A stretch of DNA of 64,000 nt from Patescibacteria group bacterium. Lineage in GTDB: Bacteria; Patescibacteriota; Patescibacteriia; UBA9934; GWF2-40-263. The stretch lies in the NCBI GenBank assembly GCA_041661745.1, contig JBAZTR010000003.1, positions 11,965 to 75,964 of the forward strand. Reading direction: 5' to 3'. A program made the position numbers and the translations under genes. This document shows, in pieces, positions 1-64,000 of this stretch; within the stretch, counting starts at the first letter, position 1, and each line of letters starts with the position of its first letter. Below the pieces are notes generated by a model. It was given only the letters and a program-made list of their open reading frames with translations. It was not told the DNA's origin and made no database searches.

Positions 1-3000
1 CACAGTCACTGTCTTCGTTACAAGCAACGTCAGCTCCGGCAACTTTTTCAGAACAAAAACCCGAACCATAACAGAAATCAGTTGTCCCGGATCTAAACCA
101 ACCGTCGTAAGTGCCACTACCAATAGTCACGCCGCTCTTATATTCACAATCTTGCTCGCCAGGATCTTTAAAGTAGTAATTTCCGTCTTTGGTCGAAGCC
201 CATTCGGCACAGAACAATTCATCGTTCGAACACTGAATCGCCCCATAATTATCAGGCTGGTTTAAGACGTAGGTTGAAGTGAAACTTTCCACAACCGTGC
301 GATCCTGACTGAAAGTCGGTTTCCCGACCTCGATACAGCCCATATTATCGGCTTCGCAGGTAAAGCTCTGGTCAACCACAGCATACTTAACTTCATCGGC
401 CGGCACATAAACCGCTTCCGGGCCAAGTTTGATATTGTTTGGCAAAGGCACCGGCAAATTACCGTCGTAATCAAACTGACAATTGGTGTATCCGGCGACA
501 ATTGTACAAACTTCTTCGTCAGCCTCGTCAGCACCGTCCATGTTTTGATCAAAATGACAAACCGTGGCCGAAACCGCCGCGGCCCCGCTGTCGGTATAAC
601 AACTTAAATTATAATATTCAGTATAAGGCGAAGCGGAATTTTGCGTGTCATAAATTGCTTCACAACCAACCACTTCTTCCGAACACAAATCAGAGAATTG
701 ATAGAGGTACAAGGTTTGATCGTTTTGGTCGGTATATTCCTCGCAACCCAAATAATATTGATCCGACGGCGCGCCATCTGGCGTTTCGTCGCAGGTCGAC
801 GGGGTTACCCAGGAATCCTTAATAAGCGTTAAGTTTTCTTCGGTTTGTTCAAGCTGGACATTATCAATATAGAAAATCTGATCTTCATCAGAAGCAAAAA
901 AGGTTAGAACGGCGTTTTCATCAAAGCTAGAATAATCACTGCCCGAGGTATCAAGCGGCCCCAGTTCAAACAACTGCCAACCAGTGGTTAATTCCACGGC
1001 GTCATCAAAATTATGAACATCCCCTGCCCCACCGCCTTCGACTAAACTGGCGGTTAAACTGCCAGTACCCTTGGCCCAAAAACTGACAACAAAAGTTTTT
1101 CCAGCTGTTAATTCATCAACCAAAACGCCACAGTAGGTTTCACTATAATCAACAGTACACACGCCGTCAGTTGATTCGCAACCGGCTTCATCAGTGCAAG
1201 TCGAGCCAGTGGCACTGACATCATGAAGAACCTGAAAGGCATCGCTGCTGGAGCCGGCAACAACTCGCAAGGAGTGACCGTCAACGGCAACTGATTCATT
1301 GCTAACAGAAAGGGCTGGCGAACCATCAAAAATTTCCCAATTGTCGTAGCTCCCTTCCTCGAAGTAGTCATTAAAAATAACCGAGGAATTGCGACTGGAC
1401 CCGCCGGTGTATTCGCGACAACCGGCCGCGGCCGCGGAACAAGCTGTGCTTTCGTTTGGTTCAACAAAATATCGACATTCACCGGAAGCTGTAAAGTAAC
1501 CGCCCGAAGCGTCACAGTCGGTTTCGTTAGCATCGGTTTTGCGATAAGCTGTGCAGTCATCGGAAATACTGACAGTCTCTGAATATAAGCGATAGTGAAT
1601 ATCGCCGCTTTCATCGTAGAATTCGCGGCAGTCCGGCTCGGTCAAAATATCGGCGTGTTCGTTACATTCATTAAGGGCGGCCAAAGTCGCGGAATTGTCT
1701 TGGCATTCCAAAGTGCTTTCCGAAGTAACTTCCCAATTGGTACAAGGGGCATCACCGGCCGCGGTGTCATCAACCCCGGAGGTTTCCGAATAATTTATTG
1801 TGGCCGAAGAAGAAAGGTTGGATTTTAACAATTGATACGAAACCAGTTGGTAACCGGTTTGGTCTGATCCCTCCCAAGTAAAGTAAACAGCCTCGGCTTC
1901 GTCATCAGCCATTTCCGAAGTAACGCAGGCACGCAGATAGGAATAAACCTCAACTTGCTCGGTTTCTAAATTAGTAAATTCGTCACAGCCGACTTCGGAA
2001 GAACCGCAAGCCTCGGCCGTATCGGCAATAAAATAAAGCGGAAATTCGCCGGTATCGTAAGCCGTGTCTTCCTGAGCGTAAGTGGTGTAACCAACGCATT
2101 CCGCCGGACACTCATCGCCATCGGCCAAAATCGCGGGCACAGCCGGATCGCCGTCAACCGGTGTATAAAGTGAGCAACCGGCATCAGTGGCCGAACAAGA
2201 CGCGGCGTAATCTCGACAAGCGGCGGAATCGTTTTCATCGCCCGAACAACCAAGCCAATCGGGTGCCAACTGTAAATATTTTGCCGTTTCCGTACCACTA
2301 TTGTAGCCTTCGTGGAAACTTGACGGGCTGGTCTTGGCCTCCAGCTGAATAGCGTCAACATACAAACCACCACTGGTCGGCTCAATGGACAAACCAGCAA
2401 TAATAAACAACCGTTCGTCATCCAAAATTGGTGTGGTAAAAGTACAATCAAAGCTTTCCATTTCTTCGTTGTCAGCATTGGAAAGACTTAAAGTAACCGA
2501 ATCAGTGGCAATAGTGCAATCAGAGCTATAGCCGGCCAAATCCACAGCCGAATTGTCCGAAGCCACCAAATCTAAAGTAATAACACCGTCATCAGCGGCC
2601 GTGTCACCTTTGGCAAAAACGGAAATGGTGTAGAAAGTTCCCTGCTGAAGGGGAATGCCGCTTTGCGTTAACAAATCACTGGTCGAATCCAATAAATGAT
2701 AAGAATCGGTTCCGGAATAACTGTTGGAACCTTCTTCGTCATAATCAGACGAAGCCGAAAGTCTTGCTTCCCAGTAATCGGCCACGCCATTATCGTCTTC
2801 GTCATCCTCAAAACCGGGATTGCGAATAACGTTCAACGATACTTCGTCGCCAACCGGATACACTTCAGAACAACCAACCGAGGCCGCGGAACAAGATTGA
2901 ACATCGGCATTAAAATAAATTCTGTCTTCGTAAGAATAAGTATCGTAAGAGTAATCGGCCGTGCCATCATTGCTTGTGTCGTAAGAATAGGTCACCCGCG

Positions 3001-5011
3001 GGGTTGAGACCCCGGCCGAAAAAGCCAAAACATCGTTAGCGCGACCGTCGGCAACATAAACTTCGTCCCCCGGTAACCATTCGTAGCTGTCATCACTTGC
3101 ATCAGCGGTTCCGGCGTCGTCAAAATACTTATTGGTGCGATACCACATGCAACCGGCACTACTCGCCGAGCACAATCCTTGATCCAAAGTATTAAACAAC
3201 CAGGTGCCCGCGGCCGAGGTATCAGCATTGGTAAAACTTAAACAGCCGGCATATTCCGCAGGACAGGAATCGCCATTAAAATTCCAAGTGTTCATTTCCC
3301 GGGTGCAATAGCCGTAGCCTTCGCAACTGCCATCAGCGCCTTGGGACAAACAGCTGGGCGAGTCCACGCAAGCGCCAGAACGACCGGAAATCATGGTGGT
3401 TAAAGTTTGCTCGCCAATCATGGAGGCTAAACACTGTTGACTGGGGTATTTTAAAACCCAATTTGGATCAATTAAGTGGCACCATGGATGCTCGGCATCG
3501 GCTTTATCATCGCTATTACAATAATTAAAACCATCAACTACTTCTTGCAAAGTAATCGGACTACCCCCGGAATTTTGTTCAGAGGCTGCAGCTAATTCCC
3601 AACCAATGGGAATAATGCGGGCTTTACGCATTTTTACCAAGTTCCCGTAACAGTAGCCATAGGTGTAACAAAGTGGATCTTGGTTATGTCTTAAATCATC
3701 CGATCGGTAAAGCGGCCACTCGCCATGCAAAAGACCATCATTAATAGCCTGAGAGACGGTCATGGTTTCGGTAACCGTGGTTCGAGAAACAGCTTGAAGA
3801 AAGTTAGCATCCATGACGCAGTTGTTGATTTGGCGGGTCATGGTGGAAGAGGCCGGGCAAGTAACAAATTCGGTTAAAACACTATAACTATCCAAGCTGA
3901 GCTTGGTGGTGGAAACCAGGCCGGAATAAAATTCTTCGGCCGCGCCGCGATCCCAAGAGGTTGAGCCGCCAATTCCTTCACTTAAATCTATTTCTTCATA
4001 AGTAATTCCCTTAAGAATACCGGTTTGAATTTCATCAAACCATGTCGACAATAAAGTATTGGTGAAAATCGAAAGAGCACTCATGCCAACCTTGGACCAA
4101 ATCGACGAATCAGACATGATATCGTAAAGGGCGCTTGTTTTGGTGTCATCAGCTTGGGAAAATTTACTATTAACTGTTGATTCAACCAAAGTGGCCGGCG
4201 TCTTAACTTTGCCGGTTACCACATCAACAACATCTTTAATTCCATTTTTAGCCAAGTACTCTTCAAATAAAACCCCTTTTGTTTCGGCCACTTCTCCCTG
4301 CACCGTCATATTAACTCCCACCACATAAGACAAGGTGCTCTGCCCCGGTTCCAAACTTTCGGCAAATTTTTCCAACATGTATTTGGAAGGATCTTCGGCT
4401 GTCTCTACCGCACTCTGATAAAAACTCGACCAATTGGTGGAAATCTGTTGCCAATCGCATTTGGGCTTGGGCGGATCGTACATCCCGACAATACCGAGCT
4501 GTAAACTTAAACGAAGCATTGGGTCTGGTGGCGCACAAAGGTTGAACTCAACATCGTAATAATCACTAATTTCCTCGCTTAAACTGCCGATGGCGTTGGC
4601 CGCGACATCAAGACCAAAAGTATTCCAAGCCTCTTTGCCGGTAAAAATTTCCACTAAGGGCGTCTGGCCATCGGCACCGGTCGCGAGCCACACCGCTGTA
4701 TTATAAGCCATGGTATCAACCAAATAACTGATGGCATCAAAAGACAAAGTGGCAATAATTGCCTGAATTACTGGACTAATGACGTTGTTATGAACATCGT
4801 CAACAGTTTTTGACACGGCTTCCGCAGGTTGTGAAACAAGCGGATTAGGCACGCCACTAGCCGAGGTAGCGGCTGATTTTATGATTTGTTCGGGAATTGA
4901 CAGCGGCACTGTTTTATCATTTGAAGCGGCCGAGGCAAAAAGTGGCGTTGATAAAAAAACTGAGACTGTTACCAACCCCAACAGAGACATTAATATTTTT
5001 TTGCGCAACAT
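1..5011 (-). CDS. Giant Cys/Asp/Glu-rich secreted protein. Partial: ATG at 5011 (minus) and open to the window edge, more than 1660 aa inside the window.
   Basis: The minus frame with first codon base at positions congruent to 1 mod 3 is not interrupted by any ORF-track ORF across 5 kb. Start MLRKKILMSLLGLVTVSVFLSTPLFASA is a signal peptide. Many Cys pairs and acidic residues; the first 60 nt spot-checked stop-free. Absent from the ORF track because it has no stop inside the window. Confidence 0.7.
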   Translation of the reverse strand, partial: MLRKKILMSLLGLVTVSVFLSTPLFASAASNDKTVPLSIPEQIIKSAATSASGVPNPLVSQPAEAVSKTVDDVHNNVISPVIQAIIATLSFDAISYLVDTMAYNTAVWLATGADGQTPLVEIFTGKEAWNTFGLDVAANAIGSLSEEISDYYDVEFNLCAPPDPMLRLSLQLGIVGMYDPPKPKCDWQQISTNWSSFYQSAVETAEDPSKYMLEKFAESLEPGQSTLSYVVGVNMTVQGEVAETKGVLFEEYLAKNGIKDVVDVVTGKVKTPATLVESTVNSKFSQADDTKTSALYDIMSDSSIWSKVGMSALSIFTNTLLSTWFDEIQTGILKGITYEEIDLSEGIGGSTSWDRGAAEEFYSGLVSTTKLSLDSYSVLTEFVTCPASSTMTRQINNCVMDANFLQAVSRTTVTETMTVSQAINDGLLHGEWPLYRSDDLRHNQDPLCYTYGYCYGNLVKMRKARIIPIGWELAAASEQNSGGSPITLQEVVDGFNYCNSDDKADAEHPWCHLIDPNWVLKYPSQQCLASMIGEQTLTTMISGRSGACVDSPSCLSQGADGSCEGYGYCTREMNTWNFNGDSCPAEYAGCLSFTNADTSAAGTWLFNTLDQGLCSASSAGCMWYRTNKYFDDAGTADASDDSYEWLPGDEVYVADGRANDVLAFSAGVSTPRVTYSYDTSNDGTADYSYDTYSYEDRIYFNADVQSCSAASVGCSEVYPVGDEVSLNVIRNPGFEDDEDDNGVADYWEARLSASSDYDEEGSNSYSGTDSYHLLDSTSDLLTQSGIPLQQGTFYTISVFAKGDTAADDGVITLDLVASDNSAVDLAGYSSDCTIATDSVTLSLSNADNEEMESFDCTFTTPILDDERLFIIAGLSIEPTSGGLYVDAIQLEAKTSPSSFHEGYNSGTETAKYLQLAPDWLGCSGDENDSAACRDYAASCSATDAGCSLYTPVDGDPAVPAILADGDECPAECVGYTTYAQEDTAYDTGEFPLYFIADTAEACGSSEVGCDEFTNLETEQVEVYSYLRACVTSEMADDEAEAVYFTWEGSDQTGYQLVSYQLLKSNLSSSATINYSETSGVDDTAAGDAPCTNWEVTSESTLECQDNSATLAALNECNEHADILTEPDCREFYDESGDIHYRLYSETVSISDDCTAYRKTDANETDCDASGGYFTASGECRYFVEPNESTACSAAAAGCREYTGGSSRNSSVIFNDYFEEGSYDNWEIFDGSPALSVSNESVAVDGHSLRVVAGSSSDAFQVLHDVSATGSTCTDEAGCESTDGVCTVDYSETYCGVLVDELTAGKTFVVSFWAKGTGSLTASLVEGGGAGDVHNFDDAVELTTGWQLFELGPLDTSGSDYSSFDENAVLTFFASDEDQIFYIDNVQLEQTEENLTLIKDSWVTPSTCDETPDGAPSDQYYLGCEEYTDQNDQTLYLYQFSDLCSEEVVGCEAIYDTQNSASPYTEYYNLSCYTDSGAAAVSATVCHFDQNMDGADEADEEVCTIVAGYTNCQFDYDGNLPVPLPNNIKLGPEAVYVPADEVKYAVVDQSFTCEADNMGCIEVGKPTFSQDRTVVESFTSTYVLNQPDNYGAIQCSNDELFCAEWASTKDGNYYFKDPGEQDCEYKSGVTIGSGTYDGWFRSGTTDFCYGSGFCSEKVAGADVACNEDSDC

Positions 5012-5015
5012 AAAA

Positions 5016-5735
5016 TTATTCTTCGACGGTTCCGGTCGAAGTGGCGGTTTCGTCTGGACTGATCAACGAGTCCAGTTCCCCGGAAGTTTCGGCTTGTGCC
5101 AAAGCTGTTTGCAACAAAGCCATAACTTCCTCGTCACTCATTTTATCGACAGTGTCTTTAGGCACCCCTTGAGTTATTAAAATAGAACGAACTTGATCAG
5201 CCCCCATGTTTGAAAAATAATCGGTAATTTCATCGGTCGATTCAAAAGTTAAACTGGAACCAGTACCGTTCCCCATTCCCAAAAGCTGAGACAACAAGTC
5301 ACTGCCTTCGGAGTCGCTTGTTTCTTCGGCCGAAACCAGAGTCGAGGCGCTACAATCCTTCCCTTCCGGACAGTTGGGATTATTATTGGAAAAAATTTCC
5401 GTATTGTCATCAAAACCATCGGAATCAGAATCAGCCAAATACGGACTGGTTTTATAAATATACAGCTCGTCGTAGTCCATGAGGCCGTCGGAATCGGAAT
5501 CAGTGGTTTTTTGCAATTCAACCGCGGCCGCTTCCTGTTCGGAAAGTGTTAAAAATTTCTCGCCCTGATAATTAGCCAACTGAACTTCGAACGGCCGACT
5601 AAGACTGGCAGAAAAAGATTTAAAACCAAAAGTTACGCCCAAAATTCCAATTATCGCCAACAAAACAAAAACTGCCTTTTCTTCTTTTGAAAGGTTCTTT
5701 TTTATTCTATTTCCAATCTCCCTTTGATCAGCCAT
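5016..5735 (-). CDS. Membrane-anchored protein with thrombospondin-type-3-like DSDSDG calcium-binding repeats
   Basis: 239 aa. One N-terminal TM helix (VFVLLAIIGILGVTFGF), then two DSDSDGxxDxxE motifs. The stop is 4 nt before the ATG of the giant downstream gene. Confidence 0.55.
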   Translation of the reverse strand: MADQREIGNRIKKNLSKEEKAVFVLLAIIGILGVTFGFKSFSASLSRPFEVQLANYQGEKFLTLSEQEAAAVELQKTTDSDSDGLMDYDELYIYKTSPYLADSDSDGFDDNTEIFSNNNPNCPEGKDCSASTLVSAEETSDSEGSDLLSQLLGMGNGTGSSLTFESTDEITDYFSNMGADQVRSILITQGVPKDTVDKMSDEEVMALLQTALAQAETSGELDSLISPDETATSTGTVEE

Positions 5736-5808
5736 AGACTGAGAGTATTATAACACATTTTATTAACGATTGGGGGAGAAAAAACTGTCAAAAGAGCCAG
5801 GGTGTGGA

Positions 5809-6612
5809 TTATTTTTTAAACAATAACGAAAACAACTTTAACCAATCGTTCGGGGTCAAATTTTCCGCTCTGGATTTTTCGTCCAAAGCGATTTTTTTAA
5901 GAGTTTCTTTGGCTTTTTCTGAGGAACAGACTTTGGTCTTAGCTAAATTGCCATGCAATTGTTTTCGACGAGAGGAAAAGCCAGCTTTCACAATTTTTAA
6001 AACCTCTTCCGGATCAATACCACCCAACCGTTCGGTTCTTAGGTCTAATCGAACCACAGTGGAATCAACTTTCGGCGGTGGATTAAAGGCGCCGCGCTTA
6101 ACTTGCATCATTTTTTTGCCTTCAGCATACAGCTGACAAGCAATGGAAAGAACACTGGTCTTGGGCGGAACCGCCAACAAACGATCGGCGACTTCGCGCT
6201 GAACCATTAAGGTTAAACGCTTTGGCCGCGGTTTGACAGTAAATAACTTTTCCAAAATCGGCGAAGTAATGTTGTATGGAATGTTGGCAACAACAGAATA
6301 ATCTTTATTAATAACACGACGGAGTTCTTTCCAAACTTCGTCAGACAAAATATCACCGTAAACTAACCTCACCCCGTCCCTCTCCTTCGTAAGGAGAGGG
6401 AGAATTCGTTGCAATGGTTCAATTAGATCTTTGTCGGCTTCCACGGCCACAACCTTGGCCCCGGCCTCAAGCAAGGCCGTTGTCAAACTTCCCCGCCCCG
6501 GGCCTATTTCTAATATCAAATCGCCGGCCTTAACGCCGGCCGCTTCAACAATTTTACGGACAATATTTTTGTCCGTAAGAAAATTCTGCCCAAAAGATTT
6601 TTTGGCTCTCAT
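5809..6612 (-). CDS. rsmA: 16S rRNA (adenine1518/1519-N6)-dimethyltransferase RsmA/KsgA
   Basis: SFGQNFL and LEIGPGRGSLT motifs; NIPYNITSPIL. Contains an in-frame GC-rich palindrome (see repeat 6367-6401). Confidence 0.9.
   Translation of the reverse strand: MRAKKSFGQNFLTDKNIVRKIVEAAGVKAGDLILEIGPGRGSLTTALLEAGAKVVAVEADKDLIEPLQRILPLLTKERDGVRLVYGDILSDEVWKELRRVINKDYSVVANIPYNITSPILEKLFTVKPRPKRLTLMVQREVADRLLAVPPKTSVLSIACQLYAEGKKMMQVKRGAFNPPPKVDSTVVRLDLRTERLGGIDPEEVLKIVKAGFSSRRKQLHGNLAKTKVCSSEKAKETLKKIALDEKSRAENLTPNDWLKLFSLLFKK
6367..6401. repeat. GC-rich palindromic mini-element inside ksgA: CCTCACCCC GT CCCTCTCCTT cgt AAGGAGAGGG (10-bp stem, 3-nt loop)
   Basis: Perfect inverted repeat 6378-6387 / 6391-6400. 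Near-identical copy in opposite orientation in valS (24849-24883). Translates in-frame as ILPLLTKERDGVR. Confidence 0.75.
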
Positions 6613-7190
6613 ATTTTTATTGAACCCTCGCGCAAAACAATAATCTTGCCATCCTTTTCGGTAATTATTGTCGAGGGGCGACGGTGTGGTAAACGACCAG
6701 CATCCAAATAATCATCAGGGCGATCACCTAATTGTTTTTTTACCGCTCGCGCCGAGTAACAAGTTGGCCGCCCGGACAAATTGGCCGAGGTGGAAACAAT
6801 CGGCCGACCCAAACGTCGCGACAAAGTACGAGCGATCGTGTGCGATGAAGCACGAACAGCAATTGTCCCCTTCTGAACCACACCAGATGGTAGTTTTACA
6901 CCATGGCGAAGTGACACAACGACCGTTAAAGCCCCCGGCCAATATTTTTTTACCAATTTTTTAATGGCCGGCGAAAAAACCGCATATTTTTCGGCCATTT
7001 TTAAATCAACGACAATCAAGGGAAAAGATTTTTCTTTTGTTCGCCCCTTAATAACAAAAACCTTGGCAACCGCCTTGGCATTAGTTGCATCAGCCGCCAA
7101 ACCATAAGCGGTTTCCGTTGGGAAAACCACAACCCCACCAGCTTTTATGGTGGCCACGGCTTTGTTTATTATTTTATCTGATAAAGACAC
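6609..7190 (-). CDS. tsaC: L-threonylcarbamoyladenylate synthase TsaC/YrdC
   Basis: TETAYGLAADA and STSANLSG motifs of the YrdC/Sua5 family. 4-nt overlap with ksgA. Confidence 0.85.
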   Translation of the reverse strand: MSLSDKIINKAVATIKAGGVVVFPTETAYGLAADATNAKAVAKVFVIKGRTKEKSFPLIVVDLKMAEKYAVFSPAIKKLVKKYWPGALTVVVSLRHGVKLPSGVVQKGTIAVRASSHTIARTLSRRLGRPIVSTSANLSGRPTCYSARAVKKQLGDRPDDYLDAGRLPHRRPSTIITEKDGKIIVLREGSIKI

Positions 7191-7192
7191 AA

Positions 7193-8131
7193 TTAACGTC
7201 CTTTTTGTTTAAACCACTCGACGGTTTTTTGTAGCCCGTCGTCAATTCTAACCTGTGGCCGCCAAGCCAGTTCCTTGGCGGCTTTACGACTATCCAAAGC
7301 CGAACGGAAAACTTCGCCCGGGCCCGGTGGACCATGACGCTCTGGTAAGTCAGAATTGGTAATTTTTTTAAGTTTTCTAAAAATTTGATTAATATTAACT
7401 TCTTTCCCGGTTCCCAAATTAAAAATTCCATGAACGTTTTTTGTTAAAGCTAACATGTTGGCGCGAACAATGTCTTCAACAAAAACAAAATCTCGCGATT
7501 GTGTTCCGGCTCCGTTAATGGTTATCGGCCGACCAGCCAACATTCGTTCGGTAAAAATAGCCACCACCCCGGCTTCCCCATCCGAACGCTGACGCGGGCC
7601 GTAAACATTGGCATAGCGCAAAACCACGCAGTGAAGGCCGCGGACCGCGTGTTCAAAATTTAAATACATTTCCGTGGCCCGTTTAGAAATGGCATAAGGT
7701 GAAAGTGGTTGTTCCACGGTTTTTTCGGAATAGGGCGGACGAATGGAATCCGAATACATAGCTCCGCCGGAGGAAGAAAAAATAATCTTTTTAACCCCGT
7801 ATTTTACGGCCGCTTCGGCCAAAGCCAAAGAACCCAAAAGATTAATTTTGGCATCGTTAAGTGGATCTTTAACCGAATGACGAACATCAATTTGCGCCGC
7901 CAAATGAAAAATCACGTCGGGTTTAATTTTTTCGATCAACTTCGGCAAGAGTGGACTAGTTATGTCCATCTTAAAAAACTGGGCATTGGGATTAACATTT
8001 TTCTGACTGCCAGTCGACAAGTCATCAACAACAAAAGTCTTAATTCGTCGTTGAATTAAAGCATCAACAATGTGCGAACCAATGAAACCGGCCCCACCGG
8101 TTACCAAAGCTCTTTGAATTTTTTTTGCCAT
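7193..8131 (-). CDS. NAD-dependent epimerase/dehydratase (UDP-glucose 4-epimerase-like)
   Basis: N-terminal GGAGFIGSH Rossmann motif; YANVYGPRQ catalytic-region motif. Confidence 0.8.
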   Translation of the reverse strand: MAKKIQRALVTGGAGFIGSHIVDALIQRRIKTFVVDDLSTGSQKNVNPNAQFFKMDITSPLLPKLIEKIKPDVIFHLAAQIDVRHSVKDPLNDAKINLLGSLALAEAAVKYGVKKIIFSSSGGAMYSDSIRPPYSEKTVEQPLSPYAISKRATEMYLNFEHAVRGLHCVVLRYANVYGPRQRSDGEAGVVAIFTERMLAGRPITINGAGTQSRDFVFVEDIVRANMLALTKNVHGIFNLGTGKEVNINQIFRKLKKITNSDLPERHGPPGPGEVFRSALDSRKAAKELAWRPQVRIDDGLQKTVEWFKQKGR

Positions 8132-8164
8132 ATTTCTTGTGTATGGACAACCCTGGAGTTGTCC

Positions 8165-9284
8165 TTATGTGTCTTTATTTTCTTTGGCCCAACGATCGGA
8201 ATCGCCCAAAAGCTTTCTTAAATAAGCTTCAATGAATTGATCAATTTCGCCATTCAAAATTCCTTGCGTATCGGCTGTTTCAAAATCAGTCCGATGATCT
8301 TTAACCAACTGATACGGCTGAAGAACATAACTTCTGATTTGATTGCCCCATTCGGCACTCTTGAATTCCCCGCGCAGTTTCTTTTTCTCGGCCGCCAATT
8401 CCTGTTCTTGTTTATGAAAAAGTTTGGAAGCCAAAATCTTCATGGCCGTTTCCTTATTCTGTTGTTGACTGCGTTCGTTTTGGCATTGCACGGTAATGTT
8501 GGTGGGAATATGAACAATGCGCACGGCCGAATAAGTGGTGTTAACCGACTGACCACCCTTCCCGCCCGACATAAAAGTATCAATGCGCAAATCTTTAGGA
8601 TCAATGGCAACCGCGGAAATTTCTTCGAGTTCGGGAATCACCTCAATTAAAGCAAAGGAGGTGTGACGCATTTTTTCCGCGTCAAAAGGCGAGATACGCA
8701 CCAAACGATGGACACCGGCTTCGGATTTCAAATAACCAAAAGCGTAACGGCCGGCCACGCGAAAAGTCACGGATTTAAAACCAGCTTCCTCACCGCGCGA
8801 TTCCCACAAAACATCAACGGAAAAATTTTTCTTTTCGGCAAAACGTGTCAACATCCTAAACAGCATCTCGGCCCAATCCATTGCCTCGGTTCCCCCGGCT
8901 CCGGCGTGAATGGAAACAATGGCGTTGCTGGTATCGTGCTCACTGCAAAATAAAACAGTAAACTCCAACGCGGAAAATTTCTTTTCAATATCGATCAACT
9001 TATTCTGAATTTCATCACGCAAATTTTCGTCACCTAATTCAACCAAATCTTTGAGCTCGACTAATTCTTTTTTTATTCCCTCCCAAACTTCAAGTTCAGT
9101 CCGCAAATCAGCCGCCTTTTTGGAAACCTGTTTAGCCTTATCCTGATTAGACCAAAAATCCGAAGAGGCCATTTCGGCCTCTAGTGCTTTGACCTCAATT
9201 TTTACCCGATCAAGGTCAAAGTAACCCCCAAGTCGCGACCACGCGTGCCTGGAGGCTCTCAATTTTATTTAATAAATCTTTCAT
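8165..9284 (-). CDS. prfB: Peptide chain release factor 2 with programmed +1 ribosomal frameshift
   Basis: GGQ motif (SGGKGGQSVNTT). True ATG at 9284 gives MKDLLNKIESLQARVVATWGLL, then in-frame TGA within CTT TGA C (9215-9221) preceded by an internal GGGGG SD mimic. The +1 frame continues DLDRVKIEVKALEAEM. The ORF-track TTG start at 9262 is an artefact of the shift. Confidence 0.85.
9215..9230 (-). promoter_or_regulatory. RF2 autoregulatory +1 frameshift site (TGG GGG TTA CTT TGA C)
   Basis: Same architecture as the E. coli prfB site AGG GGG TAT CTT TGA C. Confidence 0.8.
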
Positions 9285-9287
9285 AAG

Positions 9288-9327
9288 GGCTGGAGAAGCT
9301 TGAGAGGCCGGAAAGGCTAGAAAGGCC
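9288..9327. repeat. Tandem about 9-bp repeat array (GAGAAGCTT GAGAGGCC GGAAAGGCT AGAAAGGCC), left arm of the inverted pair around the IVS-protein gene
   Basis: Purine-rich units on the plus strand. The mirror array is at 9704-9746. Confidence 0.7.
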
Positions 9328-9718
9328 TTATTTCGGTCCCAATTTTTTTGATGAATCTAAACAGCAAGAAATCCGTCTGTGTCCTCAGGTCTTCAAGATA
9401 TTCATATTCAGTATCGTTTAGGTACCCTAAGTCTTTCGAAAGTTTCAAGAAAAACTGACATTCCCACAAAGACCCTTTGGCTATATTAAGAAAACGTAAA
9501 AAATCTTTATCCGACGGCTTGGCACGACCCTCAACAATATTGGCTGAAACAGATACCGCGGCTCGGCGTAATTGACTTACAATTCCGTATTTCTCTTCGT
9601 TTGGAAAAAACTTGGTCAGTCTATAAACTTCGATGACAAATTCATAACTCTTTTGCCAAGCCAAAATATTTTGATATGGCTTATTTGTAATAATTCCATC
9701 CATAAGCCTCTCAGGCAT
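9317..9718 (-). CDS. Four-helix-bundle protein of the 23S rRNA intervening-sequence (IVS) protein family (Avd-like fold)
   Basis: Family signature KYGIVSQLRRAAVSVSANIVEG. Both termini (MPERLM.. and ..RPF) are encoded by the flanking repeat units. An alternative start is the second Met at 9703. Confidence 0.75.
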   Translation of the reverse strand: MPERLMDGIITNKPYQNILAWQKSYEFVIEVYRLTKFFPNEEKYGIVSQLRRAAVSVSANIVEGRAKPSDKDFLRFLNIAKGSLWECQFFLKLSKDLGYLNDTEYEYLEDLRTQTDFLLFRFIKKIGTEIRPF

Positions 9719-9746
9719 TTCAGGCCTTTCCAGCCTTTCAAGCCCT
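9704..9746. repeat. Tandem about 9-bp repeat array (TCAGGCATT TCAGGCCTT TCCAGCCTT TCAAGCCCT), right arm and inverted copy of 9288-9327
   Basis: Pyrimidine-rich units on the plus strand, i.e. the reverse complement of the left array. Confidence 0.7.
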
Positions 9747-10074
9747 ACAACTTAATCTGCTTGGCATACCTACCCAAAACCGGAATCTCCCATTCCTCAC
9801 CATTAAGAGCATGAACAATTCCAAGAATAACCAACACCAACAAAATTATCGAGCCCAACATCCAAACCAACTGACCAAGAATCGGCACAATGTTGCAAAC
9901 CCAAAGCACCAACCAAGCAATAAAAAGGACTAATCCCTGTTTACCGTGAAATTGGCAATAAGCACTGTCTTTTTTGGCCAATAATGGGACAAGGCAAAGC
10001 AGCCCCAGATACCCAACAGCGGCAACCAATTTGTTTTCATCAATATCCTTAGTGTTACGTGGTGTTTTTTCCAT
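9745..10074 (-). CDS. Small integral membrane protein (DUF4870-like)
   Basis: 109 aa with two hydrophobic segments; GYLGLLCLVPLL...KDSAYCQFHGKQGLVLFIAW pattern. Confidence 0.45.
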   Translation of the reverse strand: MEKTPRNTKDIDENKLVAAVGYLGLLCLVPLLAKKDSAYCQFHGKQGLVLFIAWLVLWVCNIVPILGQLVWMLGSIILLVLVILGIVHALNGEEWEIPVLGRYAKQIKL

Positions 10075-10092
10075 AATAATTTCAATTAATTT

Positions 10093-10742
10093 TTACTGCT
10101 TAATTCTAACAAATTGACGAAGATTTTCAAGAGCTAAATTCGCCGTCTCCTTACCGCTGACATGAATGGCTCGGCCACCCAGGCCAGCGAAAAAATTACA
10201 CGTGTTCAAAGAATCATCAATTAAAAAAGAGTCATGAATCGGCACACCAAACTCGCGCAAAGCTGCCAAAAAAGACTCCCCGTCTTTTTCTGTTTTCAAA
10301 TATCCCAAGTCGGAAGAAACAACGATTTTATCAAAAACTTCGTCGAGTTTTAATGCCGGTACGGTAAAACGAGTGAAACAATCCATATTCCCGGTAACCA
10401 AAACAACATAAGCCGAGGAACGAAGTTTATAAATAGCTTCTCTCAAGGCGTTATCTAAGACCATAGTACAACCAAGGCGTTATCTAAGACCATAGTACAA
10501 CAGGTCGCGGTAAAATCTTGCCACAACAGGTCGTATGGCAAACCGGTCCATTCGGCAACCAAACTATTTATCTCCTCTGAAGAATATTGCCCGCGCATCC
10601 AGTCGTCATGCAAGGCTGGTCCATCACCAAAAATTTTTTCGTGGGCAACTTTCATTTCATCCTGGTCACGCAGACGACGCCAAAATTTATCACAACAAAG
10701 GGTACCGGACCAGTCGACAAAAATGACGAATTTCTTATCCAT
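10093..10742 (-). pseudogene. HAD-superfamily hydrolase gene disrupted by a 29-bp tandem duplication (split into ORFs 10455-10742 and 10093-10464)
   Basis: The N-terminal ORF has FVDWSGTL (HAD motif I-like) and ends ..CCTMVLDNALVVLWS*. The C-terminal ORF restarts MVLDNALREAIYKL... The peptide MVLDNAL is encoded twice by the duplicated 29-mer. Confidence 0.65.
10444..10501. repeat. Exact 29-bp direct tandem duplication CAAGGCGTTATCTAAGACCATAGTACAAC x2
   Basis: Copy 1 is 10444-10472 and copy 2 is 10473-10501. 29 is not a multiple of 3, so it frameshifts the HAD gene. Confidence 0.9.
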
Positions 10743-10765
10743 AACTTTGTTAAATTACCATAATT

Positions 10766-10781
10766 AAAACCAGCCGTCGAA
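10766..10781. repeat. 16-bp direct repeat AAAACCAGCCGTCGAA (left boundary of high-GC island 1)
   Basis: Identical copy at 11483-11498. Confidence 0.8.
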
Positions 10782-10884
10782 GGTTATTAAATACCAATGA
10801 ATATTGACCGCCTGGTCGAAACCTGCTAAATTAAACGGCCGACTGAAACACGATTGCCGCCCAGTTAGGCGGATTGGAGGAATT

Positions 10885-11430
10885 ATGGTCGGACGCAAAC
10901 ATTCCAAGACCGAGCTCGCCATCCTCGCCGGGATGCTGGTCTGCATCATCATCGGCGTGACCACCGCAGTGTGGTCTGGTGAGAAGTCCGCGCCGACTGT
11001 CCAGGATTTCCCGCCCGTCGGCAAGTACGGCATGCTCCTCTGTGTGCCGCAGGGCGGCAAGGAGGGCGATACCCTCGAGATCTACCTTGCCAACTCCACC
11101 CTGATGAACTGCCAGCCCACCCAGCCGAGCCGCATACTCGTTCTCCGGCCCGAGGGAGACAAGGGGATGTGCGGCAGGGTCGACGCCTGCCTCAACCCCG
11201 GCACTGCCACCGAGATCAAGGTGATGGGGCCGCCGCCGTTCGGACAGGTTGATCTCTGGTCGTACTGGGCGAAGACCCGGGACGGCTCGGGGTCCGAAGT
11301 GCGAGGCGAGGGACGGATCATCCTCAAGGCCGAGAACGACTTCAGCGCCGTGGTGCTGGTCGTGTCCCGGCTCGCGACCTATGGGCTCATGATAGAACGG
11401 CCCGATTCCGTGGGGCCGCTCGCCAAGTGA
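10885..11430 (+). CDS. Hypothetical membrane-anchored protein encoded in a high-GC island
   Basis: GGAGG 6 nt before ATG 10885. 181 aa with N-terminal TM helix (LAILAGMLVCIIIGVTTAVW). GC3-rich codons. Own terminator follows. The antisense ORFs are compositional artefacts. Confidence 0.5.
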   Translation: MVGRKHSKTELAILAGMLVCIIIGVTTAVWSGEKSAPTVQDFPPVGKYGMLLCVPQGGKEGDTLEIYLANSTLMNCQPTQPSRILVLRPEGDKGMCGRVDACLNPGTATEIKVMGPPPFGQVDLWSYWAKTRDGSGSEVRGEGRIILKAENDFSAVVLVVSRLATYGLMIERPDSVGPLAK

Positions 11431-11440
11431 GCGCGGCTTC

Positions 11441-11474
11441 CTCATGTCCTGTTCGTGGAAACGACAGGACTTTT
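11441..11474 (+). terminator. Intrinsic terminator after the island-1 ORF (GTCCTGTTCG tggaaa CGACAGGAC TTTTTTATTT)
   Basis: Hairpin followed by a T-run. Confidence 0.5.
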
Positions 11475-11475
11475 T

Positions 11476-11500
11476 TATTTCAAAAACCAGCCGTCGAAAC
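11476..11500 (-). terminator. groEL intrinsic terminator (CCAGCCGT cgaa ACGGCTGG, with a U-run on the minus strand)
   Basis: On the minus strand it reads CCAGCCGUUUCGACGGCUGGUUUUUG. It contains the right copy of the 16-bp island repeat (11483-11498). Confidence 0.55.
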
Positions 11501-11516
11501 GGCTGGCTAAAAACCT

Positions 11517-11548
11517 ACAAGCTACTTCCTACCTCCTACAAGCTAGTA
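11517..11548. repeat. 7-nt-periodic CTAC repeat (CTACAAG CTACTTC CTACCTC CTACAAG CTAG) in the groEL 3' UTR
   Basis: Related copies at 17803-17835 (inverted) and 17884-17908. Overlaps the groEL stop codon. Confidence 0.6.
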
Positions 11549-13162
11549 CATCATCCCTGCCCCACCACCATGCTCGTGTTCCGGTTCTTCTTTTTTCGGC
11601 AAATCGGTCACCGCTGCCTCAGTGGTCAAAACCATAACCGCAATGGAGGCGGCATTTTGTAACGCTGAACGAGTTACTTTAGCCGGATCAATAATGCCAG
11701 CCATCAGCATGTCTTCATAAACATCAGTCTCGGCGTTGTAGCCAAAACCGGCTTCGCCTGATTTAACTTTATCAACCACCACTGATCCATCTTTACCGGC
11801 ATTGGCGGCAATCATACGAATCGGTTCCTCCAAAGCGCGACGAAGGATATCAAGACCAATGCGTTCTTCGCCAATAGTAATAACTGTGTCGAGAACTTTT
11901 AAGACACGCAAATAGGCCACACCACCGCCCGGGACAATTCCCTCTTCCACTGCAGCTTTGGTGGCCGCCACGGCGTCTTCAATACGATGTTTCTTTTCTT
12001 TCATTTCGGTTTCCGTGGCCGCACCAACTTTGATAACTGCCACACCGCCGGCCAATTTGGCAATACGCTCTTGAATTTTTTCTTTTTCAAAATCAGATTC
12101 CGTTGTCTCTAATTGCTTTTTAAGACTCAGAACGCGTGCTTCAACAACATCTTTGGCTCCGGCTCCGTCAACAATAATAGTATGGTCCTTATCGGCCACA
12201 ACTTTTCGTGCTCGACCAAGATCAGCGAGCTCAATAGCATCAAGTTTCAAACCAACTTCGTCGGAAATAACTCGCCCGCCAGTGACAATAGCCAAATCTT
12301 CCAACATGGCTTTGCGACGATCACCAAAACCCGGGGCTTTAACTGCCAAAATATTATAAACGCCACGAAGTTTGTTGTAGACAAGAGTCGTTAATGCTTC
12401 GCCGTCAACATCCTCGGCAATAATCACCAGCTCCTTACGACCGGTTTGCGCCACTTTTTCTAGAAGCGGAAGCAAATCTTGAATCGAACTAATTTTTTTA
12501 TCAGTGATTAAAAGCAAAGCATCGTTATATTCGGATTCCATGCGATCGGGATTGGTAATCAAATAGGGCGAAACATAACCTCGATCAAATTGCATTCCTT
12601 CAACCACCTCAACCTCAACACCAAACGACTGCGATTCTTCAACCGTAATCACCCCGTTCTCGCCAACCTTGGCCATAGCCTCGGCAATCTTGCAGCCGAT
12701 CTCTTTATCATTGGCCGAAATGGAAGCGACCTGCTCAATCTCCGCGCCTTTAATTGGGGTGGCGATTTTTTTAATCTCACTGACAATCGCTTCAACCCCT
12801 TTTTCAATCCCGCGACGTAAAAGTTGCGGATTGGTACCGGCCGTAACATTGCGAATACCTTCGGCGATAAGGGCTTGAGCTAAAACTGTGGCCGTAGTTG
12901 TACCATCACCGGCCACATCATTGGTTTTGGAAGCAACTTCTTTTACTAATTCTGCGCCAAGATTTTCAAACTTGTCTTCAAGTTCAATTTCTTTGGCCAC
13001 GGTTACGCCATCTTTGGTCACGGTCGGTGCGCCATAGCCTTTATCCAAAATAACATTACGACCGCGTGGCCCCAAAGTAACTTTCACAGCATTGGCCACT
13101 TGGTCAACGCCTTTTTTTAATTTGTGACGAACCTCTTCGTTGAAAAGTAATTGCTTAGCCAT
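11543..13162 (-). CDS. groL: Chaperonin GroEL (60 kDa)
   Basis: [37 protein letters not shown]...; [24 protein letters not shown]; C-terminal GGGAGMMY tail. Confidence 0.95.
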
Positions 13163-13163
13163 A

Positions 13164-13454
13164 TTATTCAATAATCGCGATTACCTCGCTTAAATTAATT
13201 ACCAAAAAAGTTTGCCCGTCGATTTTAATTTCCTCGGGCGAATACTTTTTAAAAACAACTTTCTGGCCAGCCGAGACTTCCATTGGCGCGCGTGAACCAT
13301 TATCAAGAATCCGGCCTGGACCAACAGCAATAACTTCGCCGCGCTCCGGACGATCTTTGTCAACGGTATCCGGCAAAACAATACCGGCTTTGGTTATTTC
13401 CTCATTGGAAAGTGGCTTCACAATAATGTGATCGCCAAGTGGTTTTAAGGTCAT
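13164..13454 (-). CDS. groS: Co-chaperonin GroES (10 kDa)
   Basis: [15 protein letters not shown]...AGIVLPDT...[10 protein letters not shown]. The start is taken at the internal Met of the ORF-track ORF. The stop abuts the groEL ATG. Confidence 0.9.
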
Positions 13455-13466
13455 AAAAAATAAAAG

Positions 13467-13491
13467 ATAATAACCATCTAAGGTTATTATC
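13467..13491. promoter_or_regulatory. Perfect 10-bp inverted repeat GATAATAACC atcta GGTTATTATC, 13-37 nt upstream of the groES start (candidate heat-shock operator; not a CIRCE consensus)
   Basis: Seen directly in the sequence. The position relative to groES suggests regulation. Confidence 0.3.
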
Positions 13492-13513
13492 TTGTCGTTT
13501 TTTGATAATTTTG

Positions 13514-14788
13514 TCAACTATTAATTTGCTGGTTAGTGGGCTTGGAGATAACCACCAAAACCACGGCCACTAGGGCCAAACCAGCCCACTGGCTCCAAAG
13601 ATAATGATCAAAGACACCGAGAACAGCAAGAGAAACAAGGGGACTAAGGGACGGGAGAGACTGAAGAGACTGGCCGGAAAAAAGTACCCACAAAAAATAG
13701 ATTAAAAAAACCAAACCCAATAAACCAGTCTCAGCAAAGAAAAGAAGGTAGGAATTGTGCATTGGTTGATACGACCAGACCGGTTGGCCGGGATAAAGTT
13801 TTTCTAAAGCTAGAGTGTAGGCACCTGGACCAACACCGACAAACGGATTTGTTTTTATTACTTCGCCGATCATGTGATACTCACTCTGCCGTTCCGTTAA
13901 CGATTGTTCTTCCAAACGATCGGCCGCGGCCACGCGAGTAAAAACCGCGTCGGAAAATAGGGCAAGCGGAGCGGCCGCGGCCAAAATGACAATAATCAAA
14001 CCAAGTAAAAATTTTTGCGGTATTTTTTTTCTGGAAATAACACTGCTGACAAAAAAGAAAATTATTCCGACAATCAAAGCCAACCAGGCCGAACGGGAAA
14101 ATGTCACTACCAAAGTTGATGACAATAAAACCAGGATCGCCACAAGAGCTGGCCGCTTTGAAAATCGTAACAAAATCATCATCACGACCACGGCCAAATA
14201 TCCACCAAAAATATTCGGGTGGGCGAAAGTGCCATAGGCCCGCATCAAACGCTCGCCAATTACTTCAACCACCGAGGTGCCGGGCGTTGCCGCCAAATGT
14301 TCGGCTAAACCGAACAGGGTCGAAGCCGGACTGACACCAACAAAAACTTGCCACCAACCAATAAGACTCGGCACAATCAGCCCAAGCGAAAAAAACCAAA
14401 TAATTTTTCTAGTCTCGATTCGTTCATCAAGCAAAAGCCAAAACAAAAGCAGGGCGGAAAAAAGATGAAAAAGAAAAGCCCCGGACAAATAAAAATTTAT
14501 TGATAAAAAAGAAACAAAAACCGTGGCCGCAAAAAACAACCAAAGGGTGGCCATTATTTTTTTAGTCGTCTCGTTCTTCTTCGCTTCCCATCTCAACAAA
14601 ACAGCAACAACAATTAAGGCTTGAACAGCATAATGGGTCATCTTACCGTACTCCCACCCTTCCCCGCCGAAGGTTCCGAGCCCGGTCGAGGAGTTAAGGG
14701 TCAGTGAATTATAAATCCACACTGTCTGCCACGGCAGAAGAAACAAACAAAGATAGGTTAAAAAATTAGCTAGCTCCGTACGCTTCAT
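13514..14788 (-). CDS. O-antigen ligase/polymerase family (Wzy_C-like) polytopic membrane protein
   Basis: At least 10 TM segments; FSRSAWLALIVG motif typical of the O-antigen ligase domain. Confidence 0.7.
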   Translation of the reverse strand: MKRTELANFLTYLCLFLLPWQTVWIYNSLTLNSSTGLGTFGGEGWEYGKMTHYAVQALIVVAVLLRWEAKKNETTKKIMATLWLFFAATVFVSFLSINFYLSGAFLFHLFSALLLFWLLLDERIETRKIIWFFSLGLIVPSLIGWWQVFVGVSPASTLFGLAEHLAATPGTSVVEVIGERLMRAYGTFAHPNIFGGYLAVVVMMILLRFSKRPALVAILVLLSSTLVVTFSRSAWLALIVGIIFFFVSSVISRKKIPQKFLLGLIIVILAAAAPLALFSDAVFTRVAAADRLEEQSLTERQSEYHMIGEVIKTNPFVGVGPGAYTLALEKLYPGQPVWSYQPMHNSYLLFFAETGLLGLVFLIYFLWVLFSGQSLQSLPSLSPLVSLAVLGVFDHYLWSQWAGLALVAVVLVVISKPTNQQINS

Positions 14789-15719
14789 AAATTTTTTTCC
14801 ATTCGTCGCGAAAATGGGCGCGACGGTCGTTTAGATGAAATTTAAGAACACTGTCAGAAACAACAACTCGCGAATCTAGATTAGCCGCGTTTTTTATTGG
14901 TTCGGGGAGAAACTTTTGCTGAAAACGTTTGGCTAGGGTTTCGAGAAAATCCCCCACCCCTTTTCGCCACGTCTGGTGGGGCGACCTTCCCCTCCCCCGG
15001 GGTTGGGAGGGGACCAGAAATGCATTTGGTAAAAAATTAAAAGCCCAGTTATTTTTTTCGTTAAGACGGTTTTGAATTTCATCGCGATCAAAAACCGGAA
15101 CAAGCGAAGCTAGCCAATAAGCCATGTACGGATCCCCTTCGGACAAAAGAAGATCTTTTAAAGATAAATTTTCGTCAGTAACAAAAAAGGAAAAACAGAA
15201 CGGATCAACGGTTGTTTGCTTCGGTCGACGGCCGAGCAGACGGAATGGTGTCACCAGCAAAAGCCGGGTTAGCCAAATTGTCCCTGGCGAAACAACAATA
15301 AACAAATCAATATCACTTTCCGGTGCCGTGTGATGCCAGGCTAAAGTATTGCAAGCAAAAACCGCCCGGACAAAAGGGAAAAAAGAAAAATATTTAGCCG
15401 CCCACCCAAGTTTTTTAAACTTGCGGGCCGCATCCAAAAAACGTTCCTGATGAGTGGCAATAATACCTTCAGCTGAACGGCCGCCCAAAACGAATAAACC
15501 TTCTTTGGCCTCCAGTCGACCACGAAGCCAAAGGCTGGTTCGCAGAGTTTCCTCAACTTCGGCAAATGAACTTTTTACTCCCAACCACTTCCAGATATCA
15601 AAGGCAGTTAAGGGATAATCAAAAAGCGAAAACCAAGCCACGGTTTTGACGATGCCGGCTTCTAGAACTGATGGTTTGACCTGATCCATACGCAGGTATC
15701 TTATCACGCCCAAAATCAA
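14766..15719 (-). CDS. Hypothetical protein with a nucleotidyltransferase-like DIDLFIVV motif
   Basis: 317 aa. Carries the in-frame GC-rich palindromic insert at 14951-15014, encoding ..SQPRGRGRSPHQTWRKGVGDF.. Confidence 0.45.
   Translation of the reverse strand: MILGVIRYLRMDQVKPSVLEAGIVKTVAWFSLFDYPLTAFDIWKWLGVKSSFAEVEETLRTSLWLRGRLEAKEGLFVLGGRSAEGIIATHQERFLDAARKFKKLGWAAKYFSFFPFVRAVFACNTLAWHHTAPESDIDLFIVVSPGTIWLTRLLLVTPFRLLGRRPKQTTVDPFCFSFFVTDENLSLKDLLLSEGDPYMAYWLASLVPVFDRDEIQNRLNEKNNWAFNFLPNAFLVPSQPRGRGRSPHQTWRKGVGDFLETLAKRFQQKFLPEPIKNAANLDSRVVVSDSVLKFHLNDRRAHFRDEWKKIYEAYGAS
14951..15014. repeat. GC-rich double-hairpin element inside a coding sequence (CCCCACC..GGTGGGG and CCCCTCCC ccggggtt GGGAGGGG)
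   Basis: Far more G+C-rich than the surrounding gene. The reading frame is maintained. Confidence 0.65.
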
Positions 15720-15764
15720 ACCTTGTGGATAACAAAATCGCTCCGTGATGGAGCGATTTTTTGT

Positions 15765-16505
15765 TTATTTTGTTTCGGCAACGGCAACTGTTTCAACCTT
15801 TTTTTTCTTAAAAGCCAAAGCTTGTTGCAGAATGGCAAAGAGGTTCATGATAATCCAGTAAAGAGTGAGACCGCCAGGCAATGTTGCCCCAATAACCACA
15901 GTCATGACCGGCATAAAATACAACATTGATTTGTTCATTTGGGCCATCATGTCTTCGTCCTTGGCCCCGGGATCCTTACGAACAGACAACGGTGGACGCT
16001 TAGCCATTAACATTTTGGTCTGAATGAACTGCAGAATACCGGCCAAGATGGCCATGACAATGTACGGCTCGGCCAAATTGATAAAACCTAAAAAGTTTAA
16101 ATTAATTGATTCTGGCCGCGCGACAAATGAATACAGGTTAACCAAACTATCCATGTTCATGCCGTCGTTTAACACGCGATAAAGTGCCCACAAAATCGGC
16201 AACTGAATCAGCAAAGGCAAACAAGACGACATTGGATTAACCTTTTCTTCTTTATACAAATTCATCATGGCTTTGGCCAAGGCTTCTTTATTGTCCTTAT
16301 ACTCAACCTTTAAAGCTTCAAGTTTTGGCTGAAGATCTTGCAAGGCTTTTTGTGACTTGATTGAGGTCCGTGACAATGGCCATAGTGCCAATCTGACCAA
16401 AAGAGAAATGCCAATAATGGCAAAGCCCAAGTCCTGACCAGGAATGACATTATAAAGCCAAATCAGCAGGTTAAAGAGCGGTTGGTATAAAATTGTATGA
16501 AACAT
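15765..16505 (-). CDS. yidC: Membrane protein insertase YidC/Oxa1 (short form)
   Basis: 246 aa, 5 TM segments; N-terminus MFHTILYQPLFNLLIWLYN typical of short YidC. Confidence 0.85.
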   Translation of the reverse strand: MFHTILYQPLFNLLIWLYNVIPGQDLGFAIIGISLLVRLALWPLSRTSIKSQKALQDLQPKLEALKVEYKDNKEALAKAMMNLYKEEKVNPMSSCLPLLIQLPILWALYRVLNDGMNMDSLVNLYSFVARPESINLNFLGFINLAEPYIVMAILAGILQFIQTKMLMAKRPPLSVRKDPGAKDEDMMAQMNKSMLYFMPVMTVVIGATLPGGLTLYWIIMNLFAILQQALAFKKKKVETVAVAETK

Positions 16506-16514
16506 AAAGGAAAA

Positions 16515-17795
16515 TTATTCCTCGGTTTTCTCTTCGGTTTCTTGTTCTTTTACTTCTTCGATTTTTTCAGTTTTCTCAGTCTCTTCAGTACCATCAGTCC
16601 CCTCAGTCTCTGCCACAGCCACCGCACCATCCTCAGTCACATTAATCTTCCAGCCGGTTAAGCGCGCGGCCAAACGAACATTTTGTCCGCCCTTACCAAT
16701 AGCCAAAGAAAGTTGATCAGCGGCCACTTTAACTAAAGCTAAACGCTCGGCTTCAACCAATTCAACGCTTTTAACTTTAGACGGGGCCAAGGAATGGGAA
16801 ATAAAGGCCACCGGGTCATCGCTCCATTCGATTAAGTCGATCTTTTCACCACCCAGAGCGGCAATAACGGTTTGAATACGAGTGCCACGCTGACCAATAC
16901 AAGCGCCAATCGGATCGAGGTTTGGGTCAATGGCCGCCACCGCGACCTTGGAGCGGGCGCCGGCTTCGCGAGCCACGACTTTAATTTCCACGCCACCTTC
17001 GGCAACCTCAGGAATTTCCGTTGTAAACATGGCCTTAACCAATTCTTCAGAAGTGCGAGAAAGTAAAATTTCCGGACCACGATTGCCAATAGCCACTTGG
17101 CGAACAAAAAACTTTAAACGGTCGCCCGGGGCATATCGTTCGTTTTCGATTTGATCTTCCGGTTTTAAAATTCCAACAGTTCGACCAAGATCGACCAGAA
17201 CAATTCGGCCTTCGCGGCGCTGAACAGTGCCGGACAAAACCTTACCTTCTTGATCCTTAAATTCATTAAAGACAATTTCGCGCTCGGCCTCGCGGAGCTT
17301 TTGCATAACGACCTGTTTGGCAGTCATGGCCGCCATACGTCCAAAATCACCCGGCACTGACAAATCGGTACGAATAATATCACCAACCTTTGAACTAAAC
17401 TTTAAGACCCGAGCTTCAGAAATCATGATATCGGTTTTAGGATTAAACTTTGGACCCTCGTCTTCTTCCCCACCAAACACCATGGACGAAGCGTCCTCAC
17501 CACGCGCCCGCGCTTCTTCGCGCGCCTTAGCCGCGGCTTCAAGTTTAACTTTTCGTTCTTCTTCTTTTTTAGCCAACTCTTCCAAATCAACATCCTCAAC
17601 CACGGTCTTAACATCAAAAACTTCCATGTCGCCGGTGGCCGGATCAAAATTAACTTCAATATTTTGGTTGGTGTCACCGAAGTCTTTACGATAAGCCGCG
17701 GCCAAAGCGCTACGAATGGCGTCAAGAACCGTGTCGTAAGACAACCCTTTTTCCTCGCAAATTTGCCGCATGGCTTGTTCTATTGGACTGGACAT
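16515..17795 (-). CDS. nusA: Transcription termination/antitermination factor NusA
   Basis: N-terminal domain, S1 and two KH regions (GACIGQRGTRIQ), and a Glu/Lys-rich insertion with acidic tail. Confidence 0.9.
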   Translation of the reverse strand: MSSPIEQAMRQICEEKGLSYDTVLDAIRSALAAAYRKDFGDTNQNIEVNFDPATGDMEVFDVKTVVEDVDLEELAKKEEERKVKLEAAAKAREEARARGEDASSMVFGGEEDEGPKFNPKTDIMISEARVLKFSSKVGDIIRTDLSVPGDFGRMAAMTAKQVVMQKLREAEREIVFNEFKDQEGKVLSGTVQRREGRIVLVDLGRTVGILKPEDQIENERYAPGDRLKFFVRQVAIGNRGPEILLSRTSEELVKAMFTTEIPEVAEGGVEIKVVAREAGARSKVAVAAIDPNLDPIGACIGQRGTRIQTVIAALGGEKIDLIEWSDDPVAFISHSLAPSKVKSVELVEAERLALVKVAADQLSLAIGKGGQNVRLAARLTGWKINVTEDGAVAVAETEGTDGTEETEKTEKIEEVKEQETEEKTEE

Positions 17796-17802
17796 AATAT
17801 TT

Positions 17803-17908
17803 AGCTTGTAGCTGGTAGGAGGTAGCTGGTAGGTCAGGATCTATTTTAGAGTCCGCCTACAAGGCCAGCTAAGCTGGCCAAGCTACAAGCTACTTCCTAC
17901 AAGCTGTA
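17803..17908. repeat. Inverted pair of CTAC-periodic repeats (17803-17835 and 17884-17908) forming a long imperfect hairpin in the nusA 5' leader
   Basis: AGCTTGTAG at 17803 is the exact complement of CTACAAGCT at 17889. Same family as 11517-11548. Confidence 0.6.
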
Positions 17909-17966
17909 AATTATTTGCTTAACAAGAGAACCCGTCTTACGACAGGTTCATGATGTCAAGAGCTTA

Positions 17967-18356
17967 TCATTCTTCCCCGCCCGTGTCAACGGCTTCCAAA
18001 TGCTCAATTTCGAAGCTTCCATCCTTTTGGAGAAGCATAGCAATAATATCAAATCTGAATGGAGAATCGACGACTTTATTCTGTTCCATATAGATTTCAG
18101 CTGCCGCCAACATCTTACGCAATTTGGCTTGACCGACCGCGTCTTCCGGGTAACCGAAGTCCAAATTTTTTCTGGCCTTAACTTCGACAAAAATAAGTTC
18201 GTTGTCTTTTTCGCTAATTAAATCAATCTCGCCATGCGGTGTCCTGAACTGATGGGCTAAAATCCGGTAGCCCTTCCCTTCTAAATAACGCGCCGCGGCC
18301 ACCTCTGAAGCGTTACCAAAACGGCGCCGTTTATCCATCGAGCTCGGCTCGAACAT
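17967..18356 (-). CDS. yraN: UPF0102 family endonuclease YraN
   Basis: AAARYLEGKGYRILAHQFRTPHGEIDLISEKDNELIFVEVKAR matches the YraN family. Confidence 0.8.
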   Translation of the reverse strand: MFEPSSMDKRRRFGNASEVAAARYLEGKGYRILAHQFRTPHGEIDLISEKDNELIFVEVKARKNLDFGYPEDAVGQAKLRKMLAAAEIYMEQNKVVDSPFRFDIIAMLLQKDGSFEIEHLEAVDTGGEE

Positions 18357-18361
18357 AAAAA

Positions 18362-18778
18362 CTATTTTTTACGCGGCAGATATTTTTCTCTTTGACGACG
18401 TAACTCTTCATTTTTCTTTTCCTGCGGAGCAACATGAAAATATCCGTGCCAGATAAAAAACAACCAAACTAATAAACCAACCAACCAAAGCGGGTACCAA
18501 AAGCGCGCGCCAAAAAGGGTAATTTCTTCAAAACTAAAAAACAAAATTAATAAACCCAAACTCCCCATAATCAAACCAAGATGACTCAAGCTCTGCCAGG
18601 TTCGGCTTTTAATACGATCGAGTTGTTTTTTGGCATGGCTCTTAAAACGAAAAAATACTCCAAAAGCAAAGACGAATATAAAGAACGCCAATAAAATCTT
18701 TTCCGTTAAACCGGCTAAAGGGGCCGGCGCAAGAGTAAGCCAATATTTTGGCATGAGGAGAGTGGAGAAATCTAACAT
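18362..18778 (-). CDS. Hypothetical membrane protein
   Basis: 138 aa, 3-4 TM segments, basic C-terminus. Confidence 0.4.
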   Translation of the reverse strand: MLDFSTLLMPKYWLTLAPAPLAGLTEKILLAFFIFVFAFGVFFRFKSHAKKQLDRIKSRTWQSLSHLGLIMGSLGLLILFFSFEEITLFGARFWYPLWLVGLLVWLFFIWHGYFHVAPQEKKNEELRRQREKYLPRKK

Positions 18779-18786
18779 AATTTTAA

Positions 18787-19371
18787 TTATCTTATTTTTT
18801 CAAATAAAAAGCCGTAATGGTTCATTCCGGCTCTTAAAGTTTTTAACAAACGAAAACCGCTAGCTTCCAAGGTTTCTTTAATTTTATCCGGTTCAGCTGG
18901 GTGGGCCGACATCAAACTGCCTAGACGAGAATTTTTAAACCAATCGACAATAAGCAGCCGCCCGCCGTTTTTTAAGACGCGATTAACATTCCTAATTGGC
19001 GTACGGCTCTTAAAAAGTACACCAGTAATGTTTATAAGGGAAGCCAGGTCAGCCGAAGCTGCGGGAATTTTTTCCGTGCCGCGCTCGTGTTCCAAATCAC
19101 CCCAAATTGTTTCCAACGGTAAAATTTTTTCCGTTCTAGCCCGTTCGTTAATAGCCGTCAGCGCCCCGGGCAAAATATCAAAAGCATAAACCCGACCCTT
19201 TGTGCCAACCAAGCCAGCGGCCGGAAGAACAAAGTGACCAAGCGTTCCACAACCAAAATCAACATAGGTCTGCCCTTCGGACAAACCGGCCTCTTGTAGA
19301 ATTTTTGCCGCGTCCAATAAGGCACGGCCGGTATGAATGGTCATATTAACCTGCAACGAACAGACCGGCAA
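18787..19371 (-). CDS. Class I SAM-dependent methyltransferase
   Basis: VDFGCGTLGH (motif I) and RVYAFDILPGAL. Confidence 0.7.
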   Translation of the reverse strand: MPVCSLQVNMTIHTGRALLDAAKILQEAGLSEGQTYVDFGCGTLGHFVLPAAGLVGTKGRVYAFDILPGALTAINERARTEKILPLETIWGDLEHERGTEKIPAASADLASLINITGVLFKSRTPIRNVNRVLKNGGRLLIVDWFKNSRLGSLMSAHPAEPDKIKETLEASGFRLLKTLRAGMNHYGFLFEKIR

Positions 19372-19597
19372 AACTGTTTAAAATATCGGAAATTAAATTA
19401 GTTGCAATAGCCACACCAATAAAGCACACACCCGCGCCGATCAGTTTTAAAAAAGTATTCGTTCCGCCTGAGCCAAGTTTTTCTTCGGCAAATTCAATCA
19501 CTCCGGTCCACTCCTGATAAAGCAAGGTTTTCCAGACCATGTGAAAACCGACAGCCATGACTACCAGGCCCAAAACTAGACGCCAAAAGAGAGACAT
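19346..19597 (-). CDS. Small membrane protein (start placed at internal Met MSLFWRL; the longer ORF-track version would overlap tRNA-Leu)
   Basis: Two hydrophobic helices. Confidence 0.35.
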   Translation of the reverse strand: MSLFWRLVLGLVVMAVGFHMVWKTLLYQEWTGVIEFAEEKLGSGGTNTFLKLIGAGVCFIGVAIATNLISDILNSFAGLFVAG

Positions 19598-19620
19598 ATT
19601 GGTCTTTATTATAGCACAAA

Positions 19621-19651
19621 ACAAAAATAACCGAACAGATTCGGTTATTTT
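19621..19651 (-). terminator. Hairpin AACCGAAtctgTTCGGTT plus U-run, downstream of tRNA-Leu
   Basis: Seen directly in the sequence. Confidence 0.5.
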
Positions 19652-19737
19652 TGGTGCGGACGGAGGGATTTGAACCCTCAAGCTCTTGCGAGCACTAGCC
19701 CCTCAAACTAGCGCGTATACCGTTCCGCCACGTCCGC
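19652..19737 (-). tRNA. tRNA-Leu (anticodon GAG), encoded CCA, long variable arm
   Basis: Folded by hand: acceptor GCGGACG/CGTCCGC, T-arm GAGGG-TTCAAAT-CCCTC, anticodon loop TTGAGGG, variable hairpin GCTCGCAAGAGC. Confidence 0.85.
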
Positions 19738-19780
19738 GAATTGCGCCAGTACTATAGCCAAATTTCAAAAAAATGGCAAG

Positions 19781-19811
19781 ACTCGACAATTATCTTAAAA
19801 AAGATTAGAAT
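19781..19811 (+). promoter_or_regulatory. Candidate sigma70-type promoter for tRNA-Val (TCGACA, 18 nt, TAGAAT)
   Basis: Sits in the spacer between the divergent tRNA genes. Confidence 0.3.
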
Positions 19812-19824
19812 GTTGAGGAATTTT

Positions 19825-19901
19825 GGACGCTTAGCTCAGCTGGTTAGAGCGTCTCGTTTACACCGAGAAGGTCATAGGTTCAAATCCTATAGCGTCCACC
19901 A
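19825..19901 (+). tRNA. tRNA-Val (anticodon TAC), encoded CCA
   Basis: GGACGCT acceptor, D-arm AGCTCAGCTGGTTAGAGC, anticodon loop TTTACAC, T-loop TTCAAAT. Confidence 0.9.
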
Positions 19902-19907
19902 GAATAA

Positions 19908-19945
19908 AAAAAGAACGGCCTTGGCCGTGCTTTTTATTTTTTTTA
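19908..19945 (+). terminator. Intrinsic terminator ACGGCCTTGGCCGT GCTTTTTATTTTTTTT
   Basis: GC hairpin plus a long T-run. Confidence 0.6.
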
Positions 19946-20728
19946 AAAAGCTCGCTTTTTTCCCGTCACCACTTTAAGAGTTTCCGGCTCAACAGAAAAA
20001 TCAAAACGCGTTCCGTCGCTCGGGACACCGTCAATAAGAATTGTCACTGGCTCCTGCGTTTTAACATCAAAATTTTTAAGTGGTAAAACTGATTCGCCTC
20101 GTTCACCTTTCCAAAAACGCCAGCCGCCGCCCTTGGTGGCGATATTAATCACCACTTCCAACCGTCCATCAAACGGATTTGACACTGGCCCAGGTTCGCC
20201 TTCGTTTGGAATAAAAAGATTGCGCACACCAATAGTGCCCCGACCTTGTGGCGTAACCTTATAATTGTTTTCACAATTTATTTCCGCTTTGGCCGCCGGA
20301 ATACTGACCTCGCAAATAAAACGTTTGTTGTTTACCACGCCGGTGTCGATGGTTTCAACAATTCGGGCTGACAATACGTCGCATGCTCCTTCACCCTCTG
20401 GTACGCCGAACATATTGGCAATGCGGTTATCCGGCCCAAAAGGAATAATTCCTAAAACCACCTTCGCTTCCACCGCAACATCTATGACTTGGCGCACCGT
20501 GGCATCGTTACCTACAGCCACTACAGTCGTCGCTCCGCCGCGTTTTACTTCATCACGAATAAACTCGTCAGCACGCCTAAAAAGACCTAGCCGAACAATC
20601 TTTCCGGCTATTCCCAAGTCCGTTAAGCGATTTTCCACCTTCTGCAATTCTTTTTCGTATTTTTTATCTTGCACGAAGGCGTCATAGATATATAAATACA
20701 CAAAACGAGAATCAAGCGGCCGCCTCAC
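19943..20728 (-). CDS. Lipid kinase of the diacylglycerol-kinase catalytic-domain family (YegS/BmrU-like)
   Basis: TVVAVGNDATV and IIPFGPDNRIANMFG resemble DAGK_cat motifs. Confidence 0.5.
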   Translation of the reverse strand: MRRPLDSRFVYLYIYDAFVQDKKYEKELQKVENRLTDLGIAGKIVRLGLFRRADEFIRDEVKRGGATTVVAVGNDATVRQVIDVAVEAKVVLGIIPFGPDNRIANMFGVPEGEGACDVLSARIVETIDTGVVNNKRFICEVSIPAAKAEINCENNYKVTPQGRGTIGVRNLFIPNEGEPGPVSNPFDGRLEVVINIATKGGGWRFWKGERGESVLPLKNFDVKTQEPVTILIDGVPSDGTRFDFSVEPETLKVVTGKKRAF

Positions 20729-21077
20729 CGTTTTTTCCGTTCATTGTTACCCGGCCGTTTATTTTAGCGCCCGGAGCCACGGAAAAGACAGCAACCGTTA
20801 CATCACCATCCAAACGAGAATTCTCCAAAAGATCGAGTTTTCCGGAAACAATAAAGTTACCGGAAATCTCCCCGGCCACCACAGCCGAGCCAGCCGAAAC
20901 ATCGGCTTTAATTTTTGCGTCAGGACCGACTTCAAGATGTCCCGCCGCCTTAACCGATCCGATTACTTCCCCCTCGATCGTCACATTGCCATCACTGACA
21001 AAATCACCCTCAACTTTCACCCCACGGGCGATTATTGTCATTGCTCCTTCTCTTCCTCCCTCATCGCGATTAAACAT
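20712..21077 (-). CDS. Bactofilin-family cytoskeletal protein
   Basis: Repetitive beta-helix pattern (VKVEGDFVSDGNVTIEGEVIGSVKAAGHLEVGPDAKIKADVSAG...). Confidence 0.7.
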   Translation of the reverse strand: MFNRDEGGREGAMTIIARGVKVEGDFVSDGNVTIEGEVIGSVKAAGHLEVGPDAKIKADVSAGSAVVAGEISGNFIVSGKLDLLENSRLDGDVTVAVFSVAPGAKINGRVTMNGKNGEAAA

Positions 21078-21112
21078 ATTTCTTTTGGTTATCGATTAGT
21101 ACTTTAATTAAT

Positions 21113-22822
21113 TCACATTTCCTCAATTGTTTCAATCCCCATCATCGACAGGCCGTTTTTTAAGACCGTGCCTACTGCCTCGACCAAACCAAGCCGAGCG
21201 GCCGCGGTTTCCTTATCTTCGGCCTGAGTGACCGGAACATCATGATAAAAAGTGGCAAAGGTTTTCGCCAAGTCAAACAAATATTCAGCCAAACGGTCTA
21301 GTTTAAAGTCTTGGGCAGTCGCTGAAACGGTTTCCGGATATTTTGCCAATTTTACAAGCAGCTGATTTTCGATCGGCAGAACCAATCTTTTGGTTTCAAT
21401 CTTCGCTGTTAATCGACCGGCCTTCTTTATAATCGAACGAGATCGGGCATAGGTGTAAAGAAGATACGGACCGGTATAACCATCAAATGATAAGGCCTCG
21501 GCCATGTCGAAAATTATTTTTTTATTCGGATCTTGACGCAACATGCCAAAGCGCATGGCCGCAAAGGCAATGGCCCGAGCCACTTCCTCAATTTTTTTAT
21601 CTTTCCATTCAGAGTGTCGTTTTTTTGTTTCCTTTCGTGCCGAGTCAATCATGATGTCACGAAAAGTTTCGTAACGAATAATATTTCCCTTTCGCGATGA
21701 CATGACCCCTTCCTTAAGCGTGACAAAATCGTAGGACAGGTGAACCAACTCGCGTTTGAAACCCATTCGCTTTAAGGTGGCAAACAGTTGTTTCATGGCC
21801 AGGGACTGACGGGTATCAATCACGTAAACACTCTTTTCCGGATGATATTCTTCCTCCTTGCGAAAGGCGAGGGGAATATCTTTAGCGTTGTACAAAAGCA
21901 TGCCGTCGGATTTAACCAACAGATTGGCCCCCAAACCCTCTTCAGACAAATCAACAATCAAAGCTCCCTGACTTTTAACGGCTATTCCCTTCTTTTCCAA
22001 ATCAGCAATAATTTTTCTGGCCGGTCTAATTAATTCTGATTCGAAATACCAAACTTTAATTGGCAGACCAAGTTCGGAAAAAACTTTCTTTAAATCATTA
22101 ACCGACCATTTCCTGGTTTTTTTCCATAAGGCCACTGATTCACCTTTCCCGGCTTCGAGCTCGTGAAAAATTTTGGAAATTTCTTCCTTAACTTTAGGAT
22201 TTTTTTCTTCGGCCTTGGTGGCTTCAGTGTAGACCTTGCCCAAAAACGAGGTAGCATCTTCTTCTTTTAAATCATAATCACCGTAAAACTTTTTTAGACC
22301 CCAAACACATTTGGCCACATGTGTCCCCAAATCATTAATGTAAGAAGCTGGAATAACTTCATGACCAACGGCCTGTAAAAGATTTATTGCAGTCTGCCCG
22401 ACAAAAAAGTTTCGTAGATGCCCGACATGAACTTCTTTGTGCGTGTTGGGATTGGCATATTCAACCATGACTCGAGTATTCCGGCCGTCTTTGGCAAAGC
22501 CGTATTTTTCGCCTTCACTTTTAATGTCTTCCAAAACCGCCTTGCCAAAAGTTTCGCTCTTTAAAAAGAAATTGACATACGGTCCCTTGGCCTCAGCTTT
22601 TTTGATCCAGCCCTTAGGTTCAACTTTGGCCGCCAATTCCCGAGCAATATCGGCCGGGTTCTTTTTCAGTCCCTTAGCCAAGGTAAAACACGGGTAAGCA
22701 AAATCACCCAAAGCCGTATCCGGCGGGCTTTCCAAATCGTTAGTTATCGGCGAGTACTCTTTACCAAGAGCCGTTTTTAACGATTTAATTATTTCTTGTT
22801 TAGCTTTTGATAACGCGGACAT
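21113..22822 (-). CDS. argS: Arginine--tRNA ligase
   Basis: HVGHLRN (HIGH), MSSRKG (KMSKS-like), N-terminal Arg-tRNA-binding domain. Confidence 0.9.
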   Translation of the reverse strand: MSALSKAKQEIIKSLKTALGKEYSPITNDLESPPDTALGDFAYPCFTLAKGLKKNPADIARELAAKVEPKGWIKKAEAKGPYVNFFLKSETFGKAVLEDIKSEGEKYGFAKDGRNTRVMVEYANPNTHKEVHVGHLRNFFVGQTAINLLQAVGHEVIPASYINDLGTHVAKCVWGLKKFYGDYDLKEEDATSFLGKVYTEATKAEEKNPKVKEEISKIFHELEAGKGESVALWKKTRKWSVNDLKKVFSELGLPIKVWYFESELIRPARKIIADLEKKGIAVKSQGALIVDLSEEGLGANLLVKSDGMLLYNAKDIPLAFRKEEEYHPEKSVYVIDTRQSLAMKQLFATLKRMGFKRELVHLSYDFVTLKEGVMSSRKGNIIRYETFRDIMIDSARKETKKRHSEWKDKKIEEVARAIAFAAMRFGMLRQDPNKKIIFDMAEALSFDGYTGPYLLYTYARSRSIIKKAGRLTAKIETKRLVLPIENQLLVKLAKYPETVSATAQDFKLDRLAEYLFDLAKTFATFYHDVPVTQAEDKETAAARLGLVEAVGTVLKNGLSMMGIETIEEM

Positions 22823-22830
22823 ATTTACGA

Positions 22831-22880
22831 AGGGGTCTTGAAGGGTTAAGAAGGGTTTGGAGGGGCTTTAAAGGGATTGG
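22831..22880. repeat. Five tandem 10-bp units (AGGGGTCTTG AAGGGTTAAG AAGGGTTTGG AGGGGCTTTA AAGGGATTGG) filling the tyrS-argS spacer (argS 5' leader)
   Basis: Seen directly in the sequence. On the mRNA strand the units read as pyrimidine-rich YNNRNCCCYU. Confidence 0.8.
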
Positions 22881-22883
22881 AAA

Positions 22884-24074
22884 TTATCGAACTACTCTAA
22901 CAAATCCACGCTTGCCTTTTTGTACCACGATTCCTTTCGGCACGACAAAGTCATAAGATTTAACGACTTCCCCATCAACCTTAACCCCGCCACCATCAAT
23001 TAAACGGCGAGCCTCGCCTTTGGAAGCAGCTAACTTGGTTTCCACAAGGACATCGATAACATTCATTGAACCAGAAATTTTAACTTCCGAAATTTCCTCG
23101 GGGATTTCTTTGTCGCGGAACATTTTATCGAAATTGGCTTGTGCCTCGGTTGCAGCTTTTTCAGAATGAAAAATTTTGACCACTTCAAAAGCCAAACGAG
23201 CTTTTTGATCGCGCGGATTGGCCATTTCTTTTTTTAATGCGGTAATTTCTTCCGAAGCTACGTCGGTAATTAACTCGAAACCTCCGTCGATCATTTCATC
23301 TGGCCAACTCATGATTTTGCCAAACATTTCATCAGCTGAATCCATGAGGGTAATCATGTTGCCTTCGCTCTTCCCCATCTTCTTACCAGTCGGATCGGTC
23401 AGAAGTTTCATAGTCATGACAAACTTTTCTTTTTTCTTCAAAATCTTCATCAAATCCCGCCCGGCCAACATGTTGAAAGTCTGATCGTTCCCGCCGATTT
23501 CACCATCGACATCCATTGCCACAGAATCGTAAGCTTGCATTAAAGGATACAAAAATTCATGAAGATGAATCGGTTTGCCTTCGGACATGCGTTTTTGAAA
23601 CATGTCGCGCTCAAGCATTTGTTGAACTGTAAAGTTGGAGGCCAATCCGACCACATCAACAAAGGACATTTTGGCCAACCATTTGCTATTAAACTTAATA
23701 ATGGCCGAATTTTTTCCAGAAAAAGAAATAAATTTCGAAGCTTGTTTTTTGTACAACTTACAATTAGCCAAAACTTGTTTTCTGGTAAGCATTTGGCGCG
23801 TGGCCGACTTGTCGGTAGGGTCGCCGATCGTGCCGGTAAAATCACCAATAAGAAGAACGACTTTGTGGCCAAGCTCTTGAAACAACTTAAGCTTGCGCAA
23901 GTTAATGGCGTGTCCCAAGTGAAGGGTTGGGCCGGTCGGATCGATACCAAGATATAAAGTCAGCGGCTCTTTACCCATTAATTTGGCACGGAGAAAATCG
24001 GCTGTGGGATAAACATTTTCCACGCCGCGAGTTAGAAGCTGATTTATTTTATTTTGGTCATGGATAGGTTTCAT
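22884..24074 (-). CDS. tyrS: Tyrosine--tRNA ligase
   Basis: LYLGIDPTGPTLHLGHA (HIGH), KMGKS, C-terminal S4 domain. Confidence 0.9.
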   Translation of the reverse strand: MKPIHDQNKINQLLTRGVENVYPTADFLRAKLMGKEPLTLYLGIDPTGPTLHLGHAINLRKLKLFQELGHKVVLLIGDFTGTIGDPTDKSATRQMLTRKQVLANCKLYKKQASKFISFSGKNSAIIKFNSKWLAKMSFVDVVGLASNFTVQQMLERDMFQKRMSEGKPIHLHEFLYPLMQAYDSVAMDVDGEIGGNDQTFNMLAGRDLMKILKKKEKFVMTMKLLTDPTGKKMGKSEGNMITLMDSADEMFGKIMSWPDEMIDGGFELITDVASEEITALKKEMANPRDQKARLAFEVVKIFHSEKAATEAQANFDKMFRDKEIPEEISEVKISGSMNVIDVLVETKLAASKGEARRLIDGGGVKVDGEVVKSYDFVVPKGIVVQKGKRGFVRVVR

Positions 24075-26722
24075 AGAGTGGAAATTTGTTGGTTCAAGGC
24101 TTCGGCTTTTTTGGCCGCCTCGTCCCGTTTTTGTTTCATGTCCTCGACTACTTTAGCCGGGGCTTTGGAAATAAATTCCTGGTTGGCAAGTTTGCCATCG
24201 AGACTGACAATATATTTTTTGGCTTCTTCAAGTTCAACAGACAAACGTTCGCGCTCTTTACCGGCGTCAATTTGACGATCAACTTTAAATTGATAATCAA
24301 ACGAGCCGTCTTTATTTTCCTCAATCACGAGATTTTCCACGCGCGACAAAGTTTTGATAATTTCAAGATTAATTTCGTCTTTAAAAATTTCAAAATATTC
24401 GCCAACAATAAGGGTCACATTAATTTTTTCTTTTGGTTCAACCTTGTTCTCGGCACGCCAGTTACGAAGTTTCTCGATTATTTCTCTCAAGCGTTCAAAT
24501 TCGGTATTGTTTTGTTTTGAAACCTTTACCTCCGGCCAATCATGAACAATCAACATTTTATCTGAGCCAAAATTGCTCCAAAGCTCTTCGGTCACAAACG
24601 GCATGAATGGATGCCACAAAACCAAAACTTGTTCCAAAACGTAAAGAAGAATCTCGTCGGTATTTTTCTCGAGTTTGGAATCCTTTCGTTGAATCTTGGC
24701 GATTTCCAAATACCAATCAGCCAATTCGCTCCAAGTAAAATCACGAAGAACTTCACCAGCTTGCGAGAACTCATATTTTTCCAAGTGATTGGTAACTTTT
24801 TCCGTCACCTCGGACAAACGACCAAGAATCCAATTATCGGCTAGTGTCATTGGGTTCGCCCTCTCCCTGAGGGAGAGGGTTGGGGTGAGGGATGTGGTTG
24901 TCAAAACAAAACGTGAAATGTTCCACAACTTATTTGTAAAGTTACGGAAGCCGGCAATCTTCTCTTCGTACATTTTGAAGTCATTGCCCGGACTGGTACC
25001 AATAACCATCGAAAGTCGCACTGCGTCAGCTCCGTACTTTTCAACCATCTCAATGGGGTCAATAGCATTGCCGGCTGACTTTGACATCTTCTTCCCGGCT
25101 TCGTCGCGAACAAGGCCGTGCAAATAAACATTTTTAAACGGTACTTCGCCAAGAGTGTAAGTGGTCATGAGAATCATGCGGGCGACCCAAAAGAAAATAA
25201 TGTCATAACCGGTCTCGAGGACAGTGGTCGGATGATACATTTCAAAATCTTCGGTCTTGTTCGGCCAACCGAGAGTGGAGAAAGTCCATAGGCCAGAAGA
25301 AAACCAAGTGTCGAGAGTATCCTCGTCGCGTTTCCAATCGTCACCAGGCGCTTCTGAACCAATATTAATTTCGTCGCCGCGATACCAAACCGGCACTTGA
25401 TGCCCAAACCAAATCTGACGACTAATATTCCAATCACGCAAGTTATCAATCCAATGAAAATACGTGCCGACGAATTGTTCGGGAATAATTTTTATCTGAT
25501 TAGAACACACCACGTGCTGCATTAGCTCTTTCAAAGTAATTTCCTGATCATCTTTCAAACCTTCGATCGGCGCGTGTTTCGAAGCGTGGAACTTGAACGG
25601 TTTATTTACACCAATAAACCATTGAAGTTTAGGTAACGGTTCAACCGCTGCACCACAACGATAACAAACCGAAAGATTTTGCGGCGTTTCTTCTTCTTTT
25701 TCAATCAACCCCTCGTTTCGCAGTTGCTCAATAATTTTTTCTCGGGCTTCAAGGACCGACAAACCAGCAAAAGCTCCGGCTTCGGCAGTCATAACGCCGT
25801 CTTCCCCGATCACAGTTATAACTGGCAAATTATTTTTCTGTGCCATCTCGGCGTCGATTTGACTGTGAGCCGGGGTAACCCCAAGCGCGCCGGTTCCGAA
25901 AGCCGGATCAACAGCTGAATCGGCAATAACTTTTATGGAAAGTTTTTGACCAACAAAATTCGCTTCAAGTGTTTGCCCGATAAATTTCTGGTAATGTTCA
26001 TCATCAGGATGAACAGCCACGGCCGTATCACCAAGTTTAGTTTCCGGACGTGTTGTAGAAATGGAGATTGGAAAATTTTTGTCGTATTTAAAAGTATAAA
26101 ACTTGGCAGTTGTTTCCTTGTGTTCCACTTCATCATCAGCCAAAGTTGATTTGCAACGCGGGCACCAGTTGATAACGCGGTGACCACGGTAAATCAAACC
26201 ATCGTCATACATCATTTTAAAAACTGTGTTGACAGCTTTGTTTCGGTCTTCGTCCAAAGTGTAACACTCACGCGACCAGTCGAGCGAAGCCCCCATTTTT
26301 TTAATTTGATGAACAATGGTGTCGTGCGAGGCCGCGGCAAACTTTTTTACTTCTTCAAGAAAAGCTTCACGCCCAAGTTCGCGGCGCGGATCTTTCATGC
26401 CTTTTTTAATAAGTTCTTTTTCAACCTTGGTTTGAGTGGCAATAGCCGCATGATCAGTGCCAGGAATCCAAAGAGCCCGTTTTCCCTGCATGCGAGCAAA
26501 ACGAGTCATGGTGTCCTCTAGGGCCAACATTGAAGCGTGACCCAGGTGAAGAATACCGGTGACATTAGGCGGTGGCAGAACCATGGAAAAAGTTTCTTTG
26601 CGCTTTTCAAGATCAGGCAGGTTTTCCGGACGAAAAAAACCGCTCTTTTCCCAAGCGGCATAAATATTGTCCTCATGATTTTGCGGCTCGTAAGCCTTGG
26701 GGAGGTCTGGTTGATTGGGCAT
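24071..26722 (-). CDS. valS: Valine--tRNA ligase
   Basis: PPNVTGILHLGHA, KMSKSAGN, editing domain, C-terminal coiled coil. 4-nt overlap with tyrS. Confidence 0.95.
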   Translation of the reverse strand: MPNQPDLPKAYEPQNHEDNIYAAWEKSGFFRPENLPDLEKRKETFSMVLPPPNVTGILHLGHASMLALEDTMTRFARMQGKRALWIPGTDHAAIATQTKVEKELIKKGMKDPRRELGREAFLEEVKKFAAASHDTIVHQIKKMGASLDWSRECYTLDEDRNKAVNTVFKMMYDDGLIYRGHRVINWCPRCKSTLADDEVEHKETTAKFYTFKYDKNFPISISTTRPETKLGDTAVAVHPDDEHYQKFIGQTLEANFVGQKLSIKVIADSAVDPAFGTGALGVTPAHSQIDAEMAQKNNLPVITVIGEDGVMTAEAGAFAGLSVLEAREKIIEQLRNEGLIEKEEETPQNLSVCYRCGAAVEPLPKLQWFIGVNKPFKFHASKHAPIEGLKDDQEITLKELMQHVVCSNQIKIIPEQFVGTYFHWIDNLRDWNISRQIWFGHQVPVWYRGDEINIGSEAPGDDWKRDEDTLDTWFSSGLWTFSTLGWPNKTEDFEMYHPTTVLETGYDIIFFWVARMILMTTYTLGEVPFKNVYLHGLVRDEAGKKMSKSAGNAIDPIEMVEKYGADAVRLSMVIGTSPGNDFKMYEEKIAGFRNFTNKLWNISRFVLTTTSLTPTLSLRERANPMTLADNWILGRLSEVTEKVTNHLEKYEFSQAGEVLRDFTWSELADWYLEIAKIQRKDSKLEKNTDEILLYVLEQVLVLWHPFMPFVTEELWSNFGSDKMLIVHDWPEVKVSKQNNTEFERLREIIEKLRNWRAENKVEPKEKINVTLIVGEYFEIFKDEINLEIIKTLSRVENLVIEENKDGSFDYQFKVDRQIDAGKERERLSVELEEAKKYIVSLDGKLANQEFISKAPAKVVEDMKQKRDEAAKKAEALNQQISTL
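24849..24883. repeat. GC-rich palindromic mini-element inside valS (CCCTCTCCC tga GGGAGAGGG TTGGGGTGAGGGA), same family as 6367-6401 but in opposite orientation
   Basis: Encodes SLTPTLSLRERA in-frame within a variable linker. Confidence 0.75.
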
Positions 26723-26851
26723 AACAGTATTAGAAGTATACGAAAAAATGGCCTTTTTCGCAATACTGAATTTTACACTTCCCTTTTGTCTAACTTACTG
26801 CTAAATTACCGGAGCGAAAAAACTCCAACTCCGACTGGGAGGCAAACTCCG

Positions 26852-27178
26852 ATGGACGATCCTTTCCGAACCTTTTGCATTTGCTGGTTGGTACCTCATG
26901 TTCTCCACTCCAGCGAGCAGATCTGCCCCCACCGTGCCCTCCTGGCCAAGGTCCTCGACCGCACCGGGTCGGCCGTGTGCATGCCCTGGCAGCTCGCTCT
27001 GACGCCCGAGGCTTACCTGGAGCGCCTGGGCTTCGACAAGGCCGAACTCGAGGAGTGCAACGCCTTCCTCGGCCAGTTCGGTCTGCACCTCGGCATGAAC
27101 GCCGACGACCTGCCGGAGGGCGACTTCCCGTGGTGCAACGAGATCTTCACCCTTCCCGACTTGGCTGCGGCCGCCTAG
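26852..27178 (+). CDS. Hypothetical small protein encoded in high-GC island 2
   Basis: GGGAGG 9 nt before ATG 26852. 108 aa (MDDPFRTFCICWLVPHV...). GC3-rich. Followed by a GC hairpin plus T-run. Confidence 0.45.
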   Translation: MDDPFRTFCICWLVPHVLHSSEQICPHRALLAKVLDRTGSAVCMPWQLALTPEAYLERLGFDKAELEECNAFLGQFGLHLGMNADDLPEGDFPWCNEIFTLPDLAAAA

Positions 27179-27204
27179 TCTCCAAGACCCTGAGGCCAGT
27201 CGAA

Positions 27205-27240
27205 GGGCTCTGCCCCGAGCAATCGTCTCCGGGGCTTTTT
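27205..27240 (+). terminator. Intrinsic terminator (GCCCCGAG..CTCCGGGGCTTTTT)
   Basis: Hairpin plus T-run after the island-2 ORF. Confidence 0.45.
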
Positions 27241-27387
27241 AATACCAACCCCTGACAAAAACCTTAACGCCCTATAATGCCCGAACGCCGCCTAGCCAAC
27301 CACTTCCCTTGACCTTATCCGCCTGGGCGGGTAATATAACTCCTTAACCATTCCTTCCCCATGCTTAAGGGTTAATACAAAAACTAG

Positions 27388-27419
27388 TCTCCTAGGCTCC
27401 TAGCTTCCTACCCTCCTAA
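27388..27419. repeat. 8-nt periodic pyrimidine repeat TCTCCTAG GCTCCTAG CTTCCTAC CCTCCTAA in the nrnA leader
   Basis: Contains CCTCCT (anti-SD-like) instead of an SD. Confidence 0.5.
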
Positions 27420-27430
27420 TCAAAAAAAGC

Positions 27431-28561
27431 ATGGTCTCCGAAACCCCAAAACAAATATTTGAAGCAATCCGCCGCAGTTCGGCGCCACTTTTAGTTTTGC
27501 CGCGCGGGGCCGGAGCCGATGGTTACGCCAGTGCTGTTGGTTTTTATAAATTGATTGAAGGTATGGGTAAACCGGTCGAAATGGTGGCGGCCGACGGTGT
27601 CACTCCAATCAACCTTGGTTTCCTGCCCGGCATGGAAAAAATAAAACCAGCTGTCGAAAACTTGCGCCAACTGATGATAGAGCTAGACACTAGCCAAACA
27701 CATGTTCAAGATATGCGCCACGAGGAAAAAGACGGACGGCTTTCTATTTCTTTCACCCCACATCAGGGTGGATGGAGTGAAAAAGATGTTCGAATTTCTC
27801 ATTCCGCTTATCGTCATGATTTGATTATTTGTTTCGGAGCGTCTGATCTTGAAGCTTGCGCCCACCTTTATCATGACCATAAAGATTTCTTCTTTCGCAC
27901 CCCAATCATTAATATTGATCACTCACCTGACAATGAACATTTTGGCCAAATCAACCATGTCGACCTGACCGCTTCGGCTATTGGTGAAGCCTGCTTTGAA
28001 CTAGTTCACTCAATCAACCCAACCCTTATCAACGAGGAAATCGCCACGGCTTTTTTAACCGGCATGATTGCCAAAACTCGTAGTTTCCGTACTCCACATT
28101 TAACCCCGAAAACCTTGGAAGTGGCCGGAAAACTAATGTCCCTCGGTGCTCGTCGCCAAGATATTGTCCGTAATTTATTCCAAACTCGTTCCGTTCAAAC
28201 TCTGCGCTTGTGGGGCCGCGCCCTGGCTCGATTAAAATCTGATCCCGAAGCAAAAATCGTTTGGACAATGCTTTCCCAGCAAGATTTCTTACACGCCGGA
28301 GCCCGTGAGGAAGATTTACCTGATGTGATTGATGAATTAATTTCCAATTCGCCGGAGGCAAAAATCATTGTTCTACTCTACGAAAATCATGCCCGTCATA
28401 TTTGTGGCATTATCCGCGCCGAGCCACCACACGATGCCCGTCGGCTAGCTGAATTATTTTCGGCGGTCGGAACCAGGGGAGAGGTTCATGTTTGCCTGGA
28501 GAAAAAAACAATCGTTGAGGCCGAGAAAGAAATTATTGAAGCAATTAAAAAACTGGTTTAA
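27431..28561 (+). CDS. nrnA: DHH-family phosphoesterase, NrnA-like (nanoRNase/pAp phosphatase)
   Basis: DHH motif NIDHSPDNEHFG; DHHA1-type C-terminal region. Confidence 0.75.
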   Translation: MVSETPKQIFEAIRRSSAPLLVLPRGAGADGYASAVGFYKLIEGMGKPVEMVAADGVTPINLGFLPGMEKIKPAVENLRQLMIELDTSQTHVQDMRHEEKDGRLSISFTPHQGGWSEKDVRISHSAYRHDLIICFGASDLEACAHLYHDHKDFFFRTPIINIDHSPDNEHFGQINHVDLTASAIGEACFELVHSINPTLINEEIATAFLTGMIAKTRSFRTPHLTPKTLEVAGKLMSLGARRQDIVRNLFQTRSVQTLRLWGRALARLKSDPEAKIVWTMLSQQDFLHAGAREEDLPDVIDELISNSPEAKIIVLLYENHARHICGIIRAEPPHDARRLAELFSAVGTRGEVHVCLEKKTIVEAEKEIIEAIKKLV

Positions 28562-28565
28562 ATCA

Positions 28566-28600
28566 AAAACTCCGCCCGATAATCGAGCGGAGTTTTTTTA
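28566..28600. terminator. Bidirectional terminator AAACTCCGC ccgataatcg AGCGGAGTTTTTTTATTT between nrnA and the convergent secreted-protein gene
   Basis: 9-bp stem plus a T-run. Confidence 0.6.
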
Positions 28601-28609
28601 TTTCGGAAA

Positions 28610-31345
28610 TTACTGAGCTAGTTCGGCCAATTCAACGCGAGTCTGCATAATACTCATATCCACTTCGTCACTTGTCGACATGTTGTCGCCAACAGTGAAA
28701 CGGGCAAAAGTGGTTGGTTCGAGATCAATTATGTAGTCTGCCCAATCTGCGCCATACAATGCCTCGGCTGTAGCCTCGCTAGGTACCCAGCGCAGGACAT
28801 TGCCGTCGTCAATGGCATAGGTCTTGGCATCAGATTGAATCTTGACCAGGACTGAGCCAGGTTGTGGCATAATCGGCGAGGCCAGCGGCAATGTTGGCAA
28901 GGTGGCATCGGTCACCCAAATAACAATGTCGAAAGAATCAGCGTAAGAGAAGAAGGAATTAGCGTCCCAGAAAGGATGACGACCTTCGGAATCAATGAAA
29001 TAAACGGTGTTGAAGTAATTGGAGCGAATAAACCAACCTTCACGAACTTCGGAAATTTCTTGGGCTAATCCAGTTACCGGTGACAAACCATTTTCACCGG
29101 AGTTGTTGGCAACCATACGCCCTTCAGAATCGAGTTCGGTATTATCAAGAATTTCTACAACCGCTTCGTCTGTAGTGGACGTGATGTCAAAAGCTTCGGT
29201 TACATCCGTGTCCAAATTCGCCTTACCGGTATCATAAGCTGTGATTTTCACTAATACATCGCTGGCATCAATGTTTGGAACCGACCAGCTATAAGTACCC
29301 AAACTCTTGCTAACGTTATAAGCAATTTGTGTATAGGTCGAACCGTTATCGATTGAATAACCGAGTTCAACTGTATCAATACCGGATCCAGCTGTGGACC
29401 AAGTGATCGTTGCGGTGTCTCCACCGGTTTGATCGGCTAAATCAGTAATGGTAACAGCCGGCTCATTACCGGCTGTCGCGCCGCCACTGCTACCGCTACC
29501 TGAGGAAGAACTAATAAATGTGTTGGTCAAGGCAACAGCTGTATCGGAAGCAATATTATAGGAAGTGGTTCCTCCTTCTTCAACCACGAACGAAGTGATA
29601 TCTGTTACACCGGCATAAGAAGAGGTGATATTCGCTAAAATAATCGTTCCAGTTGTTCCGGTGGTACCAGCAGTAACATCACAAGTTAAAACCTGGGCAG
29701 CATCATCACATTCAATGGTTGCGCCGCCGTCATCGTCAAAAGTTCCAGTGGCTGTTTCGGAAAGTCCTGTTATATCTATAAAAGGCGGGAAGGTGATAAC
29801 AACTTCATCGCCTACATTTAGAGTAAACGGAACAGTCAAAGTAATTGTTGTGGTTCCAACCCGACTTGGGGTTGTGTTATTTAAGAGAACCACTGTAGCG
29901 GCGGCATCGGCGGCCGTGACGTTTGTCAAACCCGTTGTAACGTCATTAGCGATTATATCAGTATCGTTGCCTTCGTCTTGTACTTCAAGAACTGTAATAT
30001 CATCTGTTCCAGCATAATAGAATTTAATACCTGACAAAAGAATATCTTCGGTTCCATCGCCATTTCCCATAACTCCGCCAGCTGTACAGGTTACTTTCTG
30101 TGAACTTGGGACACACGCGGTGAAATCACTAGGTCCTTCAAGAAAGGTCGTTGAGAGATAAGCTGCACCAGATACGTTCACGTAATCCGGAAAGGTGATT
30201 TCAACAGTATCAGCGGCGTCCAAATCGGTCGGCAGGGTCAAGGTAATAGTAGTTGTAACAGCTGTATTACTAACAACTGATGCTGAAAAAACAACAGAGG
30301 CGTTGGCAACTCCGGCAGTCACAGTTGTTACAGCGACTGTCGTATCAAGTGCAATATCATTTGCCGGGGTGTTTTCATCATAAATCTGAAAATCTGTGAT
30401 ATCGGTGGTTCCGGCATATCTCGCGGTAATGCCGGTCATAATAATCGACCCAGAACCAGCACTAACCGTGTCACTTGCACTACAAGTTAAAGTCTGAGTA
30501 GAAGCGGAACAGGAAAAAGTCCCGCCCCCGCCAAAATCTTCTGAGCCAACGGCAACATCGGCAATATTTATATAAGCAGGAATGGTCATTACAACCTTGT
30601 CGTCGGTATCGACAGAAACCGGTAAAGTGAATGACAAGGTCACATCACCAGCAGCACCCACAACAGGATTAGCCAAAACTATTTCAGCGTTGGCCGCAGC
30701 GGCAGCCGTAGCTATTGTTGGAGGTGTGCCAATGGTCGTAAGGTTGTCCGCACCAGTGTCATCAGTCTGAATCACAACGTTGGCAGCGGCTCGAACATAA
30801 TTAGAGTCTTTAACAGCCGCCCAAATTGTGAGAACATCGCCAGAGTCCATTTGTTCAGTAGCCTGAATGGTTATCAAACCTGTATTTACCGCAGCGCTTG
30901 CGGTAAAAGCAATGGCTGTGTTGTCTGTCGCTCCACCATTATCAAGATAAGTTGGCATCCATTCACCAACAGTATCTATGTTAGTTAACGCAGCCTCTTC
31001 GTTTGTATCCCACGTGTTGGCAGGAAACAAATTAGTATTTATTTGAACCGTTATGTTGTTTTCTGCGGCGACAATACCACCAGCACCAATTGTAATAGCA
31101 ATTTTTAGGTAACTTTGTGTCCCTACGGTTACAGTACCAGCAGCACTGGGACCAACATAGGTGGTGTTATAAGCGTCCGTGCTTCCTGTACCTACATCAA
31201 TAGTAGCTGTACCTGCACCGGCCACGGCCTTAACCGTCCTGGTAGGCATTACCTGCCAAGTTCCGATTGTAAGGGCTAGAAGCAAAAAAGCCGCCATCGA
31301 CCATGGCATCACTTTAAAGAGCCCTTTTCCTAAGATTTGCGCCAT
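28610..31345 (-). CDS. Large Thr/Ala/Gly-rich secreted protein with three internal ~100-aa repeats and a conserved C-terminal domain
   Basis: Signal/TM anchor MPWSMAAFLLLALTIG. Repeats centred on ..LTCSASDTVSAG.., ..VTCTAGGVMGNG.., ..LTCDVTAGTTGTTG.. The C-terminal about 110 aa are homologous to 37880-39580 and 49397-50191. Confidence 0.7.
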   Translation of the reverse strand: MAQILGKGLFKVMPWSMAAFLLLALTIGTWQVMPTRTVKAVAGAGTATIDVGTGSTDAYNTTYVGPSAAGTVTVGTQSYLKIAITIGAGGIVAAENNITVQINTNLFPANTWDTNEEAALTNIDTVGEWMPTYLDNGGATDNTAIAFTASAAVNTGLITIQATEQMDSGDVLTIWAAVKDSNYVRAAANVVIQTDDTGADNLTTIGTPPTIATAAAAANAEIVLANPVVGAAGDVTLSFTLPVSVDTDDKVVMTIPAYINIADVAVGSEDFGGGGTFSCSASTQTLTCSASDTVSAGSGSIIMTGITARYAGTTDITDFQIYDENTPANDIALDTTVAVTTVTAGVANASVVFSASVVSNTAVTTTITLTLPTDLDAADTVEITFPDYVNVSGAAYLSTTFLEGPSDFTACVPSSQKVTCTAGGVMGNGDGTEDILLSGIKFYYAGTDDITVLEVQDEGNDTDIIANDVTTGLTNVTAADAAATVVLLNNTTPSRVGTTTITLTVPFTLNVGDEVVITFPPFIDITGLSETATGTFDDDGGATIECDDAAQVLTCDVTAGTTGTTGTIILANITSSYAGVTDITSFVVEEGGTTSYNIASDTAVALTNTFISSSSGSGSSGGATAGNEPAVTITDLADQTGGDTATITWSTAGSGIDTVELGYSIDNGSTYTQIAYNVSKSLGTYSWSVPNIDASDVLVKITAYDTGKANLDTDVTEAFDITSTTDEAVVEILDNTELDSEGRMVANNSGENGLSPVTGLAQEISEVREGWFIRSNYFNTVYFIDSEGRHPFWDANSFFSYADSFDIVIWVTDATLPTLPLASPIMPQPGSVLVKIQSDAKTYAIDDGNVLRWVPSEATAEALYGADWADYIIDLEPTTFARFTVGDNMSTSDEVDMSIMQTRVELAELAQ

Positions 31346-31471
31346 ATTGGAAAATTATTTTTCTTTTTAAAAGAAAATTATTATTAAATGTTTTAAGTTG
31401 ATATTATTTTATCACAAAAAATCAATGAAATCAAGAGGAAAAACGGCCCTGTGGACAAGTTGTGCGTTTTT

Positions 31472-33928
31472 TTACTCACTTTGCACTTCCCCACCCTCAA
31501 CTGTAGTCGCGGTTTCTTCACCTTCTTCAACCGGTGTCGGGACTTGGGTAGTCAATTGGCCGGACTTTAATTTACTAAGTCTGGTTTGCACCGCCTGATT
31601 GCCCGGATTTAGTTCAGCCACCTTAGCAACCTGATTGATTGCCTCGTTCAATTTTCCGTCAATTTCATACATCGAAGCCAAATACCAGCGAGCATTTGAA
31701 TAGTTCGGAGACAACTCAAGTATTCGCTCTAATTCCTTTTGTGCTGAATCATAATCAGTCAGACGAATATAAAGCATGGACAATTGGAAACCGAGACCAA
31801 CATCCAACGGTTTATAATCGCGAAGCGCGGCCAAACGGGCGGCGGCATCTTTTAACTTGCCTTGGCGTTCCAAAACTGCCGCCAAATAATAGTGGGCCGG
31901 GGCGTAATCCGCCTTCAAAACAATCGATTGGTTAAGGTATTGTTCGGCCGAAACTAAGGAATTTTTTTCCGATTCAACGGCCGAGGCCGCCAATTCCTTA
32001 TTAGTGGAGCTCTTTAAATTACGGGCCCGATCGGATACGGCCAAATAAAGACGAGCTAAACCGGTTGAATAAGCCGGATTATTATCTTCCAATTCCATGG
32101 CTTTTAAGTAAGAAGCGGCGGCAACATCCTCAGCGCCGGTTACCACCGGCATAACATCACGATATACATTACCCCGTTGAACCCAGTTACTGACATTGTT
32201 TGGCGACAAATACGCGGCACGGTCAGCCGAGGTCATGGCCGCCTTAACCAACTGTTGGATAATCGAGGCTTCGTTTGCGTCAATTTTCGATTCATCGGCT
32301 GTGGCTGTGGTTATAGTGTCTTTAGTTCGCAAAAGAAAGGCTTGGCTTAAGTTTCTGTAATAAATATCAGAAAGGCTGTTTAAAGAGACAGCTTCGCCTA
32401 GTTTGGCGGTAATTTGTTCAATGGGCGCGCCGGCGTTATCCAGCTCAACGGCCTTAGCAAAAGCAACTTCCGAAGCATAGCGTTGCCCGGTCACAAACAA
32501 AGTTACGATAACTCCGACCGACACCAAAACAAAAGCAAAGGAAAAGACCAAACCGAGTTTTGGAGAACTGACAAAGCCGGTCTCTTTTATTTTAAGAGCA
32601 ACTTGGCTGGCCAACAATCCGGTCAAAGCCCAAAACAAAAAGGTTAAGGACATGTTAGAGGAATAAAGCAGGTTGGCCAAAATCAAGGTGGCCCAAGAAG
32701 CAAAAAGAACGTAGGTTATTTTCCATTCATCGTGTTCGCGCTCCTTAAGCAAGCGTCCCAAAGCCTTAAGTCCGATCACCAAAACTAACAGTAACCAAAA
32801 GCCTAAACCAACTACACCAAAAGTGGCGAGGGTGGTTAGACCTTGAGATTTGGCACGATCGAAATTGGTGTCCCAAAATATTGTCTGGTTAACCTCGTCC
32901 GGTTTGTACTTGGTATAGTCAAAAGAGAAAGTTCCGGGGCCTGAACCAAAAATTAAAGGCATTGGGCCGTCGGACAAAACTTGTTTGGTTATATCCCAAC
33001 TTGTGCCATAACTTGGACCAATTACCAAAGGAAGATTTAACTTGATTGGACTGGTTAAGAAAAGCAAAAAGATGCTGATCAGGATAATTATCAGAGGAAC
33101 GATAAAACGGTTGGATTTACCGAATTCGTTTTGTTGTAAAAAAACAAAAACCATCACCAAAAGCATACCGAAAATCGCTAGAACCCAAAGAACCCAAAAA
33201 TCAATCGCCACAAGAAGAATTGTAGTAGCCACTGATAAAAAGATAACTAAACCACGCGTCACCGCCCCTTTAATGCCAACTGGAAAAAAATCGTTTCGTT
33301 CTTTTTTACCAACCAACCACATTCCCATGCTAAAAACCATCATAATTGTTAGGAAGACGGTAAAGGAGGTGATTGTCCCAACAGTGTTGGCCCCATGTGC
33401 TGTTAAGAACGGGATAAAACCTAGGCCAAAAATATTCAGCAAGGTAATCAAGGCACTAAGCGAGGTGGCCGATAAAATAGCAAAGAAAATATTTCTTTGA
33501 ACCGTGGTTTCGCCAGCCTTGTTCATCAAAACGTAAAAAATAACCACGGAAACAGCTAGGGTTAAAAAGCTGGTGTATTCCTGCGAGGACTGCCCCACCC
33601 ATGATTGATATCCGGCTAAAGAAAAAATTGAGGAAACCAACCCGCCGAGCAAAAGCAGGGCCGGCAATAAGTTTAACCAACCAGCCCGAAAGGCCAGTTT
33701 TTTTTCCATGACCATTGAACCGAGCCAAGCCAACAGGGCGACAAAAGCCAGAATAACCATCAAGGTTTGTTTGCTGACCTCAAAGGCCTCGTTAGTAAAC
33801 GGAAGAAAGAAGATCGGCAAAAAAAAGAAAAGGGCGTAGAGTGACCAACGAATTACCGTCTCGTAGAGACCGGCGTTCGCCAAAGAAACTCTCTTTCTTT
33901 TTCCAACCGAGGTTGAAGCGATATCCAT
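31472..33928 (-). CDS. Polytopic membrane protein: O-antigen-ligase-like domain fused to C-terminal TPR repeats
   Basis: At least 12 TM segments in the N-terminal 480 aa; C-terminal TPR-like repeats. Confidence 0.65.
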   Translation of the reverse strand: MDIASTSVGKRKRVSLANAGLYETVIRWSLYALFFFLPIFFLPFTNEAFEVSKQTLMVILAFVALLAWLGSMVMEKKLAFRAGWLNLLPALLLLGGLVSSIFSLAGYQSWVGQSSQEYTSFLTLAVSVVIFYVLMNKAGETTVQRNIFFAILSATSLSALITLLNIFGLGFIPFLTAHGANTVGTITSFTVFLTIMMVFSMGMWLVGKKERNDFFPVGIKGAVTRGLVIFLSVATTILLVAIDFWVLWVLAIFGMLLVMVFVFLQQNEFGKSNRFIVPLIIILISIFLLFLTSPIKLNLPLVIGPSYGTSWDITKQVLSDGPMPLIFGSGPGTFSFDYTKYKPDEVNQTIFWDTNFDRAKSQGLTTLATFGVVGLGFWLLLVLVIGLKALGRLLKEREHDEWKITYVLFASWATLILANLLYSSNMSLTFLFWALTGLLASQVALKIKETGFVSSPKLGLVFSFAFVLVSVGVIVTLFVTGQRYASEVAFAKAVELDNAGAPIEQITAKLGEAVSLNSLSDIYYRNLSQAFLLRTKDTITTATADESKIDANEASIIQQLVKAAMTSADRAAYLSPNNVSNWVQRGNVYRDVMPVVTGAEDVAAASYLKAMELEDNNPAYSTGLARLYLAVSDRARNLKSSTNKELAASAVESEKNSLVSAEQYLNQSIVLKADYAPAHYYLAAVLERQGKLKDAAARLAALRDYKPLDVGLGFQLSMLYIRLTDYDSAQKELERILELSPNYSNARWYLASMYEIDGKLNEAINQVAKVAELNPGNQAVQTRLSKLKSGQLTTQVPTPVEEGEETATTVEGGEVQSE

Positions 33929-34072
33929 ATCTAAAGATTAAAAAAATTATTTTTTAATTTAAAAAGAATTAACGTTGTCTATTCTAACGCAAAAAATACC
34001 AAAAGGCAAAAAAACATCCACACACAAAACACCAAGTTTTAAAAAATTACGTAAAACAAAAATCCGACCTGG

Positions 34073-34149
34073 TGGTGGGCGCAAGAGGACTCGAACCTCT
34101 GACCTTCACAATGTCAATGTGACGCTCTAACCAGCTGAGCTATGCGCCC
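34073..34149 (-). tRNA. tRNA-Val (anticodon GAC), encoded CCA
   Basis: GGGCGCA acceptor, anticodon arm TCACA-TTGACAT-TGTGA, T-loop TTCGAGT. Confidence 0.9.
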
Positions 34150-34181
34150 GGCATCAGGCCGGATTTTTTTGGTTTTACACT

Positions 34182-34970
34182 TTACAACGAATCTTGATTT
34201 TGGAAAAGGGCCACGGCATACTCCCAGTACTTCCCTTGCTCACCGGCACACTCGGCCGCTTCGGCGGCATTCTCGGCCTGATCGTGGAAAGAAAGGGGGA
34301 AATCGCGGAGTACCCATCTTACCTTACCGGAATAATCTTTCAAGACCTGTTGCATGGTCGCGTCAAAACCCTGGCAATAAGGACATTGAAAATCAGTGTA
34401 GGTAACAATTGTAATATCGCCTGAACCGGCAATATGATCGCTTTCGGTTACCGCGGCCAAGGTGCCGGAGACATCGGCTGTAGTAGCCGGTGTACCAGAA
34501 ACCGTGTTGCCCAAAGTTTTATCCAACAAGGCTTTCATGGAGGCGTAAGGAACCGCGCCGCCGGTAATCTGTTTAACTGAGCCGTCTTTATTAATTAAAA
34601 ACGAAGACGGTGTTCCTCGGACACCAGCGGCCGAGGCACTAGCCTGATCTGTTTTAATAATCGCCAATTTACTATTAGACGAAAGACAGGCATTGAAGGA
34701 ATCCAAATTAAGTCCGACTTTGGTGGCCAAATCTTTAAAAAGCTGATCCGGAGTAGTGGCCACAACATCAGTATTGGTATTATCAGCCGTTCCACCGGTG
34801 GCAACGACATTGTCGGTGTTGTTGGAACTACCGCCCTGCAAAACATAAACACCCAGACTGATAAAACCAGCCGTGCCAAGAATCAATAAAGAAGCGACGC
34901 AACCGATAATAAACGACTGCCTTGGTGAAAAAGCGTCGAAAAAAGATTTCTTTTGGAAAGGATTGTCCAT
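34182..34970 (-). CDS. DsbA-like thiol:disulfide oxidoreductase, membrane-anchored
   Basis: N-terminal TM; thioredoxin fold with FQCPYCQGFD (CxxC). Confidence 0.75.
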   Translation of the reverse strand: MDNPFQKKSFFDAFSPRQSFIIGCVASLLILGTAGFISLGVYVLQGGSSNNTDNVVATGGTADNTNTDVVATTPDQLFKDLATKVGLNLDSFNACLSSNSKLAIIKTDQASASAAGVRGTPSSFLINKDGSVKQITGGAVPYASMKALLDKTLGNTVSGTPATTADVSGTLAAVTESDHIAGSGDITIVTYTDFQCPYCQGFDATMQQVLKDYSGKVRWVLRDFPLSFHDQAENAAEAAECAGEQGKYWEYAVALFQNQDSL

Positions 34971-34982
34971 ATTTTTATTTTT

Positions 34983-35396
34983 TTAATTTTCGTCAGAATT
35001 CAACCCGTCTAATTCTAGCTTTTCTGTGAAGGTTGTCAACCATGTCCGATCCTTAAAAGAGGAGAGCTTAAGAAGAACAAAACCAATAAGAATTAACGAA
35101 GCAAAACCAACAACGGCCGAAATAATAAGTTGGACCCCACCGCAGGAAAGTAAAATAACAAGGCTATCTTGGTCCCGAGGAAAAGCAAAACAATCGCTAG
35201 CCGTTCGTTCCATCCAAGTCGTGCTAACCCACGCCGCGGCTAAAGCACAAAGGGCCGCGGCCAAAGAAAACAAACAGCTGAACCGAACCTTTCGCAAACG
35301 AATAAGACGAAGCAGGGCCACGCAAGCGAAAAAAATGCCACCAATCATCCAATAAAGAAAAAACCAGATCACGGCTAAAGTGGCAAAAAAAATCAT
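34983..35396 (-). CDS. Hypothetical membrane protein
   Basis: 137 aa, 3 TM segments. Confidence 0.4.
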   Translation of the reverse strand: MIFFATLAVIWFFLYWMIGGIFFACVALLRLIRLRKVRFSCLFSLAAALCALAAAWVSTTWMERTASDCFAFPRDQDSLVILLSCGGVQLIISAVVGFASLILIGFVLLKLSSFKDRTWLTTFTEKLELDGLNSDEN

Positions 35397-35575
35397 ACGT
35401 TAAACGCGAAGTTGCCGGTAAAGAGAATGATTATTCCCCAAAGCAGCAGAAAAACCCCGGCCAATATTAAAGCGAGCGATCCGTTTTTTACTTCGTGCGA
35501 ATTGGATTTAGCCCCCCAACGAAAAAGCAAAATCCCAATCGTTGTGATAAGTAAACCAAGAATAACAAAAGGCAT
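35393..35575 (-). CDS. Small hydrophobic protein (60 aa)
   Basis: Two TM helices. Translationally coupled to the upstream ORF. Confidence 0.3.
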   Translation of the reverse strand: MPFVILGLLITTIGILLFRWGAKSNSHEVKNGSLALILAGVFLLLWGIIILFTGNFAFNV

Positions 35576-35579
35576 AATT

Positions 35580-35656
35580 TGGTGGGCCCACCTGGACTCG
35601 AACCAGGAACCTCCGAGGTATAAGCTCGATGCTCTAACCAGTTGAGCTATAGGCCC
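35580..35656 (-). tRNA. tRNA-Ile with anticodon UAU (reads AUA), encoded CCA
   Basis: GGGCCTA acceptor with U6-G67 wobble pair, anticodon stem TCGAG/CTCGG, loop C-U-UAU-A-C, T-loop TTCGAGT. Confidence 0.8.
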
Positions 35657-35754
35657 AGTTAATAAATATGGGAAATTACAATCTTTGGGCTAAATCATCT
35701 TATCGGAAAATGACCCTTTTGTGAAGTCTCTTCATCTGGTACTATGAAAACGCT

Positions 35755-36633
35755 ATGAAAAAAGAACGCCTAGACAAGTCTTTGGTTAAAACAAGCGGGT
35801 TGGCCCGCGGTTTAATACAAAAAATGATAAAAAACAGCGAGGTTTTTGTGAACGAAAAACCCATAACCACCCCGCATTTTTCGGTTTTACCGACAGATAA
35901 GATTGAGATAAGAAAACAAAAGGTCACCACAAAAAAATACGTTCCGCCAAAACTCAAGGTTTTTTATGAGGATGGTGATGTAATTGTCTTCGAAAAACCG
36001 GCTGGCATTATGGTGCACGAAGCCCCAGGCAAAAAAGAAGCAACAATTGTCGATGCTTTGGTTAAACACTATCCGTCCATTAAAAAAGTCGGCGACAACC
36101 CCAGCCGTCCGGGTATTGTTCATCGTCTCGACAAACTCGCTTCCGGGGTTATGATCGCGGCCAAGACACAGGCGGCGTTTGATTTTCTAAAAAAACAATT
36201 TTCCGAACACTATGCCAAAAAAGAATATCTGGTTTTGGTTTATGGCATACCAGCCAAAGACATTGGCACAATTTCTTTCCGTTTAGCTCGTTCAAAAAAC
36301 AAGGGCCGAATGGTTGCTCGTCCGGCCGATGGTGAAGGTAAGGAGGCGGTGACCCATTACGAAGTCATTAAAAAAATAAAAAATCTTGCTTACCTCCGCG
36401 TCCAAATTGAAACCGGCCGTACTCATCAAATTCGCGCCCACATGCGCGCCCTTAATTTGCCGGTGGTCGGCGATCCGCTCTACAAAAAAACGCGCATGAA
36501 AAATATTAAACCGCTTTCCCTGCCCCGATTGTTTCTTCATGCTCATAAATTAACTATCCCCCTGCCAAACGGTGAAACTAAAACTTTTGTCTCACCACTA
36601 CCCGAAGAACTGGAAAAAATAATTTCTGAATAA
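35755..36633 (+). CDS. rluD: RluA-family pseudouridine synthase (RluD-like) with N-terminal S4 domain
   Basis: HRLDKLASGVMI catalytic motif; S4-like N-terminus. Confidence 0.85.
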   Translation: MKKERLDKSLVKTSGLARGLIQKMIKNSEVFVNEKPITTPHFSVLPTDKIEIRKQKVTTKKYVPPKLKVFYEDGDVIVFEKPAGIMVHEAPGKKEATIVDALVKHYPSIKKVGDNPSRPGIVHRLDKLASGVMIAAKTQAAFDFLKKQFSEHYAKKEYLVLVYGIPAKDIGTISFRLARSKNKGRMVARPADGEGKEAVTHYEVIKKIKNLAYLRVQIETGRTHQIRAHMRALNLPVVGDPLYKKTRMKNIKPLSLPRLFLHAHKLTIPLPNGETKTFVSPLPEELEKIISE

Positions 36634-36636
36634 AAT

Positions 36637-37191
36637 ATGGTTATCACCATCGCTGGTTTGCCAGGCTCCGGTAAAACCACTATTGCCAAAATGATTTCCG
36701 AATACTACAAAATTCCGTGGTACTCGATGGGCGACCTGCGCGGTAGAATGGCCATAGACCGTGGCATGATGCTTGATGAATTTAATAAACTGGGTGAGAC
36801 CGAAGCTTTTACCGACAAAGAGGTTGATGATTATCAAACCAAGCTCGGTCAATCCGGCGAGTCGTTTGTTATCGATAGCCGCCTGTCTTGGCACTTTATT
36901 CCCAACGCCTACAAAATCTTTTTAGATGTCGATCCGAGCGTGGCCGCCGAACGTATCATGGGCGCTTCACGGGCCGACCGACAAGACGAAAAACCATACG
37001 CCTCGGTTGAAGAAGCAAAAGCTGCCTTGGCCGAACGGGTGGCTTCGGATGAACGACGTTACCAAAAATACTATAACCTCGATATTCTTGACCTTAGCCC
37101 TTACGACCTGGTTGTCGATACTTCGCACAAAACCCCCGAGGGAATCATGGCTGAAATAAAGGAAAAAGTGGACGCTTGGCATAAATCTTGA
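36637..37191 (+). CDS. P-loop nucleoside-monophosphate kinase (archaeal-type cytidylate kinase-like)
   Basis: GLPGSGKTT Walker A; about 180 aa. Confidence 0.55.
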   Translation: MVITIAGLPGSGKTTIAKMISEYYKIPWYSMGDLRGRMAIDRGMMLDEFNKLGETEAFTDKEVDDYQTKLGQSGESFVIDSRLSWHFIPNAYKIFLDVDPSVAAERIMGASRADRQDEKPYASVEEAKAALAERVASDERRYQKYYNLDILDLSPYDLVVDTSHKTPEGIMAEIKEKVDAWHKS

Positions 37192-37302
37192 CGTTTTTCC
37201 TTAATTCAGCTAAGATAACGCCGCTTTAACATTAATGCTCGCAACGAACGCCTCCCTTATTTTAAAGGGAAATACCGGTCCTCTTGGAGCGAAAATTAAC
37301 AT

Positions 37303-37785
37303 ATGTCCGATGAAGAAAAGAAAGAGCCCGAGGTCGCCGCAGAAACCGCGACCGAAGAAGCTCCGGTGGTTGAACCTACCGTTGAAGAACCAGTAATCGA
37401 AGAAGTCGCCCCGTTAGCCGACGAGGTGGCCGAAAAACTCCCGGGAACAGAAATCAGAATTACTGACGTTAAACCCGGCATGACCATCCGTGTCCACGAA
37501 CGTATCAAAGATCTAAACGCCAAAGGCGAAGAGCGTGAGCGTGTTCAGATCTTTCAAGGTATGGTTATTGGTATCCATGGCGCTGGCGTTTCCAAGACCA
37601 TGACTATCCGTCGCGAACAAAAAGGTTACGGCGTGGAAAAAATATATCCATTAATCAGTCCAACGGTAACTAAAGTAGAATTGGTCAAAACGGCCAAAGT
37701 CCGCCGTGCTAAACTGGCCTATCTGCAAAATCTCCGCAATCGCTTCAAGCGCAAGCTCAAAGAGGAATGGGCCGTGGCTAAATAA
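37303..37785 (+). CDS. rplS: 50S ribosomal protein L19 with acidic N-terminal extension
   Basis: VHERIKD..GEERERVQIFQGMVIGIHGAGVSKTMTIRR..GVEKIYPLISP. Confidence 0.9.
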   Translation: MSDEEKKEPEVAAETATEEAPVVEPTVEEPVIEEVAPLADEVAEKLPGTEIRITDVKPGMTIRVHERIKDLNAKGEERERVQIFQGMVIGIHGAGVSKTMTIRREQKGYGVEKIYPLISPTVTKVELVKTAKVRRAKLAYLQNLRNRFKRKLKEEWAVAK

Positions 37786-37792
37786 TATTACA

Positions 37793-37840
37793 AAACCCCG
37801 CACCTTTGAAAAAAGGTGCGGGGTTTATTTTTACCAATTT
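37793..37840. terminator. Bidirectional terminator CCCCGCACC tttgaaaaaa GGTGCGGGG TTTATTTTT
   Basis: Perfect 9-bp GC stem plus a T-run. Confidence 0.7.
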
Positions 37841-37879
37841 TATTCCTACCGAAGCCCCATCATATGGGGCGAAGGGGAA

Positions 37880-39580
37880 TTAGATGCTTTGCACATCGCT
37901 TTCCTCATCGATTGTAGATCCGAATTGCAGTTGGGTAGTATCAGCCATATTGAATTCGACGATACCCTTGTTCCAAGTCTGTCCGAAAATATTGTAAGCA
38001 ATAAGTTGAGTGGTAATCCAGTGGAGTTTTCCATCGGAGCCAACCATATAAACCTTAGGGTCATTGGCCATCTTAAGGCGAGTGCCCGGGGCATAGGTGG
38101 CGTCACCGCCGTCCTTCAAAGCATTGAAGGAGGTGGAAGAAATTGTCTCCACATCATTCCAACTGTCAAACCAGCTGAAATAAGTTTTTTCGTTTTGGAT
38201 CCAGTAGGACGTATCATCAAGCACAAGATAAACACGGGAAGAACCAGAAACTTTAACCGCACGGACATCAGATGTACCGGTCATGGCATGAAGCGACAAA
38301 GTGGCTTCATAAACATGATTATCAGAACCATACCAATAAACGTGCATGTCATCGGAAATCACGGCGTTTGAACCGAAACCGAGATTAATTTTACGATCAG
38401 AAGCAGTATCTAAATACCAGATATTACCAGTCGTATCTTCACCAACCACGATGCTACCCAAAGCATCAGTTACAGCAAAAGGATAGGTGGTGGTGGTTTT
38501 TGTGGCAAAATCATACATCTTGCCAACTGTGCCCGAGGAATAATAAAGGGCGGTGTCAGTCAAGGTAAAAGTCTGCGGGTAACCAATGGTGCCAAGGTCG
38601 AGGTCAACGCCAGCGCCACTTACATGCAAACCATCTTCAGGGTCAAGCCAAGCCATACGGCCGTTCACAACCTGTAAGGATTGCTCGTAACTATGATACC
38701 AACTTAATGAATCACCTTGAGCCACTGTTGTTTTACCGTCATAGATAAAACGTTGATATCTGTCAAAAAATTCTATAGTACCATCGGTGCGAAAGTGGGC
38801 ACCAACAATGTCTTCGCTTTCCTCGGTCCAGGTATTAGGCACGGCTTCGGCTGTCTTGGGATCGGCCATGGTGTCGTAAACCCACAATTGTTTAAAACCA
38901 GATTCAAAAACCATTTTTGACAAAATCTTACCATCTTTAACGTCTTGAATTTCATCACGCTGTTGAGTCCATTGTTTCGCAATAACCTTAACCGAATCAG
39001 ATAACTGATCGTATTGATAAATTACTGCGTTGGTAAAACCTTTATGATCGTTCCAATTCAAAGAAGCGTTGATAAAATATTCTCCATTACCTTCCATAAC
39101 ATCGGCGTCTTGGATACCGTCCATGAAGAATTTTTCCAACTCAATGTTTTTTTCGCCAGTAGCTAAATCAAGACTGACAACTTCCCAATAATTGTTGCTG
39201 TCAGCATCAGCGGAATTGATATAAACCAATTCCTCACCATTGTTATAAAAACGTTGTTCGTCCACGGTTTCGTGCGGCACATTGCCGACGAACATGGCCA
39301 TACCGTCGCGAAGCACATACAAATCGTAGCGTTCGCAACCAGTATCAGAAGCACAGGTTCCAGCCGCTTTGGCCACAACCACATTGTCACCTAAAGATAA
39401 CGGACCGTTGAAATCATCAGTGCCGAAATCAAGACGTTCGACTTTGTAGTCGTCGTAGGTCCAAGCCGCAGTGGCTTGAATATAGCTCCAGGAACCGGAA
39501 TCGGCTTGCACAGCCGACGGCATGATCGGTTGAGCGACCATGGCCACGGTAGCCAGAGAGATAAGGGTCTTTTTAAACAT
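37880..39580 (-). CDS. Secreted protein (signal peptide) with the conserved C-terminal ~110-aa domain shared with 28610-31345 and 49397-50191
   Basis: MFKKTLISLATVAMVAQPIMPSAVQA signal. C-terminus ..NDPKVYMVGSDGKLHWITTQLIAYNIFGQTWN.. Confidence 0.6.
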   Translation of the reverse strand: MFKKTLISLATVAMVAQPIMPSAVQADSGSWSYIQATAAWTYDDYKVERLDFGTDDFNGPLSLGDNVVVAKAAGTCASDTGCERYDLYVLRDGMAMFVGNVPHETVDEQRFYNNGEELVYINSADADSNNYWEVVSLDLATGEKNIELEKFFMDGIQDADVMEGNGEYFINASLNWNDHKGFTNAVIYQYDQLSDSVKVIAKQWTQQRDEIQDVKDGKILSKMVFESGFKQLWVYDTMADPKTAEAVPNTWTEESEDIVGAHFRTDGTIEFFDRYQRFIYDGKTTVAQGDSLSWYHSYEQSLQVVNGRMAWLDPEDGLHVSGAGVDLDLGTIGYPQTFTLTDTALYYSSGTVGKMYDFATKTTTTYPFAVTDALGSIVVGEDTTGNIWYLDTASDRKINLGFGSNAVISDDMHVYWYGSDNHVYEATLSLHAMTGTSDVRAVKVSGSSRVYLVLDDTSYWIQNEKTYFSWFDSWNDVETISSTSFNALKDGGDATYAPGTRLKMANDPKVYMVGSDGKLHWITTQLIAYNIFGQTWNKGIVEFNMADTTQLQFGSTIDEESDVQSI

Positions 39581-39704
39581 AAAAACGATTGTTTATTTAG
39601 CTTAATTTTGACCGACTAATATACCATAAAACAACGGTTTTGTCAATGAGGCAATAAGAAAAATAGGCTTAAATTAGCCTATTTTAATAACATTAAAACT
39701 GGTT

Positions 39705-40550
39705 TTAAGATAGAAACTTCTTTACATCGGCCAAAGTAACCTTTTTCCGACCTGGCTGGTTTTTGTAACCCCAATTGTCACCTTCCCCGAAAACAAAGCC
39801 GCCAAATTTCTTTAAAAAAGCTTCGGCGATTGGTGTTTCCTGCACGCTTATAGCGTTGCGACCGTTCTCCACCAAAATAATTGGCGGTGATTTTTTAAGC
39901 CGCTGCCAAACCAATTCGGAAAGATAAGCCCGCAAGCCAAATTTGGAATTTATCGTTACAATAAAAAATCCGTTCCATTCTTTTCGTTTTTGCCAAGCCA
40001 ATCGCGCTTTCTTTTGATAAATCTTTTCTTTGGCCGGATCAACAAAAATTATGTTTAATTTTTTTCGAAAAGAAAAGACTTTTTTTATTTCCACGGTTGA
40101 ATAACCGGCTCGGCCTAAAGCTTCGATAAAGCCGCGATCTAAAATTCCAATACCGCGCACCAGACGCGGTGAAAAACCCAAAGCCGAAAGTTTTTTATCA
40201 GTCAGATTGAATAATTTTAAAAATTGTTCGAGGGAGGATGGTTTAATTTTTCTCTTGACATCATGGGCACGATCAAGCGTTCCGTATTGGTGATGATCGA
40301 TGATAACTAATTCCCTTCCGGCTTGCCGCAACTTCGTTTCTGTTTTAATCCCTGGCATTTCTACGATAAAAATCTTTTGATATTTCCCGGCTTGAATCTT
40401 TTTTAACAAACCCTTCTCTTTATCTAAAGTTGCCCCATGTTCTTGCCACGAAGCAATGATCGGCAAACCAATGGCCGCGGCAAGTTTGGCAATCAAAACC
40501 GCTTCGGCATCATTGATAGGAATAACGATCACGTTGTCTTTTAGATTCAT
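39705..40550 (-). CDS. Hypothetical protein (start at internal Met MNLKDNVIV)
   Basis: 281 aa; no family recognised with confidence. Confidence 0.4.
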   Translation of the reverse strand: MNLKDNVIVIPINDAEAVLIAKLAAAIGLPIIASWQEHGATLDKEKGLLKKIQAGKYQKIFIVEMPGIKTETKLRQAGRELVIIDHHQYGTLDRAHDVKRKIKPSSLEQFLKLFNLTDKKLSALGFSPRLVRGIGILDRGFIEALGRAGYSTVEIKKVFSFRKKLNIIFVDPAKEKIYQKKARLAWQKRKEWNGFFIVTINSKFGLRAYLSELVWQRLKKSPPIILVENGRNAISVQETPIAEAFLKKFGGFVFGEGDNWGYKNQPGRKKVTLADVKKFLS

Positions 40551-40570
40551 AATGGTTTGATTATAACAAA

Positions 40571-40642
40571 ACTCCCTTCCGCCAACCACTGGGAAGTGAC
40601 TGAAAGAAGGGGGCCGTCGAATTCGCTTTCGACGGGAAGATG
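40571..40642. repeat. Repeat element R_X (CTCCCTTCCGCCAACCACT...GAAGGGGG GCCGTCGAATTCGCTTTCGACGG GAAGATGG), 3' of island gene A
   Basis: The 5' half recurs at 41065-41112 and the hairpin half at 41879-41911. Confidence 0.7.
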
Positions 40643-40661
40643 GTTAGCGACCTTACGTTGA

Positions 40662-41039
40662 CTACAATTCCGCGGTCTCGATCGAGACGCGGATGAGCCG
40701 AACGTAACGGTCAAAGGCGAAGACCGCCCGGCCGGCCTCGTCGGTGCCGGCGACGATCAACCGCCCGGTCGCGTCGCGCTTGAACTCGGCGCGGAGCAGC
40801 GGGAAGGTGATTTCGCTGCGGGCCCCGAGGAGGCGCGCGAGGATCGGGAGAGGGGCGACCACTTCGGCCGCCACAACCTCGCCGACCTCGGCCGCCAACC
40901 GAGCCACCGTTCCGATGGGGTCGTCGCCAAAGGCGACGTCCATCGTGACGATTTCGAGGTCAATGCCGAACTTGGCACGGAGCCAGTCTTCGGCCGCGGG
41001 GAGGACGGGGTGACGGGTGATTCGGAGGAATTTGGACAT
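40662..41039 (-). CDS. Hypothetical protein A (125 aa) of the high-GC cassette array
   Basis: AGGAG 7 nt before the ATG. GC3-rich codons. 3' end encoded by a 14-bp palindrome GTCTCGATCGAGAC. Confidence 0.5.
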   Translation of the reverse strand: MSKFLRITRHPVLPAAEDWLRAKFGIDLEIVTMDVAFGDDPIGTVARLAAEVGEVVAAEVVAPLPILARLLGARSEITFPLLRAEFKRDATGRLIVAGTDEAGRAVFAFDRYVRLIRVSIETAEL

Positions 41040-41064
41040 GAGGAACTCCTAGGTTTGTTTTTCT

Positions 41065-41112
41065 CCCTTCCGCCAACCACTCGAGAGTGATTAGAAAAAG
41101 GGAGCTGTCGTG
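41065..41112. repeat. Repeat element R_Y (CTCCCTTCCGCCAACCACTCGAGAGTGATTAGAAAAAGGGAGCTGTCG)
   Basis: About 80% identical to the 5' half of R_X. Confidence 0.7.
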
Positions 41113-41234
41113 GAACAAGTACGATCCACAACAGGACGATTGTTTGGCCTTCCGCCCCCGCGGGCTAGGCTATACCTCCATTAAAGGTTAGGGGTTAAAG
41201 ATGGGCCGACCCGGCCGCCTTTCGGAGTTACCTC

Positions 41235-41723
41235 CTACTTGGCAGCCGATGCCGTTTTGGCCGGAGCCGAAGCCGCCCGCTTGGCCGCGGCCGAGCTGAT
41301 GCCAGACGCCTCGAGGGCGGCCGCCATCTTCTCGGCATTGGCCTCCGCCTCGATGCGCGCGGTGAGGCGGGCGGCGTGAGCCACCGCAACCTCGAGCCGC
41401 GCGACGCTGCGTCGGTGGGCCTCGAGAACCTCGACCAGCCGATTGGCCGCCAGTCGCTTGGCCGCAAGGGCCTCGCGACGAGCAGCTTCGGCGGCCCGCC
41501 CTTCCGCGATCGGCGCCTGGCGGGCAGCCGACCTCTGGAAGGCGGCGTCGGCCGCGACAAAGGCGGCGTCGGCATTCCGGCTTTCGACCTCGCGGTCGAA
41601 GAGGCGTGCCTCGACAGCCTTGAGGTCGGCCTGAGCCGGTCTCACCGCGAGCTTGATCTGGCGGTGGAGCTCGTCGGCCGGGGTAACGACGCGAGGGGCA
41701 CGGACAATACGAGCATGGAACAT
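41235..41723 (-). CDS. Ala/Arg-rich coiled-coil protein B (162 aa) of the high-GC cassette array
   Basis: AGGAGA 6 nt before ATG 41723. MFHARIVRAPRVV... The longer ORF-track versions (41846 start, or the Arg/Gly-rich alternate frame) are rejected. Confidence 0.5.
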   Translation of the reverse strand: MFHARIVRAPRVVTPADELHRQIKLAVRPAQADLKAVEARLFDREVESRNADAAFVAADAAFQRSAARQAPIAEGRAAEAARREALAAKRLAANRLVEVLEAHRRSVARLEVAVAHAARLTARIEAEANAEKMAAALEASGISSAAAKRAASAPAKTASAAK

Positions 41724-41878
41724 GACTGTCTCCTGACTGGGGGTAGAAGGAAAAGACCAGGAATAAATGATTGCTTGCCGTGGATCTCGGCCGGAACCAA
41801 GGAGGTGACCGAACGACCTGGCAAAGATCACATAGCAAGCAACCAAGAAATGATTTTATAAAAAATCAGCTCTTGGTT

Positions 41879-41911
41879 GCCGTCGAGTTCGTTCTCGACG
41901 GGAAGGATTGG
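41879..41911. repeat. Repeat element R_Z (GCCGTCGAGTTCGTTCTCGACGGGAAGGATTGG), hairpin half of R_X, immediately 3' of gene C
   Basis: CCGTCGAG..CTCGACGG inverted repeat. Confidence 0.7.
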
Positions 41912-41916
41912 CCGTA

Positions 41917-42078
41917 TCACACGGACCCGGTGCAGACGCGACGGATGATCTTTCCGTCACGCCGAACCACCACCACCTTCGGCCGCTTGGGCTTTGGGGT
42001 GGACCGGACGAGAGCCTCCGGATTGGTGGTGAACCAGGTGGCCAGATGCATTACGACGCCGTAGGACTTGGTAGTCAT
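41917..42078 (-). CDS. Small basic protein C (53 aa; below the ORF-track size cutoff)
   Basis: AGGAG 6 nt before ATG 42078. Hand translation: MTTKSYGVVMHLATWFTTNPEALVRSTPKPKRPKVVVVRRDGKIIRRVCTGSV*. Confidence 0.4.
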   Translation of the reverse strand: MTTKSYGVVMHLATWFTTNPEALVRSTPKPKRPKVVVVRRDGKIIRRVCTGSV

Positions 42079-42407
42079 CAGAAACTCCTGTTAAGGGGTG
42101 ACAACTTTTTTGGAAACATAAAGGGGACTTTGCAAGTCCCCAGAATATTTTTTGCTCCGGAAATTTGCCCGACACTTCCCCACCATTCGCCCAGGTCTGG
42201 GGTCCCAAACTAAGACAGGTTTGTGCCGAACAAATTTCCGGATCCGATCGAATTAACCTAATCCGATCAGTACGGCTAAAGTAGCCACCGCTGAAACTAT
42301 ATAAGTGATTGGGTACAACATAGAATTTCTTCTGCTGATAACAAGCATGGGGTTATCGGCAAGAGAGATTCGCGCAATCGGTTAGCCAAACCGACTGCGC
42401 GAGACGT

Positions 42408-42436
42408 GCCCCGAGGCTTCAGCCTCGGGTGTTTTG
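42408..42436 (+). terminator. Intrinsic terminator CCCGAGGC ttca GCCTCGGG TGTTTTGG
   Basis: 8-bp GC stem and tetraloop. The T-run follows on the plus strand only. Confidence 0.55.
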
Positions 42437-42475
42437 GACACACCTCCGGAAGTTTTTCGTTTATCCCCTGTTTTA

Positions 42476-42500
42476 GCCGTTGTCCAGACGGCTTTTTACC
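42476..42500 (+). terminator. Weaker terminator AGCCGT tgtccag ACGGCT TTTTACC
   Basis: 6-bp stem plus T-run. Confidence 0.35.
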
Positions 42501-42954
42501 AAGAAAACCTCGGCACGTGCCGAGTGCACGCATAGAGTGTTGGCCATACACTCCGCCTTGATTTTTCGGAAAACATGGGGTGTTAAGCGATCCGCAACAG
42601 GATCCGGAACATCTAATCTCTCTTAGAATGTTCCGATTTCTGTAGCGGATTTTACTCAATACATAATTTTTGCTGTATTGAGTCCAGATTGCCGAATTGG
42701 AACCTCGGACAAGGGTAAAACCCATGTTTTAACTGAATTCTGGGTGAAGTTGCCTATTCGAACAGTCCAGATCGCTTAGTGGCTCTTCGCTCACTTGTTC
42801 ACAAGCATTGAACGTTGCACTCTAACATAAACATAAAATACTGTCAAGGGTTAAAGTACCAAATCGACTATTTTGGCTAAAGTTAGAATAAAAAAATGTC
42901 CACGGTAAGTGGACAAATACTATTTTTTATCTAATATTAGCTGTATTTTACCCC

Positions 42955-42990
42955 TTGACAAATTTCCTGATTGTGATATTATAGCTTGTC
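42955..42990 (+). promoter_or_regulatory. Near-consensus sigma70 promoter: TTGACA, 16-17 nt, TATTAT/ATTATA
   Basis: cTTGACAaatttcctgattgtgaTATTATAgcttg. The predicted transcript starts near 42992 and is antisense to the 3' side of the TrmB-family gene. Confidence 0.5.
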
Positions 42991-43357
42991 TTTCAAAGGG
43001 GAAACCCAATGATTGACCGCTGCTGGACATCCGTTCAGCAGACCAGAGTCAGGTCGCCTCATCGCGACCTGGAGGACGACATGAACGGCTAACCCCCCCC
43101 TCTTCTAGTGCGGGGTGTTGGCAAAACTCCCATTCGTTGAATGGAGTCAAAAGGGGCAGAAACGTCCGTGAACAAAGAAAACACGGGCGACCGACAACAA
43201 GAACTTCGCCCCTTTAATCATGGATCATGGTCAACCTGACCCCGGTCCAAGACAAGACTCTTCAACGGAGGTGCGTTATGGGAGGCGCCTAACACCCCCA
43301 CAGCCCCCGCGGCACCAATGGTCTCGACGACCTGCGGTGCCCGGGGGTTCGTGATAT

Positions 43358-44104
43358 CTAGCGATCTTTTTCCGCGCCGTCCCAGGCCGCGTCAAACAAA
43401 ACCTTAGCGGTTTCGGCAAAAATTTTATTTTCCAAAACTACGGCAATTATTTTTCCAACAAAAGAAACAAAGGCAACACGGTTCCCATAGATCCAAATGT
43501 CACCATGAAATTCACCTAATTTATTTTTATCTAAAAAACGATAAGTAACCTTTTCACGTCGATGGGTCAATTCCCCGATGTGCAGAAGGTTAATTTTTAT
43601 TTTACCGGGATCAAGAACCATCCGAACATCTTTCAAAAGTTCAGAGTCTAAAAGATTATAGACATCCTCCATGTTAGATAATTCGCGTAAAGAATCTGGG
43701 GCAACTGAAGCCACGTCGGTAAAAATAGCGCTTAGAGCTTCTTGGCCCTCAAAAAAACGCACGGCTGGACGTTCGCCGCCACCCAACATTTTCACCTCTG
43801 GTAAAACCTTGTTTAAAGTTTCCAACTTTTCCTGCATTTCATGAACATGTTCTTTAAAATGCGATAAAGCGCGTTCCGGCTCTTCGGCAGCAAAAACCCG
43901 CTTCTTGCCACGTTCGTGAGAAGACATTAAACCGCGGTTTTGTAAGGCCTCAATATTGGTATAAGTGGCCGTGCGAGAGAGGTTGGCTTTTTTGGCAATT
44001 TCTTGTACCGGGGCTGGGCCAAGGTTCAAGCTGGCAAAATAAACCTTAGTTTCGGTTTCCGATAAACCGAGCGAGGTAAATAATCGAAAGATATCAGTTG
44101 ACAT
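43358..44104 (-). CDS. TrmB-family transcriptional regulator (N-terminal wHTH plus C-terminal domain)
   Basis: Start of protein ..KVYFASLNLGPAPVQEIAKKANLSRTATYTNIEALQNRGLM.. is a TrmB-type HTH. Confidence 0.7.
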   Translation of the reverse strand: MSTDIFRLFTSLGLSETETKVYFASLNLGPAPVQEIAKKANLSRTATYTNIEALQNRGLMSSHERGKKRVFAAEEPERALSHFKEHVHEMQEKLETLNKVLPEVKMLGGGERPAVRFFEGQEALSAIFTDVASVAPDSLRELSNMEDVYNLLDSELLKDVRMVLDPGKIKINLLHIGELTHRREKVTYRFLDKNKLGEFHGDIWIYGNRVAFVSFVGKIIAVVLENKIFAETAKVLFDAAWDGAEKDR

Positions 44105-44180
44105 AACGGGGGTATTATATCAGAGAGGGTTAATGGTTAGAAGAGGGACTATTTTTTTGAACAGACGCTCGGGCGTTAAG

Positions 44181-44215
44181 GCATTAAAAAACAGAGCCAG
44201 CTGGCCCTGTTTTTT
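44181..44215. terminator. Hairpin CAGAGCCAGCTGGCCCTG flanked by A- and T-runs (ileS terminator on the minus strand)
   Basis: The minus strand reads ACAGGGCCAGCUGGCUCUGUUUUUU. Confidence 0.5.
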
Positions 44216-44222
44216 TATTTTA

Positions 44223-47111
44223 TTAAACCTTAATAAAACCAACGGTTATATCGCACTCGTTAAGACGAAAGGCCTCACAAATTTCCGGGCGTTCGCCAGT
44301 TGTACGGAGATTGTTGGCTAAAGTGCCAACACGAATCGTCTCCCCATATTCTTCAATCATTTTCTGAGCCTCGACTTCAGCACTTTCGAAATAAATTTCA
44401 ATGCGATCTTCGATGGTCAATTTATTATTCTTACGCATTTCGTTAATGCGACGAACCAGGTCGCGAGCCATGCCTTCACGAAGCAATTCTGGCGTAAGAT
44501 TAACATCGAGCTCAACGTTGTACTCGCCTTTTTCAACAATCACGGCTTTTACATTAACTTCGTCTTTAATGATTTCAATAAGTTCGGCATCCAACTCCCC
44601 TTCTGGCAACCATACAGTGGCTGAAGCGAGTGGTTGGCGCACCGGTCGGCCGGTTTCAGCCCGGGCTTCCAAAATTTTGGAAACGACTGAACGAGCACGA
44701 GCCATGCGCTCCAAAAGTTTTTCATCAATTAATGCGACGTCAGCCGTCGGCCAATCATCAAGATGAACCGAAGCCTTGCCCCCTTGAAGTCGCAAGTAAA
44801 TAGCGTCAGACAAAAACGGAGTAAACGGGGCCATGAGTTTGGTAATGCCAAGCAAACATTCACGCAAGGTGAAAATAGCCGCGGCTTTGTCAGCTTCGTC
44901 CGATCCTTTAAAGCGATCGCGACTGCGGCGGACAAACCAGGTTGAAAGATCATTGATAAAATCAGCAATGGCCCGTACCGGTTCGGTCACTTTATAATTT
45001 TCCAACTGTTCGGTTGAATCTTTTATTAATTGATTCAGGCGAGATAGAACCCAACGATCCAAAACATTTTCCTTCTCTTTTTCTCCCTTTATTTCCCTTT
45101 CCTTCCCTTCATAGAGTTCGTAAAAAGTCATGATGTTCCAAAGGATCATGAAAACTTTCTTAATCATTTCATCGAGCGATTTCAAATCAAACCGTTTGGA
45201 ATCACCAGGCTGATTAATGGAATACATGTACCAGCGCACGGAATCAGCTCCGTATTTATTTATGGTCTCGACCGGATCAACAACGTTGCCGATGGACTTA
45301 GACATTTTCTTTCCTTGAGCATCAAGAACGTGTCCCAAACAAATGACATTTTTGTAAGGACGTTCTTTGCCAAGCAAGGTGGCCACAGCGAGCAGAGTGT
45401 AAAACCAACCGCGGGTTTGATCGATAGCCTCGGAAATATAATCAGCCGGATAGGCTGTCGCTTGCCCCTCGGAGCCCGGCGAAGTGGGGTCGATCTTTTC
45501 TTTATTCTCGAAAGGATAATGCCATTGAGCGAAAGGCATACAACCGGAATCAAACCATACGTCGCAGACTTCCGGGATGCGTTTCATTTGTTCGCCACAG
45601 CTGTCGCATTTAATCAAAACATCATCAACAAAAGGACGATGCGGATCAAACGGCTCGGCCATAGGTGTGACTGCCTTGGCTTTCAATTCTTCAAAACTTC
45701 CAATGCAAGTTTTTTGGCCGCAGGAACAGGTCCAAATCGGCAGTGGTGTACCCCAGTAACGCTCACGGGAAAAGGCCCAGTCCTTAACTTCACGCAGCCA
45801 TTCACCAAAACGACCTTCCTTAATATAATCAGGCTCCCAATGAATGTTTTCGTTTCCTTCAATCAGTTTATCGCGCAAAGAACTCATTTTGATATACCAA
45901 GAAAACTTGGCCAGATAGAGGAGCGGGGCTTTGCAACGCCAACAGAAAGGATAGGTATGACGATAAGTTTCTTCTTTATATAACAAACCGCGATCCAATA
46001 AATCTTTTTTAATATCTTCGTCGGCCTTTTTCATGAACTTACCAAAGCCCGGTGACTTTTCCGAACTAACCATGCCGGTTTGATCAACAGTAAAAATAAC
46101 TGGCAATTTTTCCGCGTCACCTAAACGTGAGTCATCCTCACCATAAGCCGGAGCAATATGAACAATTCCCGAACCATCGGTCGTGGAAACGAAATCAGCG
46201 GTGTAAACTTTGTAAGCTTTTTCTTTTTCTCGTCCGGGGGTGTCGTAATAGGTTTCGTAGAGCGGAACATATTTCATTCCAACCAATTCTGATCCGTTTT
46301 TCTCCCACACGGTTTCAAAAGATTCACTAACTTTTCCAAGTAGTCCGCTGGCTAAAATAAATTTTTCACCATTAGCCAACTTAATCTGTGAATATGAAAT
46401 ATTTTCACCAATAGCCAAAGCTACGTTACTCGGCAAGGTCCACGGAGTGGTGGTCCAAACTAAAAAGTAGCTATTCTCTTCCCCTTCAATTTTAAACTTA
46501 ATGTAAACCGACTGGTCATCGACCTCTTTGTATCCTTGAGCCAACTCGTGTGAAGACAAAGTTGTTACACAACGTGGACAATGTGGCACGACTTTATAAT
46601 CTTGATACAAAAGATCCTTGTCCCAAATCTGTTTAATGATCCACCACAACGACTCGACGTATTCGGAATGATAAGTGACGTACGGTTTGTCGAGGTCAAG
46701 CCAGAAAGCGATGCGCTTGGTAATTTTTTGCCAATCCTCAAGATACTTCCAAACACTTTCGCGACATTTTTTGTTGAATGGTTCAATGCCAAAATTTTCA
46801 ATGTCTTTCTTACCGGAAAAACCAAGTTGCTTTTCAACTTCAATTTCCACCGGCAAACCATGGGTGTCCCAGCCAGCCTTGCGATCGACTAAATACCCTT
46901 GCATGGTGCGGAAACGCAAAAGGCAATCTTTAAAAGCGCGCGACTCGACGTGGTGAATGCCGGGTTTACCATTGGCAGTAGGAGGCCCTTCAAAAAAAAC
47001 AAAACGGCCTTTGGGGGCAGCCTTGGCCAGGGTTTGTTCAAAAATCTTTTCTTTCTCCCAGTTTTCCAGGAGTTGTTCCTCGATTTGAGGAAAATTTGGT
47101 CTATCGGACAT
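44223..47111 (-). CDS. ileS: Isoleucine--tRNA ligase
   Basis: PPTANGKPGIHHV (HIGH region), KMSKSIGN, editing domain. 962 aa. Confidence 0.95.
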   Translation of the reverse strand: MSDRPNFPQIEEQLLENWEKEKIFEQTLAKAAPKGRFVFFEGPPTANGKPGIHHVESRAFKDCLLRFRTMQGYLVDRKAGWDTHGLPVEIEVEKQLGFSGKKDIENFGIEPFNKKCRESVWKYLEDWQKITKRIAFWLDLDKPYVTYHSEYVESLWWIIKQIWDKDLLYQDYKVVPHCPRCVTTLSSHELAQGYKEVDDQSVYIKFKIEGEENSYFLVWTTTPWTLPSNVALAIGENISYSQIKLANGEKFILASGLLGKVSESFETVWEKNGSELVGMKYVPLYETYYDTPGREKEKAYKVYTADFVSTTDGSGIVHIAPAYGEDDSRLGDAEKLPVIFTVDQTGMVSSEKSPGFGKFMKKADEDIKKDLLDRGLLYKEETYRHTYPFCWRCKAPLLYLAKFSWYIKMSSLRDKLIEGNENIHWEPDYIKEGRFGEWLREVKDWAFSRERYWGTPLPIWTCSCGQKTCIGSFEELKAKAVTPMAEPFDPHRPFVDDVLIKCDSCGEQMKRIPEVCDVWFDSGCMPFAQWHYPFENKEKIDPTSPGSEGQATAYPADYISEAIDQTRGWFYTLLAVATLLGKERPYKNVICLGHVLDAQGKKMSKSIGNVVDPVETINKYGADSVRWYMYSINQPGDSKRFDLKSLDEMIKKVFMILWNIMTFYELYEGKEREIKGEKEKENVLDRWVLSRLNQLIKDSTEQLENYKVTEPVRAIADFINDLSTWFVRRSRDRFKGSDEADKAAAIFTLRECLLGITKLMAPFTPFLSDAIYLRLQGGKASVHLDDWPTADVALIDEKLLERMARARSVVSKILEARAETGRPVRQPLASATVWLPEGELDAELIEIIKDEVNVKAVIVEKGEYNVELDVNLTPELLREGMARDLVRRINEMRKNNKLTIEDRIEIYFESAEVEAQKMIEEYGETIRVGTLANNLRTTGERPEICEAFRLNECDITVGFIKV

Positions 47112-47218
47112 ATTGTGTTAGGGAAAGGGAGTTAAAGGGAAAGAAAGGGAGGGAACGGGAGGGAAAGAAGATAAAATTTCCTTCTCTTTAATTCCCTTTT
47201 CATCTCTTTCCTTCTCTT
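47112..47218. repeat. Polypurine (GGGAAAGGGAGTTAAAGGGAAAGAAAGGGAGGGAACGGGAGGGAAAGAAG) / polypyrimidine (TTCCTTCTCTTTAATTCCCTTTTCATCTCTTTCCTTCTCTTC) mirror repeat in the ileS leader
   Basis: Seen directly in the sequence. Potential long imperfect hairpin or H-DNA. No T-box motifs seen. Confidence 0.6.
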
Positions 47219-47385
47219 CTAAAAACTGGGCAAATAATAACATTTATAGGCAAAAATGACAAATTTGTGAGATAAAAAACCGCGTGGCCGTGAAGCCATG
47301 CGGGAGGGGAGGGTGGATGCGAGAGTGTCCAAGGTCCAAGGAACCAAGAGCCATGCCAAGGGCAGAGGGCCAAAGAATCCCAGGG

Positions 47386-47958
47386 CTAGGAAACCTTGCG
47401 GAGAGCGAGGAAGCGGCAATGGGCATCCCAGTCGTCAGCGCCGTGGTCGATGTACAGGCGGCGCTCGCGGTCACCGCGATAGAGACAAGGGAAGAACAGG
47501 CGGCCGTGGCGGCGCCAGGCCTGGCCCAGAGCCACGATGGGGTAATTCCTCTGTTCCTCGGGGCACTTGGCTCCGTAGGCGAGGAGCTCAGCCGCCGAGG
47601 CGGGGATGACCCCCAACTGTTCGATCTCGTGGAGAGCTTCGTTGGTCGAGGCTCGACCGAGGTAGACGAGTACGGGCTCGTACTTGATCACGCCGGTGGA
47701 CTTGTTCGGGAAGTGCTCGGCCGTGACATCCATATCGCGACAGTTGTAGTGGCCGGCCGCGACCATCGCCTCGAAGGCGAGGTCATAGTTGACTTCGAGA
47801 ACGGAGTCCTCGAACCGCCCTTCGATGATGGCTTGGAGGGCGAGGCTGAGCTGCGCCGGGCTGAACGGGTAGCCGCCCCTCTGCCGGAGCTGGCGCTTGA
47901 TCTCAGTGAGCTGGCCGTCCAGATCGTAATACTGTTCGCCGGTGACGATGGGCGCCAT
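47386..47958 (-). CDS. Hypothetical protein D (190 aa) in high-GC island 4
   Basis: GGGAGA 6 nt before ATG 47958 (MAPIVTGEQYYDLDGQL...). GC3-rich. The antisense 260-aa ORF is rejected. Confidence 0.45.
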   Translation of the reverse strand: MAPIVTGEQYYDLDGQLTEIKRQLRQRGGYPFSPAQLSLALQAIIEGRFEDSVLEVNYDLAFEAMVAAGHYNCRDMDVTAEHFPNKSTGVIKYEPVLVYLGRASTNEALHEIEQLGVIPASAAELLAYGAKCPEEQRNYPIVALGQAWRRHGRLFFPCLYRGDRERRLYIDHGADDWDAHCRFLALRKVS

Positions 47959-48263
47959 GACGAATCTCCCTTTGTTGTGGCTTATGCCCGCCAGCGCCGT
48001 ATGCGCCGACAGACCTTCGCCGTCGTAGACCAGTTGTTGTCCCGATCTTCTTTCAAATTTCCTTAGAAAAACCTGAAAGAAAACCGCGAATTTAACGACT
48101 GACAATAACACAAAGTGACTGATTTGTCAATTCAAAACCCCTTCATCCTCCCTTGCCCTCCATAGCTCGCCTTGAGCGACGGAGGGTTCGTCCCCTTCAA
48201 CCTCTTCGTCCCCCAGCGCCCGCCATAGCCCAGCGAAGGCGGGTTTGATACAATACAAACTGT

Positions 48264-48710
48264 ATGACTCAAAAAATCTACCTTGGTGCCGACCATGCCG
48301 GTTGGGAACGCAAGGAAAAAGTTAAAGAATGGCTGGCTGCCGATGGTTTGGCTGTGGAGGATTTAAGCAACCCCGAACTTAACCAAGCTGATGATTATCC
48401 GGACGTGGCTTTCAGGGTGTCCGAACGAGTGGTGGGCGACGAAGAGGCTTTGGGAATCCTAATTTGCGGCAGTGGTATTGGAATGTGTATGGCCGCCAAC
48501 AAGGTGAAAGGAATTCGTGCGGCCACGGTATATAATGTATGGGCAGCCGAGGCGAGTCGAAAGGACAACAACGCTAATGTTCTTTGTTTGCCAGGGCGAG
48601 TCCTTGATGACGAGGAGGAAAAAGAAATTATTAAGGTCTGGCTTGTGACAAATTTCTCCGGCGAGGAGCGGCACAAGAGAAGAATAAAAAAAATTAACAG
48701 TTATGTCTGA
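48264..48710 (+). CDS. rpiB: Ribose-5-phosphate isomerase B
   Basis: LGADHAGWERKEKV...ILICGSGIGMCMAANK. Confidence 0.85.
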   Translation: MTQKIYLGADHAGWERKEKVKEWLAADGLAVEDLSNPELNQADDYPDVAFRVSERVVGDEEALGILICGSGIGMCMAANKVKGIRAATVYNVWAAEASRKDNNANVLCLPGRVLDDEEEKEIIKVWLVTNFSGEERHKRRIKKINSYV

Positions 48711-49356
48711 GATAATTCCGGCTATTCTTGCCAACTCGAAACAGGAATTTGAAGAAAAATTACGTATCGCCGAAAAATTTGCTCCGGTAATCCAAATCGA
48801 TATTCTTGATGGCACGCTCTTCCCTTTTTCCAATTGGCATGACGCGGAGGCGGTGGCGGCCATGGAAACCCCGGCATCTTTTGAACTGCATTTAATGGTT
48901 AATAATCCTTTACCGATAATTGCCGAGTGGGTGGCGAAGGTTCCAAATGTTAAACGAGCCATCATCCACGCCGAAATCGAACGACCGCTTGGAAAAATTT
49001 TGGAAGAAATCCACGTGACTCACTTAATCGAGGCTGGTGTGGCCATAAACCCGGAAACGCCACTTGAAGAAATTCACGCTGTTTTACCTGACCTTGATGC
49101 TTTAATGATTATGTCAGTTCACCCCGGACAGGCCGGACAAAAATTTGAAGGTGACTATATTCTAGAAAAAATCAAAAATGCCAAAAGCCGCGCTCCTGAG
49201 CTTAAAATCGAGGTTGATGGTGGGGTTACAATCGAGCTTATCCCCAGTCTAAAAAAAGCCGGAGCAACACGCTTTGCTGTAAATTCCGTGCTTTTTAAAG
49301 CGGAAAACAAGGAATTGGCTTGGAAAAACTTAAATGAAGCCCTTCAAACCATTTAA
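48703..49356 (+). CDS. rpe: Ribulose-phosphate 3-epimerase
   Basis: IQIDILDGTLFP...MIMSVHPGQAGQKFEG. 8-nt overlap with rpiB. Confidence 0.8.
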   Translation: MSEIIPAILANSKQEFEEKLRIAEKFAPVIQIDILDGTLFPFSNWHDAEAVAAMETPASFELHLMVNNPLPIIAEWVAKVPNVKRAIIHAEIERPLGKILEEIHVTHLIEAGVAINPETPLEEIHAVLPDLDALMIMSVHPGQAGQKFEGDYILEKIKNAKSRAPELKIEVDGGVTIELIPSLKKAGATRFAVNSVLFKAENKELAWKNLNEALQTI

Positions 49357-49396
49357 AAAAAGTGTTATAATAAAATGGATAAAATTTTAAAAACTT

Positions 49397-50191
49397 ATGT
49401 TCAAAAAAATATTTTTCGCTCTCACTGCTTTTGCTTTAATCATTAGTAACATGGGACTAGCCCGACCAGTCGCGGCCGCCACGGCTTTGGCTGATCTTGA
49501 GGCCGGCGATTTAATTCGCGGACAATCGCTTTCCGCTGTTTACTACTTTGCCAAAGACGGTTTCCGTTATGTTTTCCCGAACGACAAAACTTATTTTACC
49601 TGGTACACCAATTTCGATAGCGTAAAATGGTTGTCCGACGCTGATCTTGGCAAACTACAAATCGGCGGCAATGTTACCTACAAGCCGGGAACCAAAATGA
49701 TCAAAATCAACAGCGATCCAAAAACTTATGCGGTTGGTGAAGACGGCACCTTGCACTGGGTAACCACGGAAGCGGTGGCCATTTCCCTTTATGGTTCAAA
49801 CTGGAACACCAAAATTGATGACGTTCCGGATGGCTTCTTCTCTAACTACACCATGGGTTCTGATATTGCCGAGACCGGCGATTTCTCCCCGGCTAACGAA
49901 ACAGCCTCGGCCACCAACATTGATTCTGACAAGAGTCTGAAAGCTCCATACATCATCAATTTAACCGACAGCGGCTATTCTGACACTGATGTAACCATCG
50001 ATGCTGGCCGAGCGATCAAGTTCACGAACACCGGCAGCTCCAAGCACACGGCTACAGCCGAAGATTTGACCTGGGGTTCCGGAACCTTGAACGCTGGCGA
50101 TTCCTTCATTCGTTACTTTAACGATGCCGAAACGATTGAATACTTCTGCAGCTATCATTCCTCAGAGACCGGAACAATTACCGTTGAATAG
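49397..50191 (+). CDS. Secreted protein: signal peptide, conserved ~110-aa domain (shared with 28610-31345 and 37880-39580), C-terminal cupredoxin-like region
   Basis: ..NSDPKTYAVGEDGTLHWVTTEAVAISLYGSNWN.. C-terminus ..HTATAEDLTWG..YFCSYHSSETGTITV. Confidence 0.6.
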   Translation: MFKKIFFALTAFALIISNMGLARPVAAATALADLEAGDLIRGQSLSAVYYFAKDGFRYVFPNDKTYFTWYTNFDSVKWLSDADLGKLQIGGNVTYKPGTKMIKINSDPKTYAVGEDGTLHWVTTEAVAISLYGSNWNTKIDDVPDGFFSNYTMGSDIAETGDFSPANETASATNIDSDKSLKAPYIINLTDSGYSDTDVTIDAGRAIKFTNTGSSKHTATAEDLTWGSGTLNAGDSFIRYFNDAETIEYFCSYHSSETGTITVE

Positions 50192-50257
50192 TTTTTCCAA
50201 AATCGCGGCAGCGCCCATAGCGCTTCCGCGATTTTTTGTTACAATGTAAACCATGGT

Positions 50258-51829
50258 ATGAGAATCCAACGAAATACTATTATAACCCTGGTGGTTTTTA
50301 TTTTTATCGCCGCTCTTTTGATAATTTTTGAAAGTCGAGCAAACTTCCCTGATCCAGATTCTTTTTATCACGCCAAAATGGCGACAATTATTCGTGATCA
50401 AGGTTTTATTGAGACTTTTCCTTGGTTCCAGTGGACTGATTTAAAAAACACTTACGTTAATCCGCATCTTCTTTATCATGTTTTACTAATTCCTTTTGTT
50501 ACAGTTTTTAATCCCCTGGTTGGAATAAAAATTTCGGCCGTGATCTTTGGCTTATTAGCCTTCTTAGCCATATATCTAGCTGCCCGCTCCTTTAAAGCGC
50601 CTCACCCCTGGCTTTTCCCGTTGGCCGCCGCACTTTCACAAAGCTTTATCTTCCGAATGTCCCTGCCCCGCGCCCCGGCCTTATCTGTCGTTGTCCTAAT
50701 TATGGCCACTTGGGCCATGATGAAGAAAAGAACTAAAACTTTATTTTTTGTCTCGATTATTTTTGCTTGGCTTTACCACGGTTGGCCAATAATTTTCTTG
50801 TCACTTGGTGCGTTATTCGTCGCTGACTTTTTAACCAGCACAATTAACAGGGAAAAATCGTTTTGGCACCTTTTTAAAAAAACTATCAGCCGACAAAAAG
50901 AAAATATCGCGGCCACAAGCGCCGGAATTTTAGCCGGCATGGTCATAAATCCATACTTTCCAGAGAATATTGCCTTTAGTGTCTTAGATATTTTTAAAAT
51001 TGGCGTCGTTAATTATCAGTCCTTGTTACCAGTCGGCCAAGAATGGTTTCCTATTTCTCTTGGCGGTTTTTTAACCGGTTGTTTTCCGGCTCTTTTGGTG
51101 ACCGGTCTAACTCTGGCTTTTTTTGTCCCTGGTTTAATTTCCAACAAAAAAATACCACCCTTTGACCAAACCGTCTCGATCTTCACTTTTTTGTTTTTAG
51201 CCGGCGGTTATTCTGTTTTATGTTTTAAAGCCAATCGTTATGTCGAATACGCCGTGCCTTTCATGGTTTTGGAAGCGGCTGTCTTAATGCCTTTTACTAT
51301 TTCTTTTTGGCAACAAGAACTATGGCCGGTTCTTAATGAGGTCCTAAAAAAAGGCCGAATAAAAAAGATAGCTATTATCACTCTTCTCTCAATAACTATC
51401 TTGGGATTGGCCGCCGGGGCGATTCAGACAACGACTGGGAGTAACGACTACTACCAAGCTAAACAATACGAACCGGCAACAGAATGGATTAAAAACCACG
51501 TCCCGGCCGGCGAAAATGTTTTTCACAACAGCTGGGATTATTCGCTGATCCTGTGGTATCTCGACGACACTCATTATTATTTAGCCGGCCTTGATCCGAC
51601 TTTCATGTATGACTATAACAAAGAAGACTACGAGTCGTGGTGGAAGTTGTCGACCGGCGAAGACAAAGATGTGTCAAAAATAATCTATCTTTTTAAGGCT
51701 CGGGTAGTTATAATCGATAAACGTTTCGGAACAGCCGAAACTTTTGGCAAAAATCTAATTACCTCCGGTCTGTTTGAAAAAGTGGTGGAAAACGAATGGC
51801 TTGAGGTCTATGCCGATACAACTTTATGA
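50258..51829 (+). CDS. GT-C-fold membrane glycosyltransferase (PMT/ArnT-like; family assignment tentative)
   Basis: 523 aa, about 12 TM segments, N-terminal loop with DPDSFYH. Confidence 0.5.
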   Translation: MRIQRNTIITLVVFIFIAALLIIFESRANFPDPDSFYHAKMATIIRDQGFIETFPWFQWTDLKNTYVNPHLLYHVLLIPFVTVFNPLVGIKISAVIFGLLAFLAIYLAARSFKAPHPWLFPLAAALSQSFIFRMSLPRAPALSVVVLIMATWAMMKKRTKTLFFVSIIFAWLYHGWPIIFLSLGALFVADFLTSTINREKSFWHLFKKTISRQKENIAATSAGILAGMVINPYFPENIAFSVLDIFKIGVVNYQSLLPVGQEWFPISLGGFLTGCFPALLVTGLTLAFFVPGLISNKKIPPFDQTVSIFTFLFLAGGYSVLCFKANRYVEYAVPFMVLEAAVLMPFTISFWQQELWPVLNEVLKKGRIKKIAIITLLSITILGLAAGAIQTTTGSNDYYQAKQYEPATEWIKNHVPAGENVFHNSWDYSLILWYLDDTHYYLAGLDPTFMYDYNKEDYESWWKLSTGEDKDVSKIIYLFKARVVIIDKRFGTAETFGKNLITSGLFEKVVENEWLEVYADTTL

Positions 51830-52554
51830 GATTTTCCCTTGTTATCCCGGCTCACAATGAAGAAATCGACATAAAACAAAGCATCGAGACGACTATTTTA
51901 TTTCTACAAAATAAATTTTCTGATGGTGATTGGGAAATCGTGATTGCCGAAAACGGATCAACTGATGAGACACGGGGGATTGTCCAGGACCTAGAAAAAA
52001 AATATACCAATCTTCGATTATTGATTATTCCGACGGCTGGTAAAGGCTGGGCTGTCCGGCAAGCTTGGGACACAGCCACGGCCGAACTGTTAATTTTTAT
52101 GGACGCGGACTTGGCGACCGATTTAAAACACCTACCGGATTTAATTGAAGCCTTAAAAGACAACGACTTGGTTATCGGAACACGTCGTTATCCTTCTTCA
52201 CAAGTCAGCCGCTCGTGGCAAAGATCTTTAACTTCTTTTTTATACAACCGTTTGGCTCGTATTATTCTTTCTCTTCCCTTCTCTGATTTGCAATGCGGTT
52301 TTAAAGGAATCAAAAAAACCGCCTGGCAAAAAATTTCGCCGTATTTTACCTCAACTGGATTCTTTTTTGACACCGAGCTTTTAGCTCTGGCCAATAAATT
52401 TAAACTAAAGACCGCGGAACAACCAATTACCTGGAAAGAGCATCGCAATAAAAAAAATAAGAGTAAGGTTCGCCTCGTGAAAACCGGAAAAGAGCTAATA
52501 AAAAATTTATTGTCTCTTAAAAAACGGCTGACCCGCCTTCGCCCCTCTTTATAA
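51826..52554 (+). CDS. Family-2 glycosyltransferase (polyprenyl-phosphate sugar synthase, DPM1-like)
   Basis: VIPAHNEE...ENGSTDET...FMDADLATD (DxD). 4-nt overlap with the upstream GT-C gene. Confidence 0.8.
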   Translation: MRFSLVIPAHNEEIDIKQSIETTILFLQNKFSDGDWEIVIAENGSTDETRGIVQDLEKKYTNLRLLIIPTAGKGWAVRQAWDTATAELLIFMDADLATDLKHLPDLIEALKDNDLVIGTRRYPSSQVSRSWQRSLTSFLYNRLARIILSLPFSDLQCGFKGIKKTAWQKISPYFTSTGFFFDTELLALANKFKLKTAEQPITWKEHRNKKNKSKVRLVKTGKELIKNLLSLKKRLTRLRPSL

Positions 52555-52599
52555 AATTGACCAATTAGGCTCCGGCGAGGTAAATGTGCTAAAATAGGA

Positions 52600-53466
52600 A
52601 TGCTTATGCATTTCTTACATGATAATAAACTGAAAAAAATGGAAGAAACGGCAGTTTTGATTCGTGAGGATATCATCAAAATGTTAACCGCGGCCGGCTC
52701 GGGCCATTCGGCCGGAACCTTGGGGTTAGCGGATATTTTCACGGCTTTTTATTTTCATATTTTGAAGCATGATCCTAAAAAACCGAATTGGTCCGAACGC
52801 GATCGTTTAATTCTTTCCAACGGTCATGTCTGTCCGGTGCGTTACGCGGCCATGGCCCGGGCCGGTTATTTTCCTAAAGAAAAATTGGTCACCCTGCGCC
52901 GATTTGGTTCACCTTTACAGGGCCATCCTGAACTCGATCGCTTGCCTGGTGTGGAAACCACCTCCGGGCCGTTGGGCGAAGGTTCGTCACAAGCAGTTGG
53001 TTTGGCTTATGCCGCTAAAATGGATAAGGCCAAATGGCGCGTTTACTGTGTCCTCTCTGATGCCGAATTACAAGAAGGTCAAACTTGGGAGGCCTTTATG
53101 TTCGCGGCCAAATATAAACTGAATAATTGCACTTTTATTGTTGATCGTAATTTTATTCAAATTGGGGGCAACACCGAAGAGGTTATGCCACTAGAACCGT
53201 TGGCTAAAAAATTCCGGGCTTTTGGCCTGCATGTGGAAGAATGCGCCGGTAACAACATTGGTGATTTTGTTAACGCCGTAAATCGCGCTCAACAAGTTAG
53301 CGATTATCCGACAATAATTATTGCCTACACTATTCCCGGCTGTGGCGTTGAATTTATGGAAGGTCAGTTTGAATGGCATGGTCGCGTGCCAAATGTTACC
53401 GAGGCTAAACAGGCTTTGGGTGAACTGCACACCTTACAAGGACAATTAAAAAATTTTCATCACTAA
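52600..53466 (+). CDS. tktA: Transketolase, N-terminal (TPP-binding) subunit
   Basis: GSGHSAGTLGLADIF...LSNGH...GPLGEGS. Confidence 0.85.
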   Translation: MLMHFLHDNKLKKMEETAVLIREDIIKMLTAAGSGHSAGTLGLADIFTAFYFHILKHDPKKPNWSERDRLILSNGHVCPVRYAAMARAGYFPKEKLVTLRRFGSPLQGHPELDRLPGVETTSGPLGEGSSQAVGLAYAAKMDKAKWRVYCVLSDAELQEGQTWEAFMFAAKYKLNNCTFIVDRNFIQIGGNTEEVMPLEPLAKKFRAFGLHVEECAGNNIGDFVNAVNRAQQVSDYPTIIIAYTIPGCGVEFMEGQFEWHGRVPNVTEAKQALGELHTLQGQLKNFHH

Positions 53467-53476
53467 CCACAAACAT

Positions 53477-54433
53477 ATGAAGCAAAGAACTAAATGGATT
53501 CTAGCCGCCGCGGCCGCGGTTATTGTCCTAATCCCGATTATAATTATTGCGGCGGCCGTGGTGTCGGTTATTGGCTCGTCCAGTTCCTCAAGCTCGGTCG
53601 GCACATACCGTTCCGTGTCCGATGGACAATTCGCCCTAACCAGCGATAACGCCGAAATGGCAGTAACGGCCAGTGCTCCTTCGAGCAGTAGAGACATGAT
53701 GTTTTTTGAAGAACCAACGGCCGGCAGTACGGCCGCCGAGGTTGATCAAAAAATCATCAAGACTGGTTATTTAGAAATGGTCGTTGATTCAGCCAACGAA
53801 GCGGCAACAAAAATTTCCGCTTTAGCCACCGGCATGGGCGGCTATACCCAAGACTCGTCAATTTCCGAAGATGAAAGCGGCATCAAATACGGCACGGTCA
53901 CTGTTCGCCTACCGACTGATGTTTTTGAAAACGCCATGACTGAAATTAAAAAGATTGCTGTCTCGGTCGCGACCGAGTCGTCCAATGCTCAAGATGTCAC
54001 CGAAGAATACACTGACTTAGAGGCACAACTTAAAAACGCTCAAGCTCAAGAGACAGAATATTTAGAAATTCTTAAAAAAGCCGAAAGCGTGGAAGATATT
54101 CTTTCCGTTCAATCTTATTTGGGAAATATCCGCAGCCAAATCGAATCCCTTCAAGGTCGGATTAAATATTTGAGTAACTTAACCAGCTACTCGACCATCA
54201 CCACTTATCTTTCGGAAGATCCGACAATAAATATTCCTTCGAAAGAATTCCGCCCATGGGCCGCCATAAAGGAAGCGGCACAGGCTGTAGTTTCTGTTCT
54301 CCAAGGTCTGGTTATCACACTGATTTGGCTGGTAATTATGGGGGTGGGTGTTCTAGCTCCGATTGCTCTCGTTATCTGGTTGGTCGTTTGGGTGGTTAAA
54401 AAGATCTGGCGCAATCGCCGCAGCAAAAAATAA
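53477..54433 (+). CDS. DUF4349-like membrane-anchored protein inserted between the transketolase halves
   Basis: N- and C-terminal TM helices, poly-Ser linker, central TGYLEMVVDS...YGTVTVRLPTDVFENAMTEIKKIA. Confidence 0.6.
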   Translation: MKQRTKWILAAAAAVIVLIPIIIIAAAVVSVIGSSSSSSSVGTYRSVSDGQFALTSDNAEMAVTASAPSSSRDMMFFEEPTAGSTAAEVDQKIIKTGYLEMVVDSANEAATKISALATGMGGYTQDSSISEDESGIKYGTVTVRLPTDVFENAMTEIKKIAVSVATESSNAQDVTEEYTDLEAQLKNAQAQETEYLEILKKAESVEDILSVQSYLGNIRSQIESLQGRIKYLSNLTSYSTITTYLSEDPTINIPSKEFRPWAAIKEAAQAVVSVLQGLVITLIWLVIMGVGVLAPIALVIWLVVWVVKKIWRNRRSKK

Positions 54434-54436
54434 ATT

Positions 54437-55405
54437 ATGTCGATAAAGTTTCGACAAAAACCGAACTTTAAACACGCCGCCACCCGTGATGGTTTTGGCG
54501 AGGGGCTACTTGAAGCTGGCAAAAAAAATAAAAGAATCGTCGTCCTTTCGGCCGACCTGACTGAATCAACCCGTTGTTTGCCTTTCAAAACAAAATTTCC
54601 GGAAAGATTCATTCAGCTTGGCGTGGCCGAACAATCCATGGCCTCGATTGCCGCGGGCTTGGCTTTGGGTGGAAAAATTCCGTTCATTACAAGCTACGCA
54701 ATCTTCTCCCCCGGTCGCAATTGGGAACAAATTCGCACCAACATTGCTCTGCAAAAAACCAATGTTAAAATCATTGGCAGTCATGCTGGTTTAAACGTCG
54801 GCGCCGATGGCGCGACTCACCAAATGTTGGAAGACATTGCCTTAACTCGTGTCCTCCCCAACATGACTGTGATCGTTCCCTGCGACGCCCTCGAGGCTAG
54901 AAAAGCTACACTGGCTGCGGCCACCATCAAAGGGCCAGTTTACTTGCGACTAACTCGCGAGCCGTCGCCGGTGTTTACCAAACCATTAACCCCGTTCAAA
55001 GTTGGCCGAGCCGAAACTTTTTATAAAGGTAACGACGCAACAATTATCGCGGCTGGCCCGATTCTCTTCGAAGCTCTCAAAGCCGCGGTAAATCTGAAAC
55101 AAAAAAACGGAATAAACGTTCGGGTAATAAATTGTCACACTATTAAGCCGCTCGACACAAAGACAATTCTTGCCGCCGCCAAACAAACCGGGGCTATTGT
55201 CACGGTCGAAGAACATATGGTGGCCGGTGGCCTTGGTAGCGCTGTGGCCGAACTTCTGGCTGAACATTGTCCGGTACCAATGGAATTTGTCGGGGTCAAA
55301 GACAAATTTGGTGAATCTGGCAAACCCGAAGAACTGTTAGAAAAGTATGGCTTGAAGGCTAAGGACATCATGGCCGCCGCAATAAAAGTTATCAAAAGAA
55401 AGTAA
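54437..55405 (+). CDS. tktB: Transketolase, C-terminal (pyrimidine-binding) subunit
   Basis: FIQLGVAEQSMASIAAGLALGGKIPF...GADGATHQMLEDIAL. Confidence 0.85.
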   Translation: MSIKFRQKPNFKHAATRDGFGEGLLEAGKKNKRIVVLSADLTESTRCLPFKTKFPERFIQLGVAEQSMASIAAGLALGGKIPFITSYAIFSPGRNWEQIRTNIALQKTNVKIIGSHAGLNVGADGATHQMLEDIALTRVLPNMTVIVPCDALEARKATLAAATIKGPVYLRLTREPSPVFTKPLTPFKVGRAETFYKGNDATIIAAGPILFEALKAAVNLKQKNGINVRVINCHTIKPLDTKTILAAAKQTGAIVTVEEHMVAGGLGSAVAELLAEHCPVPMEFVGVKDKFGESGKPEELLEKYGLKAKDIMAAAIKVIKRK

Positions 55406-55443
55406 ACAAAAAAACACTCCGAGAAATCGGGGTGTTTTTGTTT

Positions 55444-56982
55444 TTACATGGTTTTAATTATTTCTTTAACACGGGCCATGGCCTCGGCCGGATCATAATG
55501 ACCCTCTTCGTTGATAATTTTAGTGATTTCTCCGACCCATGGGCCGCCCGGGCGATCTTCCCCTTTTATCTCTCGCCACAGAGTCAAAACTTCCTGACCT
55601 TGAATAACCGGACCAAACGGTTTTTTAAGCTCGCTGATAATTCTGGTAATTTCCGCTAATTGGCGAAAAGGCGGTTTATCTTTTTTGGGGTTACAACCAA
55701 AATAATCAGCCTCACACACCACTAAAAATGCCTGCCACGGAAAACTCCTATTTTGATCAAGCTGCAATCTGTCCAAAAATCTTTTAGTCGCTTTTTTATA
55801 CTGATCTTCACTCATTTTTCCGGCAAAAAATAATTCACCTTGATCACCCGGTAAACTATGAAGTCGAACAATGCGTAAAACAACATCCAAAACCTCCTCA
55901 GAAACATTTAGACGTTTTAAAAAAGCTCTTGCCGGTTCTATCCCAGCCGTTTCATGATCAAAAGAGTGAATTTTTCCGTCATCTCCGCGCTTGGTAACGG
56001 ACAACTTACCAACATCATGGAGAAGAGCCCCCAACATAACGGAAAATTTAATCTTTTTGTATTCACCCTCAGCCGTTTCAGACGGACAAGGAAACCTTTT
56101 TTCAAACAACATCGCCGCGGCATCAACCACCAACTTGGTATGTATCCAAACATCACCTTCAGGATGAAAAAATGGATCCTGTTCACAACCAATCATGTTA
56201 TTAAGTTCTGGGAAATGCCGTTCCAAAATACCCAAGTCGCGCATTAATTCCAAACCAACCGAAGGCTTTTCCGATTTAGTCAAAAGTTTTTCCATCTCAC
56301 CACAAATTCGCTCGGCCGGAAGATGGTCAAGAGCACCGTTGGCCACCATTTCTTTCATGAAGGAAAAAGTTTTTGGCTCAACAGTTAATCCAAAGCGCGC
56401 GACAAATTGTACGCCGCGCATGACCCGCAACGGATCATCTTTAAAAGTTTTCTCATCAACTAGCCGCAGAATACCTTTTTGTAAATCTTCCTTTCCGCCG
56501 AAAGAATCAATAATTTCTCCACTCAAAACATCCATGCTTAAAGCGTTAATGGTAAAATCACGACGACGTTGGGCTTCAATTATCGACAAATTTGGGTCCC
56601 CCTTAACTTCAATATCTTTATGCCCTGCCCCAACCCCGCGAGAATCAATCCGCGGAATGGAGACATCGAGTTCCAAACCGCCCGGCAAGGCAACTTTTAT
56701 AACACCGAATGATTTCCCAACCTCGTTCACGCTTTCACTGCCAAAAAGTTCTTGTAAAACCTCAACTAATTTGTCTGAACCAACTCCAAAAACCTCAACA
56801 TCAGCGTCTTTCGGGTTGCTACCACGTAAAGTATCGCGAACAAAACCACCAACAATCATTACTCTCGGTCTAACAGAATTAGATAAAGATAAATCTGGCG
56901 GTAAATTGTTTACCGCTTCAGAAATTTTTTTGGCTGCGATTATTAAATCGTTGACTTCTTTCATAACAGTCATACTATCCAA
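55444..56982 (-). CDS. cca: tRNA nucleotidyltransferase (CCA-adding enzyme) with HD domain
   Basis: GGFVRD...DADVEV polymerase-beta head; HD motif LLHDVGK. Confidence 0.85.
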   Translation of the reverse strand: MDSMTVMKEVNDLIIAAKKISEAVNNLPPDLSLSNSVRPRVMIVGGFVRDTLRGSNPKDADVEVFGVGSDKLVEVLQELFGSESVNEVGKSFGVIKVALPGGLELDVSIPRIDSRGVGAGHKDIEVKGDPNLSIIEAQRRRDFTINALSMDVLSGEIIDSFGGKEDLQKGILRLVDEKTFKDDPLRVMRGVQFVARFGLTVEPKTFSFMKEMVANGALDHLPAERICGEMEKLLTKSEKPSVGLELMRDLGILERHFPELNNMIGCEQDPFFHPEGDVWIHTKLVVDAAAMLFEKRFPCPSETAEGEYKKIKFSVMLGALLHDVGKLSVTKRGDDGKIHSFDHETAGIEPARAFLKRLNVSEEVLDVVLRIVRLHSLPGDQGELFFAGKMSEDQYKKATKRFLDRLQLDQNRSFPWQAFLVVCEADYFGCNPKKDKPPFRQLAEITRIISELKKPFGPVIQGQEVLTLWREIKGEDRPGGPWVGEITKIINEEGHYDPAEAMARVKEIIKTM

Positions 56983-57027
56983 GATTTTAGCTCACTTGTC
57001 AAAAATTTGTTATAATATTGACACCTT

Positions 57028-57951
57028 ATGTTCACCACTCTTCCCTATGTTCTTGATATGGCCGAACGCGGTCATTACGCGGTTGGAGCTTTTAATGTTT
57101 ACAATCTTGAAACAATTCAAGCAGTCATTGCCGCGGCCGAGGCCGAAAGAGCGCCGGTGATTATCCAGACCTCAGAAGCCGCCATTAAATACGCCGGAAT
57201 GGACACTTTGGGCGCCCTGGTTCACCTGCTCGCTAAAAAAACAAAAGTCCCGATAGTTTTTCATCTCGATCATGGAAAAGATGAGAAACTAGTAATGGCC
57301 GCCATAAAAAGTGGTTGGTACAGCAGCGTCATGTTTGATGGTTCGGCTCTGCCCTACAATAAAAATCTGACGGTCACTAAAAAATTAGCAAAGCTGGCCC
57401 ATACTAATGGCGTAGCTTTAGAAGCTGAACTCGGGGCCATTGCCGGTATTGAAGATTTTATCTCGGTTAAAGAGCGCGATGCTCACCTAACCGATCCCAA
57501 GCAAGCAGCCGAGTTTGTTTATTTAACCGATTGTGATGCTTTAGCCATCGCTATTGGCACCAAACACGGGGCTTACAAATTTAGCGGCGAAAGTCGCCTT
57601 GATTACAACCGTTTAAAAGCAATTGAGGACGCGGTCGAACTCCCCTTGGTTCTTCACGGTGCCTCGGGGGTGCCAAAAAACATAAAAGATATAGCCATAA
57701 AGTACGGGGCCAAAATTGAGGAAGCCAAGGGCGTCTCCGATCAATCAATTCGTCGGGCAGTATCACTCGGTATTCGCAAAATAAATATCGACACCGACCT
57801 CCGAATTGCTATGAATGCCGGGGTTCGCCAATACTTAAAGGATCACGCCGAAGAAATCGACCCGCGAGCGGTTCTTGGAGCCGGTCGTGATCTAATGACT
57901 GAAGTAATTAGACAAAAAATAAAATTATTTGGTTCGGCTAACCGAGCGTAA
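57028..57951 (+). CDS. fba: Class II fructose-bisphosphate aldolase
   Basis: VGAFNVYNLE...PVIIQTSEAAIKYAG...HLDHGK. Confidence 0.9.
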   Translation: MFTTLPYVLDMAERGHYAVGAFNVYNLETIQAVIAAAEAERAPVIIQTSEAAIKYAGMDTLGALVHLLAKKTKVPIVFHLDHGKDEKLVMAAIKSGWYSSVMFDGSALPYNKNLTVTKKLAKLAHTNGVALEAELGAIAGIEDFISVKERDAHLTDPKQAAEFVYLTDCDALAIAIGTKHGAYKFSGESRLDYNRLKAIEDAVELPLVLHGASGVPKNIKDIAIKYGAKIEEAKGVSDQSIRRAVSLGIRKINIDTDLRIAMNAGVRQYLKDHAEEIDPRAVLGAGRDLMTEVIRQKIKLFGSANRA

Positions 57952-57952
57952 T

Positions 57953-58921
57953 ATGTACGATATCGTCACCATCGGAGGAGCGACGCGTGATGTCTTCCTC
58001 CTCTCCGATAAATTCACCTTTCTGCACTCGCGCGAATTTGAAACCGGCGTTGGTGAGTGTGTTTCTTTTGGGACCAAAATTGATTTGAATCAAATCGTCT
58101 TTACCAGCGGTGGTGGGGCCACTAACGCTGCCGCGACTTTTGCTAATTTGGGTTATAACACAGCCGCGGTGTGCCGCATTGGCGATGACTTGGCCGGACG
58201 CGACCTTTTAATCGATCTAAAATCACACGGAATAAAAACCGAACTTATTAAAAAAATTGCTGGCGGGCAAACAGCTTATTCTACTCTTTTAACGGCTTCT
58301 AACGGTGAACGTACTGCTCTGGTGTTACGTGGTGTCGGAGCCACCTTTTCCGAAAAAGACATTCCATGGAGCAAAATAAAAGCTCATATTATTTATTTAA
58401 CTTCGCTCGGTGGAGACTTTTCCCTTTCCAAAAAAATTATTGAAAAACTGAAAACTCCAAATATTCTCATTGTTTGGAACCCAGGCAAGGGCGAGCTTAA
58501 AAAAGGTCTTGGAGTATTTAAAAAAATCCTTCCAAAGGTTGATATTTTCAACATTAACCGCGAAGAGGCTGAACTTTTAACAAAAAAGAAAGAAATAAAA
58601 GAAATGTTTGAGGCCCTTGATCGTAAAACCGGGGTGACGATTATCACTGATGGCCCGCGCGGGGCTTATGCTTTCAGTGAAGGCAAGGCTTGGCACGCCA
58701 GTACGACTGGGGCGCGCTCAGTTTCCAGAACTGGCGCCGGCGACTCCTTTGGCTCGGGCTTTGTGGCCGGCTATCTAAGATATGACGAAATCAGAAAAGC
58801 TCTGGCCGTTGGCATAATCAACGCCGAAGCGGTTATCCAAAAAATTGGTGCTAAGGCCGGACTGATTAAAAGCTGGCCGACTGAAAAACAACTCTCTAAA
58901 ATAAAAATCGTCAAAAAATAA
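57953..58921 (+). CDS. PfkB-family carbohydrate kinase
   Basis: MYDIVTIGGATRDV and TGAGDSFGSGFVAGYL (PfkB signature). Start moved to the ATG 1 nt after the fba stop. Confidence 0.8.
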   Translation: MYDIVTIGGATRDVFLLSDKFTFLHSREFETGVGECVSFGTKIDLNQIVFTSGGGATNAAATFANLGYNTAAVCRIGDDLAGRDLLIDLKSHGIKTELIKKIAGGQTAYSTLLTASNGERTALVLRGVGATFSEKDIPWSKIKAHIIYLTSLGGDFSLSKKIIEKLKTPNILIVWNPGKGELKKGLGVFKKILPKVDIFNINREEAELLTKKKEIKEMFEALDRKTGVTIITDGPRGAYAFSEGKAWHASTTGARSVSRTGAGDSFGSGFVAGYLRYDEIRKALAVGIINAEAVIQKIGAKAGLIKSWPTEKQLSKIKIVKK

Positions 58922-58924
58922 TTT

Positions 58925-59914
58925 ATGAACTACAAGATTTTTGTCACCCGCGACATTCCCGACGAAGGTTTGAACATGTTACGCAAACTAAAAAATGTCA
59001 CCCTTAAGGTCTACCCTGGTGACAAAGCTATTCCACGCAAAGAACTTTTAAAACAAGTTAAGGACGCCGACATTTTGTTATCTCTCCTCACGGAAAAAAT
59101 TGACACCCAGTTATTTGAAGCCGCCCTACACCTTAAAATGATTGCCAACTACGCGGTCGGTTTCGACAACATCGATGTTAAGGAAGCGAAGAAAAGAAAA
59201 ATTGTCGTTACCAATACCCCACATGCTAATGTCTCGGAAACCGTGGCCGAACACACCATCGCTTTAATTTTTGCTTTGTCTCATCGTATTCCCGAAGCCG
59301 ATCGTTTTACTCGAGCTGGTCGTTATGAGGGATGGGGACCAAAAATGTTGCTTGGCACTGACCTTTGGAAAAAAACCGTTGGTGTTATTGGTGCCGGTCG
59401 TATCGGTGGGGCCGTACTTCGCCGCTTGCGCGACGGCTTCGAAGTAAAAGTTATTTACAACGATAAAAAACGTAATTCAGAATTTGAAAAAGCAACCGGA
59501 GCAAAATACCGGACCAAAGATCAACTTCTTAAAGAAGCCGATTTTGTTTCTCTTCATGTTCCGCTCTGCCCGGCCACTCGGCATCTTATGAGCACTCGCG
59601 AATTCAAACTCATGAAAAAAACCGCCTTCTTAATCAACACGGCTCGCGGTCCGGTTGTTGATGAAAAAGCTCTACTCAAAGCTTTACGCGACAAGGACAT
59701 CGCCGGCGCCGGCCTTGATGTTTTTGAATGCGAACCAATGATCGATTGTGATCCGCGTGACAATTTGGAACTCCGCCGCATGGAAAACGTGGTTTTAACC
59801 CCACACACCGCTTCGGCCACCATTGAGGCCCGCCAGGCCATGAGCCGCGTGGCCGGTGAAAACATCATTGCTTTTATTAAAGGAAAAACTCCACCCAATC
59901 TCTGCCAAAGCTAG
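58925..59914 (+). CDS. D-isomer-specific 2-hydroxyacid dehydrogenase (glyoxylate/hydroxypyruvate reductase-like)
   Basis: GVIGAGRIGGAV NAD-binding motif; catalytic HTAS..R region. Confidence 0.85.
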   Translation: MNYKIFVTRDIPDEGLNMLRKLKNVTLKVYPGDKAIPRKELLKQVKDADILLSLLTEKIDTQLFEAALHLKMIANYAVGFDNIDVKEAKKRKIVVTNTPHANVSETVAEHTIALIFALSHRIPEADRFTRAGRYEGWGPKMLLGTDLWKKTVGVIGAGRIGGAVLRRLRDGFEVKVIYNDKKRNSEFEKATGAKYRTKDQLLKEADFVSLHVPLCPATRHLMSTREFKLMKKTAFLINTARGPVVDEKALLKALRDKDIAGAGLDVFECEPMIDCDPRDNLELRRMENVVLTPHTASATIEARQAMSRVAGENIIAFIKGKTPPNLCQS

Positions 59915-59960
59915 GGGCTTGCTTTTTACTGTAAAAACTTGTTAAATATAAAGGCTTATT

Positions 59961-60338
59961 ATGAGAAGGAACTTCTTTTTTCCAATAATTATCGCCATAG
60001 CGGCCATAGCCGTTGTGGCACTTTTTGTTGTTCTATTCAAAGCGGGCCACCCCACTCTTCCGTCCAGCGGCCTGACCTTCTTTTACAGCGACACTTGCCC
60101 ACACTGCAAAAATGTCGAAGATTTTTTTGCTGTCAACGAAGTCGACAAAAAAATAAATGTTGAAAAGTTAGAAATCAACGGTTCTACTGAAAATGCCAAA
60201 TTGTTTTACAACGCCAATGTAGCTTGCGGCGTTACCGATCAAAAAGACATGGGCGTACCTCTTCTTTGGGATGGTTCGACCTGCGTCAATGGTGATGAGC
60301 CAATTATAACTTATTTCCAAAACAAATTGGGTTTATGA
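59961..60338 (+). CDS. Membrane-anchored thioredoxin-fold protein with CPHC active site
   Basis: N-terminal TM helix; FFYSDTCPHCKNVE. Confidence 0.7.
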   Translation: MRRNFFFPIIIAIAAIAVVALFVVLFKAGHPTLPSSGLTFFYSDTCPHCKNVEDFFAVNEVDKKINVEKLEINGSTENAKLFYNANVACGVTDQKDMGVPLLWDGSTCVNGDEPIITYFQNKLGL

Positions 60339-60856
60339 AACATTTCGTACAATCGGCCAGCGCAGTTTCGGCCGCGGCTTTTGCCGGTGAATTTCTTTTC
60401 ACTCACAAGGCCGAAGCTTTTTGTCCAGTTTGCACGGTCGCGGCCGGGGCTGGTGTTGGTTTAGCCCGATGGCTCGGTATCGACGATACGATTACCGGTT
60501 TATGGATTGGCGCCCTTTTGGTTTCTGTCACTTTCTGGACAGCTAACTGGATGACTAAGAAAGGCTGGGGCTTTAAAGGACTTACCTTGCTTTCTGGCGT
60601 CTTCTATGTTTTAATCACCGTCGTGCCCCTCTTTTACACTGGTATTATGGGCCACCCGTGGAATACTCTCTGGGGCATCGACAAACTGGGTTTGGGAATG
60701 GCCGTCGGTGCTATCCTCTTCTACGCCGCAGAAAAACTTTACCTGTTCCTAAAAAAGAAAAACAACGGCCACGCCCACTTCCCTTTTGAGAAAGTGGCTC
60801 TGCCGGTTGCCGCCCTGGTAATCTTAAGTGGAATCTTCTACTTCATCACTAAATAA
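60335..60856 (+). CDS. Polytopic membrane protein with CPVC motif (candidate DsbB/VKOR-like redox partner)
   Basis: 4 TM segments; FCPVCTVAAG at the first helix boundary. 4-nt overlap with the CPHC gene. Confidence 0.45.
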   Translation: MKHFVQSASAVSAAAFAGEFLFTHKAEAFCPVCTVAAGAGVGLARWLGIDDTITGLWIGALLVSVTFWTANWMTKKGWGFKGLTLLSGVFYVLITVVPLFYTGIMGHPWNTLWGIDKLGLGMAVGAILFYAAEKLYLFLKKKNNGHAHFPFEKVALPVAALVILSGIFYFITK

Positions 60857-60860
60857 TTTT

Positions 60861-61385
60861 ATGGATTACGATAAAATCAAGGAGTTCGTCGATAAGGTCG
60901 ACCAAATGAAAAAGCAGGACCGTATGGATCTCTCATCCGATCAGGATTTGAGTATTGCCGTCATGAACTTGATTTCCATCGAGGAGCACTTTTTCTTCAC
61001 CGCTGAAAAAACCGGCAAGCGTGAATACTTCGACATGTTGAACGAAGTTCGGGCCATGCGCAAAGAACTTTTACAAAAATTAATTAAGCAGTACGAAGGT
61101 GAAGTCTGGTGCATTTCCAAACATTTGCTCGCCGCCTCAATGCGTTTAATGGAAGTCGGTACAAAAGCCTTGGGTCAAGGTAATAAAGAGACTGCCTACG
61201 AGCTCTTCGATAAGTCCTACAATCTCTATTCCCTCTTCTGGGGTTTAAACATGAAAATGATTGATTTGGGTGATGTTAAAAAAATTGATGATCTTGCCCT
61301 CAATAAACACGACGAAGAAAAGAAAGGTTTTATGGGCAAACTTGGTGAGTTGGTAAAAAAAGCGGTTGACTGTTGCATTGAATAA
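60861..61385 (+). CDS. Hypothetical cytoplasmic protein (start MDYDKIKEF)
   Basis: 174 aa, helical, no family recognised. Confidence 0.45.
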   Translation: MDYDKIKEFVDKVDQMKKQDRMDLSSDQDLSIAVMNLISIEEHFFFTAEKTGKREYFDMLNEVRAMRKELLQKLIKQYEGEVWCISKHLLAASMRLMEVGTKALGQGNKETAYELFDKSYNLYSLFWGLNMKMIDLGDVKKIDDLALNKHDEEKKGFMGKLGELVKKAVDCCIE

Positions 61386-61396
61386 ATTACAAATCA

Positions 61397-61430
61397 AAAT
61401 CCCGGCTAAAAGCCGGGGTTTTATTTTTTC
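61397..61430. terminator. Terminator CCCGGCTAAAAGCCGGGG TTTTATTTTTT
   Basis: GC stem plus T-run. Confidence 0.65.
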
Positions 61431-61505
61431 TGGTGGACCAGAGCGGGATCGAACCGCTGACCTCCTGCTTGCAAAGCAGGCATTCTACCACTGAACTACT
61501 GGCCC
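61431..61505 (-). tRNA. tRNA-Ala (anticodon TGC), G3-U70 identity pair, encoded CCA
   Basis: GGGCCAG acceptor, anticodon arm CCTGC-TTTGCAA-GCAGG, T-loop TTCGATC. Confidence 0.9.
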
Positions 61506-61554
61506 GAAATATTTTATCGTCTTTAGACTACTGCTATATTGTTTTATTTTACCA

Positions 61555-61612
61555 CTGCCCCGCCTCGCTGCGCTCGGACGGGGTCCCGCCATAGGCGGGA
61601 AACTACTGGCCC
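61555..61612. repeat. GC-rich hairpins (CCCCGCC..GGACGGGG; TCCCGCC ata GGCGGGA) followed by a 12-nt duplicate of the tRNA-Ala 5' end (AACTACTGGCCC, also at 61494-61505)
   Basis: Seen directly in the sequence. Confidence 0.6.
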
Positions 61613-61702
61613 ATGTTGCGATGGGAAGTATAAACTGGAATTCGATTTCGGTCAATGATTGGATAAAAATATCCTCGAAAAATTGAGGATATTTTATTTC
61701 TA

Positions 61703-62797
61703 TTATTTTTTTGGCTCTTTATTTTTCTTTCCGCGATATCGGGTGATGATTAGAATAAACAAAAGAATCAGGAGCAATAACCAAAAAGGACAAAAGCCAA
61801 CCGAAATCGCGGCTGATTCCCCAACAATCTGTGGGACTGAGGTTTCAATTGTTTCTATAATTTCTTTAATCTCGGAAATAATTATTGGAGATATTGGTGT
61901 CTCTGGAGTGATGGGTGGAGTAACTTCGGCAGGAGTTGTACAAGGAACTCCATTGACGAGGCAAGGCGTTTGTGGTGGTTCAGTGACAACCACCTCCTCT
62001 TGTTCTTCGGTTTGGATTTGCTCCTGGGTGACACGGAACACAATCGTGTAACTATCCGCACTTGTTGTTGTCTCATGTTCGGCTGTTGTGTAAAAAGAAT
62101 ATCCGCCCTCTAGATTCGTTGTATCAATAAGAAAAGAGTAAATACCGTCCTTATTGGCAATCGTAGACAAAAAAGAAGAGCCGTCAAAACTTTCTTTCAA
62201 ATCAATTGTGCTAAATGGCACACTTTGACCCCACACAGTAACTGTTTGCCCGGCCATAACATCTGATTCATCAAGCGAGATAGATGGCGCAATAAAAATA
62301 TTGTCGACAATAGTGTCGTGACGAGCGATAATTTCAAAAGAAATTGGAAAGAGAGGCGATCTAATTCCCTGGTAATCTTCACTATAAACAAAAAGTGTAT
62401 ATTCCCGGCGTTCTAAATCAGAAAGTATTTCGGAAAATGCTGCGGAACGGTTAGAAGTATCGGAAAGAATGGTTAAACTGTTTTCTGTAAAATATACTTC
62501 TTTATTAGGATAGGCATCTCCAGAAAGAAAAAGACGTGTGCTGATATTCCCTCCGGACCCACCCGAACCGGTCGCAGGATCGGTTTCGTCGTTATCAAGT
62601 CCGGAAGTGCAACCTAGATCGCCAGGAAAATCTGTAAGCCCATCACTGTCGTTATCTACTCCATCAGCGCAGGCAGCAGCGGCTTCAATTGTGACAGTAA
62701 GGTTAGCATTTGGCGAAGCCGCGACACTGAAGGGGAAAAACAAAACAACAAATAACACAAAGAGACATCGGTTAATTTGTTGTTTATAATGTCGCAT
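61703..62797 (-). CDS. Surface protein with signal peptide, DNDSDG calcium-binding-like motifs and C-terminal TM anchor
   Basis: MRHYKQQINRCLFVLFVVLFFPFSVAA...; ..GFCPFWLLLLILLFILIITRYRGKKNKEPKK. Confidence 0.55.
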   Translation of the reverse strand: MRHYKQQINRCLFVLFVVLFFPFSVAASPNANLTVTIEAAAACADGVDNDSDGLTDFPGDLGCTSGLDNDETDPATGSGGSGGNISTRLFLSGDAYPNKEVYFTENSLTILSDTSNRSAAFSEILSDLERREYTLFVYSEDYQGIRSPLFPISFEIIARHDTIVDNIFIAPSISLDESDVMAGQTVTVWGQSVPFSTIDLKESFDGSSFLSTIANKDGIYSFLIDTTNLEGGYSFYTTAEHETTTSADSYTIVFRVTQEQIQTEEQEEVVVTEPPQTPCLVNGVPCTTPAEVTPPITPETPISPIIISEIKEIIETIETSVPQIVGESAAISVGFCPFWLLLLILLFILIITRYRGKKNKEPKK

Positions 62798-62798
62798 A

Positions 62799-64000
62799 TC
62801 AAATAGCGGTCACGGTAAGAGTCAAGTTAATCGAATAACTGCCAGTTACTTGTTCCGCGGGAATAGATTGAGACAAATCGATAGCGGTAATATCCCAGTA
62901 ACAGTCGACGTCTGCCCCAGCTCCGGCCGAGAGTAAGGTAATTGAGTTTGTGACCCCCTCTGAAAACTTAGAACTACTGCCGCGTAAAAAATCAACAATT
63001 GTGCAAGCCACTTCGGGATCAATATCCTCAGCAGCTGGGTTTACCGAGAGCTGACCACCATAACTATCAACATCTCCACCGTCGACAGCCCCGGCGGTTG
63101 GATCATTAAAATCGTATTTAGGTGTTCCGGCCGACCAGAGGGCGGTTGTCCCATCTGTTGCGGCAATCGAAAGTGACCAAGCTGGATTGGCAGAGGAATT
63201 TGAAACACGAATTTTTTGGTCCGCTACCCCCAACGATCCTTCTGTTGTCTGATAATCAAACGAAACCGTTGCGGCGCCAAGGGCTAGTGTTGGCGACCCG
63301 ACCGACACTCCAGAGGCGTCGACGATATCAACGGACAATGTCCCTGATGTTGCGGACCATGTGCCGGAACTCGAAGCTGAACAAGAATTTGATAATCCTT
63401 TGGAATCACAAACGAAGACATAATAGCTATTTGGACTTGTGAGAGCATCACCGGCAAGTGCTGTGTAGGCACCAGTTTGTGGGTTTGTGTCGGTAAATGA
63501 ACCTGAAGCGTACCATGTTGTATCTGTACATCCGCCAGCCGAAGCGCTAACAAGACTATCGGAACTGCAAACGAACATTTTTACGGTTTCCGCGGTGTTT
63601 GCGTCGGTCCATGTACCACTAGAAAATGTTACATCTGATCCAACGGACACTGGGTCCGGCGTATCGCCAACCGTGCCAACGCTTGGTTGACCGTTAATGG
63701 TAATTTGTCCCGGAGAATAGGCGGAAATGTCACCGCTGGTTCCATCGTTCACAATACCGTAAACGTAATATTCTCCAGCGGTCATTCCGGTTGTGTCCCA
63801 GGCACACGTGACCCCTGTTCCCTCCGCAGCTGTGGCGCAAGGCCCGGTAATAGCTACGCCATCGGCGCCAGTATTATTAGTATCATAATAAAACGCGGCG
63901 GTAACAGCGTGGTCTGTGTCGGCTAAGGTGTAGGTAATATTGTAGCTTGCGCCAGCAACCACGGCGTCGCTTGTGCCATCTGGTTGTGCAATTGAAATAT
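62799..64000 (-). CDS. Large Thr/Ser/Gly-rich secreted protein, partial (open upstream of the GTG at 63962 to the window edge)
   Basis: The frame stays open from 63963 to 64000. Stop is 2 nt before the next gene's ATG. Confidence 0.5.
   Translation of the reverse strand, partial: ISIAQPDGTSDAVVAGASYNITYTLADTDHAVTAAFYYDTNNTGADGVAITGPCATAAEGTGVTCAWDTTGMTAGEYYVYGIVNDGTSGDISAYSPGQITINGQPSVGTVGDTPDPVSVGSDVTFSSGTWTDANTAETVKMFVCSSDSLVSASAGGCTDTTWYASGSFTDTNPQTGAYTALAGDALTSPNSYYVFVCDSKGLSNSCSASSSGTWSATSGTLSVDIVDASGVSVGSPTLALGAATVSFDYQTTEGSLGVADQKIRVSNSSANPAWSLSIAATDGTTALWSAGTPKYDFNDPTAGAVDGGDVDSYGGQLSVNPAAEDIDPEVACTIVDFLRGSSSKFSEGVTNSITLLSAGAGADVDCYWDITAIDLSQSIPAEQVTGSYSINLTLTVTAI

Follow-up and report, generated by a model that had tools for sequence, protein, structure and literature searches.

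Gene Content and Base Composition of the Locus

The window analyzed here, a 64-kb stretch of a contig of at least 162 kb, includes a G+C-rich block at positions 40565-42095. The G+C fraction is 0.56-0.72 over 40501-41700, versus 0.38-0.41 over 39601-40500. The block contains three genes, C, B, and A, all on the minus strand, with GC3 values of 0.80, 0.79, and 0.86, respectively, versus about 0.39 for the flanking 281-aa gene and the TrmB gene. The high G+C content, the shared strand, and the GC3 bias had been pointed out in the initial annotation, and they are confirmed here.

The 53-aa product of gene C (41917-42078, minus strand) is basic and contains an invariant WFTT.P motif. Gene B (41235-41723, minus strand) encodes a 162-aa helical protein rich in Ala and Arg, and gene A (40662-41039, minus strand) a 125-aa protein with a generic alpha/beta fold. 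The block is flanked by two fixed anchors on the same strand: the gene for a TrmB-family regulator upstream (43358-44104, minus strand) and a conserved 281-aa gene with a faint DHH-like match downstream (39705-40550, minus strand). The comparison set consisted of the genome of the window (W) and related loci labelled L001 and so on. The gene C family has 18 members, and gene C adjoins a TrmB-family gene in every lineage examined (L001, L006-L008, L021, L023, L025, L028, and L033). Gene C is designated as the conserved first gene of a platform, and B and A as variable members of an array.

No match to Pfam, PHROGs, or PADLOC was found for A, B, C, or other proteins of the island, and Pfam scans of longer, fused members of the A family gave no informative domains. 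One cassette of L006 encodes a DUF6847 protein. The structure model of gene C was poor (pLDDT 63, pTM 0.26), too poor for a structure search. A metagenome scan anchored on gene C yielded only two contigs, both of the L008 organism.

An artefact, either a chimeric assembly or noncoding G+C-rich DNA with chance open frames, has to be considered for such a block. G+C-rich DNA yields long open frames on several strands and frames, and the region of gene B is open in two frames. An assembly chimera was rejected, since independent assemblies (ENA and Logan), made from two separate runs, match the window with 100% identity. Five contigs with a gene for the identical 281-aa neighbor protein were read, and each of them has the order C-B-A. 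The three ORFs do not lack conservation, either: rare homologues exist for each of them, and that of B, in L008/L019/L020, occupies the same relative position (44% identical over 150 aa, E = 4e-25, GC3 0.93). The dN/dS values of 0.26 for A and about 0.3-0.4 for C indicate that both genes are under purifying selection; the value is about 0.33 for 225-aa and 117-aa cassettes of the array in relatives. An artefact is therefore very improbable.

Two genomes share a G+C-rich gene B although its synonymous sites are saturated between them, a composition that simple vertical descent with amelioration does not account for. A foreign origin of the cassettes is possible. Genes similar to A and C are also found together in L030, in a similar islet at a different locus.

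A Bipartite Repeat Module Downstream of Every Gene

The three repeats proposed in the initial annotation (R_X, R_Y, and R_Z) are real. The 19-nt sequence CTCCCTTCCGCCAACCACT is found exactly at 40572 and 41063 (0.01 expected by chance) inside a wider 48-nt repeat of 81% identity, and the hairpin GCCGTCGARTTCGYTYTCGACGG is found only at 40613 and 41879 (0 expected). Alignment and folding revealed what had not been noticed before: R_X, R_Y, and R_Z all represent a single bipartite module, in which a short G+C hairpin precedes a long one of about 40 nt, and one copy lies 3' of every gene. The modules are 62-72 nt long, with the two hairpins adjacent to each other, a 1x1 internal loop in the long hairpin, and the coding strand as the better-folding strand.

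This revises several details of the first description. R_Y does share the 5' half of R_X, but it is not only that half, as it carries its own diverged hairpin (CTGTTGTGGA/TCCACGACAG). R_Z does correspond to the hairpin half, but a similarly shaped long hairpin comes after it as well. The structured repeat is not restricted to the 3' sides of A and C, because R_Y is the structured 3' element of gene B.

Module M1, which includes R_Z, is located at 41839-41900 (minus strand), with the short hairpin at 41881-41900 (CCGTCGAG/CTCGACGG) and the long hairpin at 41839-41880; its predicted fold has an energy of -33.8 kcal/mol (z = -6.8). A near-identical pair of short and long hairpins lies 3' of a different gene in L008. 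Module M2, identical to R_Y, is located at 41063-41134 (minus strand), with the short hairpin at 41105-41134 and the long hairpin, designated h5, at 41063-41104; the fold has an energy of -39.7 kcal/mol (z = -5.7), and the covariance model R1 gives it 73.5 bits. Module M3, identical to R_X, is located at 40574-40635 (minus strand), with the short hairpin at 40614-40635 (CCGTCGAA/TTCGACGG) and h5 at 40574-40611, and scores 62.8 bits with R1. The start-to-start distance between M2 and M3 is 491 bp, the length of the gene A unit. In an empty-site form, M2 would directly adjoin TTTTGTTATAAT.

The sequences downstream of the modules differ between the internal copies and the terminal copy. M1 and M2 have no U tract after the G+C-rich stem; what comes after an internal copy is an A-rich stretch and then the Shine-Dalgarno site of the next gene, which at M2 is gene A. 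Directly 3' of M3, a U tract (TTTTGT; 40556-40573, minus strand) overlaps the 281-aa gene's extended -10 box (TGTTATAAT), marking both where the array ends and where its neighbor's promoter lies. The arrangement of a long hairpin, a T run, and TATAAT also precedes the orthologous 281-aa gene in L006, L007, L008, and L028, where the U tract follows a G+C-rich stem as well.

The long hairpin is supported by covariation. In the h5 alignment, 91% of cells are paired, and a comparison of six genomes shows compensatory changes at 13 of the 20 pairs. A covariation score of 0.614 was obtained, versus 0.345 in shuffles, none of 500 of which reached that value. A folded single-stranded DNA site would give the same covariation. 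The coding strand is predicted to be more stable than its complement in 11 of 14 elements, a moderate preference, and the h5 alignment contains 30 G-U cells versus 6 A-C cells, the structure having been predicted on the coding strand, which favors G-U pairs. The better folding of the coding strand and the many G-U pairs point to an RNA-level function rather than, or besides, a DNA recombination site.

The initial annotation had named terminators scattered throughout the genome as a simple alternative for these repeats. In the 64-kb window, R1 finds only the two known copies, at 40559-40642 and 41052-41141 (E < 0.1, coding strand), corresponding to R_X and R_Y. A REP-like element was rejected, as the modules are confined to one locus. 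R1 gave no match in more distant relatives, and the search of the window and four related loci against Rfam 15, at gathering and permissive thresholds, returned only tRNAs and chance-level matches.

Conserved Platform Upstream of the Array

No promoter-like site was found inside the block. Near it, only two strong promoter-like sites exist, a divergent pair at 42.8-43.0 kb in which 10-11 of 12 positions match. The one directed into the leader and genes C, B, and A is located at 42819-42847 (minus strand) and is of the sigma-70 type, composed of TTGACA, a 17-nt spacer, and TAGAGT preceded by TG, with 10 of 12 consensus positions matched. It is likely that this promoter drives the whole array. 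The segment 42751-42993 is 75.5% identical to L001, and the matching promoter stretch falls in blocks conserved between L006 and L007/L028.

The leader, first called noncoding, contains a conserved mini-ORF for a 22-aa hydrophobic peptide (MLYPITYIVSAVATLAVLIGLG; 42253-42321, minus strand), which is present in W, L001, L007, L008, and L028 with many differences at third codon positions, as judged by eye. Between the mini-ORF and gene C lies a long leader hairpin, the inverted repeat I4 (CCGGAAATTTG...CAAATTTCCGG; 42156-42242, minus strand), and similar CCGGAAATTTG...CAAATTTCCGG inverted repeats are visible by eye in L001, L006, and L008. A terminator-like hairpin is located at 42123-42141 (minus strand), and gene C starts about 45 nt downstream of it. 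In the plus-strand noncoding stretch at 42985-43357, the consensus fold of five genomes showed no convincing shared structure, with a positive covariation term. Only chance-sized complementarity was found between the modules and this stretch or the leader.

It had been suggested that the TrmB gene and the long noncoding region may have been acquired together with the block. This is not the case: the conserved core includes the TrmB gene, both divergent promoters, and the noncoding stretch on the plus strand, so that the variable zone takes in no more than the leader, which lies downstream of the minus-strand promoter.

Variation of the Array among Relatives

The array belongs to a clade of Candidatus Uhrbacteria (Patescibacteria) and occupies one fixed chromosomal spot. 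The order of IleRS, TrmB, a variable stretch, the 281-aa gene, a 566-aa gene, and L19 is kept in L006, L007, L008, L020, and L028. Within the relatives' array, the promoters and the leader are followed by gene C, a variable set of genes, and the 281-aa gene. The array content is C-B-A in the window, C with at least six other ORFs including a homologue of A in L001, C with 225' and 117' in L007, C with a 108-aa gene in L028, C only in L006, and C with a 69-aa gene and B' in L008. The description as a cassette-like array therefore holds in that the content varies among relatives at a fixed locus, but it does not extend to gene C, which is a conserved platform gene beside TrmB rather than a cassette.

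The differences start and stop at module junctions, both among L006, L007, and L028 and between the window and L008. L006, L007, and L028 have TrmB proteins 99-100% identical and flanks of 86-97% nucleotide identity, yet their arrays differ and their C proteins are only 53-58% identical; the homology among the three restarts at the junction between the short and long hairpins. In L028 and L007, the cassettes have an internal h5 on one side and, on the other, a terminal combination of short hairpin and h5 that is constant; in L008, B' has 91-nt copies with 89% identity on its two sides.

The spacers are much better conserved than synonymous sites. The 225-aa and 117-aa cassettes are as diverged at synonymous sites as TrmB, and the 140-nt spacer repeat that separates them is 92% identical. 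In L001, the homologue of A has a different type of spacer on its flanks, a 140-nt repeat with three hairpins, and the homology with A ends at the Shine-Dalgarno site and the stop codon. Thus, module and gene do not always travel together.

These data bear on the explanation that the locus is an ordinary, old, horizontally acquired islet with duplicated, related terminators or stabilizing hairpins, in which random deletions occurred and the modules had no role in gain and loss. The gene orders are collinear with one superset, C, 69, B, A, 105, 225, 117, as differential loss would produce, the array is stable in all contigs of the population, and the terminal module resembles a normal intrinsic terminator. 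However, at least five independent presence/absence differences break at module junctions, and wholly different cassettes and such diverged C proteins among genomes with nearly identical TrmB are too fast a change for random decay. GC3 values have remained at 0.8-0.93 where the genome as a whole has about 45% G+C, and the conservation of the spacers lies far above that of synonymous sites. The old islet is accordingly considered unlikely, though not negligible.

Comparison with Known Systems

Integrons contain the tyrosine integrase gene intI, with attI and Pc adjoining the array, and clusters of attC sites lacking an integrase are called CALINs. An attC site is 57-141 nt long and folds into one imperfect hairpin, which has extrahelical bases and a central spacer that stays unpaired, and it is the bottom strand that is recombined. 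The array studied here is similar to integron arrays and CALINs in that ORFs of the same orientation, largely without promoters of their own, are each followed by a structured imperfect-palindrome element of 60-90 nt. An upstream platform promoter drives integron arrays and probably this array as well, content differs among close relatives, and ORFs with foreign codon usage are combined with lineage-typical spacers. Unlike in integrons, neither an IntI integrase nor R''/R' core motifs were found here. The two adjacent hairpins predicted here seem to differ from the single attC hairpin and its extrahelical bases, the bias in strand is suggestive of RNA, the pairing of gene and spacer is loose, and no polymorphism was seen within the population.

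The initial annotation had already reported the absence of an integron integrase and of attC core sites, and both statements were reproduced. No integrase family is present among the precomputed Pfam matches in the 20 kb around the block, and Pfam scans of the block genes and ten unassigned ORFs of the window detected no recombinase; as the window covers 64 kb of the contig, an unlinked integrase gene may lie elsewhere. GTTRRRY and RYYYAAC have zero matches on either strand in 40551-42100, against a window background of 1.66 matches per kb. No gene for a RAYT/Y1-type transposase was seen, no PHROG match was obtained, and IMG/VR gave no match for the core of the 140-nt repeat or for the A family. 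No relevant publication on integrons or cassette arrays of Patescibacteria came up in literature searches; a paper on hypervariation in Gracilibacteria concerns a tandem peptide repeat and is unrelated. As for the mobilization envisaged at first, the tested ORFs include no cognate recombinase, and the five contigs with the identical 281-aa neighbor protein show no excised, polymorphic, or strain-level forms of the array.

A true site-specific cassette system, following the logic of integrons with unrelated parts, would operate through an unlinked recombinase that inserts an ORF with its module 3' of a resident module. The bipartite module would be the recombination site, either as folded single-stranded DNA or as duplex. 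The 491-bp A unit between two h5 copies, with the inserted DNA beginning right after the 3' arm of the stem, agrees with this, as do the bracketed B' of L008, the position of the L028 and L007 cassettes, the foreign codon usage of ORFs beside modules that look native at the locus, and the pairing of A-like and C-like genes in the L030 islet. So does the motif GCCGTCGAR, which has exactly four matches in the 64-kb window, restricted to island boundaries: the hairpins at 40613 and 41879 and both ends of a second G+C-rich island at 10.8-11.4 kb. The second island is bracketed by a 16-nt exact direct repeat that shares GCCGTCGAA with R_X. This 16-nt repeat is a duplicated half of the groEL terminator, and its appearance is nearer to a site-specific event.

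Several observations speak against such a system. No recombinase is found in the tested window ORFs or among Pfam matches within about 10 kb, and attC cores are absent. With a loop of 6 nt in the window and of 7 nt in L008, the short hairpin does not resemble a crossover spacer of fixed length, and it was rejected as a tyrosine-recombinase core site for that reason. The G-U bias of the coding strand suits RNA better, A in L001 has different flanks, the synonymous divergence of the 225-aa and 117-aa cassettes indicates vertical descent, and no polymorphism was seen in the five contigs. Site-specific insertion is therefore judged unlikely, though not negligible.

REP/BIME palindromes occur as many dispersed copies per genome, often together with a RAYT/Y1 transposase. 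Like these and like intrinsic terminators, the hairpins here lie from a few to about 100 nt past stop codons, the last copy has a U tract, and a role in the formation or stability of mRNA 3' ends is plausible. They differ in their restriction to one locus, with two R1 matches in 64 kb, in their conserved bipartite shape, and in the missing U tract of the internal copies. Hypervariable chromosomal islets resemble the locus in their fixed flanks, near-identical core genes, unrelated accessory content, and atypical base composition. The array differs from them in its very small size (1.5-2.5 kb), in being organized by one repeated structured spacer, and in being preceded by a dedicated platform of regulator, promoter, and leader.

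In the hyperplastic regions of T4-type phages, small conserved regulatory motifs with stem-loops, called PeSLs, are located between non-essential ORFan genes (PMC2839356, PMC4122927). They are described there as portable homology, with insertions, deletions, and replacements between close relatives occurring at the motifs; each motif combines a strong sigma-70 promoter with a stem-loop, and mini-circles were shown for PeSLs (PMC2839356, PMC4122927). The coincidence of indel or replacement boundaries with the motifs is common to both systems, being seen here in L006, L007, L028, and the window versus L008. They differ in that no promoter-like site lies in or beside M1 and M2, M3 adjoining only the -10 box of the next gene, and in that PeSLs belong to phage genomes while the present array is chromosomal, in a Patescibacterium, and has no viral match.

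Proposed Mechanism and Significance

The preferred explanation, which stands an even chance of being correct, is a lineage-specific hypervariable accessory-gene array whose modules are intercistronic or terminator RNA structures and also recombination breakpoints. The platform comes first, with the TrmB-family regulator, the two divergent sigma-70-type promoters, the structured leader with its 22-aa mini-ORF, and the small basic protein C. Changing small accessory ORFs follow, each with one module, up to the end of the array before the conserved 281-aa gene. To judge from the sequence, the whole array may be one transcript from the upstream promoter, in which the internal modules would act as intercistronic RNA structures for processing or stability and the terminal copy as the intrinsic terminator. 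At the DNA level, the module copies would be the sites of gain and loss, probably through recombination between copies, possibly after the uptake of DNA from related organisms of higher G+C content; integron-type site-specific recombination is an unlikely route. The high GC3 of A, B, and the C gene of this genome would then reflect recent arrival or replacement from a G+C-rich donor pool.

A bolder proposal, speculative and probably not correct, is that Uhrbacteria and perhaps other Patescibacteria possess a non-integron gene-capture platform, in which small foreign ORFs are inserted at terminator-type hairpins with duplication of the hairpin, the module playing the role of attC under a dedicated platform made up of TrmB, the leader, and protein C. 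If it were true, the 16-nt duplication at 10.8-11.4 kb, the shared GCCGTCGAA core, and the L030 islet would be outcomes of the same process.

The tiny genomes of Patescibacteria are believed to leave little space for accessory genes, and gene gain and exchange in these bacteria are poorly known. The locus is a defined and comparably organized hotspot, in which near-identical flanks enclose different small orphan genes, some of strongly foreign composition, together with a conserved spacer. If the spacer is a recombination site, it would represent a cassette system independent of integrons. If it is an RNA element only, it would be a conserved, covarying RNA structure in an uncultured phylum, and the locus would mark the genes likeliest to take part in interactions with hosts or phages.

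Three Small Genes in a G+C-Rich Block

The genome of the window has a G+C content of about 44%, and its nearest GTDB relatives are Candidatus Uhrbacteria MAGs. The block at 40565-42095 had been described as a G+C-rich segment with three same-strand ORFs, and this description holds. The G+C content is 0.56-0.72 between 40.5 and 42.0 kb versus 0.38-0.41 just upstream, and genes C (41917-42078, 53 aa), B (41235-41723, 162 aa), and A (40662-41039, 125 aa) are all on the minus strand, with GC3 of 0.80, 0.79, and 0.86, respectively. GC3 is 0.39 both in the downstream 281-aa gene (39705-40550, minus strand) and in the upstream gene for a TrmB-family regulator (43358-44104, minus strand). The block is 100% identical to the window in two independent assemblies, one of which originates from a different sequencing run.

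None of A, B, and C was assigned by Pfam, PHROGs, or PADLOC. Gene A has four close relatives among 5.8 billion proteins, and the A family has 88 representatives among 1.84 billion proteins. The dN/dS between gene A and its copy in L001 is 0.26 (L001 and similar designations are contigs of related genomes). The predicted structure of A is a generic three-layer alpha/beta fold, and no specific structural match to the model was found. Gene C is a member of a small family in which the WFTT.P motif is invariant, and its dN/dS is approximately 0.3-0.4.

Bipartite Hairpin Modules

The repeats R_X, R_Y, and R_Z, recognized in the initial annotation, proved to be real and beyond chance. R_X and R_Y share a 19-nt core that occurs as exact copies at 40572 and 41063 (0.01 expected by chance), and the hairpin shared by R_X and R_Z is present solely at 40613 and 41879 (0 expected). 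On the coding (minus) strand, one shared bipartite structure is located 3' of each of A, B, and C. It starts with a short G+C hairpin (7-10 bp), and 0-2 nt further on is a long hairpin of about 40 nt, designated h5, composed of an outer stem, a 1x1 internal loop, an inner stem, and a tetraloop. These modules are M1 (41839-41900, after gene C, including R_Z; z-score -6.8), M2 (41063-41134, after gene B, including R_Y; z-score -5.7), and M3 (40574-40635, after gene A, including R_X; z-score -2.45), all on the minus strand. R_Y had been regarded as the 5' half of R_X, and the hairpin element had been placed 3' of A and C only. That half does correspond to h5, but R_Y has its own diverged short hairpin; thus, gene B also has a structured 3' element, as A and C do. 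After M3 come TTTTGT and then TGTTATAAT, which is the extended -10 box of the 281-aa gene; downstream of M2 are an A-rich stretch and then the gene A Shine-Dalgarno site.

The alignment of h5 comprised nine copies from six genomes. Paired cells account for 91%, versus 77% in shuffles and 40-58% with the partners slid, and compensatory changes are observed in 13 of 20 pairs. The covariation score of 0.614 (0.345 in shuffles) was matched by none of 500 shuffles. The coding strand is more stable in folding than its complement for 11 of 14 elements, and there are 30 G-U cells versus 6 A-C cells. These two preferences favor a function of the module in the transcript, as judged from modeled folding; a strand-specific single-stranded DNA form is also possible.

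In the 64-kb window, the covariance model of the module matched R_Y (73.5 bits) and R_X (62.8 bits) and nothing else; it also recovered one additional copy in L006, upstream of C, and gave no match in more distant relatives. With only two copies in 64 kb, the repeats are not terminators dispersed throughout the genome, a possibility raised initially. A REP-like element was rejected on the same count, and a known Rfam family was likewise tested and rejected.

Transcription Signals and Leader

Two divergent promoter-like sites, at 42955-42982 (plus strand) and 42847-42819 (minus strand), are the strongest near the block, matching 10-11 of 12 consensus positions, and the sequence around them is conserved in relatives. 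No promoter-like site was found within the block itself. The region 42096-42820, formerly considered noncoding, is instead a leader with a conserved 22-aa ORF, a long conserved hairpin, and a terminator-like hairpin just before C. This hydrophobic mini-ORF (MLYPITYIVSAVATLAVLIGLG; 42253-42321, minus strand) is conserved in L001, L007, L008, and L028, with many differences at third codon positions (judged by eye). It may encode a leader peptide or a small membrane peptide.

The plus-strand site at 42955 is a strong sigma-70-type promoter (11/12, extended -10) directed at the 3' end of TrmB. The following plus-strand stretch of about 370 nt, to 43357, has no conserved ORF, includes a conserved GGAGGTG...ATGGGAGG motif, and ends with a G+C-rich terminator. 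Its position is conserved in five genomes. No Rfam match was found for 42955-43357 on this strand, and its consensus fold was unconvincing.

Variable Locus in Related Genomes

Relatives were located in GTDB genomes via the TrmB anchor, and then via exact-protein look-ups. The order IleRS, TrmB, variable stretch, 281-aa gene, 566-aa gene, and L19 is kept. The variable stretch, whose small ORFs are referred to as cassettes, includes C, B, and A in the window. In L001, which originates from the sample that also yielded the window, it includes C, an acidic mini-ORF, a 110-aa gene, A' (66% identical to A), and genes of 105, 225, and 117 aa. It consists of C, 225', and 117' in L007, of C and a 108-aa gene in L028, and of C, a 69-aa gene, and B' (44% identical to B) in L008 and L020. 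L006 has C alone, preceded by an inserted, G+C-rich DUF6847 gene. The more distant L021, L023, L025, and L033 likewise have C after a TrmB-family gene and a gap; a series of small genes on the same strand follows, nearly all without a Pfam match.

Among L006, L007, and L028, the TrmB proteins are 99-100% identical and the nucleotide flanks 86-97% identical; the C proteins are just 53-58% identical, and the cassettes are unrelated. A passive, decaying islet is an unlikely explanation, because cassettes differ between genomes with such similar TrmB proteins, and because GC3 of B stays at 0.79-0.93 in two deeply diverged genomes of about 45% G+C. The same comparison places the start of the variable zone some 80 nt downstream from the minus-strand promoter and its end at the exact junction of the short hairpin and the terminal h5. 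The L006 site, with no cassettes after C, consists of hairpins h1 to h4, h5, TTTTTGTTATAAT, and the 281-aa gene. Occupied sites retain the terminal h5, and a further, internal h5 precedes their inserted genes. Gene A of the window is located between two h5 copies 491 bp apart, and B' of L008 is bracketed by two 91-nt copies, 89% identical.

The 225-aa and 117-aa cassettes of L001 and L007 have a dN/dS of about 0.33. Their synonymous divergence, 1.0-1.1, equals that of TrmB (0.96), which indicates vertical inheritance. A 140-nt three-hairpin spacer is present in L001 (3241-3380, 4460-4603, 5297-5437) and L007 (7000-7137, 7775-7915). In these two species, its copies before the orthologous 117-aa genes are 92% identical, versus about 55% for the proteins; thus, the spacers are strongly constrained. 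The spacer ends with a T run and a Shine-Dalgarno site able to pair with it, and the 3' arm of the spacer is similar to that of h5.

Other G+C-Rich Islets and Hotspots

On either side of a G+C-rich orphan gene (10885-11430, plus strand; GC3 0.86) lies an exact copy of a 16-nt direct repeat, AAAACCAGCCGTCGAA (10766-10781 and 11483-11498), which is a duplication of part of the groEL terminator (loop, 3' arm, and U tract). GCCGTCGAA is common to this repeat and R_X. Another G+C-rich orphan gene (47386-47958, minus strand, 190 aa; GC3 0.83) lies in the rpiB-IleRS spacer; no flanking direct repeat was found for it. With 1152 bp in the window versus just 61 bp in L023, this spacer represents a second intergenic hotspot of variation. 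A third short G+C-rich stretch at about 26850-27180 (plus strand; 0.62 over 27001-27300) holds an orphan ORF between the ORF at 24071-26722 and a 376-aa ORF at 27431. Directly upstream of the IleRS start is a long purine/pyrimidine-rich inverted repeat with 34-nt arms (47122-47211). Hairpins just upstream of IleRS in L006 (~2204-2319) and L007 (~1283-1368) gave chance microRNA-like Rfam matches, as did the region between IleRS and TrmB in L008.

The DUF6847 gene of L006 (7672-8184; G+C 0.60-0.66; Pfam E = 2.5e-9) has a bipartite module of its own after it, at 8475-8557, and shows that cassettes can derive from families that occur outside the clade. In L030, from a genome of about 45% G+C, a G+C-elevated islet (400-2800) contains a DUF3228 gene and, side by side, an A-family gene (1404-1820) and a C-like gene of 43 aa (1949-2080), with a repeated leader before each. 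It occupies a different locus, adjoining EF-P and a class II aminoacyl-tRNA synthetase gene. In L009, a relative with a G+C content of 65%, the TrmB/281-aa-gene gap (2870-3925) has three copies of an approximately 110-nt repeat (…GTCATCCTGAGCGCACGCGAAGGATCC…) and a 156-aa ORF resembling a zinc ribbon; the hotspot is present there with a different repeat. In L021 (8681-10948), a leader repeat of about 70 nt occurs four times upstream of the array genes, with two copies 100% identical over 76 nt, and one array protein is receiver-domain-like (Pfam E = 2.6e-5).

Comparison with Known Systems

The likeness to a gene-cassette array without integron parts, pointed out initially, is upheld. The ORFs have no promoters of their own, a structured repeat is located 3' of each, a platform promoter is upstream, the content varies among relatives, and ORFs of foreign composition alternate with spacers native to the lineage. 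The block does not qualify as an integron by the defining features: the sequence examined yielded no integrase, attC core motifs are absent from the block, and the modules are double hairpins, whereas attC is a single hairpin. A true site-specific cassette system with an unlinked recombinase is unlikely; against high mobility, all five contigs read with an identical 281-aa neighbor have the same C-B-A array. A phage-derived origin was also rejected, as searches of PHROGs and viral contigs gave no match. In T4-type phages, modular shuffling is mediated by conserved promoter-plus-stem-loop motifs (PeSL) that lie between ORFan genes (PMC2839356). PeSL is the nearest mechanistic analogue, with the difference that the modules here are without a promoter.

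The array is real and more structured than was first seen. With about even confidence, we read the block as a lineage-specific hypervariable accessory-gene array whose bipartite modules, which coincide with the breakpoints at which genes were gained or lost, would act at the RNA level as intercistronic elements or terminators.

Follow-up and report, generated by a model that had tools for sequence, protein, structure and literature searches.

The locus analyzed here raises the question of what a stretch of about 1.26 kb without a credible long ORF may encode in a bacterium of the CPR/Patescibacteria, whose genomes are small and tightly packed and for which, to our knowledge, almost nothing is known about RNA-based regulation. 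The stretch lies in a window of 64,000 nucleotides (the whole piece of DNA that was analyzed), between a 53-aa ORF (41917-42078, minus strand) and a trmB-like regulator gene (43358-44104, minus strand), with a conserved gene of 281 aa further out on the side opposite to trmB. A first-pass annotation of the window had proposed a novel structured RNA. A real, conserved and highly structured locus was indeed found, but it is not one RNA, since at least three units could be distinguished, on both strands. The comparison with relatives indicates that, in Candidatus Uhrbacteria, several small transcription units make up a conserved compound locus here, rather than one ncRNA. The reading we favor, to which we would assign a probability of about 0.6, is such a compound locus in which the plus-strand RNA acts as a translated, leader-like riboregulator.

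The lack of a credible long ORF pointed out in the first-pass annotation was confirmed. Between the 53-aa ORF and the trmB-like gene, a single ORF reaches 60 aa, that at 42297-42725 (minus strand, 142 aa), which was rejected as a gene, given that it has no Pfam match and is not conserved; it has no counterpart in relatives because long indels break the alignment there. The same annotation had suggested a covariance-model search and a comparison with the corresponding loci of relatives as ways of checking its proposal. In the latter, the region turned out to be conserved, with 70-76% nucleotide identity, comparable to that of the flanking genes (75.9% for 42598-42999 against the relative L003, versus 74.5% for trmB and 73.2% for ileS). 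Moreover, specific signals (promoters, Shine-Dalgarno (SD) sequences with mini-ORFs, a covarying helix and a small ORF with synonymous excess) are kept in lineages where TrmB is only 50-60% identical. In the former, Rfam assigned no family in the whole window at gathering score, nor in 41700-43700 at E<=10, and only tRNAs were found when the loci of 16 relatives were searched. ARAGORN identified no tRNA or tmRNA in the region, neither program gave a match to tmRNA, SRP RNA or 6S RNA there, and no CRISPR-like array was detected in a tandem-repeat search. The members of this cluster match no known RNA family.

Folding of the region is markedly more stable than that of shuffled sequences, with z-scores of -7.55 for 42990-43352 (plus strand), -7.51 for 42365-42812 (minus strand) and -5.50 for 42105-42340 (minus strand), and none of the shuffles folded as well as any of the three. 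There is also an excess of promoter-like (6 observed, 2.3 +/- 1.4 expected) and terminator-like sites (8 observed, 3.4 +/- 2.0 expected). All the hairpins previously listed are present as described, and several were recovered in our scan (42123-42141, 42410-42429, 42509-42524 and 42897-42915); a hairpin followed by a T-run at 42479-42500 is visible in the sequence and absent from the scan list.

The organization of the locus is defined by two near-consensus extended -10 promoters, divergently oriented and flanking a terminator hairpin, an arrangement found beside the trmB-like gene in at least ~20 distinct lineages:

42955-42982, plus strand: promoter P(+), TTGACA, 16 nt, (TG)A TATTAT, an 11/12 match with a TG extension
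42847-42819, minus strand: promoter P(-), TTGACA (42847-42842), 17 nt, (TG)T TAGAGT (42824-42819), a 10/12 match with TG
42897-42915, minus strand: central hairpin between P(+) and P(-), TGTCCAC-N5-GTGGACA and then T7

P(+) corresponds to the promoter already noticed in the first-pass annotation, and the element TTGACA-N15-19-TAnnnT is found at the same place, oriented toward the 3' end of trmB, in ~20 loci. Its predicted transcription start is at ~42988-42990, and that of P(-) at ~42813. The P(-) block is the most widely conserved piece of the locus: nhmmer block B4 matches ~35 loci, beside trmB, and TTGACA-N17-TGnTAGnnT is present in 21 of the 23 lineages examined. The central hairpin, conserved in four relatives, is terminator-like on both strands, with a better U-run on the minus strand, which suits transcription coming from trmB; in the compact relatives L055, L045 and L051, a hairpin and T-run occupy the central position directly 3' of the trmB stop codon. 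An origin of replication, for which the TGTCCAC palindrome could serve as a DnaA-box-like element, was considered and rejected, as the window has no GC-skew inflection and the sequence of the palindrome is not conserved, only the hairpin and T-run being kept.

On the plus strand, the transcript predicted in the first-pass annotation could be recognized as a conserved unit that extends from its promoter to a terminator, present in close relatives (nhmmer block B5) and with ends predicted from consensus and conservation. Its elements are as follows:

~42988-43350, plus strand: 'mini-ORF RNA' unit of ~360 nt, from promoter to terminator, convergent with trmB
43071-43092, plus strand: mini-ORF 1 as read from the sequence, SD GGAGGA (43071-43076) and ATG AAC GGC TAA (43081-43092), M-N-G-stop
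43267-43292, plus strand: mini-ORF 2, SD GGAGGTG (43267-43273) and ATG GGA GGC GCC TAA (43278-43292), M-G-G-A-stop
43304-43347, plus strand: GC-rich terminal hairpin obtained by folding, CCCCCGCGGCACC ... GGTGCCCGGGGG

Between trmB and the promoter block there are ~355-390 nt in ~12 distinct lineages and more in others. Besides the promoter and local hairpins, the conserved content of the unit consists of the two modules of a very strong SD sequence and an ORF of 3-4 codons, M-N/G-G-x-stop. The 27/28-codon mini-ORF starting at ATG 43008, on which attention had initially been placed, does exist but is not conserved: both this ORF and a middle SD-led ORF were rejected, as their lengths (8-56 aa) and sequences vary among relatives. 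Equivalents of mini-ORF 1 (an SD and 3-5 codons: MNG, MAG, MHG, MNA and similar) are found in nearly all lineages, and mini-ORF 2 makes use of all three stop codons and of synonymous Gly codons; thus stop and Gly codons vary, frame and length being kept. A Gly codon is nearly always found just before or near the stop, with Gly conserved at position 3. Altogether 32 SD-preceded mini-ORFs were observed, against 1.4 expected from a first-order Markov control, and of 19 non-redundant transcripts, 14 carry two, four carry one and that of L066 has none. They are not the C-termini of longer ORFs, the upstream frame being shut within 1-5 codons in 10 of 38 cases; for second ORFs this was seen in seven cases, so that mini-ORF 2 is not the end of a longer ORF. 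Another match in the window, MNGK at 32730, was discarded because it falls within a coding gene of 818 aa, and the remaining ones elsewhere in the window were taken as chance.

The position of these ORFs relative to RNA structure is equally constant. A C-rich tract and a small hairpin follow mini-ORF 1, and a hairpin 0-7 nt 3' of its stop is found in 12/15 lineages. In all 15 lineages, the stop of the second mini-ORF is followed at 0-10 nt (median 6) by the start of a stable hairpin, and the 75 nt 3' of that stop fold with -22 to -47 kcal/mol. The terminal hairpin of the window starts 11 nt past the stop of mini-ORF 2, and 10 nt separate its end from the stop codon of trmB (43358-43360). A clear U-run follows this hairpin in most relatives; that of the window is weak, and its hairpin is absent from the terminator scan list. 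The whole unit is missing in the compact relatives L032, L055, L045 and L051 and is therefore dispensable.

Our best guess, by analogy with the three-codon uORF of vmlR, is that the plus-strand unit functions as a ribosome-sensing, leader- or attenuator-like RNA. The base of the neighboring hairpins would come within physical reach of a ribosome that starts or finishes translation of a mini-ORF, so that the status of translation could set the formation of the hairpin or terminator, and this in turn would determine the 3' end and stability of the RNA, or else read-through antisense to trmB. There is no U-run terminator specific to trmB ahead of the central hairpin, which makes it probable that the trmB 3' UTR is complementary throughout to the plus-strand RNA. 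No sense-strand gene follows the plus-strand terminator, convergent trmB, whose stop codon comes 10 nt past the hairpin, being the next gene in every lineage, and the output of a classical attenuator is thus missing. A relay similar to that of trp, involving the C-tract after ORF 1, a G-tract and the C-tract after ORF 2, was rejected because complementarity does not exceed that of shuffled controls; a candidate pairing between the G-tract after ORF 1 and the C-tract after ORF 2 can be seen in the window, L004, L016 and L041, and is overall no better than in shuffles.

In Bacillus subtilis, the vmlR leader contains a three-codon uORF with an SD, uORF(MIN), that controls a terminator, and it is translation initiation, not the peptide, that matters (PMC9226507). 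Like vmlR and Listeria lmo0919, the plus-strand unit combines a strong SD and an ORF of three codons with a stable hairpin or intrinsic terminator that the ribosome would be able to reach. Two of the features of a short-uORF attenuator are therefore present, namely SD-preceded ORFs of a few codons (two in 14/19 transcripts) and a hairpin within the ribosome footprint (in 15/15 lineages, with a U-run in most relatives), but a gated sense-strand gene downstream is not. The unit further differs from the vmlR/lmo0919 type in having two tandem modules, a Gly codon nearly always at or near the stop, and a candidate antiterminator pairing that is overall no better than in shuffles. With the Escherichia coli ampC attenuator it has in common, as an analogy only, a ribosome-binding site and an almost empty ORF at a terminator hairpin, ampC being a single module with a regulated downstream gene. 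Work by Jaurin et al. in 1981 reportedly described there an SD-AUG-UAA start-stop at the terminator hairpin and proposed that it ties termination to ribosome availability. The resemblance also extends to the bar minigenes of phage lambda, in that SD-preceded ORFs of 2-3 codons are located on a non-coding transcript; however, nothing in the unit indicates toxicity and its constant spacing between stop and hairpin has no bar counterpart. The bar minigenes (AUG AUA UAA) cause toxicity by peptidyl-tRNA drop-off in Pth-deficient hosts, and the mechanism of the ampC attenuator was never firmly established.

A different explanation, which we consider rather unlikely, is that the plus-strand RNA acts mainly as a cis-antisense or trans-acting sRNA, pairing with the long trmB 3' UTR or blocking convergent transcription in an excludon-like manner, with the mini-ORFs only stabilizing the RNA through ribosome loading, as STAB-SD elements do in Gram-positive mRNAs, and no sensing of translation. 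The convergent layout, with the RNA ending ~10 nt from the trmB stop in ~20 lineages, is in line with this, along with the hairpin after trmB, which has a U-run on the plus side only and leaves the central hairpin as the next minus-strand terminator, and with the absence of a significant switch structure. Stabilization alone, however, does not account for the length of 3-5 codons, the Gly at position 3 or the spacing of 0-10 nt between stop and hairpin, and the extent of the trmB 3' UTR is itself a prediction.

Returning to the ribosome-sensing reading, one could go further and propose, as a conjecture in which we place low confidence, that the unit represents an undescribed class of 'orphan' ribosome-sensing RNA across Candidatus Uhrbacteria, where two minimal ORFs (M-N/G-G-stop) at strong hairpins would read out the capacity for translation initiation or termination and control a terminator beyond which antisense transcription into trmB is the only target. 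The Gly just before the stop may slow release. Such an RNA would couple expression of the TrmB regulator to the translational state of the cell, and, should the mini-ORF RNA respond to the state of the ribosome and act on the convergent regulator, leader-peptide attenuation would be extended to antisense control of a neighboring gene. It would also offer a tractable in vitro system for transcription-translation coupling, on a 360-nt template. In any case, the RNA of the unit encodes no real protein and yet shows a signature of translation that stands out statistically.

The other side of the locus is occupied by a structured RNA on the minus strand:

42813-42365, minus strand: structured sRNA, folding z-score -7.51, predicted 3' end at ~42365
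42813-42797, minus strand: 5'-terminal hairpin of the sRNA, GUUCAAUGCUUGUGAAC
42652-42588, minus strand: long, covarying hairpin with a GAGAGA loop
42402-42370, minus strand: hairpin of the sRNA

Identity of this RNA to L003, L004 and L005 is 70-76%. In the hairpin with the GAGAGA loop, 95% of cells are paired and both sides have changed in 8 of 15 pairs; none of 500 shuffles was as good, and controls in which the hairpin was slid gave 24-48% pairing. Read on the plus strand, U-G pairs of this helix would turn into C-A mismatches, and P(-) is conserved; the best reading of 42340-42812 is therefore a minus-strand RNA, and the two plus-strand terminators proposed in the first-pass annotation (42408-42436 and 42476-42500) consequently lie inside it. 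The homologous RNA of compact relatives spans 100-170 nt, with a terminator before the next gene. The sRNA contains repeated UCUGG and AUGCUUG motifs, and it recalls CsrB/RsmZ in being strongly promoted, bounded by a terminator and variable in length among lineages, with repeated GAGAGA, UCUGG and AUGCUUG at or near hairpin loops; the motif nevertheless differs from the CsrA consensus, GGA within a defined context, and membership is not claimed. The GAGAGA/GGAGAGA loops and UCUGG repeats were spotted by eye.

Downstream on the same strand lies a small coding sequence with its own 3' region:

42321-42253 (including the stop codon), minus strand: 22-codon hydrophobic ORF, MLYPITYIVSAVATLAVLIGLG
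42242-42112, minus strand: 3' region of the small-ORF transcript, with a long hairpin (arms 42242-42223 and 42175-42156, inverted repeat I4)
42141-42123, minus strand: small-ORF terminator GGGGACTTGCAAAGTCCCC and U-run, a terminator-like site

The ORF has identical length, start and stop in the window, L004, L005, L016 and L017, and in the four closer lineages there are 8-11 synonymous versus 4-5 non-synonymous codon differences. This pattern indicates a real membrane-peptide gene under purifying selection, and with this conserved ORF inside it the region is, on comparative grounds, not wholly non-coding. Its 3' region is conserved as block B1, and a match of this block to the reverse complement of itself was obtained as well. 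The ORF is deleted in L003, where the surrounding elements are intact. For annotation, the lesson is that the region comprises several small features, including a 22-codon CDS, and not one ncRNA; as a whole, the locus yields two uncharacterized small-RNA genes and one micro-protein gene, conserved across the class, with clear predicted promoters and terminators and a helix supported by covariation.

The hydrophobic peptide could also suggest a type I toxin-antitoxin system, in which the 22-codon ORF would be the mRNA of a small membrane toxin and the plus-strand terminator-like hairpins (42410-42436 and 42479-42507) would belong to an overlapping antisense RNA. We regard this as distinctly unlikely. 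The conserved coding ORF (five lineages, synonymous excess) and the fully hydrophobic nature of the 22-aa peptide fit such a system, as do the strong structure of the surrounding RNA, where a long hairpin lies just 3' of the ORF, and the plus-strand hairpins with T-runs just upstream of it, whose stems covary. On the other hand, the plus strand between 42100 and 42400 contains only terminator-like hairpins, with no promoter-like site for an antisense sRNA and no conserved -10/-35 pair in the alignment, the peptide has no charged tail, and L003, which has lost the ORF, retains the neighboring elements. The likeness to the Ibs/Sib toxins, also fully hydrophobic peptides of ~20 aa encoded within structured RNA, is thus accompanied by the difference that no antisense promoter was found at the 22-codon ORF.

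That the region, or the transcript from ~42992, could be one large novel structured ncRNA (RNase P-like, another ribozyme or an RNP RNA) is very improbable and already largely refuted. The strong folding z-scores, the absence of a long ORF and the conservation in relatives would agree with it, but matches to RNase P, tmRNA, SRP and 6S are absent even at E<=10, the loci of 16 relatives gave only tRNAs, the promoters of the two halves diverge and their strand signatures are opposite, and the length of the minus-strand RNA ranges from ~100 nt to >400 nt between lineages. For the plus-strand unit, RNAalifold gave -24 kcal/mol (covariation term +1.87) for an alignment of six relatives with 461 columns, and there is no common global fold, only local hairpins and the terminator being retained; a global consensus fold was rejected as weak. 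The local resemblance to RNase P RNA suggested in the first-pass annotation is not supported, since Rfam and ARAGORN assigned nothing. With bacterial RNase P RNA the unit shares a length of ~360 nt and a strong promoter, but it shows no match to the covariance models (Rfam type A/B, in the window, in 41700-43700 or in the loci of the 16 relatives), lacks P4 and the other conserved regions, and, in the RNAalifold analysis of the six relatives, gives no covariation-backed fold containing the long-range helices P1-P4.

Non-functional debris, such as a decaying pseudogene or a prophage or mobile-element remnant beside horizontally acquired high-GC genes, is just as improbable and, judging from conservation, already refuted: the locus does lie at a variable insertion hotspot and next to foreign-looking high-GC ORFs, but its identity equals that of flanking essential genes, specific signals persist where TrmB has diverged to 50-60%, and no match to the region was obtained by blastn in collections of phages and plasmids. 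At the hotspot, the gap between the promoter block and the 281-aa gene ranges from ~100 nt to 3.2 kb across relatives. The functional link with the high-GC cassette block that had been suggested is not indicated, since the small-gene elements persist across relatives and the cargo beyond them varies. The product of the 281-aa gene has no sequence relative in the PDB and only a faint DHH match. Membership among the Ro60-associated bacterial Y RNAs was rejected, there being no rsr/Ro60 (Ro60/TROVE) gene in the window and no Rfam match at E<=5 in positions 4700-6900 of the L023 locus, near its Ro60 gene. Ro60/TROVE genes occupy the same gap in the relatives L016 and L023.

The ORF-free stretch at 42096-43357 holds several uncharacterised small genes that are conserved as a cluster. 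Of the proposal made in the first-pass annotation, a single non-coding RNA locus, the lack of a credible long ORF, the hairpin density and the promoter stand, but the locus is neither a single ncRNA nor RNase P-like. The elements of the region and its neighbours are the following:

39705-40550, minus strand: gene for a 281-aa protein, with a homologue kept in relatives
41917-42078, minus strand: 53-aa ORF, one boundary of the region
42141-42123, minus strand: terminator 3' of the 22-codon ORF and its hairpin
42242-42223 and 42175-42156, minus strand: arms of a long conserved hairpin 3' of the 22-codon ORF
42321-42253, minus strand: 22-codon ORF, encoding MLYPITYIVSAVATLAVLIGLG
42652-42588, minus strand: long hairpin with GAGAGA loop and covarying stem
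42847-42842 (TTGACA) and 42824-42819 (TAGAGT), minus strand: near-consensus promoter, P(-)
42897-42915: central hairpin between the promoters, with T7 after it on the minus strand
42955-42982, plus strand: near-consensus promoter TTGACA-N16-TATTAT, P(+)
43081-43092, plus strand: mini-ORF 1, ATG AAC GGC TAA (MNG, stop)
43278-43292, plus strand: mini-ORF 2, ATG GGA GGC GCC TAA (MGGA, stop)
43304-43347, plus strand: GC-rich terminal hairpin, end of the plus-strand unit
43358-44104, minus strand: trmB-like winged-helix regulator gene (Pfam TrmB), the other boundary, preceded by ileS on the same strand

Relatives were fetched with the TrmB-like protein as anchor (13 loci from species genomes and 80 from metagenomes, designated L003 and so on) and compared by blastn, a four-way alignment and nhmmer profiles of five blocks (B1-B5). 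The ORF-free DNA was conserved at the level of the neighbouring genes: positions 42598-42999 shared 75.9% identity with L003, the values for trmB and ileS being 74.5% and 73.2% (blastn). Blocks B1, B2, B3 and B5 were common to the closer relatives (L003, L004, L005, L016, L017 and others), and B4 (42760-43000) adjoined trmB in about 35 loci, some with a TrmB only 50-60% identical. This conservation excludes junk or prophage debris; no match of the region to phage and plasmid DNA was obtained. The host is a Candidatus Uhrbacteria (CPR/Patescibacteria) with a genomic GC content of about 45%. The flanking proteins have their closest database relatives in Uhrbacteria MAGs, and two public assemblies contain contigs identical to that of the window.

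The density of structure is well above chance, with six promoter-like sites (2.3 +/- 1.4 expected), eight terminator-like sites (3.4 +/- 2.0 expected) and folding z-scores of -7.55, -7.51 and -5.50 for three segments, none of whose shuffles folded equally well. All hairpins noted earlier are present in the sequence, four being recovered by the scan, and P(+) is confirmed at the level of consensus, which it matches at 11/12 positions besides carrying a TG extension. The only long ORF candidate (42297-42725, minus, 142 aa) is ruled out as a gene by the lack of a Pfam match and of a counterpart in relatives, whose alignment is broken there by long indels. Rfam returned only five tRNAs in the whole window, all outside the region, and noise for the region alone (best E = 1.3), and ARAGORN detected neither tRNA nor tmRNA in it. 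The suggested resemblance to RNase P RNA thus finds no Rfam match, nor does the plus-strand unit, the transcript to which it referred, adopt a convincing global fold in six close relatives (RNAalifold -24 kcal/mol, covariation term +1.87), where conservation is limited to local hairpins and the terminal one. This fits an mRNA- or leader-like molecule rather than a globular RNA.

P(+) and P(-) lie back to back within B4, which matches its own reverse complement, their -35 regions being inverted copies of one another (inverted repeat I5). Each was found in about 20 lineages, in the form TTGACA-N17-TGnTAnnnT. In the compact relatives L055, L045 and L051, a hairpin with a T-run occupies the position of the central hairpin immediately past the trmB stop codon; then come P(-), an RNA of 100-170 nt that has a terminator of its own, and the 281-aa gene homologue, a layout that gives the ancestral order as ileS, trmB, terminator, P(-) sRNA and 281-aa gene. 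Depending on the lineage, between about 100 nt and 3.2 kb separate this last gene from the promoter block.

The predicted P(-) transcript has at its 5' end a hairpin, GUUCAAUGCUUGUGAAC (42813-42797), present as GUUCR...YGAAC in nearly all lineages, and continues with a series of hairpins. For the stem with the GAGAGA loop, 95% of the cells were paired in six lineages and 8 of 15 pairs were changed on both sides; none of 500 shuffles was as good, and slid controls gave 24-48% pairing. At two positions, four to five of the six sequences have U-G pairs that would be C-A mismatches on the opposite strand, pointing to the minus strand as the probable RNA strand. The hairpins at 42410-42436 and 42476-42500, previously taken for plus-strand terminators, turned out to belong to this RNA, where they are conserved and have covarying stems; their T-runs on the plus strand are not fully accounted for by the minus-strand reading. 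GA-rich loops, UCUGG and AUGCUUG are also seen in distant lineages. The molecule has the look of an sRNA in its own right that exposes repeated motifs and may act as a sponge for proteins or RNAs. Six distant loci (L022, L023, L037, L041, L043, L061) carry inside the P(-) transcript a conserved block of ~150 nt (about 250-420 nt past the promoter in L041), absent from the window and with no Rfam match, of pattern GGGG..CCCCAGAAAU...UUUCUGGGGAGAAGGCC...GGGCAA.UGAU.GGGCGCCC.UAAGCCC.

The 22-codon ORF has identical start, stop and length in L004, L005, L016 and L017, with 8-11 synonymous and 4-5 non-synonymous codon differences among the four closer lineages, and is deleted in L003. This pattern marks it as a real small gene, so that the region is not wholly non-coding; its product is a predicted membrane protein of 22 aa. 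The peptide might be a type I toxin; the promoter scan revealed no antisense promoter in support of it.

Of greatest interest in the region is the RNA with the two mini-ORFs. P(+) and the trmB stop are separated by about 355-390 nt in roughly a dozen distinct lineages and by as much as about 800 nt elsewhere, and in most relatives the terminal hairpin is followed by a U-run directly against the convergent trmB stop codon. While the sequence diverges fast, most transcripts contain two very strong SDs, typically GGAGGU(G), each with a start codon 4-6 nt on and an ORF of 3-5 codons (MNG, MAG, MHG, MNA, MGGA, MGG, MGGV, MFGG and similar). In 19 non-redundant transcripts 32 such elements were observed against 1.4 expected (first-order Markov control), two in 14 transcripts, one in four and none in L066. 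Each of the three stop codons and every Gly codon is in use, with frame and length constant, which argues for selection on translation of the mini-ORFs and not on a fixed RNA sequence. They were rejected as C-terminal ends of longer ORFs, the upstream frame being closed within 1-5 codons in 10/38 cases. A third SD-led ORF mid-transcript is conserved in neither length nor sequence across lineages, and the same holds for the 27-codon ORF formerly proposed at 43008.

In 15/15 lineages a stable hairpin begins 0-10 nt (median 6) past the second stop, the 75 nt beyond it folding at -22 to -47 kcal/mol; a weaker one starts within 0-7 nt of the first stop in 12/15. Since a ribosome with a stop codon in the A site covers roughly 9-10 nt past it, the terminating ribosome must open the base of these hairpins. 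The plus-strand RNA is probably a translated, leader-like riboregulator, built from a strong SD followed by a 3-4-codon ORF, with a stable hairpin or terminator inside the ribosome footprint. The design resembles the start-stop of the ampC attenuator. A further likeness is to the Bacillus subtilis vmlR leader, where a three-codon uORF (MIN) controls termination by such an SD/short-ORF/hairpin arrangement (PMC9226507). It differs from vmlR in its two modules and in that no sense-strand gene lies downstream, only trmB in antisense past the terminator; it would be a variant of the leader/attenuator kind. A conserved alternative pairing could not be demonstrated in this RNA. Given that the hairpin past the trmB stop has a U-run on the plus-strand side only and that minus-strand transcription meets its next terminator at the central hairpin, the trmB 3' UTR is probably complementary to the entire plus-strand RNA. 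The output might be an antisense RNA, stable and protected by ribosomes, that targets this 3' UTR, or translation-dependent read-through antisense to trmB; the latter is only modestly preferred.

A specific functional link to the adjacent high-GC block, also put forward earlier, is not indicated, as relatives retain the small-gene elements and the 53-aa ORF but carry different cargo between these and the 281-aa gene. An insertion hotspot is the better description of the setting in which the locus lies. The gap spans 40551-42078 in the window, 7519-8184 in L003, 7281-8744 in L016 and 6870-8423 in L023. It holds 62%-GC ORFs of 125 and about 162 aa in the window (one each common to L017 and L005), a DUF6847 protein in L003, and orthologs of Ro60/TROVE, whose known partners are Y RNAs, in L016 and L023; the window has no Ro60 gene. 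The leader/terminator sequence ahead of the 281-aa gene is repeated next to the high-GC ORFs (40572-40639, 41063-41110, 41835-41907; 48 nt at 81% identity, 27 nt at 89%), and 41835-41907, with 89% identity to L005 13347-13421, shows the highest DNA conservation in the entire gap. This suggests that cassette-like insertion may have duplicated or re-used a boundary element; no integrase is among the listed neighbours of the gap.

The 53-aa ORF (AGGAG before the start; basic product, MTTKSYGVVMHLATWFTTNPE...KVVVVRRDGKIIRR; no Pfam family) is conserved in L003, L004 and L005 and probably represents a genuine gene for a small protein. The 281-aa protein has an IIDHH motif and only a faint DHH match (E = 0.22). 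In all lineages examined its gene has TATAAT or TATACT 6-9 nt upstream of the ATG and no SD (window 39705-40589, minus), which looks like a leaderless mRNA start immediately past the upstream terminator. In the ileS leader (47120-47220), a purine-rich tract of roughly 50 nt faces a pyrimidine-rich one of roughly 45 nt, a potential long hairpin, and 47177-47219 repeats, in direct orientation and at 81% identity, a stretch within the ileS coding region (45068-45110) encoding a Lys/Glu-rich insert. Between ileS and rpiB, a further island of high GC content (57% over 47001-48000) harbours a 241-aa minus-strand ORF (47284-48111) with no Pfam match that looks like another acquired gene. Finally, a 29-nt unit (CAAGGCGTTATCTAAGACCATAGTACAAC) is perfectly duplicated in tandem at 10444-10501.

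Follow-up and report, generated by a model that had tools for sequence, protein, structure and literature searches.

The DNA analyzed here, referred to as the window, is a 64,000-nucleotide stretch from a Patescibacteria group bacterium. Between ileS and rpiB lies a segment (47276-48082) whose G+C content is 61.5%, compared to 45.6% across the whole window. When measured in 400-nt windows, the G+C content peaked at 0.64 within this island and was 0.40 to 0.46 in its flanks, confirming the sharp discontinuity noted in the first-pass annotation. The credible minus-strand open reading frame (ORF) recognized there, which encodes 190 aa and begins at an ATG preceded by a GGGAGA Shine-Dalgarno (SD) sequence, proved to be a real gene. 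Its G+C content is 0.639, and the values for the three codon positions are 0.675, 0.408, and 0.832 (GC3 0.83), compared to a GC3 of 0.41 to 0.49 for the host genes ileS, rpiB, rpe, groEL, and valS. A 260-aa ORF on the opposite strand (47284-48066, plus strand; GC1 0.77, GC3 0.66) had been called spurious and probably is, since it mirrors the GC3-rich gene and nothing in Pfam matched it. The two GC hairpins described to the right of the island are also present. All features are listed in Table 1.

Table 1. Features of the ileS-rpiB interval, in window coordinates
Feature	Position	Strand	Details
Promoter of ileS (host, outside the unit)	47234..47262	(-)	TTGTCA, 17 nt, TATTAT; directly after the unit terminator
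Intrinsic terminator	47274..47303	(-)	Hairpin 47280-47303 and U6 47274-47279
3' UTR	47306..47385	(-)	Four CTTGG repeats; aligned with L001, L171, and L175
Coding sequence, 190 aa	47386..47958	(-)	ATG 47958-47956; TAG stop 47386-47388
VR-equivalent segment	47389..47526	(-)	Last ~46 codons, GQAWRRHGRLFFPCLYRGDRERRLYIDHGADDWDAHCRFLALRKVS; aligns with VR/TR pairs of homologues
Predicted C-type-lectin-like (CLec/FGE-like) domain	47389..47802	(-)	Residues ~53-190
N-terminal two-helix module (predicted), ~52 aa	47803..47958	(-)	MAPIVTGEQYYDLDGQLTEIKRQLRQ..GYPF..LQAIIEGRF
Structured 5' UTR	47959..48098	(-)	AU-rich hairpin, GC hairpin, SD GGGAGA
Sigma-70-type promoter of the unit	48102..48130	(-)	TTGACA, 17 nt, TATTGT; TG before -10; 10/12 match
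rpiB leader (host side, outside the unit)	48156..48243	(+)	GC hairpins CCCTCC..GGAGGG 48156-48186 and CCCGCC..GGCGGG 48219-48243

The gene is part of a single self-contained transcription unit on the minus strand (47274-48130), consisting of a promoter, a 5' UTR, the ORF, a 3' UTR, and a terminator. A multilocus alignment demonstrated that this unit is conserved at the DNA level from promoter to terminator in loci with other neighbors; for example, its -35 box and the sequence downstream align with the homologous unit of locus L001, which has a different genomic context. The 5' UTR contains a long AU-rich hairpin (~48042-48089) and a GC hairpin (~47979-48021) ahead of the SD sequence (47965-47970). 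Its predicted RNA fold (-53.4 kcal/mol, z = -5.96) was equaled by none of 200 shuffles, and the first hairpin persists in L001 and L175, with one or more compensatory pairs. The NCBI/JGI gene call, which starts from a GTG at 48111 and gives a 241-aa product, is probably too long, because the N termini of family members and the SD sequence favor the ATG at 47958. Downstream of the stop codon, CTTGG occurs family-wide 1.7 times per 120 nt versus a background of 0.2, with at least two repeats in 41 of 71 family loci, and the terminator hairpin is kept with compensatory changes in L001 and L171. With its own conserved promoter and intrinsic terminator, the unit does not fit an integron gene cassette. 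An Rfam search of the window and the island returned only tRNAs, together with subthreshold eukaryotic miRNA models on the ileS leader hairpin.

A direct repeat had been proposed to bound the island. The exact 9-mer AAAACCGCG is indeed found toward both edges, at 47276-47284 and 48080-48088, but not at about 48073 as first placed, and the longer 10-mer does not hold because the left copy is inexact (AAAAACCGCG); in an extended comparison, the two copies are identical at 12 of 14 positions (47271-84 and 48075-88). Nor is the 9-mer unusual for the window: it occurs four times versus 2.1 expected, and 16 of 100 shuffles reach that count. The right copy forms the base of the conserved 5'-UTR hairpin, and the left copy forms the 3' arm and T-run of the terminator. 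Because both copies sit inside the unit conserved in L001, L175, and L171, they do not mark a boundary, and a role as a target-site duplication or att site was rejected.

Comparison with relatives showed the island segment to be accessory. In L179, whose IleS is 86% identical, other genes occupy the ileS-rpiB slot, and the sequence conserved between the two hosts ends at 47246 and restarts at 48188. In L037, the slot is empty and consists of a 349-bp AT-rich spacer. On the ileS side, L179 has the same layout of an upstream terminator, a TTGTCA promoter, and then the leader. On the other side, alignment with the rpiB leader of L179 begins at 48188, the L179 leader being without the second hairpin; no such rpiB-leader sequence precedes the homologous unit in L001. 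No integrase, transposase, or other credible ORF was found between ileS and rpiB, and no tRNA lies within 11 kb of the island. A GTDB scan with RpiB gave a best match of 55% identity and no close relatives, but it showed the ileS<>rpiB adjacency to be old. The relative in L171 adjoins an IS200-like Y1 transposase.

The 190-aa protein had been assigned to no recognized family, which is true for Pfam, NCBIfam, and PHROGs: neither the ORF nor its long form had a match at E <= 0.1-1, and the antisense ORF and the ORFs of islands 1 to 3 of the window likewise matched nothing in these databases. A huge unannotated family does exist, and the identity of the gene, which encodes a variable protein of the kind hypermutated by diversity-generating retroelements (DGRs), was missed at first pass. 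A word-indexed search returned 54 homologues, and a profile search returned 8,720, 5,780, and 1,769 representatives at E <= 1e-3, 1e-10, and 1e-30, respectively, the 8,720 being 50%-identity clusters. Few homologues carry a taxon name, and those that do are Patescibacteria. No relatives were found in phage, plasmid, or IMG/VR searches, and a profile search of PDB sequences came back empty.

The AF2 model of the protein had a mean pLDDT of 87.3. The C-terminal domain is predicted by this model to have a C-type-lectin/FGE-like fold, and the best structural match was the C-terminal domain of Bdellovibrio bacteriovorus Bd2740 (PDB 8oks), which is 5% identical in sequence, so that the likeness is structural only. 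Membership in Pfam FGE-sulfatase or Lectin_C was rejected, as neither profile matched above threshold. In the N-terminal module, the two modeled helices (residues 7-25 and 34-45) have pLDDT values of 62 to 75. This module is 55 to 78% identical in proteins with other C-terminal domains, and in P0002 and P0003, the nearest relatives by C-domain, another N-module occupies the same unit. The two-helix module is exchangeable and occurs fused to differing C-terminal domains. The protein has neither a signal peptide nor a transmembrane segment and so is probably intracellular or unconventionally exported.

The family to which the 190-aa protein belongs is a DGR variable-protein family of Patescibacteria. 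In a metagenome scan with a 10-sequence alignment as the query, a true template repeat (TR) was present in 29 of 80 loci (blastn flagged 32, but three were paralogue-like matches). The TR is a copy, 78 to 147 nt long (mostly 121 to 147), of the 3' end of the gene and lies 350 to 500 nt downstream; its counterpart in the gene, the variable region (VR), is the last ~135 nt. For the 17 pairs compared, 324 of 346 VR-TR mismatches (94%) fell on adenines of the downstream copy. The TRs encode peptides of the form ...WQNxNGNRNVPYLNRNGSKRNLNLNW..., and the VRs vary exactly where the TR has N. An RVT_1 reverse transcriptase (RT) of 330 to 360 aa is encoded downstream in the DGR-linked loci, and an HMM built from 10 cassette RTs had matches at 24 loci.

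The last ~45 residues of the window protein are the counterpart of the VR that DGRs rewrite in the homologous genes. At the positions where TRs encode Asn (AAC/AAT), the window gene has the codons CGC, CGC, TTC, TAT, GGT, CGC, TAC, GAC, GAC, and GAT. All ~10 are NNY, which is weak evidence alone because 68% of the gene's codons end in C or T, and the segment contains few A residues (four in nt 421-480). The window copy has a conserved, GC-rich VR end, CTTGG repeats, and a hairpin that doubles as the terminator. An IMH/IMH* pair can be defined only where a TR exists.

Within the 64 kb, the window gene is a stand-alone copy, without a TR, RT, or pre-TR RNA. A blastn search with 47201-48260 against the whole window returned only itself, with no cognate TR, self-similarity, or paralogue of the gene; no YxDD ORF above 150 aa was found, the family RT HMM had no match, and no pre-TR RNA was found. 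In family loci, this structured RNA of ~225 nt lies 5' of the TR. The DNA searched was 64 kb of a 162-kb contig of the MAG. Such copies are frequent: no adjacent TR is present at 25 of the 54 informative loci, and stand-alone copies make up about 40% of informative loci. Five of the 25 loci still keep the pre-TR RNA. L089 retains the RNA region but diverges precisely where the TR should start, a direct record, in sequence, of DGR loss. The nearest relatives of the window gene (P0002, P0003, and P0006) are also stand-alone. An identical P0003 protein was found on 9 contigs from several samples, the P0009 cluster differs by one residue, outside the VR, and the 90% cluster of the window protein contains the same sequence alone, with M or V as its first residue. 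The nearest stand-alone relatives thus look sequence-stable across samples.

We consider it highly probable that the unit at 47274-48130 encodes a stand-alone DGR-type lectin-fold variable protein and that its high G+C content is a property of the family. The product would be a small putative ligand-binding protein, composed of the exchangeable N-module, which may dock the lectin domain to a partner, and the C-type-lectin-fold domain, on whose surface ~10 formerly randomized residues may contact the ligand. The NNY codons at all TR-Asn positions suggest that the window copy descends from a DGR-diversified ancestor. It may now be a binder of fixed specificity, which we infer rather than observe because a trans-acting DGR is possible beyond the 64 kb. 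The unit probably reached the ileS-rpiB slot, or replaced a prior occupant, by recombination and not through a site-specific element.

Such a trans-acting DGR is the basis of a different and rather unlikely reading, in which the gene is a live nonadjacent target whose segment 47389-47526 is rewritten in trans from a TR-RT cassette at another genomic location. Recognition would occur via the conserved 3' end of the VR, the CTTGG-repeat 3' UTR, and the hairpin. The window copy does keep the VR end CRFLALRK, the four CTTGG repeats, and the hairpin, like the DGR-linked copies, but the CTTGG/hairpin region may be simply a 3' UTR and terminator. Between P0005 and P0007, from a locus that has lost its TR, 22 substitutions fall in the last ~100 nt versus ~18 in the other 760 nt, which speaks for this reading, whereas the identical recurrence of P0003 and the single non-VR difference in the P0009 cluster argue against it, as does the lack of any TR, RT, or pre-TR RNA in the window. 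Nonadjacent or remote targets are documented for other DGRs, including seven extra targets of a Treponema DGR (Wu et al. 2018, PMC5758913). The window copy resembles these in being a VR-bearing gene far from any RT or TR, but the Treponema targets have a matching TR in the same genome, whereas none lies within the 64 kb here, and the apparent stability of the window gene's nearest relatives is a further difference.

The composition of the island had been taken as a sign of a high-GC donor, but it was found to be a family trait. Family genes have a G+C content of 0.58 ± 0.05 (GC3 about 0.73) in hosts of 0.34 to 0.61, with a correlation between gene and flank (host) values of only r = 0.23. The gene exceeded its flanks by a mean of +0.151 over 56 loci, and by more than +0.05 in 51 of these, with similar excesses for stand-alone (+0.162) and DGR-linked (+0.158) copies. 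Within the same cassettes, target GC3 was 0.61 to 0.84 versus 0.29 to 0.62 for the RT. The RT is thus host-like or lower in G+C, and a wholly foreign cassette was rejected on these grounds. No homologues at host-like composition in high-GC genomes were found among these hosts. Since the high G+C content, with its C-ending codons, is intrinsic to the gene family, it is no evidence of a high-GC donor.

That the segment is a recent high-GC-donor island, inserted site specifically with GAAAACCGCG as the target-site duplication and possibly derived from the same donor as islands 1 to 3, is therefore quite improbable. The unit does move, as it is found in unrelated contexts, and relatives lack the segment or have something else in its place, but the site has no integrase, transposase, or tRNA, and both repeat copies are functional elements of the conserved unit. 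The G+C and GC3 discontinuity is sharp, but the gene stays at ~0.58 in any host and above the co-inherited RT gene, the phage, plasmid, and viral-contig searches gave no relatives, and the few named matches are all Patescibacteria. Islands 1 to 3 have a similar GC3 (0.81 to 0.86), but no homologue of their proteins, and hence no co-occurrence, was found in 1.4 Mb of loci, ~90 of which surround family members, and an orthologue of island 3a lies in conserved synteny in a relative. An artifact, either a chimeric join or an accidental ORF in high-GC noncoding DNA, is extremely improbable: chimeric MAG contigs occur and GC-rich DNA readily yields long ORFs such as the antisense one, but the junctions are coherent (unit terminator followed by ileS promoter, unit promoter beside rpiB leader), the single-gene GC-rich layout recurs at more than 50 independent loci, and the protein's homologues number in the thousands and its fold is predicted with confidence.

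Several causes of the GC enrichment were considered. Avoidance of adenine was rejected because third positions are short of T as well as of A, and outside the VR, A exceeds T in the gene overall. Translational selection is unlikely given the groEL GC3 of 0.41. Our leading guess is that the enrichment arises from recombination-associated GC-biased conversion in an often-recombining family. Since the same window holds GC3-rich islands with unrelated proteins, a cause wider than DGR biology may act, and something more general may enrich G+C in the accessory genes of this lineage. A more speculative proposal, to which we give only a modest chance, is that the GC/GC3 enrichment is a signature left on Patescibacteria DGR targets by mechanism or selection and that the stand-alone units are mobile cassettes that can be rearmed in trans. 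The signature would persist whatever the composition of the host and of the adjacent RT gene, for example through GC-biased repair or conversion linked to repeated cDNA homing and to recombination between paralogues. If so, variable-protein genes in CPR genomes could be found simply by looking for GC islands, and stand-alone units with the 5'-UTR hairpin and CTTGG 3' UTR could be rearmed by any resident DGR.

The 190-aa family shares with Mtd of Bordetella phage BPP-1, TvpA of Treponema denticola, and archaeal AvpA a C-terminal CLec scaffold carrying the variable residues, and its homologues resemble these systems in the position of the VR, the AAC/AAT-codon TR, the adenine-specific mismatches, and the RVT_1 RT downstream. 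The protein has no detectable sequence similarity to Mtd, TvpA, AvpA, Pfam FGE-sulfatase, or Lectin_C, however, and it is much smaller than the first three, lacks a signal peptide, and has a distinct exchangeable two-helix module at its N terminus; the window copy also differs in having no TR or RT within 64 kb. The closest comparison is with the DGR cassettes described for CPR bacteria, namely, the "CPR set" with unclassified UVR target classes (Wu et al. 2018, PMC5758913) and the CPR-restricted cellular DGR clade 2 (Roux et al. 2021, PMC8144416). The family cassettes are found in the same host group, are cellular and not viral, and have the same target-TR-RT order, with usually a single small target of unassigned function. 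Neither paper describes frequent stand-alone promoter-to-terminator units or a CTTGG 3' UTR, and neither they nor a literature search yielded a description of the target-over-RT GC/GC3 excess or of a structured RNA 5' of the TR.

Taken together, these results give a previously anonymous hypothetical protein from a GC island a recognizable identity, that of a retroelement-type variable binding protein of an ultrasmall symbiotic bacterium, and they reveal a family that comprises thousands of 50%-identity clusters yet matches nothing in Pfam, NCBIfam, or PHROGs. They also caution against inferring a foreign high-GC donor from compositional islands in CPR genomes. That the targets keep a constant ~58% G+C content, even when the neighboring RT gene is AT rich, may be relevant to the evolution of DGR targets.

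The G+C content of the segment between the ileS leader and rpiB (window 47276-48082) was 61.5% and that of the ORF within it was 63.9%, compared to 45.6% for the entire 64 kb. In 400-nt windows, the profile rose from approximately 0.41-0.46 to 0.64 and went back down across the segment, so the compositional island described in the first-pass annotation is genuine. Its minus-strand gene, with GGGAGA 6 nt upstream of ATG 47958, was borne out by both the sequence and the codon-position GC (0.675/0.408/0.832); the host genes ileS, rpiB, rpe, groEL, and valS had GC3 values of 0.41-0.49. The start annotated by NCBI and JGI, GTG 48111, precedes the -10 box, and translation from there would include the 5'-UTR hairpins; the N-termini of family members and the SD sequence support ATG 47958 instead. 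The 260-aa plus-strand ORF opposite the gene had a mirrored codon-position pattern (GC1 of 0.77) and no Pfam match, and is probably an artefact of the kind that GC3-rich DNA usually produces on its antisense strand, as had been proposed.

No match to the 190-aa protein was found in the curated family libraries (Pfam, NCBIfam, and PHROGs) or by a PDB sequence profile search. The earlier statement that no family was recognised therefore holds for curated libraries, but a large unannotated family exists. A word-indexed search returned 54 homologues, the few carrying a taxon name being Patescibacteria, and a profile of 41 homologues matched 8,720 cluster representatives at E <= 1e-3 and 1,769 at E <= 1e-30, some of which have the C-terminal domain in 2-4 tandem copies. 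No relatives were found in the IMG/VR, phage, or plasmid collections. The N-terminal module of approximately 52 aa (MAxxVTGEQYYDLDGQLxEIKRQLRQ..GYPF..LQxAIEGRF) also occurs on proteins with another C-terminal part, and the C-terminal domain of approximately 135 aa ends in ...PIVALGS.W...CRFLAxRK; Foldseek agreement on the fold of this domain was weak. Some family members (P0055-P0065, P0120, P0167, and P0175) are 300-700 aa long and have 2-4 tandem lectin-like domains, and tandem paralogues at 64-73% DNA identity were seen in loci L111, L142, and L154.

Eighty metagenome loci were fetched for the family, and in 32 of these blastn detected the final 66-220 nt of the gene repeated in direct orientation. 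Three of the 32 had longer, paralogue-like matches and were left out; the other 29 had true template repeats (TRs) of 78-147 nt (mostly 121-147), at 79-93% identity and 350-500 nt downstream. Across 17 repeat pairs, 324 of 346 mismatches (94%) fell on adenines of the downstream copy. This pattern is the defining signature of the TR of a diversity-generating retroelement (DGR). The TR translates to GSVWQNxNGNRNVPYLNRNGSKRNLNLNW..N.WN.N.RFAAVR, and variation in the variable region (VR) coincided exactly with its Asn positions. Approximately 400 nt beyond each TR was an ORF of 320-370 aa with a YxDD motif, which matched the Pfam reverse transcriptase (RT) family RVT_1 with 75-78 bits. The near-identical loci L089 and L090 differed by 22 substitutions in the gene's last ~100 nt versus ~18 in the other 760 nt, and the changes fell in NNC/NNT codons. 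These cassettes match the published DGRs of Patescibacteria in their target-TR-RT architecture and host group (PMC5758913, PMC8144416). We consider it highly probable that the window gene belongs to this DGR variable-protein family.

A conserved, structured RNA of approximately 225 nt lies between the target gene terminator and the TR in these Patescibacteria DGR cassettes (three examples are tabulated; 34 other fetched loci also carry it). This pre-TR RNA begins with GGATAGTAGRC right behind a -10-like box and has 46 pairs in 8 helices, with compensatory changes in 33 pairs; 96.8% of its cells were paired, compared to 38-52% in slid controls. It had no Rfam family at gathering score and lies on the opposite side of the TR from the RT-10 motif described for BPP-1 (PMC5737381).

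Within the 64 kb of the window, no part of 47201-48260 was duplicated, and there was no paralogue of the gene (hmmsearch, six-frame translation), no YxDD ORF above 150 aa, and no match to either the RT HMM that matches 24 other loci or the profile of the pre-TR RNA, found ahead of the TR in 37 loci. The terminator of the window gene directly adjoins the ileS promoter, which leaves no space for a TR. Among the 54 loci with sufficient flank, 29 had an adjacent TR and 25 did not, and 5 of the latter still kept the pre-TR RNA, a retention after TR loss. L089 aligned with the L091 and L093 cassettes through the pre-TR RNA and diverged exactly at the expected TR start, and it shows how stand-alone copies originate. 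The closest relatives (P0002, 67% identity; P0003, 63%; P0006, 59%) are all stand-alone and sit between housekeeping or other accessory genes. P0003 was present on 9 contigs, the P0009 cluster differed at one non-VR residue, and the sequences of the closest relatives recurred unchanged across samples, which speaks against continuing diversification of this sub-clade. All of the ~10 window VR positions aligned to TR Asn codons have NNY codons and the VR is A-poor, which is consistent with a DGR-diversified ancestry. The window copy is likely to be a "fixed relic."

The reverse-complemented window was aligned with L001, L175, and L171, and DNA-level conservation extended from the -35 box to just past the terminator T-run. 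Because the neighbours in these three loci are wholly different (hflX; a PBP/PRK pair; an IS200-like transposase and an AbiEii toxin gene), the entire ~855-bp transcription unit is the conserved object. A strong fold was calculated for its 5' UTR (-53.4 kcal/mol, z = -5.96). The direct repeat AAAACCGCG, originally read as bounding the island, does exist at both edges with small corrections to position (right copy at 48080-48088), and a longer version is 12/14 identical; the 9-mer occurs 4 times in the window versus 2.1 expected. Both copies, however, are internal functional parts of the conserved unit, and we reject the repeat as a target-site duplication. In the window gene, the N-terminal module and adjacent SD region differ from those of L001 and L175 amid otherwise aligned DNA, and this SD region matches that of other carriers of the module (..GGAGAATCGTC-ATG), indicating that the gene is a recombinant. 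CTTGG occurred 1.7 times per 120 nt after the stop codon in family loci versus 0.2 in background. This approximately eightfold enrichment, seen downstream of the gene in 71 family loci, is common to DGR-linked and stand-alone copies, and a GC hairpin follows the pentamers; they might contribute to target recognition in this DGR clade or be just a 3'-UTR feature. Stand-alone P0006 lies next to, and divergent from, an IS200-like Y1 transposase (Pfam Y1_Tnp, 111 bits), with a DUF6922/AbiEii pair downstream of P0006. Such a transposase is one possible vehicle for moving these units; none comparable was found at the window site.

Table. Locations of features in the window and in fetched loci
Feature	Location	Strand	Details
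Window ORF	47386-47958	minus	190 aa, ATG at 47958
Gene call by NCBI (WC702_03235) and JGI	47386-48111	minus	241 aa, GTG at 48111
Conserved unit	48130 to 47274	minus	-35 box, then long 5'-UTR hairpin, C-domain, stop codon, CTTGG-rich 3' UTR, terminator hairpin
AAAACCGCG, right copy	48080-48088		base of first 5'-UTR hairpin
AAAACCGCG, left copy	47276-47284		terminator 3' arm and U-run
3' UTR of window gene	47306-47385		four CTTGG repeats
ileS 5' leader hairpin	47122-47211	minus	directly upstream of ileS start
rpiB-leader GC hairpins	48156-48186, 48219-48243		..CCATAGC.. loops
Pre-TR RNA	L091:10711-10943, L162:10548-10771, L155:10529-10750		
Stand-alone P0006	L171:1230-1652		also L172, L173
L179 slot gene 1			166-aa protein
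L179 slot gene 2			158-aa protein
Other GC3-rich islands	10.8-11.45 kb, 26.8-27.25 kb, 40.6-41.85 kb		unrelated proteins
Island-3a gene	40662-41039	minus	125 aa, GC3 0.86
Island-3a orthologue	L176:3381-3758		GC3 0.71, flanks near 0.4
Moderately GC-rich stretches	41900-43400, L176:1480-2350		without convincing ORFs
Conserved parts of these stretches	42739-43023, 41938-42078		tblastx, both strands

The divergent ileS-rpiB pair is conserved in distant Patescibacteria, and the 349-bp, AT-rich spacer of L037 amounts to an empty site. In L179 (IleS 86% identical), two other small genes occupy the slot. The second protein has a C-terminus that matches the sister branch ("type 2") of this superfamily (hhalign 95%, E 2e-8) and an N-terminus like that of P0006; the sister branch and the window-gene branch are homologous over their full length (hhalign 99.9%). 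Host-conserved sequence between the window and L179 ends at 47246 and restarts at 48188. The contents of the L179 slot and this gap indicate that variable-protein genes have occupied the slot for some time and that the occupant has been exchanged. In L178, the closest RpiB relative found (83% identical), rpiB is not beside ileS and is preceded by an NYN-domain gene, a small unassigned gene, and a Fic gene, making the region upstream of rpiB a variable spot in the lineage.

The ileS leader hairpin pairs long purine and pyrimidine runs (34-nt arms, 76% complementary); its sequence is kept in L179, Rfam gave nothing beyond chance miRNA-model matches, and it may be a lineage-specific leader element. 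The further GC hairpins reported to the right of the island were present; they are alike and lie within tandem ~54-nt units. L179 aligns across this rpiB leader without the second hairpin, which suggests that this hairpin is a small insertion. In L137, the family gene has a similar hairpin (CCCCGTAGCTCGCC..GGCGA..CGGGG) in its 3' flank.

The G+C of the gene exceeded that of its flank by a mean of 0.151 over 56 loci (by >0.05 in 51), equally in stand-alone and DGR-linked copies, and third positions were biased toward C-ending codons. The module swapping and slot exchange show that recombination is frequent, and our best guess is that recombination with GC-biased conversion lies behind the enrichment. 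Translational selection is unlikely, given a groEL GC3 of only 0.41. Adenine avoidance is countered by the depletion of both A and T at third positions and by the absence of a sense-strand A deficit outside the VR. Arrival of the whole cassette as foreign DNA conflicts with GC3 values within single cassettes of 0.61-0.84 for the target and 0.29-0.62 for the RT. A recent high-GC donor was not borne out, since family gene GC (0.583 ± 0.048) hardly depends on host GC (r = 0.23, slope 0.18) and exceeds that of the RT gene.

Proteins of the other islands, suggested as co-travellers from a shared donor, were not found alongside family members anywhere in the 1.4 Mb of loci that were fetched. The island-3a protein has four other homologues only, and its orthologue in the relative L176 is 66% identical and syntenic (ileS, TrmB, ..., 3a), so island 3 did not arrive very recently. 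Accessory genes of this lineage may be GC-enriched more generally. The stretches between island 3 and the TrmB gene, conserved with L176, had no Rfam family and may represent RNA or small genes that lack annotation.

Homology and fold mark the window protein as a putative ligand-binding module. The formerly randomised residues in its last ~45 aa would form the binding surface, and the exchangeable N-terminal helices probably serve to dock it on a partner. Its sequence showed neither a signal peptide nor a membrane segment. The earlier interpretation thus stands as to a real accessory island but not as to one bounded by a target-site duplication or indicative of a high-GC donor. The window gene is a new stand-alone CPR DGR variable protein of an already known kind. 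The main significance lies in the family-wide GC signature and the size of the unannotated family.
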